From positions 48,371 through 112,370 of the forward strand of contig JAWVYO010000001.1 of the NCBI GenBank assembly GCA_033722675.1: 64,000 bases of DNA, written 5' to 3'. This document shows positions 1 through 64,000 of the stretch, piece after piece. Positions within the stretch are counted from its first letter, which is position 1. Each line of letters opens with the position of its first letter. The stretch is from Acidimicrobiia bacterium (GTDB lineage: Bacteria > Actinomycetota > Acidimicrobiia > Spongiisociales > UBA11373). The notes beneath the pieces were generated by a model, which saw only the letters and a program-made list of their open reading frames with translations, had not been told where the DNA came from and did not search any database. The translations under genes and the position numbers were made by a program.

Positions 1-719
1 TCCTGGGCCGTGGCCCAGTCGATGGCATCGACCGCGTCCTGGACGGCGAGGTCGGATCCCGTGGAGTCCGCATCGTCGTTGACCCCCCGGTAGTTCGGGG
101 CGATCACCGCCCACCCGTTGTCCTCCGCCCACATCGCGTAGGGGATGCCGGCGTGCTGCAGATAGTGGGCGCTCCACGAGTGGAGGACGACGAGGAGCGG
201 CCGGGGCCGGTCCCCCCGGGGCGGCAGCCACAGTGCGGGCTGTTCGGCGCCGTCGGCCGTCGACGTGATCCGAACGTCCTCGACCGCCTCCACCTCGCGC
301 TGCCACCGCCGGAGTCCCCGTGAGGTGTAGCCGGTGAAGTTCCGGATCACGCGGATCCGCTCCAGCGCTTCGTAGGTGGGCGGCTCCAGAGGTGGCAGGG
401 TCGTGGTGGTCGTCACCGAACTGCTCGTGTTCGGGGGAGCGGTCACGGACGTCGACGGGTCCGCGGTCGTGGAGGAGGAGGATGGGGAGGTGCTGGACGG
501 TGCCGACGTCGTCGCGGCACCGCTGGTCGACGACGAGGACGAGGTGGACTCGCCGCCGGTTCCCGACGACGTGGTCGGCTCCTCCGTCGACCCCGGAGCG
601 GCCGCGGTCGTCTCGGCACCCTGCGGTGGATCGTCGCCGACGACACACGCGGCGAGGGCGGCGACGAGCCCGAACAGGAGGGCCCACCGGCCGGCGGCGA
701 GCAGGGTCCTCAGCCCCAC
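1..719 (-). CDS. secreted esterase lipoprotein (alpha/beta hydrolase, PHB-depolymerase/LpqC-like); partial, continues beyond window start
   Basis: Reverse-strand translation reads MGLRTLLAAGRWALLFGLVAALAAC, a lipobox signal peptide with GTG start at 717-719 preceded by GGAGGGAGG. This is followed by a Ser/Thr-rich linker and a hydrolase core (LLVVLHSW...AVIAPNYRG). It is absent from the ORF track only because it runs off the window edge. The plus-strand ORF 376-762 is its antisense image. Confidence 0.6.
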   Translation of the reverse strand, partial: MGLRTLLAAGRWALLFGLVAALAACVVGDDPPQGAETTAAAPGSTEEPTTSSGTGGESTSSSSSTSGAATTSAPSSTSPSSSSTTADPSTSVTAPPNTSSSVTTTTTLPPLEPPTYEALERIRVIRNFTGYTSRGLRRWQREVEAVEDVRITSTADGAEQPALWLPPRGDRPRPLLVVLHSWSAHYLQHAGIPYAMWAEDNGWAVIAPNYRGVNDDADSTGSDLAVQDAVDAIDWATAQ

Positions 720-793
720 GACACCCTCCCTCCGACCCCGACCGGGGCGCGGACACGAGTAGCTTGTGGACCGGACCGAGGGGATCGACCGGG

Positions 794-1759
794 ATGGACC
801 GCACGCCAGCACTCGACGGGATACGGGCGGCGGCGATCGCGATGATCGTCGCCTACCACGTCGACGACCGGGTCGTGCCCGCCGGCTACTGGGGCGTGAT
901 CCTGTTCTTCGTGCTGTCGGGGTACCTCATCACCCGGGTGCTGACGGCCGAGGAGGACCGGACCGGCCGCATCGACGTCCGGGCCTTCTATGCCCGACGG
1001 GCGCTGCGAGTCCTGCCGCCGCTGGTCGTGTTCTGCGCCGTCCTCTTCGCCACCGGCACCGACTGGTCCCGGGTGGCCGCGACCCTCGGGTTCTACGCGA
1101 ACTACGCACGCGTGGACGGGATGGATCTGGGACTGCTCACGCACACCTGGTTCGTGGCCATCGTGGGGCACTTCTACGTGGTCTGGCCCCTGGTGATCGC
1201 CGCGGTCCCCCGACGACACCGGGTGCGAGTCGTCGGTGTGCTCGCCCTGGCGGCCATCGTCTGGCGGGTGGTGGCGATCCAGGTGGCGTCGCCGGGCTGG
1301 GTCTACAACGCGACCGACACCAATGCCGCCGCGCTGCTCGCCGGGGCCTATCTGGGCGTGGCCCGTCCCGGTGGATGGCGCTGGGCAGGCTGGTCGCTCC
1401 CGGCCGTGGTCGCCCTCAGTCTGATACCGGCGTTCGGCGAGCGGGGCGCGGCCTTCCTGTGGGCCGACTTCCTCGCTCTCGCCCTGGGCGTCCTGGTCCT
1501 CCAACACGCGCTCACCCGACCTCGATGGCTCGAGGTGTCATGGCTCGTCTCGCTGGGGCAGGTGTCCTACGGGCTCTACCTCTGGCACTACGTGTTCGTC
1601 CGCATCGACATTCCACTGTGGACGGCCGTGCCGCTCACGGCCGCCGCCACCGCCGGGTCCTGGTACCTCGTCGAGCAGCCGGTGCAGGCGCTCCGAGACC
1701 GCTTCAGGCGACGCCGCCGGACGCCTCCGAAGGATCGCCGGCTCACGGCCGAAGCCTAG
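794..1759 (+). CDS. membrane O-acyltransferase (acyltransferase family 3)
   Basis: Start refined to ATG 794 (MDRTPALDGIRAAAIAMIVAYH, the typical acyltransferase-3 N-terminus). Multiple TM helices; high GC3 in this frame. Upstream part of track ORF 392-1759 is antisense of the esterase linker. Confidence 0.8.
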   Translation: MDRTPALDGIRAAAIAMIVAYHVDDRVVPAGYWGVILFFVLSGYLITRVLTAEEDRTGRIDVRAFYARRALRVLPPLVVFCAVLFATGTDWSRVAATLGFYANYARVDGMDLGLLTHTWFVAIVGHFYVVWPLVIAAVPRRHRVRVVGVLALAAIVWRVVAIQVASPGWVYNATDTNAAALLAGAYLGVARPGGWRWAGWSLPAVVALSLIPAFGERGAAFLWADFLALALGVLVLQHALTRPRWLEVSWLVSLGQVSYGLYLWHYVFVRIDIPLWTAVPLTAAATAGSWYLVEQPVQALRDRFRRRRRTPPKDRRLTAEA

Positions 1760-1792
1760 GTCCCGGCGGAGCGCGTTCGCCGTCGCGCCGGC

Positions 1793-2935
1793 TCACCGCC
1801 ACGCCACCGGCACCGACCGCGGCGTCCGGAAGACCAACCCCTCGACCGGTGGAAGCGGGCCGTCGGGCGCCGGCACGCCCGGTCCCTCGAGGACGGCTGC
1901 GAGCGCCGTCTCCGCTTCGAGCCGGGCGAGGTGCACCCCCAGACAGGCGTGGGGGCCCCGGGCGAACGTGAGATGCCGACGGAGTCCGTCACGCCCGGGA
2001 TCGAAGACGTCGGGGTCGGCGAAGGAGGCGGGGTCGCGGTTGGCGGCCGACAGCGAGACCCGCACGAGGTCGCCGGCGTCGACGCTCTCCCCGGCGAGGG
2101 CGACGTCGGTGGTGGCATACCGGTCGACCACGGCCGCCGCCGGCTCCAACCGCATCGACTCGTCCACGACCGCCGGGACGAGGGCGCGATCGGCGCGGAG
2201 CCGGTCCCACAGCCCGGGACGGGTGAGCACGTCGCGCATGAGGATGGCGATCTGACCCTCGACGGTGACGATCCCGCCGAACAGCAGCACCGCGACGTCC
2301 GCAACGAGCTCCTCCGGGGCGAGATCGCTCGTCTCCTGCACCCGCGACAGCAGGGCACTCGTCGGGAAGGCGGCCAGCACGGCGTCGCGCAGCTCCGCCA
2401 CCGCCGTCGACCCTTCCTCGGGCACCGGCCCACCGGCCGTCACCGCCTCGACGGCCGCGGCGATGTCCTCGTACCAGCGGACGAGCCGGGCGACGCTCGT
2501 GTCGCCGAGGTCGAGGGCATCGGCCATGACCCCGGCCGCCAGCGGCGCGGCGAGATCCCTCCGGAGGTCTCCTCCGCCGGCGGATGCGACCGAGGCGACG
2601 GCCCCCCGGGCGCGCTCCCGCGTCGAGACGGCCAGCCGCCGGTGGACCTCGTCGCGACCAAAGGCGTCGGCGAAGGGGGATCGGTGGCGGTCGTGGGACG
2701 GGCCGTCGAGCGACAGCATGCTCGGCCCCACGACCCGCGCCGTGGAAAACCGCGGGTCGTCGACGGTGTACGTGGCGGCGTCGCGCAGGACCTCCACCGC
2801 CGCCTCCCGCCCGACGACGAGCCACCCGTCCAGCGCGTCGACGTCGACGACCGCTCCCCACCCCTCCCGCAGTCCGGCGAGGATCGGGTGGGGGTCGCCG
2901 GCGAGGCCTCCGACGGTGACCTCGTCAGGCCTCAT
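1793..2935 (-). CDS. cytochrome P450
   Basis: Heme-binding loop FARGPHACLG and EXXR-like region. Start set at MRPDEV (ATG 2935), giving an 11-nt overlap (ATGAGGCCTGA) with the upstream antiporter stop. Confidence 0.85.
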   Translation of the reverse strand: MRPDEVTVGGLAGDPHPILAGLREGWGAVVDVDALDGWLVVGREAAVEVLRDAATYTVDDPRFSTARVVGPSMLSLDGPSHDRHRSPFADAFGRDEVHRRLAVSTRERARGAVASVASAGGGDLRRDLAAPLAAGVMADALDLGDTSVARLVRWYEDIAAAVEAVTAGGPVPEEGSTAVAELRDAVLAAFPTSALLSRVQETSDLAPEELVADVAVLLFGGIVTVEGQIAILMRDVLTRPGLWDRLRADRALVPAVVDESMRLEPAAAVVDRYATTDVALAGESVDAGDLVRVSLSAANRDPASFADPDVFDPGRDGLRRHLTFARGPHACLGVHLARLEAETALAAVLEGPGVPAPDGPLPPVEGLVFRTPRSVPVAWR

Positions 2936-4514
2936 CGGCCTCGACGTCCATGAGGTCGAGGGCGTCGTCGGCGAGGCCCGGGCCGGCCACGCCGAAGAGG
3001 TTGCGCGCGACGTCGACCCCGGCGTCACGGAGCTCCGCCACCTCGTCGACGTAGCGGGCGACCCCGGCCACGTGCACGTCGGGGAGGTAGTCCCGCACCC
3101 GACGGCTGGCCTCGAGGTTGGCCTCGTGGTCGTTCATCGCCAGCACGACGAGGTCGATCCCGCCGTGGAGGACGATGCGGTCCCAGAAGTCGCGATCGAG
3201 GGCGTCACCCCGGATCACCCGGCGGCCCAGGGCGACGTTGGCCTTGACGATGTCGTCGCTGTGATCCACCCCGATCACCACCGGGCCCCGGCGACGCACG
3301 ATCTCGTCGTAGGCCCCGCCCCCCACCCGTCCGAGGCCGAACACGAGGATCCGGCACTCGCCCGGTTCGATGAACGCGTCGTCGGCCCGGATGGGATGGC
3401 GTTCGAGCCGTTCGAAGGCACGGCGGAACCGTTGGAACACGATGTAGCGGGCGGTCGTCAGCGGAGCGGCCAGGGCGAAGGACACGGCCACCGCGACGGC
3501 GACGATCGCCGACCACCCGGGGTCGACCACGCCCTCGTCGGCAGCCGCGTCGATCACGATGAGCCCGAACTCGCTGAAGGTCGCCAGCGTGATCGACGCG
3601 TGCCAGACGGTACGAGCCCGCAGGTGGAAGCGGCTCAGCACGATCACGAACCCGGCGGCCTTCAGGGTGACGAAGACGACGAGGATCCCGGCGACGGCGA
3701 GCTCCCCGGCGTCGGGCGCGCCGGCGAGGCCGATGGAGAGGAAGAACCCGACGAGGAGGAGGTCCTTGAACCCGAGCAGTCGCTCGGCGAGTTCGGGTGA
3801 GCGCCGGTGGTTGGCGAGCAGCACGCCGACGACGAGGGCCCCGAGATCGGCCTTCACACCGACCCGATCGAAGACCTCGGCGCCGACACCGATGGCGAGG
3901 CAGAAGCCCAGGAGCACGAGCAGCTCGCCGTGGCCGCTCCGATCGAGGAGCCAGGAGTACACGGGCCTGGCGACGAGCACGGCCGCGATGACCGGGATCG
4001 CCCACGGTGAGGGCAACTCGCCGGTGGAGGCCGTCAGGTAGCCGACCGCGAACACGTCCTGCACGATGAGGATGCCTATGGCAATGCGGCCCTGGAGCGA
4101 CGACGACTCCCCGCGGTCCTCCAGCGCCTTCACCGCGAACACGGTGCTCGAGAACGAGAAGGCGAACCCGATGAGCGCCGCCTCCGCCACCGTCAGGCCG
4201 ATCGCCGGTCCGAGGCCGATGGCGCCGAGGAACAGCACGACGCTCCCGAACACGATCGTCGACAGTCCTGCGTGGAGGGAGCCGCCCGCCCACACCTCGG
4301 GGCGCAGGAGGGTGCCGAGCTTCAGCTTCAGCCCGATCCCGAACAGCAGGAGCAGGACACCGAGATCGGCGACGAGCTCGATGGCGGGCGACGTCTCCTG
4401 GCCGAAGGCGTGGAGCACGAACCCGGCGACCAGGTAGCCGACGAGCGGCGGGAGCCGCGCCGCGGACGCGACGAAGCCGAGGCCGAAGGCGACGAGGAGC
4501 AGCACGACGTCCAT
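2925..4514 (-). CDS. cation:proton antiporter (CPA2/Kef-type) with C-terminal RCK/TrkA-N domain
   Basis: About 12 TM helices starting MDVVLLLVAFGLGFVA. C-terminal Rossmann-like GLGRVGGG regulatory domain. Start at 4514 lies 1 nt after the PolX stop. Confidence 0.85.
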   Translation of the reverse strand: MDVVLLLVAFGLGFVASAARLPPLVGYLVAGFVLHAFGQETSPAIELVADLGVLLLLFGIGLKLKLGTLLRPEVWAGGSLHAGLSTIVFGSVVLFLGAIGLGPAIGLTVAEAALIGFAFSFSSTVFAVKALEDRGESSSLQGRIAIGILIVQDVFAVGYLTASTGELPSPWAIPVIAAVLVARPVYSWLLDRSGHGELLVLLGFCLAIGVGAEVFDRVGVKADLGALVVGVLLANHRRSPELAERLLGFKDLLLVGFFLSIGLAGAPDAGELAVAGILVVFVTLKAAGFVIVLSRFHLRARTVWHASITLATFSEFGLIVIDAAADEGVVDPGWSAIVAVAVAVSFALAAPLTTARYIVFQRFRRAFERLERHPIRADDAFIEPGECRILVFGLGRVGGGAYDEIVRRRGPVVIGVDHSDDIVKANVALGRRVIRGDALDRDFWDRIVLHGGIDLVVLAMNDHEANLEASRRVRDYLPDVHVAGVARYVDEVAELRDAGVDVARNLFGVAGPGLADDALDLMDVEADEA

Positions 4515-4515
4515 C

Positions 4516-6258
<1,743 letters not shown>

Positions 6259-6290
6259 CCAGACAGCCTACGAGGCCGCAGAATGGAGGC

Positions 6291-6953
6291 ATGGCACGCC
6301 TGTCCGTCCTCGCAGCGCTCGTCGCGGCCGTCGCCGTCGCGCTCGCCGATCCCGGCGGGACCCCCGTGGCCTGCGTCGCTTCGGGAACCTGCGACCGGAT
6401 GGCGGTGGGGCCCGGCCCGATCGCCCAGCCTGCGGCCGCATGGTCGTCGCTGGCACTCGGCGCGGTGGCGGTATGGACCGCAGGCAGGGGGCCGCAGGGG
6501 CGCATCGTCGGCGCGGCGACAGCGCTGTCGGCCGCCGGGGCCCTGTGGTACCACGCGGCACTCACGACCTGGGCGGGGCGGGTGGACGCCGCCGGCGTGG
6601 CGGCGGTGACGGTGGCGCTGGCGATCGCTGCCATCGTCCCCGTCGAGCGCTCGACCGGCGCGGCGGCGCTCGGAGCCCTGGCGGTGGCCGTGGCCGCGGC
6701 CACCGGGCTCGCCGAGGCCCTGTCCCTCGTGGCGGGGGCGGCCGGTGCGGGAGCCGTGCTGCGGTCGGTCCGCCGCCGGCCTCTCCCCCCGCTCCTCGTG
6801 GCGATCGCCGCCCTCGGCACGGGGGCGGCGGCGTGGCGATGGGGTCCCCACGCCGCCTGGCACGTGCTCGCCGCCGTGGCCGTCGCCGCCCTGCTGGCGC
6901 ATCTCGACGGCGCTCGTATCCTTCGCGTCGACGACCCGGGGGGCCACCGGTGA
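6291..6953 (+). CDS. hypothetical Ala-rich integral membrane protein
   Basis: Five or six predicted TM helices with strongly GC-biased third positions in this frame. Its TGA overlaps the GTG of the next gene (GTGA). No recognisable family. Confidence 0.45.
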   Translation: MARLSVLAALVAAVAVALADPGGTPVACVASGTCDRMAVGPGPIAQPAAAWSSLALGAVAVWTAGRGPQGRIVGAATALSAAGALWYHAALTTWAGRVDAAGVAAVTVALAIAAIVPVERSTGAAALGALAVAVAAATGLAEALSLVAGAAGAGAVLRSVRRRPLPPLLVAIAALGTGAAAWRWGPHAAWHVLAAVAVAALLAHLDGARILRVDDPGGHR

Positions 6954-8485
6954 GCAGACGCCGCGGCTACATCAGCTTCTTCGATCGCGTCGGACGCCGA
7001 CGCGGCGACACGCTGTTCTACGCCGGCACCCGTCGCGGGCCGTTGCTGCCGACCCTGGCGGTGATCGGCCTGATCGCCGGCGTCGTGACGGTGTGGTGGC
7101 TGCTCACGAGGCCCGACGAGCGCCTCGCCTCCCAGGAGGTGACGGTGCCCGAAGGTGTCACCGTCCCGTCGCTGCTCACCCCCGTCGAGACGACCACCAC
7201 CATTCCCGAGGCGGTGCTGTCGTCGATGGCCTGCCCGAGCCCCCTCACCACGGAGTGGAACACCTTCCAGGGGAACGCCGGGCGGACGGGCTGTGTCGAG
7301 GCGCCGACGATCACCCAGCCGCGCATCCTGTGGACCTTCGAAGTCGGCATCCAGGGCTGGCTCAACAACCCGGTCATCGGCAACGGGCGCGTGTTCGTCG
7401 GCAGTGCCGGCCGTGCCCAGTTCGAGGCCGACGACGGCGACGCCGTGTACGCCATCGACCTGGCGACCGGTCGTGAGGCGTGGGTCTTCGAGGACCCCAC
7501 CCTCGACGTCAACGGCGTCTCCTTCGCCGACGACGTGGTCGTGGCCACCGGGGACGAAGGCAACGTGTGGGCCATCGACGCCTCGCAGACCGACTTCGGC
7601 GGACGGCTGCTCTGGGAGGCGACACGGGACACGTCGGTGTTCGGGTCGCCCCTCATCATGGGCGACCGGGTGATCGTGGGCGACGCCGACGGGATGGTCG
7701 CCGCGTATTCGATGGAGGACGGGACCCCGCTGTGGGAGGCGCAGGTCGAGGGCGCGATCCGCGGAGGCCCCTCCAGCGACGGGGAGATCATCGTCGTGGC
7801 GGGCGAGCAGCGTGAGATCCTCGCCCTCGACCGGGATGGCACCGAGCTGTGGCGCAAGACGCTCCGAGGACGCGACATCACCGCGAGCACCGAGATCTTC
7901 GCCGCCCCCACGATCTCCGACGGCGTCGTGATCCTGTCGCTGGTGCGCGACGACGTGTACGCCGACCCGGCGCTCATGGCGCTCGACCTGGCCACCGGCG
8001 TGGATCTGTGGATCGGCACGGACACGGGTTCGGTCAAGGACGACTGGGGCGACCTGGCGTGGGGCAACCTGCGGGCCTCGCCCGCCACGGTGGGCGATCT
8101 CGTCGTCTCTGCGGAGACGTACTCACAGGGGGCGGTCGTGCTCGGCGCCGACGACGGCGAGACCCGGGGAGCCGTGACGTCTGGACCGTTCTGCATCCCC
8201 CACTGGCCCTCGCCCGCCGTGGTCTCGAATCAGGTGATCCTGCCCCGGCACGATGGCGGCATCTACGCCGTCGACCTGGCCTCGGGCAACGTCGTGTGGT
8301 CCCTCTTCCTCGGGGACTCCCAGGCGCGGGGGACCTTCCCGCCCGAGTACACCGAGGACGAGTCGTTCTGTGAGTGGGGCCCGGAGGGGACGGCCTCGAT
8401 CCTGTCGTCACCGGCGATCTCCCAGGACGGGATCGTCGTGGTGGGCACGCTGGAGGGCGTGCTCTACGCGATCGCCGACACCTAG
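6950..8485 (+). CDS. membrane-anchored PQQ-like beta-propeller repeat protein (BamB/YVTN-like)
   Basis: GTG start at 6950 inside a longer track ORF. N-terminal TM helix (LLPTLAVIGLIAGVVTVWWLL) followed by repeated propeller blades (AIDLATGREAW, LWEAQ, LWRK, VWSLF). Confidence 0.7.
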   Translation: MSRRRGYISFFDRVGRRRGDTLFYAGTRRGPLLPTLAVIGLIAGVVTVWWLLTRPDERLASQEVTVPEGVTVPSLLTPVETTTTIPEAVLSSMACPSPLTTEWNTFQGNAGRTGCVEAPTITQPRILWTFEVGIQGWLNNPVIGNGRVFVGSAGRAQFEADDGDAVYAIDLATGREAWVFEDPTLDVNGVSFADDVVVATGDEGNVWAIDASQTDFGGRLLWEATRDTSVFGSPLIMGDRVIVGDADGMVAAYSMEDGTPLWEAQVEGAIRGGPSSDGEIIVVAGEQREILALDRDGTELWRKTLRGRDITASTEIFAAPTISDGVVILSLVRDDVYADPALMALDLATGVDLWIGTDTGSVKDDWGDLAWGNLRASPATVGDLVVSAETYSQGAVVLGADDGETRGAVTSGPFCIPHWPSPAVVSNQVILPRHDGGIYAVDLASGNVVWSLFLGDSQARGTFPPEYTEDESFCEWGPEGTASILSSPAISQDGIVVVGTLEGVLYAIADT

Positions 8486-9771
8486 TCGGCCACCGCCTCC
8501 ACCGCCGCCTCGAGGCCCGGATCGACACCGGCTTCGAGGTCCGCCAGCGTGGTCGGCGCCGACACGTCGGGCGGGACGCCGATCCCGTCGAAGGACGTGC
8601 CCGAGGCGTCCTCGGTCCGCTGGTTGGGCAGTCCCAGCGACCAGCCCACCGGCAGGGCCCGGGCGAGGATGGGGGAGGGAGACCCGGCGGTCGGCTCGCC
8701 CACGAAGGTCACCCCGGGGACCTGGCGCAGTGCGAGCACGAGGAGCTCGGCCGCGCCGCTCGTGCCGGGACCGACCAGCACCGCGAGCTCGCCGGGGAAC
8801 ACGCCCGTCGGCGCCGGGCGCACGACGATCGAGCCGGCGTCGACGAAGTCGTCGGTGCCGCCCACCCGGGCGCGGCGCGAGGCCACGAGGGTCTCCTCCT
8901 GGACGAACCGCGAGGCGAGGATCATGCCGAGGCCCTCGACGCCGCCGTCGTTGGCGCGGAGGTCGAGGACGAGCCGGGTCTCGGGGCCGCTCGACTCGAT
9001 GAGGCCGTCCACGACGCGCGCCATCGCCTCTCCCGTCCGTGCGACCCCGCCGGCGAAGGGCTCGAGTGTCGTGACGGCGAGGTACCCGACACCGTCGGCG
9101 GCGAGGCCGGCCACCATCGCGCCATCGCCCTCCGTGCCTTCGACCGACAACAGATGTTCGCCCGCCAGGGCGGCGGCTGCGAGGCGGTCGGCCACGGGGG
9201 CCGCTGCGGATCGCCACACGCCCTCGGGGACGCCCTGCTGGGGCTCCTGGACGGACAGGCGCACCTGGGGGTCGTCGAGCGGGTCGAGGAGCGCGGTGAT
9301 CGCCTCGAAGGCCTCCGACGGCGGGCTGCCGGCCGTGAGCCCGTCGCCGAGCACCGCTGCACGCGCCGCCCACCCGTCGTCGAGGGAGCCGGCGTAGTGG
9401 TCCTCCATGGCCTCCACCACGATCCCGAGCGACGACGGGGCATCGTCGTCGTAGAACTCCTCGGGGATCACGCACCCGTCCGGGAGGTCGGACCGTTCGT
9501 ACCGGACGATGCGCCCGGCCTCGCGGAGGATCAGTTCGTCGTCGCCCTCCAGGGTGAGCACCTCGGCGATCCCCCGGGACCCGCTCTCCGCCACCCGGAC
9601 GCAGTGATCGTCGCCGTATTCGTACACCTCGACGGCGCCCTGGGAGATGGTGATGTAGCCGCCGAAGCCGATGGAGCGCCACTGGCCCTCGAAGGGTTCC
9701 GCCTCGGCGGTCGAGGGGCCACACGAGGCGAGCGCGAGCACGGCGACGCAGGCCGCGACGAGGGCTCTCAC
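8482..9771 (-). CDS. S41 family C-terminal processing peptidase, lipoprotein
   Basis: Signal peptide with lipobox (M)RALVAACVAVLALASCG. Catalytic-Ser motif GTSGAAE and a PDZ-like region. GTG start at 9771 overlaps the NuoF-like stop (GTGA). Confidence 0.8.
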   Translation of the reverse strand: MRALVAACVAVLALASCGPSTAEAEPFEGQWRSIGFGGYITISQGAVEVYEYGDDHCVRVAESGSRGIAEVLTLEGDDELILREAGRIVRYERSDLPDGCVIPEEFYDDDAPSSLGIVVEAMEDHYAGSLDDGWAARAAVLGDGLTAGSPPSEAFEAITALLDPLDDPQVRLSVQEPQQGVPEGVWRSAAAPVADRLAAAALAGEHLLSVEGTEGDGAMVAGLAADGVGYLAVTTLEPFAGGVARTGEAMARVVDGLIESSGPETRLVLDLRANDGGVEGLGMILASRFVQEETLVASRRARVGGTDDFVDAGSIVVRPAPTGVFPGELAVLVGPGTSGAAELLVLALRQVPGVTFVGEPTAGSPSPILARALPVGWSLGLPNQRTEDASGTSFDGIGVPPDVSAPTTLADLEAGVDPGLEAAVEAVAD

Positions 9772-11069
9772 CCCGCGGCCTCCGACCGGGTGAACCGGTC
9801 GCCGTCGTGGTCGACGAGCTTGGGCACCGTCAGTCCCCGGTGGCCGGGACACGATCCGTCGAGGTGCCCGGCGACGTCGTCCCAGAACCGCTCGACGATG
9901 CCGGCGGCGAGGTCACGGCCCGCGGCGCCGAGGCCGCAGCGATTGGCGTCGGTCACCCGCTGGGTCCACGCGGCGAGTTCTTCGACCGTCCCGGTGTCCC
10001 CGGCGCCCTCGTGGAGCACGTCGAACCGCTCGGCGAGCGCGGCGGTGCCCAGCGAGCACGGCGGGCACTGACCGCACGACTCCGCGGCGAGGAAGCCCCC
10101 CAGCACGGCACCCGCCTCGAGGAGGCACGTGGTGTCGTCGTACACGATGAACCCGCCGGAACCGAGGCCGGCGCCGGCGCGCTGCAGGGCGCCGAACTCC
10201 AGCGGCGTGTCGAGATCCGCGGCGGTGAGCGGCGCGTTCGACACCCCCGAGAGGATCGCCTTCGGACGGCGCCCGGCCTCGAGACCCTCGCCGACGCCGT
10301 ACACCAGCCACGACAGCGGCGTCCCCAGCCCGAGTTCGACGACCCGCTCCCGCCGGACGTCGCCGGACACGGTGAAGACCATGGTGCCGGGCGAGTCCTC
10401 GGTCCCCCGCGATCGGAACCATTCCGCGCCCTCGCGCAGGATGGAGGGGACGTGGGCCAGGGTCTCGACGTTGTTGACGACCGTGGGGTTGGGTGACGTC
10501 GGCGTCCCGAAGAGCCCGCTCACGTAGGGCGGGTACAGGGTCGGCTTCGGGTCGCGTCCGGCGACCACCTCGAGGAGCGCCTTCTCCTCGCCGAAGAGGT
10601 AGTCGTCGGGCCCGGTGACCACGGCGATCGGCAGGTCCCCGGTCATGCCGGCGTCCGCCATCTCGGCGAGGGCCGTCTCGAGCCGGTCGATCTCGGGCCG
10701 GAACGCAGCCTTGACGGCGACGTAGGCGGCCGACGCACCGACGGCGAGCGCGGCGATCACCACCCCGTCGATCACCTGATAGGGATTGGCGCGCAGGATG
10801 GCCCGGTCCTTGAACGTCCCCGGTTCGCCCTCGGCCCCGTTGCAGACCACGTACCGCTCCCCGCTTTCGCCGCGGACGCCGGACCACTTGATGGCCGTCG
10901 GGAATCCGGCGCCGCCGCGACCCCGGAGCCCGGCAGCCCGGATCTCGGCGATCGTCGCCTCGGGGCCGACGGTGCGGGCCCGCTCGACGGCGACACCGCC
11001 TCCGGCGGCGCGATGGGCGTCGAGATCCTCGACGGCGGCGAGCAGGCCGCCCTCGCCGTCGTCGGTCAT
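9768..11069 (-). CDS. NuoF-like NADH-binding flavoprotein (51-kDa subunit family), standalone
   Basis: FMN motif GRGGAGFPTAIKW, NADH site GEPGTFKDR and 4Fe-4S motif ESCGQCPPCSLGT. ATG at 11069 overlaps the WS/DGAT stop (ATGA). No nuoE or other nuo genes nearby. Confidence 0.85.
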   Translation of the reverse strand: MTDDGEGGLLAAVEDLDAHRAAGGGVAVERARTVGPEATIAEIRAAGLRGRGGAGFPTAIKWSGVRGESGERYVVCNGAEGEPGTFKDRAILRANPYQVIDGVVIAALAVGASAAYVAVKAAFRPEIDRLETALAEMADAGMTGDLPIAVVTGPDDYLFGEEKALLEVVAGRDPKPTLYPPYVSGLFGTPTSPNPTVVNNVETLAHVPSILREGAEWFRSRGTEDSPGTMVFTVSGDVRRERVVELGLGTPLSWLVYGVGEGLEAGRRPKAILSGVSNAPLTAADLDTPLEFGALQRAGAGLGSGGFIVYDDTTCLLEAGAVLGGFLAAESCGQCPPCSLGTAALAERFDVLHEGAGDTGTVEELAAWTQRVTDANRCGLGAAGRDLAAGIVERFWDDVAGHLDGSCPGHRGLTVPKLVDHDGDRFTRSEAAG

Positions 11070-12649
11070 CGGCCCCCCGATCCGTTGCCCGACGGTTCCT
11101 CCTCCGCCACGTCGGCCTTCTTGACGGTGGTCGTCGTCCGGGTCGCGGTCGCCCCCTTCGCCGAGGGGGTCGAGCCGGCCTTCTTCGATGCGGCCTTCTT
11201 CGTCTTCTTCCCCGTGGTGCCCGTCCCCCGGCCCGCCCGCTCCGCGGCCGCTTCGAGGTCGTCCACCGACCCGGCGATCCGCTCCACGAAGCGGTCGATG
11301 TCGGGGACCAGGTCCCAGTCGGAGTTGACGCCCCAGTACATACGGCCGTCGTAGGAGAACAACGCCACGCCGATCCCGTGGTTCGCCCACAGCGGCACCA
11401 TCGGGTAGTTCGCCGTCATGCGCGCCCCCAGGAGGTAGAGCGGGATCTGGGGCCCGGGGACGTTCGTCACCGTCATGTTGAACGGACGGACCGTGCCCGC
11501 CGCCACCCGCGCCGCCACCGACAGCAGCGTCCCGGGGGTCCACGAGGCGGTCTGCGTGAGCATCGCGGCGCCGAGGGCCTGGTCGGTGTCCTTGAGGTGC
11601 GACGTCGCCTCCCGGACCCGGGCGAGGCGATCGGTGGCGTCCGGCTCGTCGATGGGCAGATCGATGAGCCACATCGTCACCTGGTTCCCGAGCTCGCCCT
11701 GCTGGTCGTCGTCGCGGATGCTGACCGGCACCATGACCCGGAAGTCGAGGTCGGACACGTCGACGCCCCGATCCTCGGCGAGGAAGCTGCGCACCGCGCC
11801 GGCGACGGCGGCGATGACCACGTCGTTGACGGTGCCCCCCAGCGCGTTCTTGATCCCCTTGACACGGTCCAGCTCGGTGTCGTGGAAGGCGATCCGCCGA
11901 TTCGGCCCGATCGGATCGTTGATCGGCGTGCGCGAGGCGTTGGAGAACCACCCGGACCTCGCCGAGTCGATCATCGCACCGACGCGGTGGCGCACCTCGT
12001 CGGCCACGTCCTTCGAGCTCTCCACGAACCCGGCGAGGCTCTTCGTCGCCTCGAGGGGGAGCCGGGCCCGCCGGATCGCCTCGTCGCGGAGCAGTTCGAG
12101 GCTCGACGGCGCCGGCCGCGGCTCGAACTCGTCGGGGTCCTCGATCGTGTCGTCGGCGAGCGGCGACAGCGTCACCTTCAGCAGGTCGACACCCGAGATG
12201 CCGTCGATCATGCAGTGGTGGACCTTCGTGACGAGCGCCACCTTGTCGTCCTGGAGGCCCTCGACCACCCAGATCTCCCACAGCGGCCGGGTCCGGTCGA
12301 GTCGCTGGCTGTAGATGCGTCCGGCGAGTGCCCGGAGCTGCTCGTCGCCGCCGGGCGCCGGCAACGCCGTGTGCCGAACGTGATAGGTGAGGTCGAAGTG
12401 CTCGTCGTCGACCCACACGGGGTGGCGCTCGATCGGGATCCACTCGAGGCGCTGGCGGTACCGGGGGATGTACTTGAGCCGTCCGGCGACGAAGGCACGC
12501 AGGCGCTCGATGTCGATGCCGCCGTCGGGCCGGCGGAGGTGCTCACCCTCGAAGACGAGGGTGCCGCCGACGTGCATCGGATGCTCCCGACCCTCCATCG
12601 CGAGGAACGTGGAGTCGAGGAAGGAGAGTCGCTCGTAGTGGGTGGACAT
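11066..12649 (-). CDS. wax ester synthase/diacylglycerol acyltransferase (WS/DGAT)
   Basis: Catalytic HHxxxDG motif (HHCMIDGISG). Start at MSTHYERLSFLDSTFL (12649). C-terminal Lys-rich tail GKKTKKAASKKAGS...VKKADV. Confidence 0.85.
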   Translation of the reverse strand: MSTHYERLSFLDSTFLAMEGREHPMHVGGTLVFEGEHLRRPDGGIDIERLRAFVAGRLKYIPRYRQRLEWIPIERHPVWVDDEHFDLTYHVRHTALPAPGGDEQLRALAGRIYSQRLDRTRPLWEIWVVEGLQDDKVALVTKVHHCMIDGISGVDLLKVTLSPLADDTIEDPDEFEPRPAPSSLELLRDEAIRRARLPLEATKSLAGFVESSKDVADEVRHRVGAMIDSARSGWFSNASRTPINDPIGPNRRIAFHDTELDRVKGIKNALGGTVNDVVIAAVAGAVRSFLAEDRGVDVSDLDFRVMVPVSIRDDDQQGELGNQVTMWLIDLPIDEPDATDRLARVREATSHLKDTDQALGAAMLTQTASWTPGTLLSVAARVAAGTVRPFNMTVTNVPGPQIPLYLLGARMTANYPMVPLWANHGIGVALFSYDGRMYWGVNSDWDLVPDIDRFVERIAGSVDDLEAAAERAGRGTGTTGKKTKKAASKKAGSTPSAKGATATRTTTTVKKADVAEEEPSGNGSGGR

Positions 12650-12699
12650 GCGGGGCCTCCCCCCGGGGCGGGCTGACGGGACCGGCGTAGGCTGCCCCA

Positions 12700-13593
12700 A
12701 TGCTACGGCGCACGGTTCGGCTGCGGGCACCCGTCGACCTGCGGGCGACGCTCGGGGCGCTGAGCGCCGGTCCGGCGGATCCGACCACGATCCTGCGCCC
12801 GGGCGAGGCGTGGCGGGGCACCAGGACACCCGATGGTCCCGCCACCCTCCGCCTGAGCGGATCCGGCCGTGTCGTCGATGCCGAGGCGTGGGGTCCGGGG
12901 GCCGGATGGCTCCTCGAGGCCGCTCCGGGGTTCGTGGGGGCCGACGACGAACCCTTCGCGTCGGACCATCCCCTCGTCGGGCGGCTGGCCCGCCGGCACG
13001 CAGGGCTGAGGGTCACACGCACCGCCCGGGTCGTCGAGGTCACGCTGCGCGCCGTGCTCGAACAGCGCGTGACGGGCCGCGAGTCGAAGCGGTCGTGGGC
13101 CCGGCTCGTCCGTGCCACCTCGGAGCCCGCCCCGGGCCCGGCGCCCGGTCTGTTCCTCCCGCCCGACCCGGCCGTCGTCGCCGGACTCGCTTACCACCGC
13201 TTCCATCCCATGGGGGTGGAACGCACCCGTGCCGAGACGCTCATCCGGGTGGCCCGCCACGCCCGGCGTCTGGAGGACACGGCGGCCATGCCCCTGGACG
13301 ACGCCCACCGACGCCTGCAGGCGGTCCGGGGTGTCGGGCCGTGGACCGCCGCCCTCGTCGCCGGGGTGGCCCTCGGCGACGCCGACGCCGTGCCGGTGGG
13401 CGACTACCACATCCCCAACACGGTCGCCTGGGCCCTGGCCGGAGAGCCGCGGGCGGACGACGACCGCATGCTCCACCTCCTCGAGCCCTTCACCGGCCAG
13501 CGCGGACGGGTCGTCCGTCTCCTGAAGGCGGCCGGCATCCGGGCCCCGAAGTACGGCCCGCGCGCACCGATCCGCTCCATCGAACGGATCTGA
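12700..13593 (+). CDS. DNA-3-methyladenine glycosylase II-like protein (AlkA/HhH-GPD superfamily)
   Basis: HhH-GPD region (LQAVRGVGPWTAALVAGVALGDADAVPVGDYHI) with an AlkA-like N-terminal domain. Confidence 0.7.
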   Translation: MLRRTVRLRAPVDLRATLGALSAGPADPTTILRPGEAWRGTRTPDGPATLRLSGSGRVVDAEAWGPGAGWLLEAAPGFVGADDEPFASDHPLVGRLARRHAGLRVTRTARVVEVTLRAVLEQRVTGRESKRSWARLVRATSEPAPGPAPGLFLPPDPAVVAGLAYHRFHPMGVERTRAETLIRVARHARRLEDTAAMPLDDAHRRLQAVRGVGPWTAALVAGVALGDADAVPVGDYHIPNTVAWALAGEPRADDDRMLHLLEPFTGQRGRVVRLLKAAGIRAPKYGPRAPIRSIERI

Positions 13594-13620
13594 TCGGGAA
13601 GCAGGAAGGGGCCCTCCCCC

Positions 13621-14559
13621 CTACACAGCGAAGCCGACGAAGGCCAGGAAGATCGTCAGGAGGACGGCGCCCTCCCAGCGGACGAGACGCCGTCCGGTGA
13701 GGACGAGGACGCCGGCGAGCAGCGCCGATCCGGCCATGAAGCCGGCCGCGATGCCGAAGGTGTCGTCGACCGGTCCGGGTCCGACGAGCCCGGCGGTGCC
13801 GGCCACCATGAGCGTGTTGAACAGGTTCGATCCGAGGACGTTGCCGAGCACGAGGTCGGTCTCGCTGCGGCGGGCTGCGGCGAGGGCGGTCGCGAGTTCG
13901 GGCAGCGAGGTCCCGACCGAAACGATGACCAGACCGACGAAGGCGTCGGAGATCCCGACCTCGTCGGCGAGGAGTCCGGCGCCGCGGACGAGGAACTCGG
14001 CGCCGAGCAGGGTCAGACCGAGGGTGAGGGTGCCCATGATCAGCTCGCGGGGGACGAACACGGCCTGGGCCTCGGGGACGTCGGGGTCGGGGGCGCGGCC
14101 CCGGGCGGCGTCCCGCCGGGCCCAGCGGATGAGCAGGAAGGCTGCGACGACCATTCCTCCGAACAGCCCCGCTGCCTCCCATCGATTCATCTCGAGGTCG
14201 AGCAGGAGGAAGGAGAACGTGACGACGGCGAGGAGCATGAGGCCTCCCTCCCGACGCACGATGGTGCCCCGGGAGAAGATCGTTCCCACGAGCGCCGTCG
14301 TCCCGAGCACGAGGGTCACGTTCGCGGTGTTCGACCCCACGACGTTGCCGATGGCCAGGTCGAGTTCGCCCCGTCCGGCCGCGAGCACGGAGACGAGGAG
14401 CTCGGGGGCGGAGGTGCCGAGCCCCACGACGAGGGCGCCGATGAGGATCGGCGACATGCCCCAGGCGCGCGACAGCCGTGCGGCGGCGAGGACGAACCGG
14501 TCGGCGGCGAGCGTGAGCAACAGCAGACCGGCGAGCAGCAGGGCGAGGGCGGTGATCAT
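13621..14559 (-). CDS. Ca2+/Na+ antiporter (CaCA family, YrbG-like)
   Basis: Two alpha-repeat motifs (GNVVGSNTANVTLVLG and GNVLGSNLFNTLMVAG) and about 10 TM helices. Confidence 0.8.
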   Translation of the reverse strand: MITALALLLAGLLLLTLAADRFVLAAARLSRAWGMSPILIGALVVGLGTSAPELLVSVLAAGRGELDLAIGNVVGSNTANVTLVLGTTALVGTIFSRGTIVRREGGLMLLAVVTFSFLLLDLEMNRWEAAGLFGGMVVAAFLLIRWARRDAARGRAPDPDVPEAQAVFVPRELIMGTLTLGLTLLGAEFLVRGAGLLADEVGISDAFVGLVIVSVGTSLPELATALAAARRSETDLVLGNVLGSNLFNTLMVAGTAGLVGPGPVDDTFGIAAGFMAGSALLAGVLVLTGRRLVRWEGAVLLTIFLAFVGFAV

Positions 14560-14595
14560 GAAGGGTCGTCGATCGTACCGGCGCGACCGCCGCGC

Positions 14596-15066
14596 TCAGC
14601 CGTCGCCGTTGTCGGCCCGGACGGCTTCGGCGATGCGCTCGAGCACGTCGGCGAGGACCCTCGCCTCGTCCTCGTCGACGTGGGCGGCGAAGTGCCGCTC
14701 GATGCCGGCGAGGTGTGTGGGGGCGGCCTCGGAGAAGATGCGCCGGCCTTCGGCGGTGAGCACGACGTCCATGCCGCGCCGGTCGGAGGGGCAGACCTGC
14801 CGTGTCACCAGCCCGGCATCCTCCATGCGATCGATGAACCGGGTGGCGGCGCTGCGGCTGACCAGCAGGCTGTCGGCGAGTTCGTGCATGCGGAGGCGAC
14901 CGTCGGGGGCCTCCCGCAGGTAGAGGAGCACCTCGTACCACGAGATCGGGAGGTCGTGGGTCTCGGCGAGTTCGGTGGAGAGGCGGTCGACGACCTCGGC
15001 GTGGGCGCGCAGCAGGTTGCGCCAGGCGGCCAGCTGCGTGCTGGTCATCGAGGTGGTGGGGGCCAT
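14596..15066 (-). CDS. MarR family transcriptional regulator
   Basis: Winged-HTH region (LYLREAPDGRLRMHELADSLLVSRSAATRFIDRMEDAGLV). Start trimmed to ATG 15066. Divergent from yceI, with palindromic operators in the intergenic region. Confidence 0.8.
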   Translation of the reverse strand: MAPTTSMTSTQLAAWRNLLRAHAEVVDRLSTELAETHDLPISWYEVLLYLREAPDGRLRMHELADSLLVSRSAATRFIDRMEDAGLVTRQVCPSDRRGMDVVLTAEGRRIFSEAAPTHLAGIERHFAAHVDEDEARVLADVLERIAEAVRADNGDG

Positions 15067-15088
15067 GGGGCGACCGTACCGCAAGAAA

Positions 15089-15141
15089 GTTGCAATATGC
15101 AACGAGTAGTCGACGTTGGGCGATATGTTGCACACTGCAAC
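15089..15141. promoter_or_regulatory. two perfect 15-bp palindromes GTTGCA-N3-TGCAAC (15089-15103 and 15127-15141) plus an extra TTGCA half-site at 15145; putative MarR operators
   Basis: Read directly in the AT-rich 106-bp intergenic region between divergent marR and yceI. Palindrome centres are 38 bp apart. AAGGAG RBS at 15161 precedes yceI GTG at 15173. Confidence 0.5.
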
Positions 15142-15172
15142 GATTGCACATCCCAATTAAAAGGAGCGATCC

Positions 15173-15742
15173 GTGACCACCACCACCGCCACCCGCACCG
15201 TCGACGGACTGAGCGTCCCCGCAGCCGGGACGTGGACCATCGACAAGGACCACTCGAAGGTCGAGTTCGTCGCCCGTCACCTCATGGTGACGAAGGTGCG
15301 GGGCTCCTTCGAGGACTACGCGGCCGAGATCGTCGTCGGTGACGATCCCACCGAGTCGAGCATCGACGTGACCATCCAGGCCGCTTCGATCACCACGGGT
15401 GCCGACGACCGCGATGCCCATCTCCGTTCCGGCGACTTCCTGGACGTGGAGACGTTCGAGACCCTGCGCTTCGTGTCCGACACGATCGAGCGGACGGACG
15501 ACGGCTGGGTCGCCCGGGGCGATCTGACGATCAAGGACGTCACCCGGCCCGTCGACCTCCGCTTCGACTTCCTCGGTGCCGCCACCGACCCCTGGGGCAA
15601 CGCCAAGGCAGGGTTCGAGGCGCGGACCGAGATCGACCGCGAGGACTTCGGCCTCACCTGGAACGTCGCCCTCGAGTCCGGTGGCGTCCTCGTCTCCAAG
15701 ACGGTGAAGATCGAGATCGACCTCCAGCTCGGCCAGGCCTGA
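15173..15742 (+). CDS. yceI: YceI family (polyisoprenoid-binding) protein
   Basis: YceI-like lipocalin sequence (WTIDKDHSKVEFVARHLMVTKVRGSFEDY...). GTG start 7 nt after AAGGAG. Confidence 0.85.
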   Translation: MTTTTATRTVDGLSVPAAGTWTIDKDHSKVEFVARHLMVTKVRGSFEDYAAEIVVGDDPTESSIDVTIQAASITTGADDRDAHLRSGDFLDVETFETLRFVSDTIERTDDGWVARGDLTIKDVTRPVDLRFDFLGAATDPWGNAKAGFEARTEIDREDFGLTWNVALESGGVLVSKTVKIEIDLQLGQA

Positions 15743-15760
15743 CCCCGAACCCGACCGTTC

Positions 15761-15789
15761 GAGGGGCGCCCCCGCCGGGGGCGCCCCTC
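15761..15789 (+). terminator. perfect 13-bp GC stem/3-nt loop hairpin downstream of yceI (GAGGGGCGCCCCC-GCC-GGGGGCGCCCCTC), with no U-tract
   Basis: Exact inverted repeat read in sequence 19 nt after the yceI stop. Confidence 0.45.
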
Positions 15790-15827
15790 GTCGCGTCCGG
15801 TGCGAGTCGGCGTCCTAGGCTCGTCGC

Positions 15828-16361
15828 ATGGCCGACCTCGATCGCGCGCTCGCCAGGATCCGCTCGGTCGCCGACGGTGTCGGACGGCGGATCCGCGGTT
15901 GGGCGACGGTCCTCCTCGTCGCAGCCCTGGCGTCGTGGTCGATCCTCCTCCGTTCCCGGATCTTCGACTCACTCGGCGCCGCGCTCCGATGGCTCCCCCT
16001 CCTCCTCGTCCTGGCACTCCCGGGCTGGATCCTGCTGCGCTTCGCCCGCCGGGTCCTCGCCCTCGGGCCGGCCGTCGACCGGATCGCCGACCGTGTCGAT
16101 GCCACGGTGGACGCCGCCCGCGAGGACGCGACGGCGGGCATCGCGGAGGCCCGGGCCGGGGGCGGCATCCGGGCACTGCTCCGCTCGCTGCGGGAACTCG
16201 GTCGTCACGGCGACGACGTCCGCGACATCGTCGCCGACGCCGCGGGCACGGCTCGGATCGTCACCCTCCCCTACCTCGCGGCCGTGGGCGCAGCGATCGC
16301 CGGCGCCGGCGTCGTCCTCACCGTGTTCCTGGTCGCCGTCGTCACCCTCCTGCTGTCGTAG
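15828..16361 (+). CDS. hypothetical membrane protein
   Basis: 177 aa with 3-4 TM helices and high GC3. Ends 10 nt before the MBL gene. Overlapping minus-strand ORFs are Arg/Pro-rich junk. Confidence 0.45.
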   Translation: MADLDRALARIRSVADGVGRRIRGWATVLLVAALASWSILLRSRIFDSLGAALRWLPLLLVLALPGWILLRFARRVLALGPAVDRIADRVDATVDAAREDATAGIAEARAGGGIRALLRSLRELGRHGDDVRDIVADAAGTARIVTLPYLAAVGAAIAGAGVVLTVFLVAVVTLLLS

Positions 16362-16371
16362 GCTCGACCGC

Positions 16372-17172
16372 ATGGACGAGTGGACCGAGATGGCCGACGG
16401 CGTGTTCGTGCGCCGGTACCGGTCGCTCGACCTGAACATCGGCGCCATCCTGTGTGGCGAGGGTGTGGTGCTGGTCGACACCCGGGGTGCCCACACCCAG
16501 GCACGCGAGCTCCAGTCCGATCTCCGGCGCATCACCCGGCTCCCCGTGGCGGCGGTCGTGAACACCCACCACCACTGGGACCACACCTTCGGCAACGCGA
16601 TCTTCGCGGGGGTGCCCATCTGGGGGCACACGAAGTGTGCGGAGATGCTGCAGGTCGCCGGCGAGTCCATGCGCGAGCAGGTGAAGGCCTGGGCCCCGCA
16701 GTTCGCCGACGTCTTCGACGAGGTCGAGATCACCCCGCCGGACCACGTCGTCTTCGCCCACGAGTCCATCAAGGTGGGCGACCGGCGCCTCGACCTGCGC
16801 CACCTGGGCCGCGGCCACACCGACAACGACCTCGTCGTCACGGTCCCCGACGCCGGGGTCCTCTTCGCCGGTGATCTCGTCGAGGAGAGCGCACCCCCGG
16901 CCTTCGGGGACTCCTTTCCGCTGGAGTGGCCGGACACCCTCGACGAGCTGCTCACCCTGTGCCGAGGCCCGGTCGTCCCCGGTCACGGCGCCGTCGCCGG
17001 CGTGAACTTCGTGGAGCAACAACGGGACGAACTCGCCGAGGTCCGACGGATCGCCCGGGAGCGCCACGCCGAAGGGCACTCGCCGGCCTCGGCCGCCGAG
17101 CTCGACGGGCCCTACCCGGCCGACGTCCTCGCCACCGCCTTCGAGCGGGCGTGGGAGGCCCTCGACGGATGA
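16372..17172 (+). CDS. MBL-fold metallo-hydrolase
   Basis: HxHxDH motif (NTHHHWDHTFGN) with downstream His/Asp ligands. Start MDEWTEMADG at 16372 inside the longer track ORF 15877-17172. Confidence 0.8.
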   Translation: MDEWTEMADGVFVRRYRSLDLNIGAILCGEGVVLVDTRGAHTQARELQSDLRRITRLPVAAVVNTHHHWDHTFGNAIFAGVPIWGHTKCAEMLQVAGESMREQVKAWAPQFADVFDEVEITPPDHVVFAHESIKVGDRRLDLRHLGRGHTDNDLVVTVPDAGVLFAGDLVEESAPPAFGDSFPLEWPDTLDELLTLCRGPVVPGHGAVAGVNFVEQQRDELAEVRRIARERHAEGHSPASAAELDGPYPADVLATAFERAWEALDG

Positions 17173-18062
17173 CCGCCCCCACCTGGTTCACTCGCTCGAT
17201 CGCCGCTCCCGCGTCGGATCGCACGACCACCGTGGAGGAGTGCGACATCCACTGGCTCGACTGGGCCGGCCCCTCCCCCGACGCCCCGGGCCTCGTGTTC
17301 GTACACGGCGGGGCGGCCCACGCCCACTGGTTCTCGTTCGTCGCCCCGATGTTCACCCATCAATGGCACGTCGCCGCCCTCGATCTCAGCGGACACGGCG
17401 ACTCGGGCCACCGTGATCGGTACGACTACCAGACCTGGGCCGCCGAGATCGTCGCCGTCTCGGAAGCGGCGGGATTCCCCGGACCCCCCGTGATCGTCGG
17501 ACACAGCATGGGGGGCACCGTGACGACCGCCCTCGCCGCCCACCACCCCGCCGCCGTCGCGGGCGCGATCATCGTCGACGCCCTGGTGTCCCGACCGGAC
17601 GCCGAGTCGGAGGCGGCGTCGCGGGGCCGCACGTTCCGCGCCCCGGGGGTCTACGACACCTTCGACGAAGCCCTCGGCCATTTCCGGCTCATCCCGCCGC
17701 AGCCGGCCTCCAACCCCTTCATCCTCGACCACATCGCCCGGCACTCCCTCCACGAGACCGATCGGGGTTGGACGTGGAAGTTCGATCCCCACGTCTTCGA
17801 TCGCGCCCGGGTCCTGCTCGGCGCCGACCAGGTGCGCTCCGTCACCACCCGGGTCGCCCTCCTGCGCGGCGAACACAGCGTCGTGGTCCCCCCGGACGTC
17901 GCCGAGTACCTCTACGGGCTCCTCGGACGTGTCGCGCCGGTGGTGACCGTCCCCGAGAGCCACCACCACGTGTTCGTCGATCAGCCCCTCGCCTTCATCA
18001 CGGCCATCCGGGCGCTGCTCCAGGACTGGGACCACTCGAGCCCCCGGCGCCCTCCGACCTAG
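17169..18062 (+). CDS. alpha/beta hydrolase
   Basis: Nucleophile elbow GHSMGG, HGGAAHA and catalytic His near the C-terminus. ATG 17169 overlaps the MBL stop (ATGA). Confidence 0.8.
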
Positions 18063-19003
18063 GCCTCCCCGGCCGAGGCGGCGACGTCGAAGGCGATGCC
18101 CGTCTCCCGTTCGGACACCTCCCAGAGGAGCCGCCCGTCGTCGGGTCGGCGCGACCAGGGCATGAGGGGTCGACGGACCGGAGCTCCCCAGTTCACGAAG
18201 CGGGGGGTGTAGAGGCTCCCACCGGCGGCGGCGGGGTCCGTCGCCGCCCGCAGCTGCGGGAGCACGCCCCGGTCGGGATCCATGCCCGTGAGGCTCGCCA
18301 GCCGATGCCAGAACCGCTGACTCACTCCGCCGTGGGTGCTCCGCACGCTCCGCGCCTGGAGGTCGGTGTTCGACAGGCCGGGGTGGGCGACGAGCGCCCG
18401 AGCATCGGTGCCCGCGGCGCGGAAGCGGCGGTCCAGCTCGAGGGCGAACTGCACGTTCGCCTCCTTCGACTGGCCGTAGGCGCGCCACGGGTCGTACGTC
18501 CGCTCCCGGAAATGGGGATCATCGGGATCCAGGGCACCGCCGTAGTGCCGCCCCGTGCTCGTGACGGTCACGACCCGGGCGGCGTCGGCCCGCAGCAGTG
18601 CCGGAGCGAGGTGGGCCGTGAGAGCGAAGTGCCCGAGATGGTTCACGCCGAACTGCAGCTCGAAGCCGTCGGCGGTGGTGCTCGGAGGCGTCGCCATCAC
18701 CCCCGCGTTGGCGACCAGGAGATCGATGGCGGGATGCGCACCCAGGATCTGGTCGGCGCACGCCCGAACCGACGCCAGCGAGGCGAGGTCGAGGTCCTGG
18801 ATCTCGAGGGCGGCACCGGGGACGCCGGCCAGGATCTCGTCGCGTGCCGTCGCCGCCTTCTCCTGGTCGCGGGCCGCCATGACGACGTGGGCGCCGGCGC
18901 CGGCCAGGGCCCTGGCGGTCTCGAGTCCGAGCCCCCCGTTGGCACCGGTGACGACGGCCACACGGCCGGTCTGGTCGGGGATGTCGGCGGTGGTCCAGGC
19001 CAT
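18059..19003 (-). CDS. SDR family oxidoreductase (retinol dehydrogenase-like)
   Basis: TGANGGLG cofactor motif and YGQSK catalytic motif. Start [10 protein letters not shown] at 19003. Converges on and overlaps the hydrolase stop by 4 nt. Confidence 0.85.
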
Positions 19004-19047
19004 CGTGCTCCTCGGGGTCTCTCCGGGAGCGTACGGGGGAGGTGCCG

Positions 19048-20631
19048 TCAACCGGACAGGCGGACGACGAGTCCCTCGTCGGGTCCCAGCACGACCGACC
19101 CCTCGACGGCCTCGCCGATGCGGTCCATCCCGGTCGACACCTCGACGATCCCGGACCCGAGCTCGACCGTGGTCGACGCCCCCACGAACGACAGCGCGAC
19201 GGCGAACTCGCCACCCCGGGTGTAGGCGAAGACGCCCGATGGCGTCCCCGGCATCGTCCTGTAGGTGCCGGCGTGGAGCGCCGGCTCGGCGCGCCGCAAC
19301 CGCAGCAGGCGCCGGGTGAGTGCCAGCATCGATCTCGGATCGTCCCGCTGGTCGGCCACCGACGTCCTCCCGGCCGCGGTACCGAAGGGCAGCCAGGGCT
19401 CGGTGGAGCCGAACCCGAACCCGGTGCCGGCATCCGACGTCCAGAGCATCGGCGTCCGGCACCCGTCGCGCCCCTGCCCCTCCTCCCGCAGCGCCCAGGG
19501 GTCCTGACGGGCGGCACTCGGCACCTCGACCTCCGGCATCCCGATCTCGTCGCCGTAGTAGATCGTCGGCGTGCCCCGGAGTGTCAGCAGCATCGCCATC
19601 GCGACCCGGGCGCGCGCCTCGCTGCCGGCCCGCGTGGCGATCCGCGCCACGTCGTGGTTGCCCAGCACGTGGTTCGGCCACCCGTGGTCCGGAACCACGG
19701 CCTCGACCGCCTCCACCGCCTCCCGGTAGGCCGCCGCCTCCCACGGCAGCAGCACGTAGGCGAAGTTGAAGGGCATGTGGAGGCCGTCCCCGTCGCCGTA
19801 GTAGGACGCCCACACCCCGAGGTCGTGCTCGGCGATCTCGCCGACGGTGTACCGGTCCGGGTACTCGTCGACGACGCTGCGCATCTCCCGGAACACCTCG
19901 TGGATGTCGGGATGGCCGCCGTCGTGCACGTGGACCTGCGAGTCGAAGGGCATCCGGCGGTGCAGGCCCGACACGTACCCGGGGTGTGCCGGCGGGTTGT
20001 CCCGGAGTCCCGGGTCCTTCATCGGCAGGTGGGCGACATCGATCCGGAACCCGTCCACCCCGCGCTCCAGCCAGAAGCGCATGACGTCGTACATGGCCTC
20101 CCGCACCTCCGGATTGCGCCAGTTGAGGTCCGGCTGCTCGGGGAGGAACAGATGGAGGTAGCACTGGCCCGTCCTCTCGTCGAGGGTCCAGGCCGGTCCA
20201 CCGAAGTGCGACAGCCAGTTGTTCGGGAGCGTCCCGTCGGGCTTCGGGTCCCGCCAGACGTACCAGTCCCGCTTCGGGTCGTCCCGCGACGAGCGCGATG
20301 CCCGGAACCAGCGGTGCCGGTCCGACGTGTGGTTGGGCACGTAGTCGACGATCACCCGGAGATCACGGTCGTGACATGCCGCGATGAGGGCGTCGGCGTC
20401 GTCGAGCGTGCCGAAGATCGGGTCGACGTCGCGGTAGTCCTCGACGTCGTAGCCGAAGTCGGCCATCGGCGACCGGTAGAAGGGCGACACCCACACCGCG
20501 TCCACACCCAGGTCGACCAGGTGGTCGAGGCGCTCGACGATCCCCGGCAGGTCGCCGATCCCGTCACCGGTCGTGTCCATGAACGACCGCGGATAGATCT
20601 GGTAGATCACCCCGTGCTGCCACCACGTCAT
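19048..20631 (-). CDS. GH13 alpha-glucosidase / oligo-1,6-glucosidase family
   Basis: GH13 regions [24 protein letters not shown] and GNHD. Conserved N-terminus [17 protein letters not shown]. Confidence 0.85.
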
Positions 20632-20657
20632 CGTGGCGAGGAGGCTACCCGTGGTCC

Positions 20658-21113
20658 CTACAGGTCGAACGACCAGACGGGGTCGGTGATCGTGAAGTCG
20701 ACCGCCGGACCGGCCGCGACGAGGAACCCGAAGAGCACGAGGCCGCCGCCCGCCATCGACAGGTTCTTCATGAAGTGGCTCGTCTGGTGCCGCTGCTCCA
20801 CCGGATCGGTGTCCGTCCAGAAGTGGTGCACCAGGACGGCGGCGACGAGCGAGTACGCGACGAGTCCCAACACGGCGAGGTCGGCCCAGACCCCGAAGCC
20901 GACGCCGAGGCCGCCGGCCACGATCCCCAGCCCGCTGAACAGGACGAGCGGCGTCGCCGCCGGCACACCCCGCGATGCCGCGTACCTCGACGTCTCCTCC
21001 ATCCGTACGAGATGACGCACGATCCCCGACCCGACGAACACCAGGGCGTAGAGGATCCGACCGATCAGGATGACGAGGCTCACGGGACTCCCGGGTGTGC
21101 GCGATGCAATCAT
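20658..21113 (-). CDS. DoxX family membrane protein
   Basis: 151 aa, four TM helices, DoxX-like. Start MIASRTPG at 21113. Confidence 0.7.
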   Translation of the reverse strand: MIASRTPGSPVSLVILIGRILYALVFVGSGIVRHLVRMEETSRYAASRGVPAATPLVLFSGLGIVAGGLGVGFGVWADLAVLGLVAYSLVAAVLVHHFWTDTDPVEQRHQTSHFMKNLSMAGGGLVLFGFLVAAGPAVDFTITDPVWSFDL

Positions 21114-21139
21114 GGCATCCCCCACCTCGACCCGCCGGC

Positions 21140-21823
21140 TCAGTCGACGTCGATGGGCTGTAGCAACTCCGGCACGTTGTTCTTCACCGAGTTCACGAGG
21201 CTCGACACCGGGTGCTCCCCCACCGCGCCGTCGGGGGCGGGCCCCAGCATTCCGCGCAGCGAGTCGGTGTCGCCGTTGTCGCGGTCCAGCCACGCGTCCC
21301 AGTCGTCGGGTCGGAGCACCACCGGCATGCGGTCGTGGATCCGTCCGGCCACCTCGTTCGGCTCGGTGGTCAGGATGGTGCAGGTGACGACCCGTTCGTC
21401 GGTCTCGGGGTCCCGCCACGACGCCCACAGTCCGGCGAGGGCGAAGGCCTCGGCGTCCGTCGGATGCAGGTAGTGGGGAAGTTTCGAGCCGTCGTCGCGT
21501 CGCTCCCACTCGTAGAAGCCGTCGGCGGGAACGATGCAGCGCCGCGAGGCGAACGAGTCACGGAACGCCGGTTTCGTGTCGACCGTCTCGGCGCGGGCGT
21601 TGATGTGCCGCGACGCGATCTTCCGATCCTCGGCCCAGAAGGGGATGAGACCCCACCTGAAGGTGCCGAGTCGGCGCACGCCGTCGTGCTCGGCGACCGC
21701 GTAGACCCGGTCGGTCGGCGCGACGTTGTAGGACGGCTCCAGCGACTCCGTCACCACCACCTCGGCTCCGAAGAGGCGCGCGTAGGCCGCGGGATCCTGG
21801 GATTGGACGAACCGGCCGCACAT
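21140..21823 (-). CDS. SOS response-associated peptidase (SRAP/YedK, abasic-site processing protein)
   Basis: N-terminus MCGRF, where the invariant Cys2 is the nucleophile. Also WGLIPFW and DGFYEW motifs. Confidence 0.85.
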   Translation of the reverse strand: MCGRFVQSQDPAAYARLFGAEVVVTESLEPSYNVAPTDRVYAVAEHDGVRRLGTFRWGLIPFWAEDRKIASRHINARAETVDTKPAFRDSFASRRCIVPADGFYEWERRDDGSKLPHYLHPTDAEAFALAGLWASWRDPETDERVVTCTILTTEPNEVAGRIHDRMPVVLRPDDWDAWLDRDNGDTDSLRGMLGPAPDGAVGEHPVSSLVNSVKNNVPELLQPIDVD

Positions 21824-21857
21824 GGCGCCACGGTACCGACCGGGGCGGACCGACGCC

Positions 21858-22730
21858 TCAGGCGGACGCGGTGCGACGGGTCGCCCCGACCGACACGGCG
21901 ACGAGCACCACCCACACCGCCGCGGCCACGACCAGGTGGAGCGCGACGACGAGACTCGACCCCACCCTCGTGAACACGTGGACGGCGCCGAGGCCGATGT
22001 TCACGGCGAAGAGCCCGCCGGCCACCCACAGCCACCCGGCCTCGGGCCGACCGGCCCGGCCCGAGCGCCAGGCGAGGTACGCCAGGTACCCGAGCATCAG
22101 GGGGGCGACCACGCGGTGGGCGAAGTGGATCGCGACGAGCGGGTGGCCGAGGTCGGGGAGGAGGCGGTCGCCCACGAGCGGCCAGCCCGAGATCGCCAGG
22201 TCGTGGACGAGGGACCCGAGCACCAGGATGAGGAGGGACCCGCCGGCGCCCAGCCACAGCGCCACCGACCATCGGACGTCGCCCGCCGCCTCGACGCCGC
22301 CCGTCAGCGCCCACACGGAGGCGAGCAGCCCGACGATCGCCATCGAGATGCCGAGATGGAGGGAGACGAGGTCGGCGTCGAGGTCGTTGGCGACCACCAG
22401 CCGCCCGATCCAGGCCTGCAGGCCCACCGTCGCCACCGCGGCGATCGACAGCCGGGCTGCGAGCCGGTGCCGGGATCGGCGGCGCCACGCCGCGACGGCG
22501 AGGCCGGCCACCAGGAGCCCGACGATCGCTGCGAGCCAGCGGTGGGTCCACTCGACGATCATGTGGAAGTCGGCGCGGGGCAACAGCCCGCCGAAGGACC
22601 CGCCCTCGCAGAGCGGCCAGCGGTCCTCGCATCCGTATCCGCTGCCGCTCCCCCGGGTGTAGCCGCCGAAGCCGACGAGCAGCAGCGTGGCCGCGAGGGC
22701 GACGAGCGCCAGCCTGGAGACCCTCCGCAT
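21858..22730 (-). CDS. ctaA: heme A synthase (CtaA/COX15 family)
   Basis: Eight TM helices, CEDRWPLCEG Cys loop, His pairs within helices. Confidence 0.75.
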   Translation of the reverse strand: MRRVSRLALVALAATLLLVGFGGYTRGSGSGYGCEDRWPLCEGGSFGGLLPRADFHMIVEWTHRWLAAIVGLLVAGLAVAAWRRRSRHRLAARLSIAAVATVGLQAWIGRLVVANDLDADLVSLHLGISMAIVGLLASVWALTGGVEAAGDVRWSVALWLGAGGSLLILVLGSLVHDLAISGWPLVGDRLLPDLGHPLVAIHFAHRVVAPLMLGYLAYLAWRSGRAGRPEAGWLWVAGGLFAVNIGLGAVHVFTRVGSSLVVALHLVVAAAVWVVLVAVSVGATRRTASA

Positions 22731-22786
22731 GGTGGGCGACGGTAGGTGACCGACCGCCGGCGCGGACCGGGCCGATCGTCACATCG

Positions 22787-25700
22787 CTACATGTTCCGTC
22801 GGTACCGGCCCCCGACGTCGTAGAGCGCCTCGGTCATCTGCCCGAGCGTCGCCACCTTCGACGCCTCCATGAGCGATGCGAAGAGGTTGTGGCCGCCGAC
22901 GGCGGCCTCGCGGAGCCGGTCGAGGGCGGTGGGCGACCGATCGGCGTTCCGCTCCTGGACGAGCCGCAGGTTCCGGATCTGGCGATCCTTGTCGGCGTCG
23001 GTGGACCGCACGAGGTCGTCGGGGATGACGAAGGGGGATCCCTCGCTCGACAGGAAGGTGTTGACGCCGACGACCGGATACGCCCCGGCCTCCTTCTGCC
23101 GCTCGTAGTACAGCGACTCCTCCTGGATCTTCGTGCGCTGGTACTGGCGCTCCATCGCCCCCAGCACGCCGCCGCGCTCGCTCAGCCGCACGAACTCGGC
23201 GAGCACCGCCTCCTCGACGAGGTCGGTGAGCTCCTCGACGATGAAGGACCCCTGGAGGGGGTTCTCGTTCTTCGCGAGGCCCAGCTCCTTCGTGATGATC
23301 AGCTGGATGGCCAGCGCCCGGCGGACCGACTCCTCGGTCGGGGTGGTGATCGCTTCGTCGTAGGCGTTCGTGTGGAGGCTGTTGCAGTTGTCGTAGACCG
23401 CATAGAGCGCCTGCAGCGTCGTGCGGATGTCGTTGAATCCGATCTCCTGGGCGTGGAGCGATCGGCCCGAGGTCTGGATGTGATACTTGAGCATCTGCGA
23501 CCGCTCGTTCGCGCCGTACCGGTGCTTCATCGCCCGGGCCCAGATGCGACGCGCCACCCGCCCGATGACCGCGTACTCCGCGTCGATCCCGTTGGAGAAG
23601 AAGAAGGACAGGTTCGGGGCGAAGTCGTCGATGTCCATGCCCCGCGCCAGGTAGTACTCGACGAAGGTGAATCCGTTGGCCAGCGTGAAGGCCAGCTGCG
23701 TGATCGGGTTCGCGCCCGCTTCGGCCATGTGATAGCCCGAGATCGACACCGAGTAGAAGTTCCGGACGTCGTGGCCGATGAACCACTCCTGGACGTCGCC
23801 CATCATCCGCAGTGCGAACTCGGTGGAGAAGATGCAGGTGTTCTGCGCCTGGTCCTCCTTGAGGATGTCCGCCTGCACCGTGCCGCGCACCGTCGACAAC
23901 GTCTCTGCCGCGATCCGGTCGTAGACGTCGCGGGGCAGGACCTCGTCGCCCGTGACGCCCAGCAGGAGCAGCCCCAGGCCGTCGTGGCCGTCGGGCAGCG
24001 GGCCCTCGTAGGCGGGCCGTGGCCCGTCCCCGTACCGCTCGGCGAGGATCGCCTCGACGTCGGCCTCGAGACCGTTCGCCCGGATGTGCTTCTCACAGGC
24101 CTGGTCGATCGCGGCATTCAGGAAGAAGGCCAGGATCATCGGCGCGGGGCCGTTGATCGTCATCGAGACGGAGGTCGTCGGATCGGCCAGGTCGAAGCCC
24201 GAATACAGCTTCTTGGCATCGTCGAGCGTGGGCAGCGACACGCCGGAGTTGCCGACCTTCCCGTAGATGTCCGGCCGTTCGTCGGGGTCGTTCCCGTACA
24301 GCGTCACCGAGTCGAAAGCGGTGGACAGGCGCTTCGCCGGCATGCCGGCGGCCAGGTAGTGGAAGCGTCGGTTCGTCTGCTCCGGCGGGCCCTCACCGGC
24401 GAACATCCGGGTCGGATCCTCGGCGGTACGTTTCAGCGGGTAGATGCCCGCCGTGTAGGGGAAGCGTCCCGGGACGTTCTCGCGCAGCGCCCAGGACAGC
24501 CGATCGGCCCACGCCGTGAATCCCGGGAGCGCCACCTTCGGGATCCGGGTGTGGGACAGCGTCTCGTGAACGAGCGGCGCCCGGACTTCCCGGCCGCGCA
24601 CCTCGTAGACCAGCTCGTCGCCCTCGTACGCCTCGACGAGGTCGTCCCACCCCTCGAGGATCTGCAGGCAGCCGGGATCGAGCGCCTCCTCGGCCTCGAC
24701 GATGGCACCCGCCAGGCCCTCGACCTCGCCGAGCTCCTCGCGAGCCCCCCGCAACCGCTCCAGGCGGCGGGCGGCCGCGACCTGTTCGCCGATCCACCGC
24801 TCGTGGTCGCGATGGGCCTCGACGATCTCGGCGAGGTACCGGGACCGCTCCGGCGGCACGACGTGCTGCTTCGCGCCGTCGCCGGTGGGGAGCTCCAGCC
24901 CGGGCTCGAAGGAACGGTCGCCCGTCTCGGCGGCCACGGCGCGCATCACCGCCTCGTAGAACCGGTTGGTGCCCGGATCGTTGAAGGCGCTGGCGACGGT
25001 GAGGTGCACCGGGAGGTCCTCGTCGAGGCCGTCGAAACGGGTGTGGTTTCGGCGGTACTGCTTGCGGACGTCACGGAGGGCGTCGGCGGCGCCCCGCTTG
25101 TCGGCCTTGTTGATGGCGATGAGGTCGGCGAAGTCGAGCATGTCGATCTTCTCGAGCTGCGTCGCCGCCCCGTACTCGGGCGTCATCGCGTAGAGCACGA
25201 CGTCGGCGTGGTCGACGATCTCGGTGTCGGCCTGCCCGATGCCCGAGGTCTCGAGGACCACGAGGTCGAACCCGGCCGCCTTCAGGATGTCGATCGTCGG
25301 CCGGACGGCCTCCGACAGGGCGAGGTTCGACTGGCGGGTGGCCAGCGATCGCATGTAGGCGCGGGGATGGGGGATGGCGTTCATCCGGATGCGGTCGCCG
25401 AGGAGGGCGCCGCCGGTCCGCCGCTTCGTCGGGTCGACGGAGACCAGGGCGATCGTCTTGTCCGGATGGTCGAGGAGGAAGCGTCGGACCACCTCGTCGA
25501 CGAGCGACGACTTGCCCGATCCGCCGGTGCCGGTGATGCCGACCACCGGCGCCGCCGACGCCGCGGCGCGCTCCGCCAGTGCTTCCAAGACGGTCGGATA
25601 CTTCTCCGGATGGAGCTCGGCCGCCGAGATCAGCGACGCGATGCGCCCGTGGTCGCCGACCGTCAGCGTCTCGACGTCCTCGTCGCCGACCTCGCCGAGC

Positions 25701-26122
25701 GGATGCTCCGCCAGCCGGAGCATGTCGTCGACCATGCCCTGCAGGCCGAGGTCGCGTCCGTCGTCGGGGGAGTAGATCCGTGTGATGCCCGCTGCCATGA
25801 GCTGCGCCCCCTCGTCCGGCAGGATCGTCCCGCCGCCCCCGCCGAAGATCCGCACGTTCCCGGCCCCGCGCTCGCCGAGGAGCCGGTGGAGGTACCGGAA
25901 GAACTCCATGTGTCCGCCCTGGTAGGAGGTGACGGCCACGGCGTGGGCGTCCTCCTGCACGGCGGCGTCGGCGATCTCGAGCGCGGAACGGTTGTGGCCG
26001 AGGTGGACGACCTCGGCACCGGAGGCCTGGAGCATCCGGCGGAAGATGTTGATCGAGGCATCGTGCCCGTCGAAGAGCGACGTCGCCGTCACGAACCGCA
26101 CGGTGGGGGGTCGATCGCTCAT
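22787..26122 (-). CDS. icmF: fused isobutyryl-CoA mutase IcmF (B12-binding domain + MeaB-like GTPase + mutase substrate domain)
   Basis: N-terminal B12 domain ([15 protein letters not shown]), MeaB P-loop ([12 protein letters not shown]...NKADK) and C-terminal mutase barrel ([10 protein letters not shown]...YHIQTSG). Start [10 protein letters not shown] at 26122. Confidence 0.9.
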
Positions 26123-26154
26123 CCCGTCCTCTCCGGGCCCGCCGGGGCCCGGGC

Positions 26155-27192
26155 TCATTCTGGCAGCGGACCGGCCGTTCCCAGGGGCCAGACCCGTTCC
26201 GGCCGCCAGCCGACGACGTCGCCCGGCGCCGGGATCGCCGCCTCCCGTACCCGGAGGAGGACCCTGCCGGCCGGCGTGTCGAGCACCACGTCGGTATGGG
26301 GGCCACGAAAGCGGAGCGACACGACCCTCCCGCGAGCCGGCCCCCCCAGGGCCGCCCACTCGGGCCGGAGGGCGACCCTGCTGCGTCCGTCCCCGGCTCC
26401 CCGTACGGGGAGCACCGCGTCGCCGAGCACGATCGCGCCGTCACGCATGTCGACCGTCAGCACCGAGACCGGACCGGTGAGCGCGGCGGCCCATGCATCC
26501 ACCGGCCGGTCGTACACGTCCGTCGGGGACCCGACCTGGACGATCCGTCCGTCCCGCAGCAGGGCGACCCGGTCGGCCAGGCCCAACGCCTCGGCGGCGT
26601 CGTGGGTGGCGACGAGGGCGGCGGCGCCCGACGCCGCGCGATGGGCCGCCACGAGCTCTTCCGCCGCCGCCCGCGCCGCGGGGTCGAGATGGGCGGTGGG
26701 TTCGTCGAGGAGGAACACGTCGGGCTCCGACGCCAGCGCCCGCGCCAGCCCGACGCGCTGCTGCTGGCCACCCGACAGCTCGGCGGGTCGACGATCGCCG
26801 AGGTCGCCGATGCCGAGGCGCTCGAGGATCGTCGCCGCCCGGCGACGTGCCTCGGCGCGGGGCGTTCCGGCGGCCTCGAGGGGAAACGCCACCGTGTCGA
26901 GGGCGCCGAGGTGTGGCCACAGGGCGTAGCTCTGGAACACGAATCCCACGTTGCGTCGCTCGGGCGGCACGTACCGACCGCCGCCCGACACCCGGACGCC
27001 GGCGACGTCGATCGTCCCGGTCTCGACGCCGACGAACCCGGCCACCGCCGACAGCAACGTGGTCTTCCCGCTGCCGCTCGGCCCGAGGAGGCAGACGACT
27101 TCGCCGTGGCCGACGGCGAGGTCGACGCCGTCGAGGACGGTGGCGCCGCCGAGGCGCACCTCGACGCCGGCGAGGGACACCGCGGGCGTCAC
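26155..27192 (-). CDS. ABC transporter ATP-binding protein (FbpC/PotA family, with C-terminal TOBE-like domain)
   Basis: Walker [31 protein letters not shown] start 27192 overlaps the permease stop (GTGA). Confidence 0.85.
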
Positions 27193-28730
27193 GACGCCCG
27201 CCGGTGACGCCGGGCCACGACGACGGCCGCGACGAGGCCGGGCACCGTCAGCAGGACGGCGAGCGCCGAGGTCACGGTGACGTCGCCGAGCTGCTGCACG
27301 TTCAGGGTGTGCACCGCCAGCGTCTCGGTCCCGGGCCCGTAGAGGAGGCTGGACATCGTCAACTCGTGGATGCCGAACAGGAACACGAGGAGCCAACCCG
27401 CAGCGGCAGCCGGGAGGAGCGACGGCAGGACGATGCGTCGCAGGGTCCGCCACCGGCCGGCTCCCGCCGCCCGCGCCGCCCGCACCGCCTCCTGCTCCAG
27501 CGACGCCGCCGAACCGTCGATCGACCGGTGGGCGAGGGCCCAGAACTTCGCGAGGTACGCGATGAGCACGAGGAGGAGGGTGTCGCGCAGCCACGGGCCG
27601 TACGCCAGGAGCACCGCCACCGCGAGCGCCGACCCGGGCACGGCGAAGGTCGCCGCCGTCACGGGGCCCGACCACCGGGACCGCCGGGCGCCGACGGCGG
27701 CGGCCAGGCCGAAAACGGACAGGACCGAGGCCGCCAGCGCCGCGAGCGCGAGGCTGCGCGTGGCCGCGGGCCAGGCCGGTCCGGACCACGCCTCGGAGAA
27801 GTTGGCCAGCGTCCAGTTGCCGGGCCAGGGGGCCAGCCCGACCGCCCGGGTGAGCGCCGTTGCGAGGAGGGCGAGGAGCGGGACGCCGGTCGTCACTCCG
27901 AGGTAGACCCACAGGAACCCCCGGCCCCGTCGGCCAGGAGGGGTGCGCGGCAACGGCTCCCGGGCGGCGGCGCCCGGCACCACCGCCGTGGCGCGACGGC
28001 CCATCCGCTCCGCCGCGACGACCGCCACCAGCACGATGCCGACGAGGGCGACGGACAGGAGGAGCACACGACCGAAGGCCTCGTCGGAGGCGGATCTGGC
28101 CAGGTCGCCGTAGATCCGGGTCGTGATGGTCGGGAACCCGGCCGGGATGCCGAGCACGGCCGGGATCCCGAAGGAGTTCATCGACACCGCGAAGGCGAGG
28201 GCGCCCCCGCCGACCACCGCCGGACCGAGGAGGGGCAGCGTGATCCGGCCCAGCACTCGACGTGGCGACGCCCCCGACGCCAGCCCGGCGGCCTCGAACT
28301 CCGGGCGGGCCCGGGTCGCCAGCGATGCGGCAACGAGCAGGTAGACGAGGGGTGCGGCGTGGACCGCCATCACGAGGACGATCCCGACGGGACCCACGAG
28401 ACCCGGCACGGCGATCCCCACCAGGTCGTCGGTCAGGCCGCCGGAGCCGAAGGCCCGGGCGGCGGCGACGGCCGAGACGAAGGGGGGCACGACGAGGGGC
28501 ACGACGAACGCGACCCGCAGGACGGCCGGGCGGGGTCCCCGCTCGGTGATCAGCGCCCCGGCCGTGCCGACGACGACCGCGACGAGCGTCGCAGCGGTCG
28601 ACACGAGCAGCGATCCCCCGACGGCGCCTCCGGTGCCTGCATCGAGGGCGGCCCCCGCCTCGGCCGTCTCGGCGAGGAGCTCGACGAGGGGGACGACCAC
28701 GAGCCCGACCGCGGCAGCCACCAGGACCAC
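27189..28730 (-). CDS. ABC transporter permease, two-domain (FbpB-like iron(III) permease)
   Basis: Duplicated transmembrane domain, about 12 TM helices, GTG start. Confidence 0.8.
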   Translation of the reverse strand: MVLVAAAVGLVVVPLVELLAETAEAGAALDAGTGGAVGGSLLVSTAATLVAVVVGTAGALITERGPRPAVLRVAFVVPLVVPPFVSAVAAARAFGSGGLTDDLVGIAVPGLVGPVGIVLVMAVHAAPLVYLLVAASLATRARPEFEAAGLASGASPRRVLGRITLPLLGPAVVGGGALAFAVSMNSFGIPAVLGIPAGFPTITTRIYGDLARSASDEAFGRVLLLSVALVGIVLVAVVAAERMGRRATAVVPGAAAREPLPRTPPGRRGRGFLWVYLGVTTGVPLLALLATALTRAVGLAPWPGNWTLANFSEAWSGPAWPAATRSLALAALAASVLSVFGLAAAVGARRSRWSGPVTAATFAVPGSALAVAVLLAYGPWLRDTLLLVLIAYLAKFWALAHRSIDGSAASLEQEAVRAARAAGAGRWRTLRRIVLPSLLPAAAAGWLLVFLFGIHELTMSSLLYGPGTETLAVHTLNVQQLGDVTVTSALAVLLTVPGLVAAVVVARRHRRAS

Positions 28731-28758
28731 CGTGATCGGACCGGCCGGAGCCAGCCGG

Positions 28759-29691
28759 TCAGCCTCCGAACACGTCGCGGTACGCAGCGAGCAGCTCCTC
28801 CTGCCGGTCGGAGGCGCGATCCCAGGCCACCGTCACCTGGGGACCGCCCGCCGTCCACGGGATCGACGGGTCGACGGGCTGCCAGCCCGTGGCGGCGATC
28901 GCCGCCTGCGCCTCGGGCCCCACGACATGGGACACGAACTCGACGGCGGCCGGATGGTCGCCCGTCACCGCGATCGGGCTGTACAGCGCGATGGCCCCCG
29001 GCTCCGGCCAGATGAGCCGGAGCGGCGAGCCCTTCTCGACCGCCGTGCGGGCACTGAAGTCGAGGGTGATCCCCGCCGCGTAGGCCCCCTCGGCGACACC
29101 CGTGACGACGTCGCCCGGCGTCCCCACCTGAGTGCCCCCGGCATCGCGGAGGCGTCGGAGGAACTCCATCCCGTACCGGTCGTCGAGGGCGAAGAACCCC
29201 AGGGCGGCGAAGGCGGAGCCGGCGAACGCCGGATCGGGAATGGCGACGCCGCCCGCCGCCGCGGCGTCCACGAGGTCGTCCCACGTCGTGATCGGCGGCG
29301 CCGACTCGCCCGCCACGATCACGAGGTTGAGGATGCGCGTGCCCCAGAACCGATCGGCGCGAAAGGCCTCGGGCACCGTCGAGACGTCGGGCTCGACGGG
29401 GCGGAGGAGTCCCTCGCTGTCGTACGCCTGCATCGACAGCGGGTCGGTGAGCCAGAGGACGTCGGCGCGGAGGCCCCCCTCGCGGCGTTCGGCGGCGATG
29501 CGGGCGTTCACCTCCCCCGTCGGGGCGCGGAACACCTCCACCTGCACGCCGGCGGCGTCGAACTCGGCGACCACCGCGTCCACGGTGGCCTGCGTGACCG
29601 AGGTGTAGACGACGAGGGCGTCCTCCTCGGCCGTGCACGCCGTCGCCGCCAGCGTCATGACGAGCCCGGCGATCAGCGGACGGAGGCTCAT
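28759..29691 (-). CDS. ABC transporter substrate-binding lipoprotein (family 1; FbpA/AfuA-like)
   Basis: Start at MSLRPLIAGLVMTLAATAC (lipobox) at 29691, overlapping the upstream hypothetical stop (ATGA). Periplasmic binding protein fold. Confidence 0.75.
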   Translation of the reverse strand: MSLRPLIAGLVMTLAATACTAEEDALVVYTSVTQATVDAVVAEFDAAGVQVEVFRAPTGEVNARIAAERREGGLRADVLWLTDPLSMQAYDSEGLLRPVEPDVSTVPEAFRADRFWGTRILNLVIVAGESAPPITTWDDLVDAAAAGGVAIPDPAFAGSAFAALGFFALDDRYGMEFLRRLRDAGGTQVGTPGDVVTGVAEGAYAAGITLDFSARTAVEKGSPLRLIWPEPGAIALYSPIAVTGDHPAAVEFVSHVVGPEAQAAIAATGWQPVDPSIPWTAGGPQVTVAWDRASDRQEELLAAYRDVFGG

Positions 29692-30458
29692 CCGAGCACC
29701 CTCGCCGGTCCGGGGTGGTCGAGCCGATCGTTCACCAGGTCGAGGTGGCGCAGCGTGTAGTGCCTGAGCTGCGCCGCCGCCGTCGGCGAGATCCGATCGC
29801 AGATCCAGTCCCAGTGCAGCGAGACGAGGTCTCCCGGTTCCACGACGACCGCCCGCAGTCCCGTCGCGCCCACGCGGGCCGACTCGGACACCGGGTCGCC
29901 GAGCGTCAGGCGACGGCCGTCCCACCGGAGCGGACGGCTTCGCACGAACACGCGGTCGCCGTCGAGGCTCTCGACGCGACCCCACCGGATCCGACACCGG
30001 TCGAGGATCTCGAGCGGCTCGTCACGCCCCCCGGCGAGGAGACCGACCCAGGGGTACACGGCGAGGACGTGGAAGGAGTGGTGGGGCACGCCGCCGGCGG
30101 GTATGGCCTCCTCGAAGAACCCCCATCCCCCGCCCATCCGACGTCGGAACCCCTCGTCGAGCACGCGACCGAAGGACCGGACCTCCACCCGGTCGAGGAT
30201 CGGGTTCCCCACCCAGTAGGCCTCGACCAGCCGCCGGTCGAACGGGTCGGGGATCCCCGTCGCCTCGGCCATGACGGTGAGGTAGGGCACCGGCCCGGCG
30301 AAGGCTTCCGCCAGGCGGGCGAGGTCCGGATCGACCACGCCCGAGGCGACGTACTCCAGCAGCGTCCGGCTGTCGTCGGGCCCGCAGTAGCCGCGTTCGT
30401 TGGGCGGGTAGGCGTACCGGGCGAACAGTCCGAGCCCGTCGGCTGGGCGCGTGGTCAT
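29688..30458 (-). CDS. conserved hypothetical protein, translationally coupled to the ABC importer
   Basis: 256 aa starting MTTRPADGLGLFARYAYPPNERGYCGPDD. No recognisable motif. Coding-like composition. The 120-bp upstream intergenic region suggests it is the first gene of the operon. Confidence 0.5.
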   Translation of the reverse strand: MTTRPADGLGLFARYAYPPNERGYCGPDDSRTLLEYVASGVVDPDLARLAEAFAGPVPYLTVMAEATGIPDPFDRRLVEAYWVGNPILDRVEVRSFGRVLDEGFRRRMGGGWGFFEEAIPAGGVPHHSFHVLAVYPWVGLLAGGRDEPLEILDRCRIRWGRVESLDGDRVFVRSRPLRWDGRRLTLGDPVSESARVGATGLRAVVVEPGDLVSLHWDWICDRISPTAAAQLRHYTLRHLDLVNDRLDHPGPARVLG

Positions 30459-30578
30459 GCGCCGAAGCCTACGGAGCGTGCCGGGCGCCGTCCCAGGGCC
30501 GCCCGGACCCCGCTCTGGTGCCGAACGGCCCACTGGCGGGCCGGTGGGGCTTCCGAGCCGCGTCGTGCCCGGACGGCC

Positions 30579-31910
30579 CTAGGAGCCGGCGGCCTCGGCC
30601 ACGCGCCGGGCCACCTCGGCGTGGACCGAACGGTCGAGGGCGTCGGGCAGGAGCCGGTCCTCGTCCGCCAGGTCGGCGAGCGCACGCGCCGCCGCTCGCC
30701 GCATGGGCAGGTCGATCGCACCCGCACCGGCGTCCAGTGCCCCCCGGAAGAGTCCGGGATAGGCGAGCACGTTGTTCACGATCGATCCGTCGGCGGCGAT
30801 GGCCGCCCCGGCCGCCTCCGCCGCCTCGATCTCGATCTCGGGGATCGGGTTGGAGATCGCGGCGATGATCTGACCGGGTCGGACCCGTGCGGGGTCGAGC
30901 AGCCCGGGGCGTCCCGTCGACAGGACGAGCACGTCGGCTCGCTCGACCACGCTGTCGAAGAAGTCCGGATCCGACGACGCCTCGAGCACGACGTCGTCGA
31001 CCTCGGTGAACGAACGGAGATGCTCGACGGCCGCCTCCCCTGGGTCGAAGGCCAGCACCGAGGCGAACGGGAAGCTGCGGGCCAGTCGTGCGATCGCCGA
31101 GCCGGCGGCGCCCAGGCCGATCTGTCCGAAGACGAGGTCCTCCAGGGGCCGGTCGACGATCCGGGCGGCCGAGAGCACCGCGGCGAGCACGACCACGGCG
31201 GTCCCGTGCTGATCGTCGTGCATGACCGGGACGTCGAGGTCGGCCACGAGCCGGTCCTCGATCTCATAGGCAGCCGGCGTCGAGATGTCCTCGAGGTGGA
31301 TGCCCCCGAACCCGGGGGCGATGCGACGGACGACGTCGACCATCTCGTCGGCGTCGGCCGCGTCGACCACGATCGGCACCGCGTTGAGGTCGACGAGCAT
31401 CCCGTAGAAGAGCGCCTTGCCCTCCATCACCGGCAGGGCCGCCCGGGGACCGATGTCGCCGAGCCCCAGGACACGGGTGCCGTTGGAGACGACGGCGACC
31501 GTGCGGCCCTTCCACGTGTATGTCGACGCCAGGCTCGGGTCGTCGGCGATCGCCCTCGACACCCGCGCCACGCCGGGGGTGTACACCTCCCGCACGTCCT
31601 GGAGGTTGCGGATCTCCACCGTGGGGCGCACCTCGATCTTGCCCCCCTCGTGGACCGCGAAGACCTTGTCGACGCTCTGTTCGACCAGTTCCACGCCCGG
31701 CTCCGCCTCGAGGGCCCGGCGGATCTCCTCGATGGCGTCGTCGCCGGGAGCGATGACCGTCACGTCGCGGATGTTGTACTCACGCCCGATGGCGAGGGTC
31801 TCGATCTCGCCGATGTGCGCCCCGTGCTCGCCGATCCGGGCGAGGGCGCGCGACAGCGTCCCCGGCTGACGGTGCGTCTTGATGCGGAAGACCTCGTCGC
31901 GTTCGATCAT
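30579..31910 (-). CDS. NAD(P)-dependent malic enzyme with N-terminal ACT domain
   Basis: ACT-like N-terminus (MIERDEVFRIKTH...) followed by the malic enzyme core (VHEGGKIEV, YTPGVA, NAD-binding GLGAAG). Confidence 0.85.
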   Translation of the reverse strand: MIERDEVFRIKTHRQPGTLSRALARIGEHGAHIGEIETLAIGREYNIRDVTVIAPGDDAIEEIRRALEAEPGVELVEQSVDKVFAVHEGGKIEVRPTVEIRNLQDVREVYTPGVARVSRAIADDPSLASTYTWKGRTVAVVSNGTRVLGLGDIGPRAALPVMEGKALFYGMLVDLNAVPIVVDAADADEMVDVVRRIAPGFGGIHLEDISTPAAYEIEDRLVADLDVPVMHDDQHGTAVVVLAAVLSAARIVDRPLEDLVFGQIGLGAAGSAIARLARSFPFASVLAFDPGEAAVEHLRSFTEVDDVVLEASSDPDFFDSVVERADVLVLSTGRPGLLDPARVRPGQIIAAISNPIPEIEIEAAEAAGAAIAADGSIVNNVLAYPGLFRGALDAGAGAIDLPMRRAAARALADLADEDRLLPDALDRSVHAEVARRVAEAAGS

Positions 31911-31970
31911 CCCGGCATCCTGCCACAGCACCTGGTCCGCTGCGGCGCCCACCGCGATACCGTGGCGGCC

Positions 31971-32810
31971 GTGCGACGCACCGCCCTCCTCGTGCTCCTC
32001 GTCTCGCTCGTCGCCGCGGCGTGCGGCGGCGGGGACCCGACGTCGGGGACGAGCCCGTTCCCCGCCGACGCCTTCGCCTTCCCCGCCTCGAGCAACGTCG
32101 CCGTCGGGCCCGAACGCCTGCTCATCGCCGTCTCCGACGAGTCGGGGACGAGGCTGCCCTCGCCCGATGCGCCCGTCGAGGTCGTGCTCTACCCCGAGGA
32201 CCGCCGAGACGAGGCGCTCACCGTCGATGCCGACTTCGTCTGGGCGATTCCCGACGTGAGCGGCCTCTACAAGGTGAACGTCGTGTTCGACGAGCCGGGG
32301 ATCTGGGAGGCGGAGGTGCGGCCCGCCACCGGTCCGGGCCTCGAGCCCTTCCCCTTCCAGGTGCTCCCCGAGCCGCTGACGGTGGGGGTCGGCGAGCCGG
32401 CCCCGCGATCGGACACCTTCACCGCCGACGACGTCGACGACCTGTCGGAGATCACGACCGATCCCGACCCCGAACCCGACTTCTACGAGCTGAGCGTCGC
32501 CGAGGCCGTGACGTCGGGCCGCCCCAGCGTGATCGTGTTCGCCACCCCGGCCTTCTGCCAGACCGCGATCTGCGGGCCCACCATGGACTCGATGAAGGAA
32601 CTGGCCCCCCGATTCCCCGACGCGAACTTCCTCCATGTGGAGGTCTTCACGAATCTCGACGACCCCGAGAACCTGCAGACGGTGCCGGCGGTCGTCGAAT
32701 GGGGGCTCCCCACCGAGCCGTGGATCTTCGTCGTCGACGAGACGGGCACCGTCGTCGGCCGGTTCGAGGGCACGGTGACCGAGAGCGAGCTGGCCGACCT
32801 GCTGGGCTGA
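31971..32810 (+). CDS. lipoprotein with C-terminal thioredoxin-fold-like domain
   Basis: GTG start giving MRRTALLVLLVSLVAAACGG lipobox. C-terminal VIVFATPAFCQTAICGPT (Cx4C) resembles redoxin/SCO-like folds. Divergent from the malic enzyme, 60-bp spacer. Confidence 0.5.
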   Translation: MRRTALLVLLVSLVAAACGGGDPTSGTSPFPADAFAFPASSNVAVGPERLLIAVSDESGTRLPSPDAPVEVVLYPEDRRDEALTVDADFVWAIPDVSGLYKVNVVFDEPGIWEAEVRPATGPGLEPFPFQVLPEPLTVGVGEPAPRSDTFTADDVDDLSEITTDPDPEPDFYELSVAEAVTSGRPSVIVFATPAFCQTAICGPTMDSMKELAPRFPDANFLHVEVFTNLDDPENLQTVPAVVEWGLPTEPWIFVVDETGTVVGRFEGTVTESELADLLG

Positions 32811-32817
32811 GGCCCGC

Positions 32818-33717
32818 TCAGGGGTTCTCGACCCGGATGGGATCGTGGAAGAAGGTCCGGACGGTCGGGTAGGCGAGCTCCACGCTCGGCTCCGCCTCGA
32901 ACGCCCGCAGGATCGCCTTCCAGATGTCGGCTTCGGTGCCGCGGAGGCGCCGGGCGGGAACGAGCAAGCGCCCGGTGACGAGGACGCCGCTGTCCTTCAC
33001 CGTGACGTAGGTGGTCGGGGTGAGCGTCGAGTACCGGATCTGATACGCGCTGGCAGACGCCCGCAGCTCGCGCGCCACCTCGCCGGCCGCCATGTCGGGG
33101 GCGTGGGCCGTCAGCACCTCGGTCATGATCTCCTCCGCCCGCTCCCAGTCGGACTCGAAGGTCACGAGCACGGGGATCTCGTGCCAGAGGTACCCGAACG
33201 CCTCGGTGTAGTTGGCGAGGGCGTGGTTGAAGAGCAGCCCGTTGGGGATGTGGAGCAGCCGCCCCGTCGACTGGTCGGCCGCCACCCGTTCACCGGCGAT
33301 CTCGAGCACCGTGAACCGCAACGCCCGGATGTCGACGACGTCGCCGGCGTCGCCGTTCAGTTCGATCCGGTCGCCCAGGCGGAAGGGGCGCCGCAACACG
33401 ATGTATCCCCATCCGGCGAGGTTCTTCAGGACGTCGGCGAAGGCGATGGCGAGGCCGGCCGACAGGAACCCGATGTAGGTCACGAACCCGCTGCCCCGCA
33501 CCCACACGGTGGCGAGGACGACGAGGCCGACGACCGTCACCACGTAGGAGGTGAGCTTGCGGGCCCGGTACCACACCGTTGCGTCCTCGATCCGCCGGCG
33601 CACCAACCCGAGCACGACCAGCCGGAGTCCGGTGAGGACCACGATGAGGGCCCCGGTGATGACGAGCTGGGACTGCCAGGTCTCCAGGTTGAGGGCGTCG
33701 GCGAGGGAGTCGACCAT
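32818..33717 (-). CDS. mechanosensitive ion channel (MscS family)
   Basis: Three TM helices followed by MscS beta-domain (RPFRLGDRIELNGDAGDVVDIRALRFTVL). Start MVDSLADALN at 33717. Confidence 0.8.
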   Translation of the reverse strand: MVDSLADALNLETWQSQLVITGALIVVLTGLRLVVLGLVRRRIEDATVWYRARKLTSYVVTVVGLVVLATVWVRGSGFVTYIGFLSAGLAIAFADVLKNLAGWGYIVLRRPFRLGDRIELNGDAGDVVDIRALRFTVLEIAGERVAADQSTGRLLHIPNGLLFNHALANYTEAFGYLWHEIPVLVTFESDWERAEEIMTEVLTAHAPDMAAGEVARELRASASAYQIRYSTLTPTTYVTVKDSGVLVTGRLLVPARRLRGTEADIWKAILRAFEAEPSVELAYPTVRTFFHDPIRVENP

Positions 33718-33755
33718 CGCGCAGGAGCGTATCGACCGACGCCCCCGCACCCGTG

Positions 33756-34583
33756 TCAATCCGGCGGACGGCTCCCGTAGTCCCCGAACGGCTCGTCGCG
33801 CTCGCGCACGGCCGAGCGGACACCCTCGTGCATCGCCCGCTCCACCCACGCCGTTCCCTCGGGCGTGTGGCGGGCGATCCCGTCGAACAGCGTCCCGAGG
33901 AGCCGGCCCTGCTCGATCTGGTCCCGGACGGTCCGGTTCAGCATCAGCTTCATGAGCGCCAGCTGGTTGCGGGGCAGCCGGGCGATCCGCCCGGCGAGGT
34001 CCGCCGCCCGGTCGTCGAGCTCCCGAGCGGGCACGGCCTCGAGGATCAGCCCGGTGCGGGCGGCCTCGGACGCGGGGATCTCGTCCCCGGTCAACAGGTA
34101 TCGCTTCGCCTGCTCGAGCCCGAGGCGGTGGACCCACATCCCGGTGGTGGGGACGCCCCACACGCGCGCCGGCGGGTACCCGAACACCGCGTCGTCGGCG
34201 GCGAGCACGAGATCGGCACAGAGCACCATGTCGGTCCCGCCGCCCAGGCACCAGCCCTGGACGGCCGCCACGACCGGGATCGGGCCCTCGAAGAGCTTGA
34301 GGTAGGTGGCGACGAACGGCCCGATGATGCGGTGGTAGTCCAGGGTCGGGTCCCAGGCCTCCTCGGCGACGGTGGCGGAGACGCCCCAGTCGAGGTCGTA
34401 GCCGGCGCAGAACGCCGGACCCTCGGCACGCAGCAGGATGCAGTGGACGTCGTCGTCGGCGTGGGCGGCATCGAGTGCCTCGTCCAGTTCGAGCCGCACC
34501 TGCTCGGTGATCGTGTTGTAGGCGTCGACGCGGTCGAGGGTCAGCACCCGGACCCGTCCCTCGGTGGTGCTCCGTACGGCCAT
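33756..34583 (-). CDS. enoyl-CoA hydratase/isomerase (crotonase family)
   Basis: Oxyanion-hole segments (FCAGYDL; GWCLGGG). Confidence 0.85.
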   Translation of the reverse strand: MAVRSTTEGRVRVLTLDRVDAYNTITEQVRLELDEALDAAHADDDVHCILLRAEGPAFCAGYDLDWGVSATVAEEAWDPTLDYHRIIGPFVATYLKLFEGPIPVVAAVQGWCLGGGTDMVLCADLVLAADDAVFGYPPARVWGVPTTGMWVHRLGLEQAKRYLLTGDEIPASEAARTGLILEAVPARELDDRAADLAGRIARLPRNQLALMKLMLNRTVRDQIEQGRLLGTLFDGIARHTPEGTAWVERAMHEGVRSAVRERDEPFGDYGSRPPD

Positions 34584-34595
34584 GGTCCGAACCTC

Positions 34596-37295
34596 CTACT
34601 CGTAGGCGATCGCGTCGAGCACGTTCATCGACGCCCCGCGCCGGCCCGGCAGGATGGAGGCGACGACCCCGCCGACTGCGGCGGCGACCACGTACACCAC
34701 GAGACTCGTCACCGGGATGCGCAGCACGAGTCCCGACCCGATGGCCTCCACGACCGCCACGCCGAATCCGATGCCGACGACCACCCCGATGACGGCGCCG
34801 AATCCGGCGATGAGCAAGGCCTCCCAGCGGATCATCCGCCGCACCTGACGCCGGGTCATCCCCACCGCCCGCAGCAGGCCGATCTCCCGTTTGCGCTCCA
34901 TGATCGACAGCGCCATCGTGTTCGTGATCCCCAGCAGCGCGATCACGATCGCCATCGCGAGCAGTCCCGTGATCACGTTCAGGATCGCGTCGACCTGGCC
35001 GCCGATCCGCTCGACGTACTCCTCCTGGTCGTTGAGCTGGACGTTGGGGTATCGGTCGACGACCGCCTCGATCGCCGGTCGCGCCTCGACGGGTTCGAGG
35101 CCCGCCGCCACCTCGATCATGATCATCCGCCCCAGGCGCGTGGTGTAGAACTCCTCGAACGTCGACATGGAGATCATCACGTCGGTGCCGAAGAGCTCGG
35201 CGCCGTAGATGCCCGCCACCTCGAAGTCCTCCACCTGGCCGGTGGGGAACTCCATCCGGAAGGGGTCGCCGGGCGAGAGCCCCCGGTCCTCGGCGAAGTC
35301 GGAGAACAGGAGCACGGTCCGGTCGCCGAGCGCGTCGAACGATCCGCCCTGCATCTCGAGACGGACCATGCGATCGAGGAACTCGTCGACACCGATGAGG
35401 AAGTCCTCGTCGAGGGTCTCGGGGTCGCGCCACAGGCTGAGACGGAACGTCGACGCCGCGCCCACCTCGGGCAGCTCCCGCAGGTCGGCGAGGAGGTCGG
35501 GACTCGTGCCCGTCTGGGTGGGGTCGCCGAAGCCCGACGCCTCAACCTGGAAGTCGGCCAGGACCTCGTTGCCGATCGCTTCGGTGATGCCCGCCTTGGC
35601 CGACGCGGCGAGGATCGCGATGAGGCTGACCAGCGCCACGCCGATCGTGAGCGCCGATGCGGTCGATGCCATCCGCCGCGGCTGGCGCATCGCGTTCTCA
35701 CGCGTGATCCGTCCCACCGCCCGGAACGTCGCCCGGTCGCGCCAGGCCTCGCGCAGGTTGAATGCGGCACCGGCCACGAACACGAGGGCGGCCGCGATCG
35801 GCCCCACCGGACCGGCCCAGAAGAGGACACCGGCGACGACGGCTGCTCCGAGGGCGGGGATCATCAGCCCGTAGGAGACCTCCATGATCCCCCACGACCG
35901 GTCCCTCCCGACGAGGCGGGTGAACGCCCGCGCGAAGAGGGGCGCCACGATCGACACGCCGATGAAGGTGATGGCGGCCCCGGCCCCCGTCAGGGCGAGG
36001 GCGTTCGACGAGCCGCCGAAGAGACCGACGAGGAGCAGGACGGCGCCCACGGTCAGGACCACGAGGCCACCGATGATCCGACCCCGCAGCGACTTCGGCC
36101 CGGAGCCGGCCACGTCGCGCATGGCGGCGACCGGCGGGACGCGCGAGGCCTTGAAGGCCGGCAAGGCGGCGAAGACCACGGTGAAGCCGACGCCCACGAG
36201 CATGGCGACGACGATCGTCCGGGCCCTGACGGTGAGCGGACCATCGGGGAACCCGAAGCCGAGGGCGCCGAACAGCGCCTCGAGGGTGACCGCCAGGCCG
36301 ATGCCGGTCGCGATCCCGAGCAGTGACGCGGCCAGGCCGACGATGAGCGACTCGACGACGACCATCCGGGTGACCTGCCCGCCCGTCGCGCCGACGGCGC
36401 GCAGCATCGCGAGTTCCCGGGTCCGCTGACCCACGATGATCCGGAACGTGTTGAGGATGATGAAGCCGCCGACGAACACGGCGGTCAGCGCGAAGGCGAG
36501 GAGGACGTTGTTGAAGAACCCCACGCCCTCGTCCACCTGCTCCTGGCCCTCGGCGATCTCGGTCTCGCCGGTGATCACCTCGGCGCCCTCGGGGAGGATC
36601 GCCTCGATCGCCGCTGCCACGGTGTCCCGGTCCGCTTCCTCGTCGACGACGATCGAGATCTGGGTGACGGCGTCCGGGAAGCCGAGCACCTCCTGGGCGG
36701 TCTCGAGGTCGAAGGCCGTGATGGTGGCACCGAGGAGGTTGTCGGCGTCCCCGAATCCCACCACGCCCACGATCTCGAAGGTGTCGGTGCCGTTGACGAC
36801 GATCACCTGCACGCGGTCGCCCACCGAGAAGCCGTTGGCCTCCGCCGAGAAGGCATCGACGACGATCTCACCCGGTCCCGACGGAGGCCGGCCGAAGCGG
36901 AGTTCGAGGGGCGACACCTCCTCGGCGCCCTCCACCCAGGAGAAGCCGAAGGTCGGCGGTCCGTTGCCGCCGATCGGTTCGCCGTCGGGTCCGATGAGCT
37001 GGGCGTAGCCCTGGACGAAGGGCACGGCGCTCGCCACGCCCGCCACGCCCTCGACGTCGTCGAGGAGGGTCTCGGGGATCGATCCGACCTCCAGGGCGAA
37101 GTCGAACTCGGTCTCCGCCCGGACGACGAGATCGACCTCCAACTCCTGGCGGAAGAGCGTGTCGAAGGCGGCCTTGAGGCTGTCGGTGAACACGTAGGCG
37201 CCCGACACGAAGGCGACCCCGAGCACGATGGCCAGCGCGGTGAGGGCGAGCCTCCCCTTGTGGGCGAGCACCCCCTTCCACGACAGCTTCAGCAC
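34596..37295 (-). CDS. ABC transporter permease, duplicated FtsX/MacB-type
   Basis: 899 aa, two FtsX 4-TM modules each preceded by a large periplasmic domain. Confidence 0.8.
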   Translation of the reverse strand: MLKLSWKGVLAHKGRLALTALAIVLGVAFVSGAYVFTDSLKAAFDTLFRQELEVDLVVRAETEFDFALEVGSIPETLLDDVEGVAGVASAVPFVQGYAQLIGPDGEPIGGNGPPTFGFSWVEGAEEVSPLELRFGRPPSGPGEIVVDAFSAEANGFSVGDRVQVIVVNGTDTFEIVGVVGFGDADNLLGATITAFDLETAQEVLGFPDAVTQISIVVDEEADRDTVAAAIEAILPEGAEVITGETEIAEGQEQVDEGVGFFNNVLLAFALTAVFVGGFIILNTFRIIVGQRTRELAMLRAVGATGGQVTRMVVVESLIVGLAASLLGIATGIGLAVTLEALFGALGFGFPDGPLTVRARTIVVAMLVGVGFTVVFAALPAFKASRVPPVAAMRDVAGSGPKSLRGRIIGGLVVLTVGAVLLLVGLFGGSSNALALTGAGAAITFIGVSIVAPLFARAFTRLVGRDRSWGIMEVSYGLMIPALGAAVVAGVLFWAGPVGPIAAALVFVAGAAFNLREAWRDRATFRAVGRITRENAMRQPRRMASTASALTIGVALVSLIAILAASAKAGITEAIGNEVLADFQVEASGFGDPTQTGTSPDLLADLRELPEVGAASTFRLSLWRDPETLDEDFLIGVDEFLDRMVRLEMQGGSFDALGDRTVLLFSDFAEDRGLSPGDPFRMEFPTGQVEDFEVAGIYGAELFGTDVMISMSTFEEFYTTRLGRMIMIEVAAGLEPVEARPAIEAVVDRYPNVQLNDQEEYVERIGGQVDAILNVITGLLAMAIVIALLGITNTMALSIMERKREIGLLRAVGMTRRQVRRMIRWEALLIAGFGAVIGVVVGIGFGVAVVEAIGSGLVLRIPVTSLVVYVVAAAVGGVVASILPGRRGASMNVLDAIAYE

Positions 37296-37305
37296 CGGGC
37301 CCTCC

Positions 37306-38037
37306 TCAGCCCCCGAGCGACTTCATGCGCTCGAGGATGCGGTCGACCGTCGGCCCCTCCATCTCGTCGACGCGCCGTCCGTCGGCGAGGAACACGATGC
37401 GATCGGCCTGCGCGGCGGCCACCGGGTCGTGGGTCACCATCACGATGGTCTGGCCGAAGTCGTCGACGGCGCGCCGCATGAAGCGGAGGACCTCGGCGCC
37501 GGAGGTGGAGTCGAGGTTCCCGGTCGGCTCGTCGGCGAACACGATCTCGGGCCGCGACGCCAGGGCCCGCGCCGCGGCCACCCGCTGCTGCTGACCGCCC
37601 GACAGCTCGGAGGGTTTGTGGTTCAACCGGTCGCCGAGACCCATCACGTCGACGACCTGGCGGAACCATGCGTCGTCCACCGACCGCCCGGCGATGTCGA
37701 TGGGGAGCGTGATGTTCTCCGACGCGGTGAGGGTGGGCAGGAGGTTGAAGGCCTGGAAGACGAAACCGACCTTCTCCCGACGCAACAGGGTGAGGGCCTT
37801 CTCGTCGAGATCCGACAGCCGCACCTCGCCGATGTGGACCTCGCCCGAGGTCAGGACGTCGAGCCCCGCCACGCAGTGCAGCAGCGTCGACTTCCCCGAG
37901 CCGGACGGACCCATGATCGCCGTGAACCGGCCGCGAGCGAACCCGGCGGACACGTCGTCGAGGGCGCGCACCTCGGTGAGACCCGAGCCGTACACCTTCG
38001 TCGCATGGGTGACCCGGGCCGCGACCTCACTCGTCAT
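37306..38037 (-). CDS. ABC transporter ATP-binding protein (MacB/LolD-like)
   Basis: [31 protein letters not shown]. Confidence 0.85.
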   Translation of the reverse strand: MTSEVAARVTHATKVYGSGLTEVRALDDVSAGFARGRFTAIMGPSGSGKSTLLHCVAGLDVLTSGEVHIGEVRLSDLDEKALTLLRREKVGFVFQAFNLLPTLTASENITLPIDIAGRSVDDAWFRQVVDVMGLGDRLNHKPSELSGGQQQRVAAARALASRPEIVFADEPTGNLDSTSGAEVLRFMRRAVDDFGQTIVMVTHDPVAAAQADRIVFLADGRRVDEMEGPTVDRILERMKSLGG

Positions 38038-38287
38038 CGTCGGCGCCCTCGCGTCGCTCGACGCGAATGGTGCAGTTCGTCACGACGGCGGCGATGGCCC
38101 CGACGGCCGCCCAGACCGGGAGCAGCACGGCACCCACGACGCCGACCGTCACCGGGATCTCGACCAGGGTCCGCCCCTCCTCGTTGTCGATGACGATCCG
38201 GCGGACGTTGCCCTCGCGGACGAGTTCCTTCAGCTTCCCGAGCAACTCCTCGCCACGTACCTCGAACTCCTCGGACCGTTCGCCCAC
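38027..38287 (-). CDS. DUF4342 domain protein
   Basis: GTG start 6 nt after AGGAGG. The conserved core (EELLGKLKELVREGNVRRIVIDNEEGRTLVEIPVTVGVVGA) matches DUF4342. Overlaps the ATPase start by 11 nt. Confidence 0.6.
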   Translation of the reverse strand: MGERSEEFEVRGEELLGKLKELVREGNVRRIVIDNEEGRTLVEIPVTVGVVGAVLLPVWAAVGAIAAVVTNCTIRVERREGADDDE

Positions 38288-38384
38288 GGTGGACTCCTCC
38301 TGAATGCGGTCTCCGTAGTCCACCCCTCGTGCGATCGCAACGCAAGCCGGGAAGGAGCGCACCTTCTCCGGCGTTCGACGGGAT

Positions 38385-39161
38385 GTGAGCGGCCCGAACC
38401 CCCTCGTCGTGTTCCTGTCCATCCTGCGCGCCCGACGCCTCCGTGCCCCCGACCCCGCGGGCACGGGCCGGTACGAACACGGGGACCTCGCACCGGTGCT
38501 GGCGGCGGTCGCCGACCGGGGTGTCGCCGGCCTGTCCGGCCGCGCCGGCGAGCTCGCCGCCATCGTGGACCGGCGCGCCGCCGTGGACCCCGACACGCTC
38601 GGCCGCGACGAGGCGCTGGCGTTCTGGCTCAACCTCTACAACGCCGGGGCCCTGGACGCCGCACGCCGGGCCTTCGAGACCGGCGAGACCTCGGTCCTCG
38701 GGGTGCCCGGCGCCTTCGACGAGGCATTCGTCGAGGTGGCCGGGGAGTCGCTCACCCTGGATGGGATCGAGCACGGCAAGATCCGCCGGTTCGGCGACCC
38801 CCGCATCCACGGCGCCCTCGTGTGCGGCTCGGTGTCGTGCCCGACGCTGCGGCGCGAGCCCTACGAAGCCGCCCGCCTCGACGCCCAGCTCGACGCCCAG
38901 CTCCGATCCTTCCTCGCCCATGGCGGGGCCGACGACGACCGGGAGCTCGGCGTCCTCCGGCTGTCGCGGGTCTTCCTCTGGTACGGCGCCGACTTCACCC
39001 GACCCCGACGCATGCCGACGCTGCTGCCGACCACGAAACGCCGGCTCCGGGACGCGCTCACCCCGTGGCTGCCCGCCCCGATGCGCGGCTGGGTGGGCGC
39101 GGTGGCCCCGAAGGTCGAGTATCTCCCCTACGACTGGGGCCTCGGCTGCAGCGTCCGTTGA
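38385..39161 (+). CDS. DUF547 domain protein
   Basis: DUF547 signature (FWLNLYNA...CGSVSCP). GTG start. Confidence 0.65.
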   Translation: MSGPNPLVVFLSILRARRLRAPDPAGTGRYEHGDLAPVLAAVADRGVAGLSGRAGELAAIVDRRAAVDPDTLGRDEALAFWLNLYNAGALDAARRAFETGETSVLGVPGAFDEAFVEVAGESLTLDGIEHGKIRRFGDPRIHGALVCGSVSCPTLRREPYEAARLDAQLDAQLRSFLAHGGADDDRELGVLRLSRVFLWYGADFTRPRRMPTLLPTTKRRLRDALTPWLPAPMRGWVGAVAPKVEYLPYDWGLGCSVR

Positions 39162-39162
39162 G

Positions 39163-39513
39163 TCAGTACCGTCGCACGACGTAGTAGCGCCGACCGCCGA
39201 CGATCGCCGAGAGCAGCAGCGCGACGACGAGCAGCAGCCCGAGGGAGAACCCCACGGCATACCCCGAGCCGTCCCGGTCGCTCTCGTAGACGGTGACATC
39301 GTCGGAGAACAGCGACGCCAGGCCGGTGACGGGCGAGATGAACCCGTCCACGAACCCGTCGAGGAACCCCTCCGCCTCGGCCTCGCTCGTCTGTCCGCCG
39401 GAGTCGACGCCCACGTCCACCTCGAGACCGCCGTCCGACTCCTCGGAGCAACCCGCGACGGCCATCACGAGCGCCAGTACGACGATCACGCCGCGCCACG
39501 GTCGCTGGACCAT
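39163..39513 (-). CDS. small hypothetical lipoprotein with C-terminal TM anchor
   Basis: MVQRPWRGVIVVLALVMAVAGCSEE lipobox, acidic middle, C-terminal TM helix. Weakly supported. Confidence 0.4.
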   Translation of the reverse strand: MVQRPWRGVIVVLALVMAVAGCSEESDGGLEVDVGVDSGGQTSEAEAEGFLDGFVDGFISPVTGLASLFSDDVTVYESDRDGSGYAVGFSLGLLLVVALLLSAIVGGRRYYVVRRY

Positions 39514-39565
39514 GATTTCCTCCCCGTGTCGATGGTCCCTCACCCGTACCCGCTCCGGAGACGGT

Positions 39566-40174
39566 TCAGACCCGGCGGCGCACGCCGACCGTGAAGGCGG
39601 CGACGGCGAGGACGGCCGCCATGACGTCGAAGGGCAGGATCAGCCGGGCGATCTCGCCGCCGTCCACGAGCCAGCCCCCCTCCGCCGTGAAACCCGCCGT
39701 GTTCAGGTAGTTCCAGATCGACCAGACGCACACCGCACCCATGGCGAGGCCGCCGACCGCCGCCACCCCGGGACCGCGCCACCACCGCAGGCCGACGAAG
39801 AACGCCGCCACCACCCAGGCGATGTCGAGGGCCGACAGCACCTGCAGGAACTGCAGCGACGGGGCGAACCGCAGCGCCGCTCCGGTGGCGAGGGTGACGA
39901 GTCCCGTCGCCCCGGCCACGAGGACCACGAGCCAGCCGCCTGCGGCGGCCCGACGCGCCGTCGACCCCAGTCGCGACCCGGCGAACCACGAGGCGTCGGT
40001 CAGCGGCGCCAGATGGGCGACGAGACCGAGTGAGAAGCCGGTGAGCAGCACCAGGTGCACGACGAAGGTGAGCAGCGGATCGTCGGGCTCGGGGACCACG
40101 AGGGCGGGCACCGCCGCGGCGGCCCCGGCCGTCATCCACAGCGTCGTCCGGATCGCCGCGGTCTCGGCCGGCAC
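39566..40174 (-). CDS. hypothetical integral membrane protein
   Basis: Six predicted TM helices. 20 nt downstream of the methyltransferase gene. Confidence 0.45.
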   Translation of the reverse strand: MPAETAAIRTTLWMTAGAAAAVPALVVPEPDDPLLTFVVHLVLLTGFSLGLVAHLAPLTDASWFAGSRLGSTARRAAAGGWLVVLVAGATGLVTLATGAALRFAPSLQFLQVLSALDIAWVVAAFFVGLRWWRGPGVAAVGGLAMGAVCVWSIWNYLNTAGFTAEGGWLVDGGEIARLILPFDVMAAVLAVAAFTVGVRRRV

Positions 40175-40194
40175 GGTGCGGTCGGTGGGGTCGG

Positions 40195-40986
40195 CTATTC
40201 GACGGCCTCTCGAGCCGCGGCGACCCGCTCCTCGGCCAGGGCGATGTAGTCGGGCTCGACCTCGTAGCCGACGTAGTGCCGGCCGGACTCGACCGCGGCG
40301 ACGGCCGTGGACCCCGAGCCCATGAACGGATCGAGGACGAGGTCGCCGGCGAACGTGTAGAGCTCGACGAGACGGCGCGGCAGCGCGACCGGGAAGGGAG
40401 CGGGATGACCGACACGGCGTGCCGACTCCGAGGGGATCGTCCAGACGGACACGGTGGCGTCGAGGAAGTCCTCCTTGGTGATCGTGTCCTCACCGATGCG
40501 GGTGCGGCGGAACGTGCCCTTCGATGCCACGATCACGTACTCGTGGACGTCGCGCAGCGTCGGGTTCTTGGCCGACCGCCACGACCCCCAGGCGCACGAT
40601 CCCCCCGCTCCGGCGGCCTTCTGCCAGACGATCTCGCCGCGGAGGAGGAACCCCAGTCCCTCCAGCATGGCCGCCACCCGGTGGTTCAGGGCGAGGTAGG
40701 GCTTGCGGCCCAGGTTGGCGACGTTCACCGCCACCCGCCCGCCGGGTTCGAGCACCCGGTACGTCTCGGCGAGCACCCGCTCGAGGAGGCCCAGGTACTC
40801 GTCCAGCGACAGGTCGTGGTCGTAGTCCTTGCCGACGTTGTAGGGCGGTGACGTGACCATGAGGGCCACGCAGTCGTCGGGGAGATGAGTCATCGCCTCC
40901 GAGGACGCGCAGAAGATCCGGTCGAGGATCTCGGCGGGCGGCTCGACGGGCTCGCCGACCTGGGCGGAGCGGACGGGCGCCATCAT
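40195..40986 (-). CDS. site-specific DNA methyltransferase, beta-class (N4-cytosine or N6-adenine)
   Basis: Motif IV SPPY near the N-terminus (DCVALMVTSPPYN) and motif I FxGxG near the C-terminus (LDPFMGSGSTAVAA), i.e. beta-class order. Start at MMAPVRS (40986). No restriction endonuclease gene adjacent. Confidence 0.8.
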   Translation of the reverse strand: MMAPVRSAQVGEPVEPPAEILDRIFCASSEAMTHLPDDCVALMVTSPPYNVGKDYDHDLSLDEYLGLLERVLAETYRVLEPGGRVAVNVANLGRKPYLALNHRVAAMLEGLGFLLRGEIVWQKAAGAGGSCAWGSWRSAKNPTLRDVHEYVIVASKGTFRRTRIGEDTITKEDFLDATVSVWTIPSESARRVGHPAPFPVALPRRLVELYTFAGDLVLDPFMGSGSTAVAAVESGRHYVGYEVEPDYIALAEERVAAAREAVE

Positions 40987-41171
40987 CCGCCGTCCATAGA
41001 ACGACGTCGAGTCGTGACTCTCGCGTTTGCCCGCGCCGAAGCTGGCCGTCTCCGTCGAGATGGTGCCCTCCAGGATCCTGGCGGCCACGGTAGCCCGGTT
41101 ATCCACAGGGACGACGGCAATCTCGCGCCGCGGGCGGTGATGGACGCGCGCTGCGTGGCGGCCGGCGGGGA

Positions 41172-41981
41172 TCAGCGGTCGGCGCGGTACGAGCCGAGGT
41201 GGTGGAAGTCGGCGACGGTGGCGAGCGGGGGCTCGAGCACCGCCTCGAGCCCGGCGGGACCCGGCAGGTGCAGGAGGTCGACGAAGAACCGGTACGACCA
41301 CGCCAGCCCGCTCGGACGGGACTCGATGCGGGTGAGGTTCGCGCCTCGCAGGCCGAGCTCGGTGAGCGCGAGGGCGAGCGCACCCGGACGGTGCTGGGTC
41401 TGGAAGGCGACGGAGCTCTTGTCGGCGTCGTCGGGGACGACCGGGTCACCGGGGGCGAGCACGACGAACCGCGTCGTGTTGTGCTCACGGTCCACGACGT
41501 CCTCCATCAGCACCACGAGGCCGTGGGACCGGGCGGCGCCGGGGGGCGCGAGCGCCGCCTCGGCGGGATCCCCGTGGGCCGCCACCTCCCGGACGGCCCC
41601 GGCGGTGTCGTGGGCCGGGACCGGCGCCCAACCGTTCGCGGTGAGCATCGACTCGGCCTGGGCGAGGGCCTCGGGGTGCGAGCGGACGCGCTGGACGTCG
41701 GCGAGTTCGGCGCCCGGTACGCCGACGAGGGCATGGCGGACCTCCACCCGGTGCTCGGCCACGATCGAGGCAGGGGCGTCGACGAGCCGGTCGAGCACCG
41801 GGAGCACCGAGCCGGTCGTCGAGTTCTCGATCGGGAGGACGAGTCGATCGACGGCGCCCCCGGCGAGCGCGGCGAAGGCGCCGGCGAAGGTCGGGAGCCC
41901 GAGGGCCTCGGCGTCGCCGAACAACTCCCCGACGGCGCGATGGCTGTACGACTGCGCCTCTCCCTGGTATCCGACTCGCAT
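41172..41981 (-). CDS. pheA: prephenate dehydratase
   Basis: PDT catalytic domain (ENSTTGSV) and C-terminal ACT domain (ESRPS...) matching the ESRP motif. Start MRVGYQGE at 41981. Confidence 0.8.
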   Translation of the reverse strand: MRVGYQGEAQSYSHRAVGELFGDAEALGLPTFAGAFAALAGGAVDRLVLPIENSTTGSVLPVLDRLVDAPASIVAEHRVEVRHALVGVPGAELADVQRVRSHPEALAQAESMLTANGWAPVPAHDTAGAVREVAAHGDPAEAALAPPGAARSHGLVVLMEDVVDREHNTTRFVVLAPGDPVVPDDADKSSVAFQTQHRPGALALALTELGLRGANLTRIESRPSGLAWSYRFFVDLLHLPGPAGLEAVLEPPLATVADFHHLGSYRADR

Positions 41982-42066
41982 CCGGGCGACGATAGCCCGC
42001 CGGCGGAACCGCCCGCCGGGCACGATGGCCCCTCGGTATCCTCGTCCCACGATCGGAAAGGACCAC

Positions 42067-45000
42067 ATGGGGGACGAGACGCAGGGCTTCGGTCGCAACC
42101 TCTGGCTCGTGGACGAGATGGAGGAGCGCTACCGCACCGACCCGTCGTCGGTCGGCGAGGACTGGCGCCGGTACTTCGAGGGCGAGACGCCCCTCGGCGA
42201 GCCGGCCCGTGGCGCCGGACCCGACCGCGACGACGGTGACCCTGGGGACCGGACGGACCGCCCCGAACCGGCCGACGGTCGGCCGGCGGCGACCGACGGG
42301 GACGACGCACCCGCCAAGCACGACGCCCGTGGCTCCGAACCCTCCACCGAGGACGCGGGACCGGACCTCGGTGAGGACGACGAGCTCACGACCCTGATCG
42401 GCACCCCGGCGGTGATCGCCGAGCGGATGGAGGAGAGTCGCGAGCTGCCGACGGCCACGTCGGTCCGGGCGATCCCCGCCAAGCTCCTCGAGGTCAACCG
42501 CCGCATCCTCAACAACCAGATCAAGCGCCTGCACAAGCCCGGCAAGGTCTCGTTCACCCACATCCTCGGTTGGGCGGTCGTGCGCGCCCTCCAGGAGTTC
42601 CCGGTGATGAACGCCGCGTACGCCTCGGTCGACGGCGACCCCCACATGGTCCGCTACGGCCACGTGAACCTCGGGATCGCCATCGACATGGAGCGCAAGG
42701 ACGGGAGCAGGACACTCCTGGTCCCCAACATCAAGCACGCCGACACCATGGACTTCGCCGGCTTCTGGGAGACCTACGAGGACGTCGTCCAGCGCGTCCG
42801 GTCGGGCTCGATCACTCCGGACGACTTCGCCGGGACCACGGCCACCCTCACGAACCCCGGCACGGTGGGCACGGTGCAGTCGGTGCCCCGCCTCATGCCC
42901 GGCCAGGGCGTGATCGTCGGCGTCGGGGCCATCGGATACCCGCCCGAGTACCAGGCCGCCGATCCCGAGACGCTGTCACGGGTCGGGATCGGACGCACGA
43001 TCACGATGACGTCGACCTATGACCACCGGATCATCCAGGGGGCGTCGAGCGGGCAGTTCCTCCGCCACATCCACGAACTGCTCCTCGGCGAGCACGACTT
43101 CTACGACGAGATCTTCCGGTCGATGTCGATCCCCTACGTGCCCGCCCGATGGGCGAGCGATGCCAACCCGGCCCCCGGGACCAGGGAGGCCGCCGAGAAG
43201 CAGGCCCGGGTGTTCCAGCTGATCAACATGTACCGGGTCCGGGGCCATCTCATCGCCGACCTCGACCCCCTCCGACTCAAGCCGCCCACCATCCACGACG
43301 AGCTCGATCCCCTCACCTACGGCCTCACGATCTGGGACCTCGACCGGGAGTTCGCCACCAACGGCCTCGCCGGCCAGTCGACGATGACGCTGGGACGCAT
43401 CCTCGGGACCCTGCGCGACGCCTACTGCCGGACGATCGGGATCGAGTACATGCACATCCAGGTCACCGAGGAGAAGGCCTGGATCCAGGCCCAGGTGGAG
43501 GGCGTGTCCGACGAGCTCGACGGCGAAGAGAAGCGCCGCCTCCTCGCCAAGCTGAACGAGGCCGAGGCCTTCGAGCGGTTCATCCACACGAAGTACCTGG
43601 GTCACAAGCGATTCAGCCTCGAGGGCTCGGAGTCGATGATCCCCTTCATCGACGAGGTGCTCAACGAGGCCGCCGACGCCGGCATGGAGGACGTGTCGAT
43701 CGGCATGGCCCACCGCGGTCGCCTGAACGTGCTCGCCAACACGATCGGCAAGAGCTACGCCCAGGTCTTTCGGGAGTTCGAAGGTGAACTGGATCCCTCG
43801 AGCACCCACGGCTCTGGCGACGTCAAGTACCACCTCGGCGCCAGGGGCGTGCACAAGTCGCCCGACGGGGCACAGGTGGACATCGAGGTCGCCGCCAATC
43901 CCAGCCACCTCGAGGCGGTGGACCCGGTGCTCGAAGGCATGGTCCGCGCCAAGCAGGATCGCGCCGGGGAGGGGGCGGTCGATCGGATCCTGCCCTTCCT
44001 CGTGCACGGCGACGCCGCGTTTTCGGGCCAGGGCGTGGTGGCGGAGACGCTCAACCTGTCCCAGCTGTGGGGCTACCACACGGGGGGCACGATCCACCTG
44101 GTCGTCAACAACCAGGTGGGGTTCACCACCGATGCGGCCGACGCCCGCTCCTCGTTCTACGCGACGGACATCGCCAAGGCGGTGCAGGCCCCGATCTTCC
44201 ACGTCAACGGCGACGACCCCGAAGCGGTCATCCGAGTGGCCCGGCTCGCCTTCTGGTACCGCCAGCAGTTCCACAAGGACGTGGTCGTGGACCTCATGTG
44301 CTACCGCCGCCTCGGCCACAACGAGGGTGACGACCCCTCGCTCACCCAACCCGCCATGTACCGGGTCATCGACGAGCACCCCTCGGTCCGCGACCTCTAC
44401 CTCGACCGGCTCGTCGCCCGCGACGACCTGACGCGTGACGAGGCCGACGAGATCGCCCGCAGCTTCCGGGCGCTCCTCGACCAGGCCTTCGAGGAGACCC
44501 GCGGGCTGTCGAGGGCCATCCCCGACGCGCCGCCCGAGGAGCTTCCCGCCGAGTCGGCCCCCACCGCCGTCGACGCCGATCGGGTGCAGACCATCGAAGA
44601 GGCCCTGGCGACGATCCCCGAGGGGTTCAACGTCCATCCGAAGCTCACGAAGGTCCTCGAGAATCGCCATGAGCTGTTCCTCGACGGCCAGGTGGACTGG
44701 GCCCTCGCCGAGGCCATCGCCTTCGCGTCCCTCGCCGAGGAGGGCCACGGCGTGCGTCTGGCGGGCGAGGACAGCCGACGCGGCACGTTCAGCCATCGCC
44801 ACGCGGTGCTCGTCGACTACCAGACCGAGGAGGAGTACGCCCCGCTCGAGTCCTTCGAGGACAACCCCGCCCAGGTCCAGCTCGTCGACTCGATGCTGTC
44901 GGAGTTCGCCGCCATGGGCTTCGAGTACGGCTACTCCGTGGTGGCCACCGACACCCTCGTCCTCTGGGAGGCGCAGTTCGGCGACTTCGTGAACGGCGGT

Positions 45001-45708
45001 CAGGTGGTCATCGACCAGTTCATCGCCGCCGGCGAGGACAAGTGGAACCAGCGGAGCGGGCTCGTCCTGCTCCTCCCCCACGGGTTCGAGGGCCAGGGCC
45101 CCGAGCACTCCAGCGCGCGCATCGAGCGGTTCCTGATCCTGTCGGCCGAGGACAACTGGCGGGTGGTGAACCCCTCCACACCGGCGCAGTACTTCCACGC
45201 CCTGCGGCGCCAGATCCACGACCCGGCGTTGAAGCCGCTCGTCGTGTTCACGCCGAAGTCGCTCCTGCGAACACGTGCGACGTTCAGCGACGTCGCCGAC
45301 CTGAGCAGGGGCACGTTCTTCCCGGTCCTCGACGACCCCGATCCTCCCGCCGAGGCCCGGCGGGTGCTCGTCTGTTCGGGCAAGGTGTACTACGACCTGG
45401 CCGCCCACCGGGAGGAGCAGGGAATCGACGACGTGGCGATCCTCCGACTCGAGGAGCTGTTCCCCTTCCCGGCCGACGAGCTCGAACGCCGGCTCACCGC
45501 CTTCGGGGACGCCGAGCTCATGTGGGTCCAGGAGGAGCCGTCGAACATGGGGCCCTGGCGGCACGTCTACTTCTGGCTCACGAGCCGACTGGGCCGGGTC
45601 CCTCGCCTCGCCGGCCGCGACGCCAGCGCCAGTCCCGCCACCGGGAGCCACAAGGTCCACGATCGCGAGCAGGAAGCGATCGTCGAGGCGGCCTTCGCCG
45701 CGGACTGA
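42067..45708 (+). CDS. kgd: multifunctional 2-oxoglutarate metabolism enzyme Kgd (2-oxoglutarate dehydrogenase E1 with N-terminal E2-like acyltransferase segment)
   Basis: 1213 aa. N-terminal E2-like catalytic segment (DHRIIQGASSGQFL) followed by the ThDP-dependent E1 domain. ATG at 42067 preceded by GGAAAGGA. The first 394 codons of the track ORF are antisense of the MTase and pheA genes. Confidence 0.9.
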   Translation: MGDETQGFGRNLWLVDEMEERYRTDPSSVGEDWRRYFEGETPLGEPARGAGPDRDDGDPGDRTDRPEPADGRPAATDGDDAPAKHDARGSEPSTEDAGPDLGEDDELTTLIGTPAVIAERMEESRELPTATSVRAIPAKLLEVNRRILNNQIKRLHKPGKVSFTHILGWAVVRALQEFPVMNAAYASVDGDPHMVRYGHVNLGIAIDMERKDGSRTLLVPNIKHADTMDFAGFWETYEDVVQRVRSGSITPDDFAGTTATLTNPGTVGTVQSVPRLMPGQGVIVGVGAIGYPPEYQAADPETLSRVGIGRTITMTSTYDHRIIQGASSGQFLRHIHELLLGEHDFYDEIFRSMSIPYVPARWASDANPAPGTREAAEKQARVFQLINMYRVRGHLIADLDPLRLKPPTIHDELDPLTYGLTIWDLDREFATNGLAGQSTMTLGRILGTLRDAYCRTIGIEYMHIQVTEEKAWIQAQVEGVSDELDGEEKRRLLAKLNEAEAFERFIHTKYLGHKRFSLEGSESMIPFIDEVLNEAADAGMEDVSIGMAHRGRLNVLANTIGKSYAQVFREFEGELDPSSTHGSGDVKYHLGARGVHKSPDGAQVDIEVAANPSHLEAVDPVLEGMVRAKQDRAGEGAVDRILPFLVHGDAAFSGQGVVAETLNLSQLWGYHTGGTIHLVVNNQVGFTTDAADARSSFYATDIAKAVQAPIFHVNGDDPEAVIRVARLAFWYRQQFHKDVVVDLMCYRRLGHNEGDDPSLTQPAMYRVIDEHPSVRDLYLDRLVARDDLTRDEADEIARSFRALLDQAFEETRGLSRAIPDAPPEELPAESAPTAVDADRVQTIEEALATIPEGFNVHPKLTKVLENRHELFLDGQVDWALAEAIAFASLAEEGHGVRLAGEDSRRGTFSHRHAVLVDYQTEEEYAPLESFEDNPAQVQLVDSMLSEFAAMGFEYGYSVVATDTLVLWEAQFGDFVNGGQVVIDQFIAAGEDKWNQRSGLVLLLPHGFEGQGPEHSSARIERFLILSAEDNWRVVNPSTPAQYFHALRRQIHDPALKPLVVFTPKSLLRTRATFSDVADLSRGTFFPVLDDPDPPAEARRVLVCSGKVYYDLAAHREEQGIDDVAILRLEELFPFPADELERRLTAFGDAELMWVQEEPSNMGPWRHVYFWLTSRLGRVPRLAGRDASASPATGSHKVHDREQEAIVEAAFAAD

Positions 45709-46212
45709 TCAACGGGTCCGGCCCCGGGCCACATCCCACAGCGCCTTCCCCCACGCCGCCATCTCCCGGAGCCACCCCTCGACGACCCACCGGCGCAGGG
45801 ATGCGTCGCCGCGGTCCGACGCGGCGCCCTCGACGTCGAAGCCGACACGGCGGAAGAGGAATCGGGCACGGGGGAGGTGGAAGCGATCGGTGACGATCAA
45901 CAGCCGGTTCCAGCCGTGTTCGGCGGCGATCGGCCGCAGGTTGCGCGCGTGTTCGAGCGTGCTCGTCGAACGGTCCTCCAGGAGGACGGACGCCGGGGGG
46001 ACCCCGGCGGCGACGGCGAGGTCGCGGATCGTCTCGGCCTCCGAACGAGGCCCGTCGCCAATGCCGCCGCAGCCCACGAGGACGGTGATCCGACGCGCCC
46101 GCATCTCGGCCACCGCCCGCTCGACCCGTCGCCGCAGCGACGGTGAGGGGGTCCCGTCGGAGAACACCTGGGCACCGAGGACGACGACGGCGTCTGCGGG
46201 ACGGTGGGCCAT
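45709..46212 (-). CDS. YdcF/ElyC family (DUF218) protein
   Basis: DUF218 core (VVVLGAQVFSDGTPSPSLRRRVERAV...LLIVTDRFH). Start MAHRPADAV at 46212. Confidence 0.7.
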   Translation of the reverse strand: MAHRPADAVVVLGAQVFSDGTPSPSLRRRVERAVAEMRARRITVLVGCGGIGDGPRSEAETIRDLAVAAGVPPASVLLEDRSTSTLEHARNLRPIAAEHGWNRLLIVTDRFHLPRARFLFRRVGFDVEGAASDRGDASLRRWVVEGWLREMAAWGKALWDVARGRTR

Positions 46213-46327
46213 GGCTCGATCCTGCCATGCCCGTCCGCCCTCGTCGCAGAGACGCCGGCCGGCCTGCTCGCCCTCAAGCCGCCCGGATCTCCCGCCGATA
46301 CTCGGTGGGAACCCCGAGGAGGTCACC

Positions 46328-46525
46328 ATGACCTGCAGCCGATGCGGCGGCGACGCCGTCGTCAAACGGAACTCCGCCTACTACTGCGGCAAGTGCGCCC
46401 TCGCCCGCGACTGGCACGAGATCATCCAACTCGTGCAGGACGCCCGCGTGGAGACACCGGTCGGCGGAGCGGGCGAGACGCCCGCGGCCGAGTCCGAGGC
46501 CGACCCCTTCCTCGCGCGGGCCTGA
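46328..46525 (+). CDS. small four-Cys zinc-ribbon protein (65 aa)
   Basis: ATG 7 nt after GAGGAGG. MTCSRCGG...YYCGKC gives C3-x2-C6 and C20-x2-C23. Ends 13 nt before the FtsX-type permease. Confidence 0.5.
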   Translation: MTCSRCGGDAVVKRNSAYYCGKCALARDWHEIIQLVQDARVETPVGGAGETPAAESEADPFLARA

Positions 46526-46538
46526 GCCGACCCGGAGG

Positions 46539-49343
46539 GTGCTCGGTAGCATCCTCCCGTTGGCCGATCGATCCGCTCGAACCAGACCTCCTGCCGTCCG
46601 GCGCCTCGCCGGATGGCTCCGATGGCTGGGCGTCCCCTTCGGCGACCTGGCCCTCGCGCTGGCGCTCGTCGGCGCGACCGCCGCCCCCGCCTTCCTCGTA
46701 TCCGCCGCCGACGTGTGGCAGGACGCCGCCGGCGACCGCATCGCCGGCACACTGGCCGACGGTGCCGATCCCGACGCGTCGGGCATCGCGATCACCACGC
46801 TGACCACGTTCACCCCCGCGGCCACCCGGACCGCCGACGACCTCGTCACGGCCCGGCTGCGGGCGATCGACGGTCTCGGCGAGGTCCGCCGGTTCCAGTA
46901 CACGTTCCGCAACGACGTGTTCGCCGACCCACCGCTGCCGCCGGCGGGGGCGCCGGTCCGCCTCTTCGCCGCGGACGGGGCCGTCGACGCCATCGAGATC
47001 GTCGATCGGGCCGACGTCGCCGAGCCCTCGGTGTGGATCTCCACGTGGTTCGCCGAACGGTCGGGGCTTCGTCCGGGTGACGTCGTGTACGTCCCCGCGC
47101 CCCTGGACCCGAACCAGGTCGGCGCCGAGATACCCGGGGCCCGAGGGCCGACCGTCGCCACCACGGTGGCGGGGACGTACGAACCGGTGTGGGACGGGGA
47201 CGCAGCCCCGTACTGGGAGGACGTCCCGCCCGATCTCGTCCCCCGGTTCCTCCGCCCCTTCAACGCCCCGGCCTTCTCGCTCTTCGTGCTGGATCCGGCG
47301 ACGATGGAGGGGCTGGCGGTGAGCGGGGCGACGCGGTGGACGGCCCCTGCCGTCGACGTCCCCCGCGACATCGGCGGACTCCGATCGATGGTCGGCGCCT
47401 ACCGGGCGCTCGAGGTCGCCCTCACCACCGATCCCGACCTCGCCGCCGCGCTGGACGATCTCGCCGCCGGACTCGGCGATCTCCTCGACGACGACCTGCT
47501 CGTTCCCATCCCCGAGACCGGCTTCGACTCCACCCTGCCCTCGACGCTGGCCGAGGCCGAGGCGGCGCTCGTCCAACTCGACCAGCCGCTGGCGTCCGCG
47601 CGCACCGCGGGGGTGGCCGTCGGCCTCGTCATCATGGTCGCGAGCGCCGTGTTCGTGGTGCAGCGCCGACGCTCCGAGTACGTCCTCCTCGCCGGCGAGG
47701 GAGACCGGTGGTGGCGGTTCGCTCCCCGTGCCTTCGCTCAGTTGACACTGCCGGGTGCCCTCGGTACGACCCTCGGCGTGATCGCCGCGGCCGAAGTCGG
47801 CCACCGCGTCGGCCCGGCCACCGGGTTCGACCTCTCGCCCGTCGACGTGGTCGGCACCGCCGGGGTGGTCGCCGCCGGCACGCTCCTCGCCGCCCTGACC
47901 ACGGGCGTGATCGCGCAGGCCACCCTGGACCGCGGCGTGATCGGCGCCCGACCCCACCTCCTCACCTCGGTCGTGTCGCTCCTCTCGCTGGTGGCCGCCG
48001 GCTTCCTCTGGGCGGTCGTCGGCTCCTCGACGTCGACGGGGACCGTCGACGTGAGCGTCGTCGCCTTCCCGCTGGTCGGGCTCGTCGCCGCCGCTTCGAC
48101 GATGGCCTGGGCGATCGGATCGGTGACGCGGCGGAACAGGGAGGCCGGCCGGCGCCTCCCCCTCGTGGCCTGGCTGGCCGTCCGTCGCCTCGGGACCCGC
48201 TCCGACGGCCCCAGGATCGTGGCCGCGGCCGGTGCCGTGGGGATCGGGCTCGTCGTCTTCTCGACCATGCTCGTCGCCTCCCTCGACGAGACCGTCGACG
48301 CCAAGCTGGCCACCGAGGTGGGCGGCGCGAGCAGGGTGTCCGTGCTCACGTCGGACCGCACCACCGTCGAACTGCCGCCCGACTCGACGATCGTCTCGAC
48401 CTCCCGGAGTCGTATCACGGGCCGCGGCGAGGTCGTGACCCTGGTCGCCGTCGACCCCGCGACGCTGCCGGAGGCCGTGTTCTGGCCCGACGCCTTCGGC
48501 GCCGACCTGGGCCGGACCATCGAGCGGCTTGCCACGCCCCTCGACGGGACGCTGCCGGTGGTGGCCGTGGCCTCTCAGCCGACGCCGGACTCCGGCGCCG
48601 TGGGCACCACCCGGACCGTTCCCTTCCAGGTCGTCGATCGGGTCCGCTCGTTCCCGTTGGCGGACGACTTCGGGATCTCGCTCCTCGTCGACGTCGACCG
48701 CCTCGACGCGCTCGAGCGTGCTCGCGTCGCCGACGTGCTCGGGGTGCCACTCGACGATCCCGCAGTGGACGACGCCTTCGTCCCACCGTCGACCCGGGCC
48801 ACCAAGCACGTCGTGTCGATGCTTCCGCTCGACCGGCTCGTCGCGCAGCTCGAGGATCAGGGCCTCGTGGCGCGCGACGGCCTCGACCGCGCCGAACGCG
48901 CCGTCGCCGTCGACGTCCTCGCCCCCGGCTTCGCCTTCGACTACCTGCGCCTGCTCGGGGCCGTCGCCGCCGCCGCCGCCATCGCCGGACTGCTCCTCCA
49001 TCTCGCCGAACGCCGTGACAGCCGGGCGCTGACCGCCGTCATCACCCGGCGAATGGGACTCCGACCGCGCCGGGCGGCGCTCGTCACCACCGTCGAGATC
49101 GGCGCCCTGTCTGCGGTCGCCACGCTCACGGCCGCCGTCACCGCCCCGTTCATCACCGCCCGCCTCCTCCCGCGCTTCGATCCGAATCCTGCGCTCCCGC
49201 CGCAGGTCGCCGTCGGTGTCCCGGGCTGGGAGGTCGTGATCGCGGTGGTCGGCATCATCACGCTGCTGGCGGCGGTCGTGTGGGCGAGCGAGCTGCGCTG
49301 GTCCCGCCTCGATCACGGGGAGGTGCTGCGTGCCATCGACTGA
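46539..49343 (+). CDS. large duplicated FtsX-type ABC permease with two extracytoplasmic domains of roughly 280-330 aa
   Basis: 934 aa. N-terminal TM helix followed by a large soluble domain and a TM bundle, then the same arrangement repeated. The final helix bundle has the FtsX pattern. Overlaps ATPase 1 by 14 nt. Confidence 0.7.
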   Translation: MLGSILPLADRSARTRPPAVRRLAGWLRWLGVPFGDLALALALVGATAAPAFLVSAADVWQDAAGDRIAGTLADGADPDASGIAITTLTTFTPAATRTADDLVTARLRAIDGLGEVRRFQYTFRNDVFADPPLPPAGAPVRLFAADGAVDAIEIVDRADVAEPSVWISTWFAERSGLRPGDVVYVPAPLDPNQVGAEIPGARGPTVATTVAGTYEPVWDGDAAPYWEDVPPDLVPRFLRPFNAPAFSLFVLDPATMEGLAVSGATRWTAPAVDVPRDIGGLRSMVGAYRALEVALTTDPDLAAALDDLAAGLGDLLDDDLLVPIPETGFDSTLPSTLAEAEAALVQLDQPLASARTAGVAVGLVIMVASAVFVVQRRRSEYVLLAGEGDRWWRFAPRAFAQLTLPGALGTTLGVIAAAEVGHRVGPATGFDLSPVDVVGTAGVVAAGTLLAALTTGVIAQATLDRGVIGARPHLLTSVVSLLSLVAAGFLWAVVGSSTSTGTVDVSVVAFPLVGLVAAASTMAWAIGSVTRRNREAGRRLPLVAWLAVRRLGTRSDGPRIVAAAGAVGIGLVVFSTMLVASLDETVDAKLATEVGGASRVSVLTSDRTTVELPPDSTIVSTSRSRITGRGEVVTLVAVDPATLPEAVFWPDAFGADLGRTIERLATPLDGTLPVVAVASQPTPDSGAVGTTRTVPFQVVDRVRSFPLADDFGISLLVDVDRLDALERARVADVLGVPLDDPAVDDAFVPPSTRATKHVVSMLPLDRLVAQLEDQGLVARDGLDRAERAVAVDVLAPGFAFDYLRLLGAVAAAAAIAGLLLHLAERRDSRALTAVITRRMGLRPRRAALVTTVEIGALSAVATLTAAVTAPFITARLLPRFDPNPALPPQVAVGVPGWEVVIAVVGIITLLAAVVWASELRWSRLDHGEVLRAID

Positions 49344-50142
49344 TCTCCTCGTGTCGTGCGAACACCTCGTCAAGGTGTACGACAGCCCCACCGGTCGGGT
49401 CCAGGCGGTCCGGGGCGTGGATCTCGAGCTCCCCCGCGGGGTGAAGGCGGCGGTCGTCGGGCCGTCCGGCAGCGGGAAGTCGTCACTGCTGCGAATGGTG
49501 GCGGGCCTTGACCGACCGACCGCGGGCCTCGTCACCATCGCCGGGACCGACCTGAGCGCCCTCCGTCCGGGCCGGCGCGCGCGGGTCCGCGCCGAACTCC
49601 TCACCCACGTCTACCAGCGGCCCGCGGCGAATCTGCTCGCCCATCTCACCGCGTATCAACAGCTGGACCGCATCGCTCGACCGCGTCGCGATCGGACGGT
49701 CGTCGTCGGCGACGTGCTCGAGCGGCTGGGACTCGGCCATCGCGTCGACCACGTGCCCGCCGCGCTCTCGGGCGGCGAGCAGCAACGGCTGGCCTTCGCC
49801 CGCGCCGCGGTCGCCGACCATCGCCTGGTCATCGCCGACGAACCGACCGCCCAGCTCGATCCCGACAGCGCCGCCGCCGTCCTCGACACGATCGACTACC
49901 TGGCCGAACGAGGGACGACGGTGCTCATCGCCACCCACGACCATCGCGTGCTCGGGCGCCTGGACGAGATCGTCACCCTGCGGGACGGCGCGGTCGCCAG
50001 CATCGTGCGGGGCGGCACCGAACTCGCCGTGATCGACCGCTCGGGCCGCCTCCAGCTGCCGCCCCACGTGCTGGAGCACTTCCCCGAGCGATCGGCCCGC
50101 CTGGACTGGGACGGGGAGAGCCTGTCGGTGGATCCGCCATGA
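49330..50142 (+). CDS. ABC transporter ATP-binding protein 1 (canonical motifs, roughly 40-aa C-terminal extension)
   Basis: GPSGSGKSS, LSGGEQQR, LVIADEPTAQLD, ATHDH. Alternative GTG start at 49351 (VSCEHLVKVY). Confidence 0.85.
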   Translation: MPSTDLLVSCEHLVKVYDSPTGRVQAVRGVDLELPRGVKAAVVGPSGSGKSSLLRMVAGLDRPTAGLVTIAGTDLSALRPGRRARVRAELLTHVYQRPAANLLAHLTAYQQLDRIARPRRDRTVVVGDVLERLGLGHRVDHVPAALSGGEQQRLAFARAAVADHRLVIADEPTAQLDPDSAAAVLDTIDYLAERGTTVLIATHDHRVLGRLDEIVTLRDGAVASIVRGGTELAVIDRSGRLQLPPHVLEHFPERSARLDWDGESLSVDPP

Positions 50143-50759
50143 GCCCCCTCGTCACCCTCTCGGGAGTCGTTCGCGACTATCGGCGCTCCGCCGAGACCGT
50201 CCGGGCGCTCGACGACGTCACGCTGGGTTTGGACGCCGGCACCGTGACGGGGATCGTCGGGCCGTCCGGCTCGGGCAAGACCACGCTCATCAATCTCGTG
50301 GTCGGCTGGGACGAACCGACCGAGGGATCCGTCGAGTGGTCGGTCGGCGACGACTGGCAGGGCCTCGCCGTGGTCCCCCAGGGCCTCGGCCTGCTCCCGG
50401 AGCTGACGCTCGCCGACAACGTCGAGCTCCCGGCGCGCCTCGGCAATCCACAACCCGTCCCGACGGAGACGCTCCTCGAGATGGTCGGCCTCGGCGCCCT
50501 GGCGAGGCGGCTGCCCGACGAGGTGTCGATGGGCGAACGCCAGCGCGCCTCCATCGCCCGGGCGCTGGCTCCCGGCCCGGCAGTGCTCGTCGCCGACGAG
50601 CCGACGAGCCATCAGGACGAGGACAACGTCCGGCGGGTTGCGACGCTCCTCGCCGACTGCGCCGAGGCGGGTGCCGCCGTCCTCGTGGCGACCCACGACG
50701 AACGGGTGCTCGACCGTCTCGACCTCGTGCTCCGACTCGAGGACGGCCGGCTGGTCTAG
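50139..50759 (+). CDS. ABC transporter ATP-binding protein 2 with degenerate signature motif
   Basis: Walker [10 protein letters not shown] and Walker B LVADEPT are intact, but the signature reads VSMGERQR instead of LSGGQ. ATG overlaps the ATPase 1 stop (ATGA). Confidence 0.8.
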
Positions 50760-52915
50760 TCGTCGCCGAGGACCCGATCGGCCAGGAGCATGGACACGTC
50801 CTGCACCTTCACCGACTCACCGGCGCCGATCTCCTTCACGCCGTCGTCCATCATCACGTAGCAGAAGGGGCATCCGGTGGCCACGACGTCGGCGCCGGTG
50901 GCGACCGCCTCCTCCGAGCGTTCGATGTTCACCTTCTTGCCGGTGTGCTCCTCCACCCACATGCGGGCCCCGCCGGCACCGCAGCAGAACGACTTCGTGC
51001 CGTTGCGCGGCATCTCGACGAGGTCTGCGCCCGATGCCTCGACCACCGAGCGGGGAGCGACGAACACGTCGTTGTGGCGGCCCAGGTAGCAGGGGTCGTG
51101 GAACGTCACGCGCTCGTCGGCCGGGCCGTTCTTCGGGGTGATCCGGCCCTCCTCGACGAGATCCATGAGCAGCTGGCTGTGGTGGACGACCTCGTAGTCG
51201 CCGCCGAACTGCGGATACTCGTTCGCCAGGGTGTTGAAGCAGTGGGGGCACTGCGTCACGATCTTGCGGACCCCGACGTCGTTCAGGGTCTCGATGTTCT
51301 GCAGAGCGAGGCCCTGGAAGACGAACTCGTTGCCGGACCGACGGGCCGGGTCGCCCGTGCACAGCTCCATCGGCCCCAGGATGGCGAAGTCGACCCCCGC
51401 CTCGTGGAGGAGCCGGGCGGTGGAGATCGTCACCTTCTGGTTGCGGTCGTCGAAGGACCCGGCACAGCCGACCCAGTAGAGGTACTCGGCGGTCACGCCC
51501 GGCTCGCCGAGCACCTTCACCGGGAAGTCGACCTTGTCGGTCCACGCGGCCCGCTCCTGGTTGTTCATCCCGTAGGGGTTCGAGGAGTTCTCGAGGCTCA
51601 GATAGGTCTGGCCGAGCTGGCTCGGGAAGTCGGACTCCATGAGCGACTTGTACCGGCGCATCTCGAGGATCTTGTCGAGAATGTCGATGTTCACCGGACA
51701 GATGTCGTTGCAGGCCCGGCACGACGTGCACGCCCACAGCTCCTCGGCCGTGACCCGCTCGAACACCGAGTCCGCCGACACCGTGATCGCCGCGTCGACG
51801 CCCACCGGCGGCGAGACGGGCGGCGAGGCCGTCCGGCCGGCCACCTCGCCCAGCTTCAGGACGATCTCACGCGGATCGAGGGGCTTCCCGGTGTGGTTCG
51901 CCGGGCACACCGACGTGCACCGGCCGCAGATCGTGCAGGCGTCGGTGTCGAGGAGGTCCTTCCACGTGAACTCGGAGACGAGGTTGGCGCCGACCGTCTC
52001 GATGTCCTCGGCCTCCATGAGGTTCGGCATCGGACGCATGGCGCCCTTCGGACGGTCCCGCACGGACAGGGCCATGTTCGCCGGCGAGGTGATCATGTGA
52101 CGCAGCTTCGTGGTCGGGAGCACGACGAGGAACGCGACGAACGACACCGCGTGCGCCGCCCACAACGCCCGGTGGGTCTCGACGGCGATCGACTCGGGAA
52201 CGAGATACGAGAGCGGGTAGCCGACGAAGGACCAGACCTCGAAGTCGGGGCGGCCGAAGACGGCGATCCGGGCGGCCTCGACGGCGATGCCGGTGATGCC
52301 GATCGCGGCGAGGATCCCGATCGTCCATGCGTCCTCGGGCCGCGTCTTCGTACGGATCCGCCAGGGGCGGAGTCCCCACCGCCGCAGGGCCGCCCACGCC
52401 AGTCCGACGAGGAAGATCACGGCGAAGGCGTCGAGGACCGCCGAGTAGCCCTGGTAGAAGCCTCCCTCGAGGAACTTCAGGTTGTTGGGGAGGAGGTGGT
52501 CGATCTCGAGCGTCACGGTGCCGGCGAACAGCACGAGGAAGCCCGTGTAGATCATCGTGTGCATGAGGCCGGCCGATCGATCCTCGGCGACGGTCCGCAT
52601 CGAGACGCCCCGCCAGAACTGGTACAGCCGGTCGACCCACCGGCCGGTTCGCCGGTCGGGAGCGCCCCGCTCCCAGTTCTTCGCCCGCAGCGCGAAGAAG
52701 TAGGCGGTGACCCCCACGCCCCCGGCGACGCCGAAGTAGAAGATCGACACGAGCGCCGGCGGCACGTTCGAGAAGATCGCCCGGCCGACCGCGGGGTGGG
52801 CCTCGTCGGGGACGGTCCCGAGCCACCAGAGGAACAGCACCGAGATCGGGGCGATCACGACGAGGGCGAAGAGCAGTCCCGAGGCCGTGATCCGTCGTCC
52901 CCCGTCGCCCTCCAT
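50756..52915 (-). CDS. membrane-anchored (Fe-S)-binding reductase (NarI-like TM domain + 2x[4Fe-4S] ferredoxin + two CCG domains; Rv0338c/HdrD-like)
   Basis: N-terminal five-TM domain. CxxCxxCxxxCP motifs ([12 protein letters not shown]; [12 protein letters not shown]). CCG motifs (CCGAGG; CPFC). Start MEGDGGRR at 52915. Confidence 0.8.
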
Positions 52916-53030
52916 GGTCCTCCTCGCGCTCGTTGGCGGGAGTGTACCGAGCCGGTCGACCGCCTCCGACGGCCGCCGCGAGTCGTCCGCTGGAGGTGCG
53001 CGACCGGGACGACCACTAGGTTCGACGTCC

Positions 53031-54131
53031 ATGCCCGTCATCCGTGCCGCCGTCCACCGTTCCGTCGGTGGGCCCCTCGCCGTCGAAACGGTGGAGCTCG
53101 CCCATCCGATGCCCGACGAGCTCCGGATCGAGGTCGAGGCGGTGGCGGTCTGCCACTCCGACGTCGCGTTCCTCGACGGCGACTGGCCCGCCGATCTCCC
53201 GGCCGTGTGGGGACACGAGGCCGCCGGGACCGTGGTGGAGGTCGGTGACGGCGTGACCGCCGTCGGTGTCGGCGACCGGGTGACGATCACCTCCATCCGG
53301 GCGTGCGGGGCGTGCCGCAACTGCCGGGCCGGTCTCTCCGTGGCGTGCACGACGGTCCATCCCCGCGACGAGCGAACGCCGCTGCACACGACGTCGGGCG
53401 AACCGCTCACCTGGGGACTGCGGATGGCCGCCTTCGCCGAACAGGTGATCGTCCACGAGTCCCAGGTCTCGGTGGTGCCGGCCGACATGCCGGCGCCCTC
53501 CGCCGCGCTCCTCGGATGCGGTGTCATCTCGGGGTACTGCGCCGTGACGAACACGGCGGCCGTCGAGCCCGGGGCCTCGGTGGTGGTCGTCGGGACGGGG
53601 GGCGTGGGCATCCACACCGTCCAGGGCGCCGCCCACGCAGGGGCGGGGCCGATCGTCGCCGTCGACCTCGACGAGGAGAAGCGGTCACTGGCCCTCCGGC
53701 TCGGCGCCACCGATGCGGTGGATCCCCGCGACGACGCGCCGGGAGCCGTCGCCGCTGCCACGGGCGGACGGATGGCCGACTACGTGTTCGTCACCACCGG
53801 AGCGCCCGCCGCCTTCGAGGGGGCCATCGACCTCGTCGCTCCCGGCGGCGCGCTCGTCGTGGTCGGCATGCCCCCGACGGGGGTCGACCTCCGGGTGGAC
53901 GCCGGGACCTTCGCGGGACTCAACCAGCGAATCCTCGGGTCGAAGCTCGGCGGGACGACGGTCGCCACCGACATCCCGGCACTCGTCCGGAGATACGCCG
54001 ACGGTGAACTGGAACTCGACGGGCTCGTGACCGCCACCTACCCCCTCGAGGGCATCGCCGACGCCGTCGCCGATTCCCGCCGGGGGCACACGGTCCGGGC
54101 GGTGGTCGTCATGGACGGGGACGCGGCGTGA
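53031..54131 (+). CDS. zinc-dependent alcohol dehydrogenase (MDR family)
   Basis: Catalytic zinc (CHSD...GHEAAG), structural zinc ([10 protein letters not shown]) and Rossmann GTGGVG. Start MPVIRAAV. Confidence 0.85.
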
Positions 54132-55333
54132 GGATCGCCGAGATCGAGACGTTCACCGTCGCCAACCCGCCGCCGTCGTTCGGCGGACCCTTCTTCGTCT
54201 TCGTCAAGCTGGTGACCGACGACGGCGTCGTCGGCTACGGGGAGGCGTATGCGGGCAGCTTCCGTCCCCGGGTGGTCGAGGCGATGCTCCACGACGTCGC
54301 CGACCGGCACCTCGTCGGCCACAGCCCCTTCGACGTCGAGCGGTTCTGGCGCAGTGCCTACGGCCGGGGGTTCACGCTCCGCCCCGACGTGTCGCTCCAG
54401 GGCGTGATGAGCGCCTTGGAGATCGCGTGCTGGGACATCGTCGGCAAGGCGGTGGACCAGCCGATCCACCGGCTGATCGGCGGACGGGTGCACGAGCGCC
54501 TCCGCAGCTACACCTACCTGTACCCGGAGCCCGGCGACCGCACCGACGTGTACGCCGACCCGGACCTCGCCGCCGAGCGGGCGGCCGAGGAGGTGGCCCG
54601 CGGGTTCACCGCCGTGAAGTTCGACCCCGTGGGCCCCTACACGGTGATGGGTGGGCATCAGCCGTCACTCCACCGCATCGACCTCACGGTCCGGTTCATG
54701 GAGGCCCTCCGCGAGGCGGTGGGGTCACAGGCGGATCTCCTCGTCGGGACCCACGGCCAGTTCACCTCCTCGGGAGCCCTGCGACTGGCCCGGCGACTGG
54801 AGCCCTACGACCCGCTCTGGTTCGAGGAACCCACCCCTCCCGACGACGTCGCCGGCATGGCCCGTGTCGCCCACGGCACCTCGATCCCCGTCGCCACCGG
54901 CGAGCGCCTCACCACGAAGGTCGAGTTCGCCCGCGTCCTCGAGGCGGGCGCGGCGACGATCCTCCAGTTCAACCTGGGTCGTGTCGGCGGGATCCTCGAG
55001 GCGAAGAAGGTCGCCGCCCTGGCCGAGGCGTACGGCGCCCAGGTCGCCCCCCACCTCTACTGCGGCCCCATCGTCGGCGCCGCCAACGTCCAGATCGCCG
55101 CCGCGTCACCGAACTTCCTGATACTCGAGAGCATCCGTGACTGGTCGGGCTTCCACGCCGACCTGTTGGACCCGCCGATGCGGTGGGAGGACGGCTCCGT
55201 GATCCCGCCCGACGGGCCCGGGCTCGGCGTGTCCCTCGACGAGGACGTCGCCCGGGCCAACCCCTACGACGGCGACGCCCTCCACCTGGAGATGGCCGAG
55301 CGCCCCATCGACGAAGCCGACCCGCCGGGCTGA
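54128..55333 (+). CDS. enolase-superfamily enzyme (mandelate racemase/muconate lactonizing family; sugar-acid dehydratase-like)
   Basis: MR/MLE N- and C-terminal domains (metal ligands in FEEP, ATGERL). GTG overlaps the ADH stop (GTGA). Confidence 0.85.
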   Translation: MRIAEIETFTVANPPPSFGGPFFVFVKLVTDDGVVGYGEAYAGSFRPRVVEAMLHDVADRHLVGHSPFDVERFWRSAYGRGFTLRPDVSLQGVMSALEIACWDIVGKAVDQPIHRLIGGRVHERLRSYTYLYPEPGDRTDVYADPDLAAERAAEEVARGFTAVKFDPVGPYTVMGGHQPSLHRIDLTVRFMEALREAVGSQADLLVGTHGQFTSSGALRLARRLEPYDPLWFEEPTPPDDVAGMARVAHGTSIPVATGERLTTKVEFARVLEAGAATILQFNLGRVGGILEAKKVAALAEAYGAQVAPHLYCGPIVGAANVQIAAASPNFLILESIRDWSGFHADLLDPPMRWEDGSVIPPDGPGLGVSLDEDVARANPYDGDALHLEMAERPIDEADPPG

Positions 55334-55510
55334 CCGACCGGGTTCGGGGGCGCCTCCCTTCGACCCAGACGCGGCGGCAGCAGGCAGCACGCCAAACCCG
55401 CGCATCAGACCGACGTGACTCGGCCTCCGTGGCCCGGAACGGCCCGAGCGGCCCGGGCAGAGAGCACAGGACGGCCGCCGATGGGGTTGGGGCCCCATCT
55501 GGCGGAGGAG

Positions 55511-55555
55511 GGCCGACCGGCGTCTGTTCGGCGGCGTCAGCCGCCGAAGTCGGCC
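55511..55555. terminator. nested GC-rich hairpin between convergent genes (GGCCGAC...CGGCGGC-GTCA-GCCGCCG-AA-GTCGGCC)
   Basis: Inverted repeats read directly. The hairpin sits between the MR-family gene (plus strand, ends 55333) and pspA (minus strand, ends 55598). Confidence 0.4.
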
Positions 55556-55597
55556 CGGGCAGACAGCAGGGCCGGAGCGGGGTGAGAAACCCCCGGG

Positions 55598-56320
55598 CTA
55601 CCCCTCGATGCCGAGTTCGGCCTTGAGTTCGGCGAGCTTGGCGTCGGCCTGGGCCATCGACACGGCCTCGCGGAGTTCCAGCTCGGCGCCGTCGGGGGTG
55701 GCCTCCCGCAGTTCCGCCTTGGCCATCGCCTGGGCGGTGCGCTGTTCGATCTTCTCCTCGACCTTGTCGAGGGAGACGGACTCGTCGTCCATCGTCGCGG
55801 AGATCGACTCGACCGCCTTGTTCACGGACTCCTGCATCTTCGCCTGCTGGAGCGATCCGAGGAGTTCCATCCGCTTGGCGGCCAGCTCCTGGAGGCGCAT
55901 GGCGTTCTGCTGCACCGCCGACTTGGCGTTCTCGGCCTGGGTGGCGGCGGTCTCGTACTGCGCCTTCAGCGAGTTGAGGTTGTTCTCCGAGGCCTGGAGC
56001 TTCATCGCCAGGCCCTGGGCGGTCTTCGTCCACTTGTCGACCGCCGCGGCGTCGCCGGAGCCCTGGGCCTCCTGGGCCTTCATGAGGGCCTGCTTGGCCA
56101 TCTCACGGGCCTCCCCGACGTCGTCGGCGGCCCGCTCGATCTTGCTCTCGAGCTGGGTGCGGTGGGCCACGACCTTGGCGGCCTGGTTCCGCAGCTCCTG
56201 GTCACGCTTGCGAGCCTCCGAGATCGCCTGCTCGATCTCGATCTCGGGGTCCATCGCCGCTTCCGTCCTGACACGGAACAGCGTCTTGAGGTAGTTCCAG
56301 ACTCGCTTCAGAAAGCCCAT
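55598..56320 (-). CDS. pspA: PspA/IM30 family protein
   Basis: Conserved N-terminus MGFLKRVWNYLKTLF and a long coiled coil. Confidence 0.85.
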   Translation of the reverse strand: MGFLKRVWNYLKTLFRVRTEAAMDPEIEIEQAISEARKRDQELRNQAAKVVAHRTQLESKIERAADDVGEAREMAKQALMKAQEAQGSGDAAAVDKWTKTAQGLAMKLQASENNLNSLKAQYETAATQAENAKSAVQQNAMRLQELAAKRMELLGSLQQAKMQESVNKAVESISATMDDESVSLDKVEEKIEQRTAQAMAKAELREATPDGAELELREAVSMAQADAKLAELKAELGIEG

Positions 56321-56391
56321 GGTGGTTCGCCCTCTCTCGGTGGTGGGGAGAAGCCGATGCTAGATGGTCGGAGCACCCATCGTGACGCCGG

Positions 56392-57657
56392 TCAGCGGCG
56401 CCGGCCCCGCGACCGCCCGGTCCGGCCCCGCGTCCGTTTCGTCGATCCCGACGAGGGCCGGCTGCGTCCGCCGGTCCGTCGGCCGGCCGATCGGCCTCCC
56501 CAGTCGTAGGAGCGACCCGACGCCATGCCGCCGACGAGGACGGAGAGGGCGCCTCCGAGATCGAACCCGCCGCCGCCGTGGGAGCGGGGGGCCCGGGGTG
56601 CGGGGACGTTCTGGCCGCCCACGGTGATCATGCGTGGTTCGGCGCGCTCCCCCTTGCGCAGGAGGTCGGCGTCACGCCGGCAGACCCGCACCGTCTTGGT
56701 GCCGGCGGGCGTCGTCACCTCGGCGTCCTCGAAGGGCCCGCGAGGGGTGGGGTCGAAGAAGCACGAGGCTCGTTCGGCGGGCTCGGGCTTCGGCGGGGGC
56801 TCGTCGCCCCGGGCGATGGCGGTGGCCGCCGCCAGCTGCCACTGCGCCTCGTCGAGACGGTCGCCGATCGACTCGAGGTCCCGGAGGTCGGTTGCGTACT
56901 CGTAGGCCTCCATGGCCTCCGTGTAGGTACGGCCCGCCGCCTCGAGGTGGACGTTGTCCTCTTCGGGCGCAGAGAGCTGCACCTCGTCGGTGATCTCGAG
57001 GATCGTGTTGGCCATGGCGTCCAGTTGCGTCTTGATCTCGGTGCGGGCCTCCTCGAGGTGCCCGCGGGCCCGCCGCTCCGAGTTCTTGCGCTGCGAGCGG
57101 ACGATGAGGAACACGACGAGCCCGATCACCCCGAGGACGACGAGCAGCACGATGAAGCCGCCCCCGCCGCCGTCTGCGTCGGCCGCGTCACCACCGCCCG
57201 ACGAGCCGGTGAGTACGTCGACGACGGCGGTGACGTAGGCGAGGTCGGCGGTCCCGGGCGGGCCCGATGCGTTGCCCGCCGCCTCGAAACCCTCGTCGAG
57301 CGCGCGGGCCCTGGTCGCCTCGCCGAAGACGTCGCTGACGAGGGCCTCCTGGGAACCCGAGAGGACGAGCACCGTGCCGCCCCCCGACAGCTCGTCGAGG
57401 ACCGCGTCGCCGAACGTGGTCGCCCCGCCGGTGGGGTCGTCGTCGAGGAGGACGACCACGAACCGGAGCCCGGCGTTGCCGGCTCGGGCCACCTGGTTCG
57501 AGAGCTGGGTGGTGTAGGAGGCGGCGCCGATCCCGGGATCCACGTACAGGCCGTCCCGCACCGCCCGGTCGACGATCTGGTCGGTGGTCTGGGCCCCGGC
57601 GGGTACGGCGACGAGGACGACGAGGGCCAGCGCGAGGACGAGGCGTCGGACGATCAT
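56392..57657 (-). CDS. secreted membrane-anchored hypothetical protein (TPM/YgcG-like architecture) with Arg/Gly-rich cytoplasmic tail
   Basis: Signal peptide MIVRRLVLALALVVLVAVPAGA, extracytoplasmic domain, one TM helix (FIVLLVVLGVIGLVVFLIV), cytoplasmic coiled region with two Cys, RGG-like tail. ATG 57657 overlaps the ProDH stop (ATGA). Confidence 0.55.
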   Translation of the reverse strand: MIVRRLVLALALVVLVAVPAGAQTTDQIVDRAVRDGLYVDPGIGAASYTTQLSNQVARAGNAGLRFVVVLLDDDPTGGATTFGDAVLDELSGGGTVLVLSGSQEALVSDVFGEATRARALDEGFEAAGNASGPPGTADLAYVTAVVDVLTGSSGGGDAADADGGGGGFIVLLVVLGVIGLVVFLIVRSQRKNSERRARGHLEEARTEIKTQLDAMANTILEITDEVQLSAPEEDNVHLEAAGRTYTEAMEAYEYATDLRDLESIGDRLDEAQWQLAAATAIARGDEPPPKPEPAERASCFFDPTPRGPFEDAEVTTPAGTKTVRVCRRDADLLRKGERAEPRMITVGGQNVPAPRAPRSHGGGGFDLGGALSVLVGGMASGRSYDWGGRSAGRRTGGRSRPSSGSTKRTRGRTGRSRGRRR

Positions 57658-58586
57658 CGGGGCATGGTAGGACCGGAGCGTCGGCCGACGAGGGCGCGCA
57701 GGAAGAACCAGAGATTCGCTGGTCGCTCGGCGATGCGGCGGGTGAGGTACGGGTACCAGGCGGTCCCGTAGGGCACGTAGATCCGGACGGGATGACCGTC
57801 GGCGACCAGCGCCCGCTGGAGCGGCTCGCGCACGCCGTAGAGCATCTGGAACTCGTAGGGGGCCTCCCGGCCCTCGGACAGCTCGACCGCCAGGTCGATC
57901 CGCTCCCCGTCGTGGGTGGCGATCGCCGGCCGGACGCCGGGCCAGGCCATGAGGTCCCGCAGGAGCCGATCGAAGGCCGCGTCGACGCGGGATCGCCGCT
58001 GGAAGGCCACGTCGGCGTCCTCGTCGTAGGCGCCCTTGCAGAGCCTGAGATGGCCGCCGAGCGGGGCGACGCGGGCGAGGTCTGCGGTGGTCCGCCGGAG
58101 GTACGCCTGGAGGGCCAGGCCGAGGTTGCCGTGCACCGCCTGCGCGGCCTCGTACAGCTCGATGGTGCGCTCGGTGTGGCGGCTCTCCTCCATGTCGATG
58201 GTCACGGTCCGGCCCACGTCGGCCGCCCTCGCCGCGATGCGGTCGAGGCCGTCGGCGGCGAGGTCGTCGTCGAGACCGAGACCGAGCTGCGTCAGCTTGA
58301 TCGAGATGTTGGCGTCGAGGCCTTCGGCCTCGATCCGATCGAGACAGGCCAGGTAGTCGTCGCGGGCACGCACGGCGAGGTCGGGGTCTGCGACGTGCTC
58401 GCCGAGGTGGTCGAGGGACACCGTGAAACCGGCGTCCTGGAGGCGGCGGGCGGCGGCCACCGCGTCGTCGAGGTGCTCGCCGGCGACGAACCGGAGGGCG
58501 AGCCGGCGACCGATCGACGACGTGAAGAGACGCCGCACCCATCCCCACCGGGTCACCGCGAGGACCAGCCTCCCGAGCAGACTCAC
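57654..58586 (-). CDS. proline dehydrogenase (monofunctional ProDH)
   Basis: ProDH barrel (ALRFVAGEHLDDAV; ISIKLTQLG; RLCKGAY). GTG 58586 overlaps the proC stop (GTGA). Confidence 0.8.
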   Translation of the reverse strand: MSLLGRLVLAVTRWGWVRRLFTSSIGRRLALRFVAGEHLDDAVAAARRLQDAGFTVSLDHLGEHVADPDLAVRARDDYLACLDRIEAEGLDANISIKLTQLGLGLDDDLAADGLDRIAARAADVGRTVTIDMEESRHTERTIELYEAAQAVHGNLGLALQAYLRRTTADLARVAPLGGHLRLCKGAYDEDADVAFQRRSRVDAAFDRLLRDLMAWPGVRPAIATHDGERIDLAVELSEGREAPYEFQMLYGVREPLQRALVADGHPVRIYVPYGTAWYPYLTRRIAERPANLWFFLRALVGRRSGPTMPR

Positions 58587-59404
58587 GACTCGTCGCGCGC
58601 CGCTTCGCCCAGTTCGCGAGCGCGGGCGGCGGCGGCTCGCACCGCGTCCTCGAGCAGGGCGCGGAACCCCTCTCCTTCCAGCACGTGCATGGCCGCGGCG
58701 GTCGTCCCCCCCGGGGAGGTGACCTGGGCGCGCAGCTTCTCGGGGCCGGCCTCGGCCGTCCCCATGAGCGCCCCCGAACCCTTGATGGTCTGCACGACGA
58801 TCCGCTCGGCCGCCCACCGGGGGATGCCCTCCCGCGCCGCGGCCTCGGTGAGGGCTTCGGCGAGCAGGAACACGTAGGCGGGGCCGGTGCCCGACACGGC
58901 GGTGACGGCGTCGAGGTGGCGCTCGTCGAGGACGATGGTCTCGCCGACGGCACCGAGCACGCGGGAGGCAGCGGCCACGGCGTCGTCGTCGGCGTTGCGT
59001 CCCGCGGCGATCACCGTCACGCCCTGGGAGATCTGGGCCGGGGTGTTCGGCATGGCACGCACCACGGGGACGCCGTCGGCGAGGACCGCCTCGTAGACGG
59101 CACACGGGACGCCGGCGACCAGCGACAGCACGGCCTGGTCGGCCGTGACGGCCGACCCGACCTGGGCGAGGAGGGTCGCGACGTCGGAGGGCTTCACCGC
59201 CACCACCACCACGTCGGATCCCTCGACGGCCGCGGCGGCGTCCAGGGTCGTCGGGATCCCCGTGCGGTCCTCCAGCTCGGCGCGGCGTTCTTCGCGCCGG
59301 GTGGCCATCGTCAGCGAGGACGCCGGCCATCCCGCTCGGAGGAGCCCGCCGGCCAGGGCCTCGCCCATGGCGCCGGCGCCGAGGATCGCAACGGTCGGGT
59401 GCAT
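58583..59404 (-). CDS. proC: pyrroline-5-carboxylate reductase
   Basis: NADP-binding ILGAGAMGEAL, catalytic region with VTSPGGTT. Start MHPTVAILG at 59404. Confidence 0.85.
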   Translation of the reverse strand: MHPTVAILGAGAMGEALAGGLLRAGWPASSLTMATRREERRAELEDRTGIPTTLDAAAAVEGSDVVVVAVKPSDVATLLAQVGSAVTADQAVLSLVAGVPCAVYEAVLADGVPVVRAMPNTPAQISQGVTVIAAGRNADDDAVAAASRVLGAVGETIVLDERHLDAVTAVSGTGPAYVFLLAEALTEAAAREGIPRWAAERIVVQTIKGSGALMGTAEAGPEKLRAQVTSPGGTTAAAMHVLEGEGFRALLEDAVRAAAARARELGEAARDES

Positions 59405-59467
59405 GCCACGAGTGTACGACCCGCCGGCGGAGCGACGGTACGCTCCGGGCACCCACCTTGCGGAGTC

Positions 59468-60718
59468 ATGCGACCCCCGATCTCCGACAGCATCCCCCTC
59501 ATCGCCCTCCTCGTCGTCCTGGTCGTCGCCGCCGCGCTCCTCGCCGCGGCCGAGGCATCGCTGCTGCGGGTCCCGCGGGTGCGCGTCGAGGTGCTGGCGG
59601 AGCGGGGCGACCGACGGGCCGAGCGGCTGTCGGGACTGCTCGCCAACCTGACCGGCGTCCTCAACACCGTGCTCCTCGCCGTCCTGCTCACCCAGGTGGG
59701 TGCTGCGACCGTGGCGGGATTCCTCGCCGAGCGACACTTCGGCAACACCGCGGTGACCGTCGCCTCGGTGGTGCTGACGCTCGTGATGTTCGTCTACACC
59801 GAGGCGATCCCGAAGACGATGGCGGTGCGCAATCCGATCACCGTCGCCCGCCTCGTCGCCCTCCCCCTCGCCGCGCTCACGTGGGTGTTCCGGCCGATCG
59901 TGGCCGCCCTGGTCGCCTTCGCCGACCTGCAGGCACCCGGACGCGGCATCCCGTCGCCCGCCACGGTGACCGAGGCCGAACTCCGCCGCCTCGCCGCCGA
60001 GGCGGCGGCCGCCGGCGAGATCGAGGGCTCCGATCTCGACCTGATCGAGCGGGCCTTCCGCGTCGGCGACGAACGGGTGGCGGCGATCCTGGTCCCCCGT
60101 CCCGAGATCGTCGCGATCCCCCTCGGCACCCCGCTGCGCGAGGCCGTCGACGTGGCACTGGAGAGCGGCCACCGGCGGCTCCCGGTGTACGGGGACGGGG
60201 TCGACGACCTGCGGGGTGTCGTGACGTTCCGCGACCTGGCATCGGCCGTGGCCCAGGGCGTCGAGGGGGTCGTGGACGACCTGACGAGCCCGATCCCCGT
60301 CGTCCCCGAGTCCCAGCGGGTGATCGGGGTCCTGCGGACCATGCAGGACGAGGGCCGCCATCTCGCCGCGGTGGTCGACGAACACGGGGGCATCGCGGGC
60401 ATCGTCACGATCGAGGACGTCGCCGAGGAACTGGTCGGCGAGATCGCGGACGAGGACCGCACGACGACCCCGTCGATCCGTCCCGTCGGCCCGGGCCGCT
60501 GGATCGTGCTGGGCACCGCTCCGCTGCGGGACCTCGAACGTCGCCTCGGGGTGGAGTTCGACGCCGAGGACGTCCACACCGTGGCCGGGCTGGTGCTGAC
60601 CCTGGCGGGACGGGTGCCCCCCACCGGAGCCACCTTCGAGGCGCAGGGGCACCGGCTCCGGGTGGTCTCGGCCACCCGCCGACGGGTCCGCGCCGTCGAG
60701 GTGAGGAGCATGGAGTGA
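59468..60718 (+). CDS. hemolysin family protein (CNNM/DUF21 + CBS pair + CorC_HlyC domain)
   Basis: Four-TM DUF21 N-terminus, two CBS domains, C-terminal CorC/HlyC transporter-associated domain. Confidence 0.85.
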   Translation: MRPPISDSIPLIALLVVLVVAAALLAAAEASLLRVPRVRVEVLAERGDRRAERLSGLLANLTGVLNTVLLAVLLTQVGAATVAGFLAERHFGNTAVTVASVVLTLVMFVYTEAIPKTMAVRNPITVARLVALPLAALTWVFRPIVAALVAFADLQAPGRGIPSPATVTEAELRRLAAEAAAAGEIEGSDLDLIERAFRVGDERVAAILVPRPEIVAIPLGTPLREAVDVALESGHRRLPVYGDGVDDLRGVVTFRDLASAVAQGVEGVVDDLTSPIPVVPESQRVIGVLRTMQDEGRHLAAVVDEHGGIAGIVTIEDVAEELVGEIADEDRTTTPSIRPVGPGRWIVLGTAPLRDLERRLGVEFDAEDVHTVAGLVLTLAGRVPPTGATFEAQGHRLRVVSATRRRVRAVEVRSME

Positions 60719-61083
60719 TCTTCGACCAGCAGGTCACCTTCCTGCTCGTGGAGGATCTCGACCGCAGCGCCGCCTTCTACGGCGACGTCGTCGGGCTCGA
60801 GCTCGTGCTGGACCAGGGGTCGTGCCGGATCTTCCGAGCGGCGCCGTCGGCCTTCCTCGGTGTGTGCGAACGCCCGGGCCGGGCGTCGGACGGCGTCATC
60901 GTGACGTTCGTCACCGACGACGTGGAGGGCACGCACGAACGTCTCGTCGCCGCGGGCGCCACGTGCGAGCGGGAGCCGGGCTATTCGGCCGAGTACGACA
61001 TCGTCCACGCCTTCTACCGGGATCCCGACGGACACCTGGTCGAGGTCCAACGGTTCTGCGACCCGTCCTGGCCGGCGAGCTGA
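60715..61083 (+). CDS. VOC family (glyoxalase/bleomycin-resistance fold) protein
   Basis: GTG start overlapping the hemolysin stop (GTGA). Paired beta-alpha-beta-beta-beta modules (FLLVEDLDRSAAFYGDVVGLEL...HLVEV). Confidence 0.7.
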   Translation: MIFDQQVTFLLVEDLDRSAAFYGDVVGLELVLDQGSCRIFRAAPSAFLGVCERPGRASDGVIVTFVTDDVEGTHERLVAAGATCEREPGYSAEYDIVHAFYRDPDGHLVEVQRFCDPSWPAS

Positions 61084-61149
61084 TCGCTCAGGCGCGGACC
61101 CGAAGGCGCCGATCCCACTGCTGGCCGTTCGCGACGGCCGGAGGACGGA

Positions 61150-62985
61150 ATGATCGACGATCCCTGGATCGACGTCTCGATCGAGGAACCGACCGGGGAC
61201 CCGGCGCGCCGCCCCGCCGCGCCATGGGGGGCCCTGGCGCTCGGCGTGTTCACCGCGGGCCTCATCGTGGCCCTCGGCTGGACCGCCCTGTCGATGCTCG
61301 ACCCGGGGACCCGGGCCCTCGTCCTGGATCCCGATACCAGTTCGCCGGCCGAGGTCTCCACGACGGGCGGCGCCCCGGCGTCGACCACCACCGAGCCCAC
61401 CCGACGCCGCACCGCCCGTGAGGAGCTGTGGGATCGCGCCCTCGCCGACGCCGGGGCGGCGGCTGCGATCATCGCCGACGAGGTGACCTCCGCGTCGGAG
61501 GTCTGGGAGAGCGGAGAGGCGGACTTCCCGACGACGCGGGCCCGGTTCACCGCGGCGTCGGAGCGGGCCGCCGACGCCGGGGCGGCGTTGGCGGCGACGA
61601 CCGTGCCGGAGGGGACGGACCGCGATGCCGTCGAGGACCTCCTCGCGCTGTTCGACGATCTCGCCGTGGCCGCCTCCGACGCCGCCCTCGGCCTCGACGC
61701 CCCCGACGACGGCGGCCTCAGGCGCACGGCCGTGGCCAGGACGACCGCCGTGACGGCGTCGATCGAGGGCGTGATCGGCGACCTGCGGGCGGCGCTGCCC
61801 GATCCCGAGCCCGGCGAGGCGATCGTCCAGCCGGGCGCGGGCGAACCGACGCGGGTCCTCGCCGCCGACGGCTCGGTCGCCGGATGGATCGGGGACGACG
61901 GCACCGTCACCGACGACTCGCCCCTCCCCGCCGTCGTCGAGTCGGCGATGGCCGCCGCCATCGACACCGCAGCCCTCGGACCCGACCCCGTCGGAGTCCT
62001 CGCCGGCGGCGGCGTCGAGATCGTCACGGGCATCGATCCCCGGCTCCAGGTCCAGGCCGAACGCGTCCTCGAACGATGGTTCGACGCCGATCCCGACACG
62101 CCGAAGGGCGGGGTCGCCGTCGTCGACGTCGACTCCGGCGCCGTGCTGGCCATCGCCGAACGGCGGGCCACCGGCGACGGGGGCGCCCACTACGCCCTCC
62201 ATCGGCGGCGACCGGGATCGGTCTTCAAGGCCTTCGCCTTCGTCGCCGCCCTGGAGCAGGGGATCGACCCCGACGCGCCCCGCGACGCCCGGACCCCGGT
62301 GACCCTGGACACGCCCACGGGGCCGTGGACGTGCTTCGACCCCGTGCCCGATCCCGACGCGTCCGCATCGTTGACGGAGGCGATCGTGACGTCGCTCAAC
62401 ACGGTCTTCTGCCGCCTCGCCGTCGACCTCGGTCCCGATCGCATCGTCCGCGCCGCCGGCCGCCTCGGCGTCGAGAGCCCGATCGCGTCGATCCCCTCGG
62501 TGGTGCTGGGATCGGAGAAGGTCTCCCCGCTCGAGATGGCGGGTTCCTTCGCGACGATCGCCCGCAGCGGCCTCCGCATCGATCCCTGGCTCGTCGACCG
62601 GGTCGTCGCCACGACCGGCGGCGTCCTGTGGGAGCGCAGCACCGCGGTCCAACGGGCCGTCGACCCGACGGTGGCCGACGGGGTCATCGACGCGCTCGAG
62701 GAGGTCGTCGCCAGGGGGACGGGCACGCTCGCCGACGTCGGCAGGCCCCAGTTCGGCAAGACCGGCAGCCCCATCGAGGGGACCGACGCCTGGTTCGTGG
62801 GGGCGACCGCGCGCACCGCCGGAGCCGTGTGGGTCGGTTCGGTCGACCCGGACCGGCCGATGGGGCCGTCGGTCCTCGACGGCCGGGAGTACGCCATGGT
62901 CTACGGGGGGCCGGTGGCGGCACCGATCTGGGCGGAGATCGTCTCGCTCGCCGAGCAGGACGTCCCCGCCGCGTCGTTCCCCTGA
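61150..62985 (+). CDS. penicillin-binding protein (membrane-anchored transpeptidase domain)
   Basis: SxxK (SVFKAF), SxN (SLNT) and KTG (KTGS) motifs. N-terminal TM helix. RBS GGAGGA before ATG. Confidence 0.8.
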   Translation: MIDDPWIDVSIEEPTGDPARRPAAPWGALALGVFTAGLIVALGWTALSMLDPGTRALVLDPDTSSPAEVSTTGGAPASTTTEPTRRRTAREELWDRALADAGAAAAIIADEVTSASEVWESGEADFPTTRARFTAASERAADAGAALAATTVPEGTDRDAVEDLLALFDDLAVAASDAALGLDAPDDGGLRRTAVARTTAVTASIEGVIGDLRAALPDPEPGEAIVQPGAGEPTRVLAADGSVAGWIGDDGTVTDDSPLPAVVESAMAAAIDTAALGPDPVGVLAGGGVEIVTGIDPRLQVQAERVLERWFDADPDTPKGGVAVVDVDSGAVLAIAERRATGDGGAHYALHRRRPGSVFKAFAFVAALEQGIDPDAPRDARTPVTLDTPTGPWTCFDPVPDPDASASLTEAIVTSLNTVFCRLAVDLGPDRIVRAAGRLGVESPIASIPSVVLGSEKVSPLEMAGSFATIARSGLRIDPWLVDRVVATTGGVLWERSTAVQRAVDPTVADGVIDALEEVVARGTGTLADVGRPQFGKTGSPIEGTDAWFVGATARTAGAVWVGSVDPDRPMGPSVLDGREYAMVYGGPVAAPIWAEIVSLAEQDVPAASFP

Positions 62986-63019
62986 CGGTCCGCCCGTCCG
63001 GATCCTCGAACGTCGGGGC

Positions 63020-63048
63020 TTGACACTCGGGGCCCGGCACCGTACAAA
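63020..63048 (+). promoter_or_regulatory. sigma-70/SigA-type promoter TTGACA-17-TACAAA
   Basis: Hexamers read directly at 63020-63025 and 63043-63048 with a 17-nt spacer, about 55 nt upstream of the riboswitch. Confidence 0.4.
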
Positions 63049-63101
63049 GGCACCTCACGCGAGACGGGAGCACACCCGAAGCACGCATCACTCACATACG
63101 A

Positions 63102-63209
63102 CTCATCCAGAGAGGTGGAGGGACAGGCCCTGTGAAACCTCGGCAACCATCCCCGCGTGGGAACGGTGCCAAGTCCTGCTCACCGGAACGACCGGCGAGA
63201 GAGATGAGG
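63102..63209 (+). promoter_or_regulatory. SAM-I (S-box) riboswitch
   Basis: Matches the S-box consensus: CUCAUCcAGAGaGGuGGAGGGAcaGGCCCugUGAAaCCuCGGCAACC...GGUGCCAAgUCCugC...AGAUGAG, with outer P1 stem CTCATC/GATGAG. Located upstream of metY. Confidence 0.85.
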
Positions 63210-63235
63210 AAGGCGAAGACCGTTTTCTGCATCCC

Positions 63236-64000
<765 letters not shown>

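What the first reader, a model, noticed from the sequence alone, without database searches (positions are those of the whole stretch)
8482..12649. Tightly coupled operon: wax-ester/triacylglycerol synthase - orphan NuoF-like flavoprotein - S41 lipoprotein peptidase
Three functionally disparate genes are joined by 4-nt stop/start overlaps (ATGA at 11066-11069, GTGA at 9768-9771). A complete NuoF (FMN, NADH and N3 4Fe-4S motifs) sits alone without NuoE or other complex I genes, sandwiched between a cytoplasmic neutral-lipid synthase and a secreted protease. A standalone NADH-oxidising flavoprotein co-translated with WS/DGAT may link NADH status to storage-lipid synthesis, or it may serve an unknown redox partner.
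Basis: partly seen in the sequence, partly recalled or inferred. Interest (0 to 1): 0.6.

Follow-up and report, generated by a model that had tools for sequence, protein, structure and literature searches.

The report
Orphan NuoF-like gene inserted in lipid operon
Three overlapping genes really do form one unit, but the lone NADH-flavoprotein gene is an optional insert between an older wax-ester-synthase/lipoprotein pair and has been deleted again in a relative, so there is no sign that it controls fat storage.

Summary
On the minus strand, WS/DGAT (12649-11066), a 433-aa NuoF-like flavoprotein (11069-9768) and an S41-fold lipoprotein (9771-8482) are joined by ATGA and GTGA overlaps. The interpretation does not hold. 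Of 160 related NuoF-like loci from genomes and metagenomes, only 3 carry this arrangement. Elsewhere the gene sits alone in varied contexts, for example next to mraZ. Sister lineages with the same ~13-kb synteny have WS/DGAT overlapping S41 directly, with no NuoF-like gene. One relative (L172) keeps only a 204-nt stub of the gene between intact WS/DGAT and S41. Four-nt overlaps are also common here (9 of 31 same-strand pairs) and often join unrelated genes. The NuoF-like protein has intact FMN, NADH and N3 motifs. It scores 306 bits against a 559-bit NuoF cut-off and is only about 37% identical to mycobacterial NuoF. It therefore belongs to a widespread, uncharacterised orphan family, not to complex I proper. 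The "S41 peptidase" has Gly and Ser in place of the catalytic Ser/Lys dyad in all 26 homologues, as in IRBP, so it is probably a binding protein rather than a protease. Modest interest.

The parts
11066..12649 (-). WS/DGAT (wax-ester synthase / diacylglycerol acyltransferase), 527 aa. The HHCMIDG active-site motif is at residues 144-150. ATG start is preceded by GGAGG at 12660-12656.
   Evidence: Pfam WS_DGAT_cat 1.2e-69 and WS_DGAT_C 5.9e-29. TIGR02946 423 bits against a 310 cut-off. Motif position. Start context.
11069..11254 (-). Lys/Thr/Ala-rich low-complexity C-terminal tail of WS/DGAT (residues 466-527). It lies outside the Pfam domains and varies in length among relatives (469-555 aa proteins).
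11066..11069 (-). ATGA junction: the WS/DGAT stop TGA overlaps the NuoF-like ATG.
   Evidence: The same 4-nt overlap is possible in L001, L081, L082, L083/84, L088 and L089.
9768..11069 (-). Orphan NuoF-like flavoprotein, 433 aa. Motifs: FMN loop GLRGRGGAGFP (47-57), NADH motif NGAEGEPGTFKDR (77-89), GEEKAL (160-165), NNVET (199-203), N3 [4Fe-4S] ligands C332/C335/C338/C378. It has no NuoE-like or ferredoxin extension.
   Evidence: Pfam Complex1_51K 6.7e-42 and NADH_4Fe-4S 1.2e-14. TIGR01959 306 bits, below the 559 cut-off. Family invariants. PDB phmmer. AF2 pLDDT 85, TM about 0.85 to NuoF, HydB and NfnB.
9768..9771 (-). GTGA junction: the NuoF-like stop TGA overlaps the GTG start of the S41-fold gene. 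GGAGG lies at 9783-9779.
8482..9771 (-). S41-fold lipoprotein, 429 aa. Signal peptide with lipobox LASC (Cys17). Extra N-terminal beta-rich domain. S41 domain at residues 228-404 with Gly339 at the nucleophile position and Ser364 at the Lys position, so it is a probable pseudo-protease or binding protein of IRBP / Bacteroides 4L8K type.
   Evidence: Pfam Peptidase_S41 1.3e-18. PDB hits IRBP 9frx_A 7.5e-14, 4l8k and 8vcb, plus the alignment to H. pylori CtpA S300A/K325A/Q329A (9ku3). G339 is invariant and S364 nearly invariant in 26 homologues. AF2 pLDDT 90.7, TM 0.80-0.83 (target-normalised) to 4l8k and 8vcb.
12650..12699 (.). 50-nt divergent intergenic region between WS/DGAT and the HhH-GPD glycosylase gene (12700-13593, +). 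It is the only non-coding space upstream of the three genes and is the presumed promoter region.
   Evidence: No sigma-70 consensus hit, which is uninformative for this phylum.
8482..8485 (.). CTAG: the stop codons of the S41-fold gene (-) and of the convergent PQQ/BamB-like beta-propeller gene (6950-8485, +) overlap by 4 nt, leaving no room for a terminator.

Best explanation
The region is one transcription unit of an Acidimicrobiia genome whose three products most likely work independently. The NuoF-like gene is absent from or decayed in close relatives: WS/DGAT and the S41-fold lipoprotein gene overlap directly in sister lineages, and which arrangement came first is not resolved. The NuoF-like gene belongs to a large family of 'loner' genes that elsewhere stand alone, for example divergent from mraZ. 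In one clade it came to lie exactly between the pair, with a 4-nt overlap on each side, so it rides on the WS/DGAT promoter and on translational coupling (inferred). Its protein is a complete NuoF-type module (shown). It would take a hydride from NADH onto FMN and pass single electrons through one N3-type [4Fe-4S] cluster to an unknown acceptor (inferred). It does this without NuoE or NuoG encoded nearby, so it is not the complex I subunit. It is dispensable for its two neighbours, because relatives have lost it in place. The third protein is an exported lipoprotein with the S41 fold but without the catalytic Ser/Lys dyad, so it probably binds a ligand rather than cutting proteins (inferred).
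For: The overlaps and ribosome-binding sites are. Of 80 genome loci, only L001 carries WS/DGAT and S41 near the NuoF-like gene. Of 80 metagenome loci, only L088 and L089 do. Clustering of all flanking ORFs finds no neighbour family in more than 13 of 80 loci. Distant members lie next to mraZ (L085, L087, L090, L099) or rpsL (L086). Close relatives at 62-78% identity keep the triad and both overlaps, but they also keep the surrounding synteny. WS/DGAT orthologues at 62-65% identity in the same syntenic block are followed directly by S41 with a TTGA or GTGA overlap and no NuoF-like gene (L168, L169, P0194), or by neither gene (L170). L172 has a 204-nt stub between intact WS/DGAT and S41. The stub encodes about 35 N-terminal and about 35 C-terminal NuoF-like residues in different frames (E 3.6e-9 and 6.9e-10), and the ATGA and GTGA junctions are still present. 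NuoF-like proteins from triad loci form one clade whose sister is mraZ-adjacent. In the window, 9 of 31 same-strand pairs overlap by 4 nt, and these include SDR|alpha-amylase, IcmF-like mutase|ABC ATPase, SBP|DUF6390 and CNNM|glyoxalase. The TIGR01959 score of 306 is below the 559 cut-off. The best PDB relatives score almost the same across HydB/NfnB, mycobacterial NuoF and Thermus Nqo1, at 232-272 bits and 33-38% identity.
Against: Both 4-nt overlaps survive in at least six distinct relatives, while the S41-fold protein has diverged to 36-43% identity. The arrangement is therefore stable, and co-expression may be useful in that clade. No expression data exist. The electron acceptor and any protein partner of the NuoF-like protein are unknown. 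All solved homologues work together with a NuoE-like partner, so standalone activity is not shown. Whether the same genome has a canonical nuo operon could not be checked. Only a class-level statement is available: most UBA5794 Acidimicrobiia MAGs encode NuoA-N (PMC12008989). The trees are neighbour-joining without support values.
Confidence: 0.7

Rival explanations
1. In this clade the NuoF-like flavoprotein was recruited into the WS/DGAT operon so that NADH oxidation or sensing is co-expressed with neutral-lipid synthesis, for example when reducing equivalents are in excess.
For: Both overlaps are kept in the window and in L001, L081, L082, L083/84, L088 and L089, despite 62-78% NuoF-like identity and 36-61% S41 identity. 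The gene is intact, with all cofactor motifs and GC3 of 0.93 like its neighbours.
Against: 157 of 160 related loci lack the adjacency. Sister lineages run WS/DGAT-S41 without it. L172 deleted it in place. The block around the triad is also syntenic in those relatives, so conservation of the triad is not specific to it. Overlaps in this genome often join unrelated genes. WS/DGAT chemistry needs no redox partner (established knowledge of the family).
Confidence: 0.17
2. It is the genuine complex I NuoF, separated from nuoE and the rest of a fragmented nuo operon.
For: It has the full NuoF length and fold, intact FMN, NADH and N3 motifs, and TM about 0.85 to complex I NuoF structures.
Against: It scores 306 bits against TIGR01959, whose cut-off is 559, and also falls below the cut-offs of NF010120 and NF008436. 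It is only about 37% identical to NuoF of M. smegmatis, which belongs to the same phylum. It scores no closer to NuoF than to HydB/NfnB-type subunits. The family is conserved as an isolated gene across several phyla with no widely shared neighbour gene. It is lost in L172 and absent from the same slot in other relatives. L068 even carries two copies of the orphan type.
Confidence: 0.03
3. At family level, the orphan NuoF-like proteins are NADH-dependent reductases for small redox partners such as group-III-like truncated haemoglobins or nitrite/NO enzymes. The window copy does the same job for a partner encoded elsewhere.
For: A truncated-haemoglobin-like gene (weak Bac_globin hit, sometimes fused to DUF1971) and/or a NirK-like multicopper protein lies within about 4 kb in 12 of 80 genome loci. 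These fall in at least three or four separate clades, including two Acidobacteriota. A further 4 metagenome loci show the same.
Against: This is a minority of loci. Other recurrent neighbours exist (CBS-pair protein, SufC/SufT, formate dehydrogenase, mraZ), and none is universal. No such gene was found among the genes called in the window. No biochemical data exist.
Confidence: 0.1

Closest known systems
NuoF / Nqo1 / NDUFV1, the 51-kDa NADH-binding subunit of respiratory complex I (TIGR01959)
   Same: Same length and fold, with TM about 0.85 to 8e9g_F, 3i9v_1 and bovine or Paracoccus NuoF. Same FMN loop, NADH-binding motif and four-Cys N3 cluster motif.
   Different: It scores far below the equivalog cut-off (306 against 559 bits). 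It is 33-38% identical to NuoF and the other solved relatives of this fold. It is not next to nuoE, nuoG or any nuo gene in the window, and no neighbour family recurs widely across the 160 related loci. It is dispensable in close relatives.
HydB / NfnB / HoxF / FdsB-type NADH modules of bifurcating hydrogenases, NfnABC, NAD-reducing hydrogenases and formate dehydrogenases
   Same: These give the best PDB sequence scores (9bov_B 272 bits, 7q4v_B 267) and share the same core fold.
   Different: Those subunits are 500-630 aa and carry N-terminal NuoE-like and/or C-terminal ferredoxin domains. They are also encoded next to their catalytic partners. The window protein matches only their core (for example residues 116-521 of 9bov_B) and has no such neighbours. 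Where an FdsB-like gene sits beside FdhA (L013, L017), it is a separate, long-branched paralogue.
WS/DGAT family (TIGR02946; Acinetobacter AtfA, mycobacterial Tgs type)
   Same: Both Pfam domains are present, the score is above the family cut-off, and the HHxxxDG motif is present.
   Different: It carries a Lys/Thr/Ala-rich C-terminal tail of about 60 aa. It is translationally coupled to downstream genes with no evident role in lipid synthesis.
IRBP/RBP3 modules and Bacteroidales S41 proteins 4L8K and 8VCB (S41 fold without a PDZ domain)
   Same: Best sequence hit is IRBP (9frx_A, 7.5e-14). Best structural hits are 4l8k and 8vcb (target-normalised TM 0.80-0.83). As in IRBP, the nucleophile position is Gly and the Lys position is not Lys. 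IRBP is described as a bacterial-origin S41 relative that lost its catalytic residues and binds retinoids and fatty acids (PMC11750400).
   Different: It is a bacterial lipoprotein with an extra N-terminal beta-rich domain. No ligand is known. 4L8K and 8VCB keep a Ser at the nucleophile position, whereas this family has an invariant Gly.
C-terminal processing peptidases CtpA / CtpB / Prc (S41A)
   Same: It shares the Peptidase_S41 domain.
   Different: No PDZ domain was detected. Catalytic Ser300 and Lys325 of H. pylori CtpA align with Gly339 and Ser364. NCBIfam Ctp models score 20-37 bits against cut-offs of 525-665.

Membership tests
NuoF of complex I (TIGR01959 equivalog) | Complex1_51K FMN/NADH domain with the Gly-rich FMN loop and the NADH motif | tested here: met
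   PF01512 6.7e-42. GLRGRGGAGFP at residues 47-57 and NGAEGEPGTFKDR at 77-89 are invariant in the family.
NuoF of complex I (TIGR01959 equivalog) | N3 [4Fe-4S] site: C-x2-C-x2-C plus a distal Cys | tested here: met
   PF10589 1.2e-14. C332, C335, C338 and C378 are invariant.
NuoF of complex I (TIGR01959 equivalog) | Score at or above the curated equivalog cut-off | tested here: not met
   306.4 bits against 558.65. NF010120 scores 262 against 389, and NF008436 scores 190 against 749.
NuoF of complex I (TIGR01959 equivalog) | Encoded in a nuo cluster next to nuoE and nuoG | tested here: not met
   No complex I family was hit by any called gene of the 64-kb window. No conserved neighbour was found in 160 related loci.
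NuoF of complex I (TIGR01959 equivalog) | Assembles with NuoE and NuoG and feeds electrons to quinone | not testable with these tools
   This needs biochemistry or a complete genome.
HoxF / HydB / FdsB-type diaphorase subunits | Fused NuoE-like and/or ferredoxin domains, and adjacency to hydrogenase or formate dehydrogenase genes | tested here: not met
   The 433-aa protein aligns only to the core of the 520-630-aa chains. No such neighbours are present.
WS/DGAT (TIGR02946) | Both WS/DGAT domains, a score above the cut-off, and the HHxxxDG catalytic motif | tested here: met
   422.7 bits against 309.95. HHCMIDG lies at residues 144-150.
S41 C-terminal processing peptidase | Peptidase_S41 domain / fold | tested here: met
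   PF03572 67.5 bits against a cut-off of 24. Foldseek gives probability 1.0 matches to S41 structures.
S41 C-terminal processing peptidase | Catalytic Ser nucleophile | tested here: not met
   The position aligned with CtpA S300 (9ku3 mutant) and with the Ser of 4l8k and 8vcb is Gly339. It is invariant in 26 homologues.
S41 C-terminal processing peptidase | Catalytic Lys general base | tested here: not met
   The position aligned with CtpA K325 is Ser364. It is Ser in more than 90% of homologues and Arg in L088.
S41 C-terminal processing peptidase | PDZ substrate-binding domain | tested here: not met
   There is no PDZ hit in Pfam.
IRBP-like non-catalytic S41 homologues | S41 fold with lost catalytic residues | tested here: met
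   IRBP modules align as TGGVAE / TATAAE against the window's TSGAAE, and GEPTAGG against GEPTAGS. The statement that IRBP lost its catalytic residues comes from PMC11750400.
IRBP-like non-catalytic S41 homologues | Binds hydrophobic ligands (retinoids, fatty acids) | not testable with these tools
   This needs ligand-binding assays.
Bacterial lipoprotein | Signal peptide ending in a lipobox with an invariant Cys | tested here: met
   MRALVAACVAVLALAS-C17. Cys17 is invariant in 26 homologues.
Functionally coupled operon (conserved gene neighbourhood) | Adjacency conserved across divergent lineages, or arising independently | tested here: not met
   Only 3 of 160 scanned loci carry it, and all triad NuoF-like proteins form one clade. 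The gene is absent or decayed in sister lineages.

The most novel reading that the evidence does not exclude
Two things that the evidence does not exclude. (a) The orphan NuoF-like proteins could be a new class of single-subunit, NuoE-independent NADH:acceptor oxidoreductases (FMN plus one [4Fe-4S]). The class would be widespread in Acidimicrobiia and scattered in Acidobacteriota, Bacteroidota and others. In some lineages it might serve truncated haemoglobins or NirK, and in this clade it might have been co-opted for co-expression with storage-lipid synthesis. (b) The pairing of WS/DGAT with an exported IRBP-like pseudo-S41 lipoprotein could be a real lipid-handling module, in which a fatty-acid or lipid-binding lipoprotein is coupled to neutral-lipid synthesis.
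Probability: 0.15. Interest if true: 0.55.

Novelty: new variant of a known kind. Interest (0 to 1): 0.3.

Why it matters
As an operon this is ordinary, and the proposed link between NADH and lipid storage is not supported. Three points remain worth recording. First, a large, uncurated family of complete NuoF-type proteins is encoded without NuoE, NuoG or any constant partner, whereas every solved relative works inside a multi-subunit complex. The family's acceptor and role are open questions for people who study complex I modules and flavin/iron-sulfur enzymes. Second, the case shows how 4-nt overlaps can mislead. A gene can sit precisely between two coupled genes and be lost again, here caught in the act in L172, so tight coupling in a compact high-GC genome is weak evidence of shared function. 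Third, the "S41 peptidase" annotation hides a family that lacks the catalytic dyad and resembles IRBP. That matters for annotation. Together with its pairing to WS/DGAT, it gives a testable idea about lipid binding at the cell envelope.

Tried and rejected
- **Promoter and terminator scan** of 8200-13000. It found no promoter-like site and one weak terminator-like site inside WS/DGAT. It was judged uninformative for an actinobacterial genome.
- **Literature searches** for an orphan, standalone or paralogous NuoF and for truncated-haemoglobin reductase partners. None described this family.
- **My first GC3-based gene caller**. It failed on lower-GC loci, so precomputed gene calls from the look-up of encoding contigs were used instead.
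- **Second NuoF-like hit in L068.** I considered it as a possible canonical nuoF, but it falls inside the orphan family and is not followed by nuoG-like genes.
- **SufC as a conserved neighbour.** I considered it (13 of 80 loci), but the genes lie about 1-6 kb away on either strand, so this was not pursued.
- **Matching contig lengths across the three protein searches** to count triads. The matches proved unreliable and were dropped.
It was redone with database homologues.
- **A canonical nuo operon in the same genome** could not be checked.
- **A phylogeny against HoxF, FdsB and NuoF references** was replaced by PDB and NCBIfam score comparisons, because reference sequences could not be imported.


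Full report
**1. What is in the sequence**

The window has about 72% G+C, and its closest database relatives are labelled Acidimicrobiia. Three genes lie head to tail on the minus strand.

- **WS/DGAT** runs from 12649 to 11066 (527 aa). Its ATG is preceded by GGAGG.
- **The NuoF-like gene** runs from 11069 to 9768 (433 aa). Its ATG overlaps the WS/DGAT stop as ATGA.
- **The S41-fold gene** runs from 9771 to 8482 (429 aa). Its GTG overlaps the NuoF-like stop as GTGA and is preceded by GGAGG.

These are WS_DGAT_cat plus WS_DGAT_C (TIGR02946, 423 bits against a 310 cut-off; HHCMIDG at residues 144-150), Complex1_51K plus NADH_4Fe-4S, and Peptidase_S41.

Upstream lies a divergent HhH-GPD glycosylase gene, only 50 nt away. 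Downstream lies a convergent PQQ/BamB-like propeller gene, and its stop codon overlaps the S41 stop by 4 nt.

**2. Is a 4-nt overlap special here?**

It is not. With a GC3-based gene call of the whole window, 9 of 31 same-strand neighbour pairs overlap by exactly 4 nt, and so do 3 of 6 convergent pairs. The other overlaps join these pairs:

- a short-chain dehydrogenase and an alpha-amylase-family enzyme;
- an IcmF-like fused mutase and an ABC ATPase;
- a solute-binding protein and DUF6390;
- an Rv1476-like membrane protein and proline dehydrogenase;
- a CNNM transporter and a glyoxalase.

In this compact genome the overlap shows co-transcription and coupling. It does not show shared function.

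**3. The NuoF-like protein**

The cofactor motifs are all present and invariant across 24 aligned family members. They are the FMN loop GLRGRGGAGFP, the NADH motif NGAEGEPGTFKDR, GEEKAL, NNVET, and the N3 ligands C332, C335, C338 and C378. The AlphaFold model is confident (pLDDT 85, pTM 0.88). It superposes on NuoF, HydB, NfnB and FdsB at TM about 0.8-0.86 with 30-38% identity.

It is nevertheless not the complex I equivalog. TIGR01959 gives 306 bits against a cut-off of 559. PDB sequence scores are nearly flat across HydB/NfnB-type subunits (260-272 bits), M. smegmatis NuoF (253), Thermus Nqo1 (232), FdsB (about 205-211) and E. coli NuoF (191). A true actinobacterial NuoF would be expected to stand out against the mycobacterial protein.

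None of the 47 genes called in the window hits a complex I family. Whether a canonical nuo operon lies elsewhere in the genome could not be checked. A study of a related order reports NuoA-N in most MAGs (PMC12008989).

**4. Neighbourhood seen from the NuoF-like gene**

A pattern scan of one genome per species returned 579 relatives. The best 80 loci (45-63% identity, up to 10 kb of flank) come mostly from Acidimicrobiia. Some come from Acidobacteriota, Bacteroidota, Dehalococcoidia and Hydrogenedentota. Only L001 has WS/DGAT and S41 beside the gene.

All-against-all clustering of the flanking ORFs found no neighbour family in more than 13 of 80 loci. A metagenome scan added 80 loci, and only L088 and L089 carry the triad.

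Gene calls around more distant members show a monocistronic gene divergent from mraZ (L085, L087; also L090 and L099), or one between DUF2254 and rpsL (L086).

Close relatives at 68-78% identity (L081-L084) keep the triad. They also keep the surrounding block: Lactamase_B, YceI, MarR, Na_Ca_ex, HhH-GPD, WS/DGAT, NuoF-like and S41, and in L083, the only contig long enough, also PQQ, PolX and F420H2_quin_red.

In all triad loci both 4-nt overlaps are available. In a neighbour-joining tree the triad proteins form one clade whose sister is mraZ-adjacent.

**5. Neighbourhood seen from WS/DGAT: the decisive part**

WS/DGAT orthologues at 62-65% identity sit in the same syntenic block and are followed directly by the S41-fold gene. 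The junction is a 4-nt overlap (TTGA in L168, GTGA in L169, and the same coordinates pattern in P0194), and there is no NuoF-like gene between them. L170 has WS/DGAT alone, followed by the convergent PQQ gene.

L172 has a 204-nt gap between WS/DGAT and S41. That gap encodes about 35 N-terminal residues of a NuoF-like protein (66% identical to L083, E 3.6e-9). These are followed, in another frame, by about 35 C-terminal residues (63% identical, E 6.9e-10). The ATGA and GTGA junctions are still in place. In other words, about 1.1 kb of the gene was deleted in situ, while both neighbours stayed intact.

On the WS/DGAT tree, triad and pair-only lineages are interleaved, and the sub-clades match those of the NuoF-like tree. 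This fits one gain followed by at least one demonstrated loss and probably several. Spread by recombination through the conserved flanks would fit as well.

Either way, the NuoF-like gene is an optional passenger between WS/DGAT and the S41-fold gene. A more distant WS/DGAT (56% identity, L171) has neither neighbour.

**6. The third gene is probably not a protease**

Its best PDB sequence hit is IRBP/RBP3 (7.5e-14), followed by the Bacteroidales proteins 4L8K and 8VCB. The AlphaFold model (pLDDT 90.7) matches 4l8k and 8vcb at target-normalised TM 0.80-0.83 and has an extra N-terminal beta-rich domain.

In the alignment to H. pylori CtpA S300A/K325A/Q329A (9ku3), the nucleophile position falls on Gly339 and the lysine position on Ser364. 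The Ser of 4l8k and 8vcb also aligns with Gly339. Gly339 is invariant and Ser364 nearly so in 26 homologues, and no PDZ domain is detected.

IRBP has the same substitutions. It is described as a bacterial-origin S41 relative that lost its catalytic residues and binds retinoids and fatty acids (PMC11750400).

The protein has a clear lipobox (LASC, with Cys17 invariant). I infer an exported, lipid-anchored binding protein. A lipid ligand would make sense of the pairing with WS/DGAT, but this is a hypothesis only.

**7. Mechanism, and what is shown versus inferred**

- **Shown:** the gene structures, overlaps and cofactor motifs; the non-equivalog status of the NuoF-like protein; the clade restriction of the triad; its absence or decay in sister lineages; and the loss of the S41 catalytic dyad.
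- **Inferred:** transcription from the 50-nt divergent region upstream of WS/DGAT, and translational coupling through ATGA and GTGA.
- **Also inferred:** the NuoF-like protein oxidises NADH at FMN and hands single electrons via one [4Fe-4S] cluster to an unknown acceptor, independently of WS/DGAT.
- **Hints from other lineages** about the acceptor are weak and absent from this window. They include truncated-haemoglobin-like genes and/or NirK-like genes near the NuoF-like gene in 12 of 80 genome loci, a CBS-pair gene immediately downstream in about ten loci, and Suf and formate dehydrogenase genes in a few.

**8. Verdict**

Four literature searches found no description of this orphan family. 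PGAP names members only by their Pfam domain. I rate it a new variant of a known kind, of modest interest.

Noticed in passing
L172:7500-7708: This is a pseudogene stub of the NuoF-like gene. It holds about 35 N-terminal and about 35 C-terminal codons in different frames, between intact WS/DGAT (6001-7503) and S41 (7708-9000). The ATGA and GTGA junctions are retained. It is an internal deletion caught in place.
   Followed up: yes
window 11069-11254: WS/DGAT ends in a Lys/Thr/Ala-rich low-complexity tail of about 60 aa (GKKTKKAASKKAGS...TTTTVKKAD). The tail is variable or absent in relatives (469-555 aa proteins), and L172 has a similar AKK-rich tail. It is reminiscent of the basic tails of actinobacterial nucleoid or lipid-droplet proteins. 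Its function is unknown.
   Followed up: partly
L008, L010, L030, L038, L043, L053, L054, L055, L056, L069, L071, L076 (within about 4 kb of the NuoF-like gene); also L149, L154, L164, L166: Group-III-like truncated haemoglobin genes (weak Bac_globin hits, some fused to DUF1971) and/or NirK-like multicopper proteins lie beside the orphan NuoF-like gene. This occurs in several Acidimicrobiia clades and in two Acidobacteriota. It may hint at a nitrite or NO-related redox partner.
   Followed up: partly
L062:11353-12024; L035, L079, L049, L104, L105, L111, L114, L118, L121: A CBS-pair protein is encoded immediately downstream of the NuoF-like gene in one sub-clade, with a 4-nt overlap in L062.
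   Followed up: no
window 8482-8485, 18059-18062, 50756-50759: Three of six convergent gene pairs overlap by 4 nt at their stop codons (CTAG at 8482-8485). No room is left for terminators, so transcripts must overlap.
   Followed up: partly
L088:630-1973: A group II intron-type reverse transcriptase/maturase ORF lies just upstream of WS/DGAT, in the place where relatives have the HhH-GPD gene. This reading rests on the sequence only.
   Followed up: no
L068:224-1408 and 10040-11254: One Acidimicrobiia MAG carries two copies of the orphan NuoF-like type about 9 kb apart. Both fall inside the orphan family in the tree.
   Followed up: partly
window 50756-53761: A 1001-aa protein combines a NarI-like membrane domain, a 4Fe-4S dicluster domain and two CCG (HdrD/GlpC-like) domains. 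Its stop overlaps that of the convergent ABC ATPase gene by 4 nt. It is a possible membrane-bound redox module.
   Followed up: no
window 22787-26158: An IcmF-like fusion (B12-binding domain, MeaB GTPase and methylmalonyl-CoA-mutase domains; 1123 aa) overlaps by 4 nt with an ABC transporter ATPase gene.
   Followed up: no
window 46539-49343 and 31902-32807: Two confidently coding ORFs (934 aa and 302 aa, GC3 above 0.9) have no Pfam match. The short minus-strand ORF at 32483-32773 is probably an antisense artefact of the latter.
   Followed up: no
window 41137-45708: A 1523-aa fused 2-oxoglutarate dehydrogenase carries E2-like acyltransferase and E1 domains, which is the actinobacterial OdhA/Kgd-type architecture.
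   Followed up: no

Follow-up and report, generated by a model that had tools for sequence, protein, structure and literature searches.

The 64,000-nucleotide stretch of DNA analysed here (the window) carries, at 46539-50759 (+), a self-contained three-gene module that encodes a fused ABC permease and two different ATPases, A1 and A2, and that is probably a type VII machine of YbbP architecture with an A1/A2 heterodimer as its motor and functionally asymmetric use of ATP. An earlier sequence-only reading had described four ORFs at this place, and these and their motifs were borne out when the window was read again. All four lie on the (+) strand: a four-Cys zinc-ribbon protein of 65 aa (46328-46525; C3-x2-C6...C20-x2-C23), the permease of 934 aa (46539-49343), A1 of 270 aa with the signature LSGGE (49330-50142), and A2 of 206 aa with the signature VSMGE and intact Walker A and B motifs (50139-50759). 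The NCBI call for the permease starts further downstream and gives 927 aa. The start region of A1 overlaps the permease stop by 14 nt, and the ATG of A2 overlaps the A1 stop by 4 nt (ATGA). No promoter-like site was detected by a promoter scan, and the sole terminator-like site returned by a terminator scan (51419-51434) lies beyond the permease/A1/A2 module.

Hydropathy and a structure model agree on 10 TM helices in the permease, in the order TM1-ECD1-TM2-4, TM5-6, TM7-ECD2-TM8-10. The helices form a 4-TM bundle of FtsX type, with long stalk helices and a large extracytoplasmic domain (ECD) set between TM1 and TM2, and the whole follows the YbbP-type layout, in which a single chain holds all 10 TM helices, the TM5-6 linker and two such domains. 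By the same two methods, ECD1 spans residues ~56-355 between TM1 and TM2 (46704-47603, +) and ECD2 residues ~579-800 between TM7 and TM8 (48273-48938, +). ECD1 carries a GVWIS...GD motif kept across the permease family, and an AIDPxTF...W motif is conserved in ECD2. As measured between the hydrophobic segments, ECD1 has ~300 aa and ECD2 ~220 aa; the ~300 aa previously given for the domain of each module therefore fits the first and not the second.

The structure model (AF2, 93-sequence alignment, pLDDT 91.5) superseded one made from a 10-sequence alignment (pLDDT 70). In a Foldseek search its best match was YbbP (E 4.7e-16, ~988 columns), followed by BceB, LolE and MacB, and it also matched the folds of LolC/E, FtsX and HrtB. 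Isolated periplasmic domains of LolE, LolC, MacB and YknZ (5udf, 5naa, 3ftj, 5f9q) were matched as well, in a way that does not tell ECD1 and ECD2 apart. Profile searches were far less informative. The whole permease gave nothing in Pfam and NCBIfam at E<0.01, with no model reaching its cut-off; ECD1 had no Pfam match even at E<=10, and ECD2 had none in Pfam. The FtsX profile PF02687 aligned to the isolated TM2-4 and TM8-10 pieces with E-values of 0.0066 and 0.00075, both subthreshold, and scored 16.9 and 20.0 bits on the two halves against a gathering cut-off of 25.5, which places the permease outside Pfam FtsX membership; among distant relatives, P0010-P0013 contain the domain. When the N and C halves of the permease were compared by BLAST, no significant repeat emerged, and the duplication shows in topology and fold only. 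On the strength of the model, the permease belongs to the fused type VII (MacB/FtsX) kind with the architecture of E. coli YbbP, and topology and fold support the earlier proposal that a single, covalently duplicated permease serves a system of type VII (FtsX/MacB fold). The accompanying statement that the extracytoplasmic domains have no recognisable family holds for sequence (Pfam/NCBIfam) but not for fold, where a MacB/LolCE-type periplasmic core is indicated. A resemblance of these domains to a MacB-like domain had been named in advance as weakening the case for a new system, and at the level of fold this resemblance appears to arise.

The NBDs of both ATPases belong to the LolD/MacB/FtsE subfamily. 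LolD, MacB and FtsE are the best NCBIfam matches, with LolD first for both proteins and all scores under the equivalog cut-offs, and PDB sequence searches agree. A1 and A2 are ~35% identical to each other. The motifs of A1 are all canonical (GPSGSGKS, Q, LSGGE, DEPT, xLD, H), with D170-E171, in which E171 is the catalytic Glu, and ATHD retained. Orthologues with 59-64% identity occur in all related loci, and the LSGGE signature (residues 146-150; 49765-49779, +) reads [L/M]SGGE, and the D-loop xLD, in every intact one of them. A1 ends in an extension of ~45 aa (VIDxSGRLQLPP...; 50002-50139, +), which is conserved in close orthologues, also occurs in the distant locus L022, and is missing from L007; A2 and the classical type VII ATPases lack it too. 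The extension has neither a Pfam nor a PDB profile match. Its assignment to an AbrB/SpoVT/MraZ-type domain was considered and found to be unsupported (hhalign of the D-x-x-G-R-x-x-x-P motif, 5-13% probability). This A1-specific extension might add a regulatory input to the motor.

A2 has intact Walker A, Q, Walker B, catalytic Glu154 and H-loop motifs, retaining D153-E154 and ATHD as well as the Ser and second Gly of the signature, and has a deletion of 11-12 aa ahead of the Q-loop. Two of its motifs are non-canonical. The signature is VSMGE (residues 129-133; 50523-50537, +), in which the first Gly is replaced, and the D-loop is SHQD (residues 157-160; 50607-50618, +), where the canonical form is xxLD. 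When A2 was aligned with M. tuberculosis FtsE (LSGGE), SMGE stood opposite SGGE and HQD opposite NLD. Each of the 120 nearest homologues has the signature S-[L/M/V]-G-E and none has SGGE, the same pattern holds for A2 across the related loci, and 118 of the 120 share the HQD D-loop; the altered signature pointed out in the sequence-only reading is thus conserved and not strain-specific. A distant A2-like protein, in L022, combines an HQD D-loop with a canonical VSGGE signature, which indicates that a two-ATPase architecture can do without the signature change. The hallmark of a degenerate ATP site is a partner NBD that lacks the catalytic Glu, the H-loop His or both (PMC7544095), and neither residue is missing from A1 or A2. 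Since both ATPases keep these two residues as well as Walker A, the site is better described as non-canonical than as classically degenerate. Of the 'one degenerate ATP site' proposed earlier, the non-canonical state of one signature stands, and the word 'degenerate' is too strong.

The permease family comprises 958 clusters at 50% identity (E<1e-30), and its named members are Acidimicrobiia. A permease with the same two ATPase genes was found in ~15 loci with unrelated flanks; permease, A1 and A2 follow in the same order between differing flanks in L001/L014, L003, L004-L006 and L008-L013, and the distant relatives L007, the P0011 locus and L022 likewise have two ATPases. The hosts of the recovered modules are metagenome-assembled genomes (MAGs). 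A scan of genome contigs returned 8 loci, a figure that understates the distribution of the family because a single narrow peptide pattern was used. In a neighbour-joining tree, which carries no support values, the A1 and A2 sequences fall into two separate clades that are congruent; the root was set with a classical ATPase of the window itself. The window also holds a YbbAP-like system of the classical kind, with a single ATPase whose LSGGQ and GNLD motifs are canonical. The separate orthologue clades imply that the pairing of A1 and A2 is old, and the tree points to their origin from one old duplication. No conserved third partner gene (adaptor, hydrolase or lipoprotein) was found beside A1 and A2 in the compared loci, and a histidine kinase lies close to the module in L001/L014 only.

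The two ATPases might instead serve different transporters, or alternate as homodimers on one permease, for example in a condition-dependent swap. Nothing favours this directly, though the two tandem fused permease paralogues that precede the two ATPases in L022 would formally allow one ATPase per permease. At ~14 loci, however, a single permease is accompanied by both ATPases in overlapping or adjacent genes, with unrelated flanks and no second permease close by, the A1 and A2 clades are congruent, and an A2 homodimer would carry two non-canonical sites. We regard such separate use as highly improbable. The neighbourhood comparison, which had been set beforehand as a test, does not split the two ATPases between different transporters, and their proposed pairing is upheld by the co-occurrence with the permease in ~15 loci with differing flanks.

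We hypothesize that A1 and A2, two NBD paralogues of ancient divergence, most likely pair as an obligate 1:1 heterodimer to form the motor, as gene linkage and the paralogue clades suggest, with a predicted permease:A1:A2 stoichiometry of 1:1:1. The permease carries two FtsX-type 4-TM bundles, the TM5-6 linker and two probably MacB-like extracytoplasmic domains, and its two halves would each receive one NBD at their coupling helix. In a head-to-tail dimer, the signature and the HQD D-loop of A2 would both face the ATP bound at the Walker A of A1, so that the composite site made of A1 Walker A/B and the A2 signature would be non-canonical; the other composite site, made of A2 Walker A/B and A1 LSGGE, would be consensus. 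ATP use would then most likely be functionally asymmetric, matching the structurally asymmetric fused permease. The power stroke would be driven by the consensus site, and the non-canonical site may bind ATP and hydrolyse it more slowly, or tune the closure of the dimer. ATP-driven closure of the NBDs would reach the two extracytoplasmic domains by way of the stalk helices, and these domains may then extract or expel an envelope molecule, possibly hydrophobic or amphipathic, from the outer face of the membrane.

The asymmetry of this scheme can be separated from the heterodimer itself. Both ATPases keep the Walker A Lys, catalytic Glu, Q-loop and H-loop His, and both sites may therefore be fully active. 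A1 and A2 could have diverged to fit the non-identical permease halves, with both sites hydrolysing normally and the S-Φ-G-E signature (first Gly replaced by Leu, Met or Val) and HQD D-loop being tolerated or neutral variants. Such an account would agree with the retention of the signature Ser and second Gly in A2, with the presence of the catalytic Glu, whose loss marks a degenerate site (PMC7544095), and with the canonical VSGGE of the L022 protein. However, the first-Gly replacement shows no reversion to Gly in any of the 120 A2 homologues, it is paired with the HQD D-loop (118/120) so that both changes face the same composite site, and A1 was never seen with either change. The same first-Gly position is altered in the signature of the ABCB11 degenerate site (PMC7544095). 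We therefore consider a heterodimer lacking functional asymmetry rather unlikely, and prefer the functionally asymmetric heterodimer.

The zinc-ribbon gene has a GAGGAGG 5 bases upstream of its ATG and is separated from the permease ORF by a gap of 13 bp. Its homologues (n=14) share 62-83% identity, and its conserved neighbours are a DUF218 gene and an Fe-S oxidoreductase gene. In L016-L019, orthologues with 70-81% identity lie beside these two genes where the ABC module is absent, and in L016 ~155 bp separate the zinc ribbon from the Fe-S gene at the place where the window has the 4.2-kb module. No zinc-ribbon homologue was found in 13 other loci of the transporter family, and the gene adjoins a permease elsewhere only in the close relative L020. 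The sequence-only reading had suggested a regulator or accessory subunit of the transporter, in keeping with the common strand, the short distance, the strong RBS and the repeated adjacency in L020. Its absence from the 13 transporter loci and its persistence with DUF218 and the Fe-S gene where ABC genes are lacking speak against such a role, which we consider very unlikely. As judged from these sequence comparisons, the gene is real and conserved, yet a bystander and not a conserved component of the transporter; it is probably co-transcribed with the module.

According to the reviews and structures consulted, the type VII systems MacB, LolCDE, FtsEX, BceAB, YbbAP and HrtBA all use a homodimer of one ATPase, and a literature search of incomplete coverage found no paper on heterodimeric NBDs in a type VII/FtsX transporter. 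A two-ATPase motor with a conserved altered ATP-site motif thus appears to be undescribed in the type VII class. Already known are the fused permease with two periplasmic domains (YbbP) and TMD asymmetry (LolCDE, BceAB, YbbAP); the claim of an asymmetric variant not described before accordingly survives for the heterodimeric motor and falls for these two features. As a tentative view that we hold a little short of evenly, the module may be the first example of a large family, in Acidimicrobiia, of type VII mechanotransducers with an obligate heterodimeric motor, one consensus site and one non-canonical site. If so, this family (~1,000 clusters, 50% identity) would represent a naturally occurring form of MacB/YbbP with 'one good site'. 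The number of ATPs per cycle in the type VII class is still debated, and its determination is called essential in the abstract of PMC8062640. The family would offer a ready-made asymmetric system in which one ATP site has conserved deviations, and since A1 and A2 are distinct, each NBD could be mutated separately. This could reveal the number of ATP hydrolysis events per mechanotransmission stroke, and in what way asymmetric NBDs are fitted to an asymmetric, fused permease. Heterodimeric NBDs with a non-canonical site would then also occur outside the type IV exporters and importers. For the present the practical use is limited, with MAGs as the recovered hosts and a substrate class that is only proposed.

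Among known systems, the best structural match of the permease is YbbP of E. coli YbbAP(-TesA), with a sequence identity of ~13%. The type VII YbbAP complex (PDB 9GE6/9GE7/9GE8) has a YbbA:YbbP ratio of 2:1 and coupling helices between TM2-3 and TM8-9 (PMC12646458). The two systems share a fused 10-TM permease with internal pseudo-symmetry, two periplasmic domains, a TM5-6 linker and NBDs on separate polypeptides. They differ in the motor, which is a YbbA homodimer there, whereas two distinct, co-inherited ATPase genes occur here in ~15 loci. In addition, the present permease falls under the Pfam FtsX and MacB_PCD thresholds and there is no TesA-like partner nearby, though one might be encoded elsewhere. 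The host of YbbAP is Gram-negative, while that of the module is an actinobacterium (Acidimicrobiia), presumably with a single membrane.

BceAB of B. subtilis (PDB 7TCG) also has a fused 10-TM, FtsX-duplicated permease in an inherently asymmetric complex, and is a strong fold match. BceB, however, has one extracellular domain (TM7-8) and works with a BceA homodimer, in contrast to the two ECDs and two different NBDs found here, and BceRS-like two-component genes are not conserved beside the present module. LolCDE is likewise a type VII system with asymmetric transmembrane parts (LolC versus LolE), and its Porter/Sabre domains (5udf, 5naa) match the permease model with no distinction between ECD1 and ECD2. 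Its asymmetry resides in two separate permeases served by a LolD homodimer, whereas the halves are fused here and the NBDs are predicted to be heterodimeric. The type IV heterodimeric exporters (TM287/288, TmrAB, BmrCD, ABCB11, Rv1273c/72c) resemble the module in having two different NBDs and one site with a non-canonical signature, altered in ABCB11 at the same first-Gly position as in A2. Their transmembrane fold is unrelated, and their partner NBD loses the catalytic Glu and/or the H-loop His, both of which are kept in A1 and A2.

The four ORFs claimed by the sequence-only reading were all present as described when ORFs and motifs were checked in the window (GC ~0.73 in this region). ORF calling placed a 65-aa zinc-ribbon protein (ZnR; C-x2-C...C-x2-C, GAGGAGG upstream) at 46328-46525 (+), a 934-aa membrane protein, the permease, at 46539-49343 (+), and two ABC ATPases, A1 (270 aa, LSGGE) at 49330-50142 (+) and A2 (206 aa, VSMGE) at 50139-50759 (+). 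The permease and A1 genes overlap by 14 nt and those of A1 and A2 by 4 nt (ATGA), an arrangement in keeping with translational coupling among subunits of a single complex.

Hydropathy analysis of the permease gave 10 TM segments, with loops of ~300 aa after TM1 and ~220 aa after TM7; the earlier estimate of roughly 300 aa for each extracytoplasmic domain thus holds for the first but not the second. No Pfam or NCBIfam model matched the whole protein at E<0.01, and Pfam FtsX appeared only on the isolated TM2-4 and TM8-10 pieces, below threshold (16.9 and 20.0 bits; cut-off 25.5). The permease is nonetheless not an orphan, since an exhaustive search with a profile built from ten homologues returned 958 clusters at E<1e-30 (1826 at E<1e-10; counted at 50% identity). 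Nearly all matches are full-length (~880-920 aa), and the named homologues are 'hypothetical' or 'FtsX-like permease family protein' entries from Acidimicrobiia or Ilumatobacter. An AlphaFold2 model (93-sequence alignment; pLDDT 91.5, pTM 0.87) was compared with the PDB using Foldseek, and the top match was YbbP, the fused permease of E. coli YbbAP (9ge6_A, E 4.7e-16, ~988 columns), followed by BceB, LolE, MacB, the S. pneumoniae Spr0694-0695 homologue (5xu1), HrtB and YtrF. By the model and these matches, the protein is a fused YbbP-type permease of the type VII (MacB/FtsX-fold) class that has two FtsX bundles and a TM5-6 linker, together with two putative periplasmic core domains of the MacB kind, bearing out the proposed covalent duplication. 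This fused architecture has already been described (PMC5985334; PMC12646458).

To compare gene order, neighbourhoods of permease homologues were fetched and searched by tblastn. The order permease, A1, A2 was found in every close-family locus (L001/L002/L014, L003, L004-L006 and L008-L013), and the flanks of this ABC module vary by lineage (among them a histidine kinase with a K-channel fragment; an aminotransferase; an inositol-phosphatase-family gene with SBP_bac_5). In a neighbour-joining tree (no support values) rooted on a classical 243-aa ATPase of the window, all A1s group apart from all A2s and the two groups branch congruently, which argues that the pair traces to one old duplication. 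Constant order, differing flanks and separate clades together assign A1 and A2 to the same system, and not to different transporters. Among distant relatives, L007 has two ATPases, both upstream of the permease, the locus of P0011 has two downstream, and L022 (1218-8128) has tandem fused permease paralogues of 928 and 878 aa followed by both ATPases; in the very distant L021, no ATPase adjoins the permease. L015 (Ilumatobacteraceae MAG, 5001-6215) holds what appears to be a decayed remnant of the module, with a permease match spanning residues 27-181 only, an ATPase remnant with a broken Walker A (GPSGSARR), and intact upstream synteny (SBP_bac_5, inositol-phosphatase-family gene). In L004 (7699-8490), the gene calls divide A1 in two (104 and 89 aa), and the signature and Walker B are missing from the tblastn alignment; the split is a frameshift or assembly error, and A1 is intact in L005 and L006, sister contigs from the same sample.

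A1 carries a conserved C-terminal extension of ~45 aa (VIDxSGRLQLPP...F...RA.L; window 50002-50139, +), which is also present in L001, L003, L005, L006, L008-L013 and L022 and is missing from A2 and classical type VII ATPases. It had no match in Pfam or PDB profile searches, and its likeness by eye to the AbrB/MraZ D-x-x-G-R-x-x-x-P motif received an hhalign probability of only 5-13%.

Across the tblastn loci, all intact A1 orthologues have canonical motifs (GPSGSGKS, Q, [L/M]SGGE, DEPT, xLD, H), and the A2 signature is x-S-[L/M/V]-G-E at every locus compared. The 120 nearest homologues of A2, drawn from a 5.8-billion-protein search, had SLGE (100), SMGE (9), SVGE (5) or other signatures (6) and never SGGE, showing that the change is not strain-specific. 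The D-loop is HQD in 118 of these 120, compared to xLD in A1; in an alignment with M. tuberculosis FtsE, SMGE falls on SGGE and HQD on NLD. A2 in addition lacks 11-12 aa ahead of its Q-loop. In L022, the A1-like ATPase bears the C-terminal extension, and the A2-like one combines canonical VSGGE with an HQD D-loop; therefore, the D-loop change seems to predate the signature change in the A2 lineage, and the two-ATPase architecture is independent of the latter. The L022 arrangement may be intermediate within the family.

In an ABC dimer, the ATPase subunit (NBD) that contributes its signature to an ATP site also extends its D-loop into that site. In an A1:A2 dimer, the signature and D-loop changes of A2 thus fall on one site, built with the Walker A of A1, and the other site is consensus. 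The earlier term 'degenerate' goes too far for the non-canonical, conserved signature, as the catalytic Glu (A1 E171, A2 E154) and H-loop His are kept in both ATPases, and the Ser and second Gly of the signature are also present in A2. What marks a site as degenerate, according to PMC7544095, is that the catalytic Glu of Walker B has been lost; the degenerate site of ABCB11 is altered at the same signature position as A2.

The best-supported reading is a YbbP-like mechanotransmission/extractor complex in which a heterodimer of A1 and A2 powers one fused permease. Closure of the NBDs on ATP would be passed along the stalk helices to both extracytoplasmic domains, which, by analogy with YbbAP, LolCDE and MacB, would extract a hydrophobic or amphipathic envelope molecule from the membrane's outer face or expel it from there. 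The fetched neighbourhoods show no conserved gene for an adaptor, hydrolase or lipoprotein beside the module. The family consensus near the coupling helices differs between the halves (RRRxExRLLxAxG after TM2, ARxRxR...RRMGL after TM8), which would fit half-specific NBD docking. That the two ATP sites differ in function is judged somewhat more probable than not, since the signature and D-loop changes occur in A2 alone, are strictly conserved there and fall on a single site. The alternative, in which both sites are active and the divergence only fits each NBD to its permease half, is less likely but credible, as A1 and A2 retain all catalytic residues.

ZnR is a genuine small protein, and its conservation shows in 14 homologues that are 62-83% identical. 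It has two conserved neighbours, a DUF218 gene (PF02698, E 1.3e-27; 45709-46212, -) and the gene for a ~718-aa membrane Fe-S oxidoreductase (CCG/4Fe-4S/NarI-like TM; 50759-52912, -). In L016, the orthologues are 81% (ZnR), 83% (Fe-S) and 65% (DUF218) identical to those of the window, and ZnR and the Fe-S gene are ~155 bp apart, compared to the 4.2-kb ABC module in the window. L018 and L019 have all three genes without ABC genes, and the close relative L020 has DUF218 (-), ZnR (+) and then a permease 66% identical to that of the window. No ZnR homologue was detected by tblastn in 13 other transporter-family loci. The adjacency is therefore local synteny, and the proposed role of the zinc ribbon as a regulator or accessory subunit is not upheld. 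It is unlikely to be a transporter subunit, ZnR and the ABC module each being found without the other. Co-transcription with the permease in this genome is possible, and ZnR may be functionally linked to the Fe-S oxidoreductase or DUF218. The three genes form a backbone recurring in related Acidimicrobiia (window, L016, L018, L019, L020) in varying orientations. The ABC system inserted there is not always the same: L016 has an importer of the sugar type, whereas the window and L020 have the type VII module.

The stop of a 1607-aa Kgd/OdhA-type fused 2-oxoglutarate decarboxylase/E2 ORF (40885-45708, +) abuts the convergent DUF218 gene; its NCBIfam match begins only at residue 396, and the ORF from the first start is probably over-extended. 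Elsewhere in the window, 22787-28730 (-) includes a 1190-aa IcmF-like fusion (B12-binding, MeaB GTPase, methylmalonyl-CoA mutase) beside genes for a TOBE-domain ABC importer ATPase and for a BPD_transp_1 permease.

The window has a further YbbAP-like type VII system, of the classical kind, ~9 kb from the module (34596-39299, -). Its genes encode a protein of 421 aa without a Pfam match (38034-39299, -), the 243-aa ATPase (canonical LSGGQ and GNLD; 37306-38037, -) and a fused permease of 899 aa (34596-37295, -) that has no BLAST similarity to the 934-aa permease. The classical system has one ATPase and, in its permease, strong Pfam matches (FtsX x2, MacB_PCD x2), whereas the module has two ATPases and subthreshold FtsX. 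Neither fused permeases (YbbP, BceB) nor heteromeric ones (LolC/E) are new, and asymmetric complexes are known too. Reviews and structure papers describe type VII NBDs as two copies of one protein (including PMC5985334 and PMC12646458), and the literature searched, the coverage of which is incomplete, contained no type VII system whose two NBDs differ. Other ABC classes often have NBDs that differ from each other, and also non-canonical sites; compared to described type VII systems, the apparently new element is the presence of two different NBDs.

Follow-up and report, generated by a model that had tools for sequence, protein, structure and literature searches.

Four genes on the minus strand of a 64-kb stretch of DNA from an uncultured Acidimicrobiia bacterium (hereafter the window) probably form a block of two modules: a leaderless proC-ProDH bicistron whose products would likely run a proline/pyrroline-5-carboxylate (P5C) cycle, and beside it a gene pair for a DUF6676 membrane protein and PspA. 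We put the probability of this reading at roughly one half. The block was found in about 40 Acidimicrobiia species.

Gene layout and identity of the proline enzymes

The row runs in the order proC, proline dehydrogenase (ProDH), a 421-aa membrane protein and pspA. The layout described in an earlier note on this DNA was borne out: proC and ProDH share a GTGA overlap (58586-58583), ProDH and the membrane gene share an ATGA overlap (57657-57654), and 71 bp (56391-56321) separate the membrane gene from pspA. Within +/-10 kb of the locus we found no genes for a ClgR-like HTH protein, PspM, DUF3046, PspC or an HTH/AAA+ regulator. An Rfam search of 55000-60000 gave only a sub-threshold match to GA-cis (E=0.3, 21.9 bits vs 34.7), judged to be noise. 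A NarI-like/CCG quinone-linked oxidoreductase was recurrent near the block.

Judged by its sequence, the proC product (58583..59404, minus strand, 273 aa) is a genuine P5C reductase. It passed the TIGR00112 equivalog model (EC 1.5.1.2) with 254.8 bits against a cut-off of 196.75, which disposes of the possibility, raised in the earlier note, that it belongs to a different NAD(P)-dependent reductase family. PF03807 (Rossmann) covers residues 4-98 and PF14748 (P5CR dimerisation) residues 161-265, and in the alignment with the P5CR structure 3TRI (E=1.6e-41) the GAGAMG, AMPNTP and TSPGGTT motifs coincide. ProDH (57654..58586, minus strand, 310 aa, GTG start) is a monofunctional, Thermus-like enzyme that scored 122 bits on PF01619 (gathering threshold 27). 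It aligned over residues 8-301 with Thermus ProDH 2EKG (E=2.8e-51), including the YVPYG..WYPYLTRRIAERP motif, and also matched 4H6Q (E=3.4e-48). The C-terminal substrate-binding motif Y..YL.RR..E is present, YVPYGTAWYPYLTRRIAERP aligning with the Thermus motif. On NCBIfam NF045947 (ProDh_Thermus) the protein reached 251 bits, under the equivalog cut-off of 500; by these scores it is related to the Thermus enzyme but falls outside that narrow equivalog.

Conservation of the block in Acidimicrobiia

Related genomes display the proC-ProDH adjacency to which the earlier note had pointed. proC lies directly upstream of ProDH in 39/41 informative species-level loci, and 34 of these 39 have a 4-nt overlap (ATGA 23, GTGA 11) like the GTGA at 58583..58586 (minus strand), where the ProDH start over the proC stop suggests translational coupling. 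With ProDH identity across the compared loci at 58-76%, this arrangement is, on sequence comparison, far beyond chance. pspA is found downstream in 23/27 informative loci. Independent gene calls with Pfam labels gave P5CR, Pro_dh, Rv1476 and PspA_IM30 in this order on the closed 2.2-Mb genome CP129495.1 and on other contigs. Flanking genes vary between sub-clades while the block persists; in one large sub-clade the flanks are syntenic too, so part of the conservation reflects inheritance, not selection.

The junction between ProDH and the membrane gene is looser. The ATGA overlap is confined to this window; in relatives the two genes are 14-49 bp apart and ProDH measures 303-305 aa rather than 310 aa, and the last ~7 ProDH codons here correspond to intergenic promoter DNA there. 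Several genomes carry insertions of unrelated genes at this junction (GNAT-like, VapBC/PIN and others), and some have proC-ProDH without pspA. Taken together, the insertions and the genomes without pspA place a module boundary between ProDH and the membrane gene.

Promoter-like elements and probable transcription units

A scan of 55300-59700 for consensus sigma-70 promoters and intrinsic terminators found none, but at 72% GC such a scan is no guide; the signal emerges only when loci are compared. Against a TANNNT background of 0.1% per position, or 0.6% per 6-position window, this hexamer stands 6-8 nt ahead of the proC start in 37/39 loci and 4-9 nt ahead of the membrane-gene start in 26/30; ahead of pspA it occurs at 29-53 nt in 26/26 loci, mostly as TAGAAT or TACACT (background 4%). 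The corresponding elements of the window, all on the minus strand, are TACACT (59411..59416), 6 nt before the proC ATG and with no Shine-Dalgarno (SD) sequence, TACCAT (57664..57669), 6 nt before the membrane-protein ATG and within the ProDH 3' end, and TAGCAT (56357..56362), 36 nt before the pspA ATG. The first two are putative leaderless promoters, of proC-ProDH and of the membrane gene, and the third is a candidate pspA promoter. An SD core precedes proC in 6/39 loci and the membrane gene in 0/30. This pattern of sequence elements points to leaderless promoters at the proC and membrane-gene starts. In the pspA 5' UTR, direct reading of the sequence identified an SD-like GAGAGAGGG (56330..56338, minus strand), and the pspA 5' UTRs of relatives contain purine-rich elements of the GAGAGGG- or GGAGAAGG-type.

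ProDH itself has no such element: a TANNNT -10 precedes its start in 0/41 loci. Before it, an SD sequence is absent from this window and an SD core is present in 13/41 related loci; its translation would most likely proceed by termination-reinitiation at the conserved overlap. Because the 4-nt overlap is conserved and a ProDH promoter is absent, co-expression of proC and ProDH is strongly implied by the sequences, in agreement with the earlier note, which had both halves of a proline/P5C cycle made together. In one locus, L026, the body of proC is lost while the promoter, a 20-codon mini-ORF and the GTGA overlap are kept, evidence that ProDH relies on the upstream unit for its expression, but also that it can persist without a neighbouring ProC.

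At the other end, 50 nt past the pspA stop, lies a GC-rich, terminator-like hairpin without a U tract, TTCGGCGGC-TGAC-GCCGCCGAA (55527..55548, minus strand), with a 9-bp stem and -24.9 kcal/mol with flanks. GC-rich hairpins of similar kind follow pspA in most relatives, and none comparable was found between the four genes of the window. The block would consist of two juxtaposed modules with three nested transcription units ending at this hairpin. The first would be a leaderless bicistron in which transcription and translation begin at the proC ATG; the second would comprise a leaderless DUF6676 gene and, after it, a pspA that has a promoter and SD sequence to itself; the modules would be joined by position and possible read-through only. 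Of the coupled chain from proC through ProDH and the membrane gene towards pspA proposed in the earlier note, the proC-ProDH link stands, being conserved across the Acidimicrobiia clade; beyond ProDH the chain gives way, as the ATGA overlap is window-specific and the membrane gene and pspA have promoter-like -10 elements of their own. The locus would be a compact case of nested leaderless promoters within an apparent single operon.

A likely proline/P5C cycle and the ordinary-metabolism alternative

On the sequence evidence, a proline/P5C cycle is the most likely outcome of proC-ProDH co-production. ProDH would oxidise proline and pass electrons via FAD to the membrane quinone pool, and ProC would use NAD(P)H to turn the P5C so formed back into proline. 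Overall, NAD(P)H electrons would reach the quinones by a non-pumping route, and toxic P5C would stay low. The proC-ProDH pairing and the idea of a bacterial proline cycle are already published: PMC12899673 (Molecules 2026;31:501, section 2.8) describes the adjacency for Actinomycetota and Pseudomonadota and puts forward this very cycle. For the redox-shuttling or stress-linked cycle of the earlier note, tied there to envelope stress, both enzymes are genuine by sequence, but the shuttle is not a new idea.

The earlier note was also right that P5C dehydrogenase (P5CDH) is absent from the window. Motif scans for an aldehyde-dehydrogenase/P5CDH homologue found none in the 64-kb window or in 80 related loci, and neither did tblastn of the same DNA with the P5CDH half of E. 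coli PutA, for which the ProDH half was a working positive control. The genes inserted after ProDH in L005, L011, L032 and L043 were considered as P5CDH and proved unrelated. However, since P5CDH is adjacent to a ProDH of this family in 0/80 loci, Chloroflexota outgroups included, little follows from the lack of pruA in the window. If P5CDH is encoded elsewhere in the genome, ProDH may merely start ordinary catabolism.

Ordinary metabolism is the strongest competing explanation, somewhat less probable than the two-module block with its likely cycle: a single biosynthetic proC and a catabolic ProDH, with P5CDH elsewhere, whose coupling buffers P5C or sets proline homeostasis without any shuttle purpose or tie to PspA. 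It fits several observations. First, proC passes a biosynthetic equivalog model, and a distant pruA is the norm given the 0/80 count. Second, each module has promoter-like elements of its own, and other genes can be inserted between the two. Third, L026 has ProDH without an adjacent proC. Lastly, a general P5C-detoxifying role of ProC is also raised in PMC12899673. It fits less well with the lack of a ProDH promoter in 41/41 loci and of an adjacent regulator. Catabolic ProDH is usually proline-induced (put/pru regulation), not slaved to a biosynthetic gene. The strict 4-nt overlap across about 40 species likewise points to selection for co-production.

The DUF6676-PspA pair and its relation to the proline genes

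The membrane protein (56392..57657, minus strand, 421 aa) probably belongs to the DUF6676 (Rv1476, PF20381) family. It scored 21 bits on PF20381, under the 26-bit cut-off, while 35/35 aligned homologues match (best E=2.5e-14), and the sources annotate homologues as 'DUF6676 family protein'. The signal-peptide, single-TM protein with an RGG-rich tail of the earlier note was recognised here in full. On the minus strand, a signal peptide (aa 1-22, 57592-57657) precedes a TPM-like ectodomain (aa 25-150, 57208-57585), a single internal TM segment (aa 168-186, 57100-57156), a cytoplasmic three-helix coiled coil up to aa 282, a small beta domain with invariant C299 and C326 (about 56602-56763) and an R/G/S-rich tail (56395-56544) in which R, G or S make up 35 of the last 50 residues. 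None of 35 family members matched PF04536 (TPM; TLP18.3/Psb32/MOLO-1) at E<=1. In an AF2 model (mean pLDDT 75.5, ectodomain >90) the ectodomain is a TPM-like alpha-beta-alpha sandwich; the best PDB matches for the protein in Foldseek were 5ANP and 2KW7, both TPM-domain structures in the list of PMC13456599. The signal peptide and the positive-inside rule predict the TPM-like domain to be outside the cell.

pspA (55598..56320, minus strand, 240 aa) encodes a PspA/IM30 family protein that matched PF04012 over residues 3-235 (93.4 bits vs 33.9). Its identity to related loci is 64-91%, and it scored 16.3 bits on TIGR02977 (proteobacterial PspA), under 243. The membrane gene and pspA are 45-93 bp apart in nearly all loci (140 bp in L019). 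PspA is known to be associated with proteins that combine TPM and a coiled coil (PMC11237479), and by analogy with YdjH-PspA in Firmicutes the membrane protein looks like an anchor or partner of PspA. A PspA-query search for distant neighbourhoods returned only relatives at >=79% identity. In L035, an apparent fusion of ProDH and the membrane protein (672-aa ORF) came from a long-read MAG and proved, on comparison with L029, to be a 1-nt frameshift; a genuine fusion of this kind would be 'Rosetta stone' evidence.

Could all four genes form one stress-responsive unit, in which envelope or oxidative stress would induce the proline/P5C redox cycle along with PspA? The shared strand, the short gaps and the lack of a hairpin before the end of pspA would permit read-through from the proC promoter; the block outlasts changes in the flanking genes, and pspA is downstream in 23/27 informative loci. 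We nevertheless consider this unlikely. ProDH runs into the membrane gene in this window only, the internal promoter-like elements are conserved, genes are inserted after ProDH, some genomes have proC-ProDH without pspA, and two large surveys of PspA neighbourhoods are silent on proline genes. Since the membrane gene and pspA have promoter-like elements of their own, gene neighbourhood is all that is left of the tie to envelope stress drawn in the earlier note. Literature searches on PspA with proline dehydrogenase, or on Acidimicrobiia with proline dehydrogenase, found nothing relevant.

Less probable still is that the DUF6676 protein mainly docks ProDH to the membrane or respiratory chain rather than serving PspA. 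The analogy is with AscF, a TPM-domain subunit through which malate:quinone oxidoreductase docks onto the mycobacterial CIII-CIV supercomplex (PMC13456599). The TPM-like fold and this precedent speak for docking, as do L026 and L037, where ProDH apparently stays beside the membrane gene although proC or pspA is absent, and the quinone-linked oxidoreductase that recurs nearby. However, the TPM-like domain is predicted to be extracytoplasmic whereas AscF is cytoplasmic, and the membrane gene has its tightest and steadiest spacing on the pspA side, with insertions on the ProDH side. We hold equally little hope for a single physical unit of all four products, in which the DUF6676 coiled coil, Cys domain and basic tail would recruit PspA and ProDH/ProC; if true, it would set a proline-driven NAD(P)H-to-quinone shunt at the membrane-repair site, where it would help restore proton-motive force, and wire a bacterial proline cycle into the PspA response. 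Finally, detoxification of proline analogues such as thioproline (the cysteine-formaldehyde adduct) is very improbable: thiazolidine carboxylates are substrates for oxidation by ProC as well as PutA of E. coli (PMC12899673 and references therein), but both proteins here look like canonical proline enzymes and the block has no conserved genes related to formaldehyde or cysteine.

Comparison with known systems

The bacterial proline/P5C cycle has so far been proposed from gene adjacency only. Under the two-module reading, this clade offers its cleanest genetic case, an obligatorily coupled proC-ProDH bicistron with ProDH under no separate control in about 40 species, and the conserved bicistron together with the closed 2.2-Mb genome CP129495.1 makes the hypothesis directly testable. 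If the cycle is true, it would be a simple non-pumping NAD(P)H-to-quinone route in a large, mostly uncultured actinobacterial class; if false, the locus would be conserved proline housekeeping beside a membrane-maintenance pair. DUF6676 with its TPM-like ectodomain would add an unreported partner family to the catalogue of PspA neighbourhoods.

The closest match to the proline module is the Nocardiopsis gilva example in PMC12899673, likewise a P5C reductase gene beside a monofunctional ProDH gene in Actinomycetota, with the same proposed meaning, proline as a recyclable NAD(P)H electron carrier to the respiratory chain. That survey covered finished genomes and adjacency only; the Acidimicrobiia loci add a conserved 4-nt overlap, a putative leaderless promoter, the lack of a ProDH promoter and a constant downstream PspA module. 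The eukaryotic proline-P5C cycle (PRODH and PYCR in plants and mammals) uses the same two reactions to feed NAD(P)H electrons into the electron transport chain. There, the enzymes have separate compartments and regulation, whereas the Acidimicrobiia pair, predicted from genes alone, would share cytoplasm and mRNA. PutA and the ProDH-P5CDH pairs of Thermus thermophilus, Deinococcus and Mycobacterium (pruA/pruB) contain the same Thermus-type (beta-alpha)8 flavoenzyme with the YxxYLxRRxxE motif, but here P5CDH is neither fused nor adjacent nor in the window, and a reductase gene is the partner instead.

For the second module, pspA-ydjGHI of B. subtilis (PMC11237479; PMC8581546) similarly places PspA beside a membrane protein that combines a TPM-type domain with a TM segment and a long coiled coil. 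The order is reversed here, with the partner upstream behind its own putative leaderless promoter, and neither a band-7/SPFH gene (YdjI) nor YdjG is present. Unlike YdjH, the ectodomain is probably DUF6676/PF20381 by sequence rather than PF04536, and a Cys-containing beta domain and an RG-rich tail are added. The clgR-pspA-pspM-pspN locus of M. tuberculosis (Rv2745c-Rv2742c) also combines an actinobacterial PspA with a lineage-specific membrane partner; the partner here is of another family and lies upstream of pspA, and the ClgR-like HTH, PspM and DUF3046 genes are missing within +/-10 kb. In the AscF/AscG module (PMC13456599), too, an actinobacterial protein of TPM fold is tied to a peripheral quinone-reducing flavoenzyme, a tie that is putative here; AscF is cytoplasmic and belongs to the CIII-CIV supercomplex, and the TPM-like domain of the Acidimicrobiia protein would face the other side of the membrane.

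The block and its two enzymes

In the window, whose G+C content is 72%, the minus strand carries head to tail proC (59404-58583, 273 aa), the proline dehydrogenase gene ProDH (58586-57654, 310 aa, GTG start), a gene for a probable DUF6676 membrane protein (57657-56392, 421 aa) and pspA (56320-55598, 240 aa), which we refer to as the block. An earlier note made from the sequence had described a GTGA overlap between proC and ProDH (58586-58583), an ATGA overlap between ProDH and the membrane-protein gene (57657-57654) and a 71-bp gap before pspA (56391-56321), all of which we confirmed. Divergent to proC, a CNNM/CBS/CorC gene runs on the plus strand from 59468, the two start codons being just 63 bp apart (59405-59467); it lies upstream of the block in few relatives only (loci L002, L007 and L013 of those compared with the window). 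Convergent with pspA are an enolase-superfamily (MR_MLE) gene (54128-55333, plus strand) and a zinc alcohol dehydrogenase gene (about 53030-54131, plus strand), neither of which is kept beside the block in relatives.

Family models and alignments indicate that proC and ProDH both encode canonical enzymes. ProC scored 254.8 bits against the NCBIfam equivalog TIGR00112 (cut-off 196.75), and its alignment with P5C (pyrroline-5-carboxylate) reductases of solved structure spanned the whole protein, the AMPNTP and TSPGGTT motifs being conserved (3TRI, E=1.6e-41); it thus resolved as a P5C reductase, not as the other type of reductase that the note had allowed for. ProDH scored 122 bits on PF01619, and its match to 2EKG (E=2.8e-51) preserves the C-terminal motif YVPYG..WYPYLTRRIAERP. 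The narrow Thermus equivalog was not reached (251 bits versus a cut-off of 500), and we describe the predicted enzyme as a monofunctional, Thermus-like proline dehydrogenase.

Conservation of the block

A ProDH scan using one genome per GTDB species yielded 80 loci, the best 42 of which came from Acidimicrobiia-type MAGs throughout (ProDH identity 58-76%). Among these relatives proC lay directly upstream of ProDH in 39 of 41 informative loci, the two genes overlapping by 4 nt in 34 of 39 (ATGA 23, GTGA 11); a co-oriented pspA lay downstream in 23 of 27 informative loci, and the membrane-protein gene sat between ProDH and pspA. The same order (P5CR, Pro_dh, Rv1476, PspA_IM30) emerged from independently made gene calls and their precomputed Pfam labels in the closed 2.2-Mb genome CP129495.1 (GCA_030584185.1) and other long contigs. 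Beside the next-best ProDH relatives (Gaiellales, Chloroflexota and Acidobacteriota; 43-56% identity), proC, the membrane-protein gene and pspA were all absent. Flanking genes vary between sub-clades; one large sub-clade has shared flanks too, so that inheritance accounts for some of the conservation. Four genomes lack pspA and retain ProDH, which is preceded by proC in three.

The coupling of proC to ProDH is well illustrated by locus L026 (JBKKBI010000098.1, 3150-3235), where proC has shrunk to a 20-codon mini-ORF that retains its ATG, a TACACT -10 hexamer 6 nt before it and a GTGA overlap with the ProDH start, which looks like an in-frame internal deletion in proC that preserves ProDH expression. 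Separately, an apparent in-frame fusion of ProDH and the membrane protein in the long-read MAG locus L035 (6001-8019, 672-aa ORF) carries a 1-nt frameshift relative to locus L029, close to the 3' end of ProDH; it is most likely an assembly error, not a real fusion.

Putative promoters and transcription units

The actinobacterial -10 consensus known from mycobacterial TSS maps is TANNNT, for which the background was 0.1% per position. This hexamer was found 6-8 nt before the proC start in 37 of 39 loci and 4-9 nt before the membrane-gene start in 26 of 30, while 0 of 41 had it 4-9 nt before the ProDH start (chance in each case 0.6% per 6-position window); all 26 pspA genes had it 29-53 nt upstream (chance 4% per 41-position window). 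The window copies, all on the minus strand, are TACACT before proC (59416-59411), TACCAT before the membrane-protein gene within the ProDH 3' end (57669-57664) and TAGCAT before pspA (56362-56357). A Shine-Dalgarno (SD) core precedes proC in 6 of 39 loci and the membrane-protein gene in none of 30, the pattern that leaderless mRNAs should show, and a purine-rich SD precedes pspA. Unlike proC, the CNNM gene is leadered, with GGAG and a TACGCT hexamer lying 3 and 23 nt, respectively, upstream of its ATG.

The earlier note had read proC, ProDH and the membrane-protein gene as one translationally coupled chain. The overlap at 34 of 39 proC/ProDH junctions upholds the first link; the second does not extend to the relatives, where the ATGA overlap gives way to a 14-49 bp intergenic region with the putative promoter. 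The window ProDH reads through the DNA that is intergenic in relatives, reaching 310 aa versus 303-305 aa. The same junction takes insertions, including a GNAT-like gene, other unrelated ORFs and a VapB/VapC (PIN) toxin-antitoxin pair (6006-6560 of loci L083 and L085, from CP129495.1 and related contigs); this pair marks the ProDH/DUF6676 junction as a module boundary. Within the window, no strong hairpin was found between any of the four genes; pspA is followed by a GC-rich hairpin of 9 bp (55548-55527, minus strand), and relatives have similar ones there. The block is best described as operon-like with two putative internal promoters, and proC to ProDH appears to be its sole obligatory coupling.

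A putative proline cycle

Since proC and ProDH are co-encoded on a conserved overlapping pair in which ProDH has no promoter hexamer of its own, P5C reductase and proline dehydrogenase would always be made together. P5C released by ProDH would be re-reduced by ProC, so that proline would carry NAD(P)H electrons via FAD to the quinone pool while P5C stays low. A 2026 survey of proC neighbourhoods independently proposed an 'L-Pro cycle' (PMC12899673, section 2.8), and the central idea of the earlier note is thus already in print as a hypothesis.

The main rival, a plausible one, treats proC as a housekeeping gene and ProDH as the entry step of ordinary catabolism, with pruA encoded far away and the coupling merely buffering P5C. 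The missing P5C dehydrogenase partner (P5CDH; pruA/rocA/putA type) was borne out: motif scans and a tblastn search that used the P5CDH part of E. coli PutA as query, and its ProDH part as positive control, detected no aldehyde-dehydrogenase homologue in the window or the 80 loci. Its absence near ProDH is uninformative, because outgroup loci show the same.

Other redox genes lie nearby. The window encodes a 719-aa membrane Fe-S oxidoreductase (50756-52915, minus strand) that combines CCG domains and ferredoxin-type clusters with a cytochrome b domain of NarI-like type. It turns up again in at least 12 related loci, encoded in the same orientation as the block and a few kb past its downstream end (L002, L006-L008, L011, L015, L019, L025, L034, L037, L040, L083, L087), even in L034 and L037, which have no pspA; only in the window do the MR_MLE and alcohol dehydrogenase genes part it from pspA. 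Together with a UbiA prenyltransferase in L083 and an F420H2-quinone reductase in L086, it gives the neighbourhood a quinone/membrane-redox flavour. In one sub-clade (L003, L010, L027, L028, L043), pspA is followed by a gene for a ~1230-aa pyruvate:ferredoxin-oxidoreductase-like protein, preceded by a conserved CCTACCATG...GCGATGCCGGAGGATCTCT element that may be another promoter/leader pair.

The membrane protein and PspA

The membrane protein probably belongs to the Rv1476 family (PF20381, DUF6676): it scores just under the cut-off, and 35 of 35 aligned homologues match. An AlphaFold2 model (mean pLDDT 75.5, ectodomain >90) comprises an N-terminal signal peptide, an alpha/beta ectodomain (residues 25-150), a single TM helix (168-186), a three-helix coiled coil on the cytoplasmic side up to residue 282, a small cytoplasmic beta domain (299-352; window 56602-56763) and a disordered tail rich in R, G and S (35 of the final 50 residues). 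The extreme C-terminal strand (411-416) has a pLDDT of about 80 despite the disorder before it. No Pfam model matches the beta domain, which bears an invariant CFFDPT...VC motif (C299, C326) and might serve to sense redox state or metals. The best two PDB matches by Foldseek, 5ANP and 2KW7, are both among solved TPM-domain structures (PMC13456599); no family member matched the TPM Pfam model, and the modelled ectodomain is therefore called TPM-like in fold only. One alternative is a role for this protein in docking ProDH to the membrane, comparable to that of AscF for mycobacterial Mqo (PMC13456599), a reading weakened by the predicted extracytoplasmic site of the TPM-like domain.

The pspA product is a PspA/IM30 protein (PF04012, 93.4 bits). 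The classical Psp partners (PspBC/F, ClgR/PspM/PspN, LiaI) were all missing from the vicinity of the block, and two large surveys of PspA neighbourhoods make no mention of proline genes (PMC11237479; PMC9239133); conserved position and possible read-through are therefore all that links the proline pair to PspA. Of the note's overall interpretation, the coupled proline pair is supported, while the four-gene chain and the proposed tie to envelope stress are not.

Adjacency of proC and ProDH has been reported in several Actinomycetota (e.g. Nocardiopsis gilva) and Pseudomonadota (PMC12899673). The locus is a well-defined new variant of this recently reported association, with DUF6676-PspA as a previously unreported neighbour; its novelty is modest, and its value is that the bacterial proline-cycle hypothesis becomes cleanly testable. 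In Firmicutes, PspA is encoded beside a TPM and coiled-coil membrane protein, YdjH in pspA-ydjGHI (PMC11237479; PMC9239133), to which the DUF6676-PspA pair appears analogous. It differs in its partner family, DUF6676, in its reversed gene order, in the lack of band-7 and YdjG genes, and in the additional Cys-containing domain and basic tail of the membrane protein.
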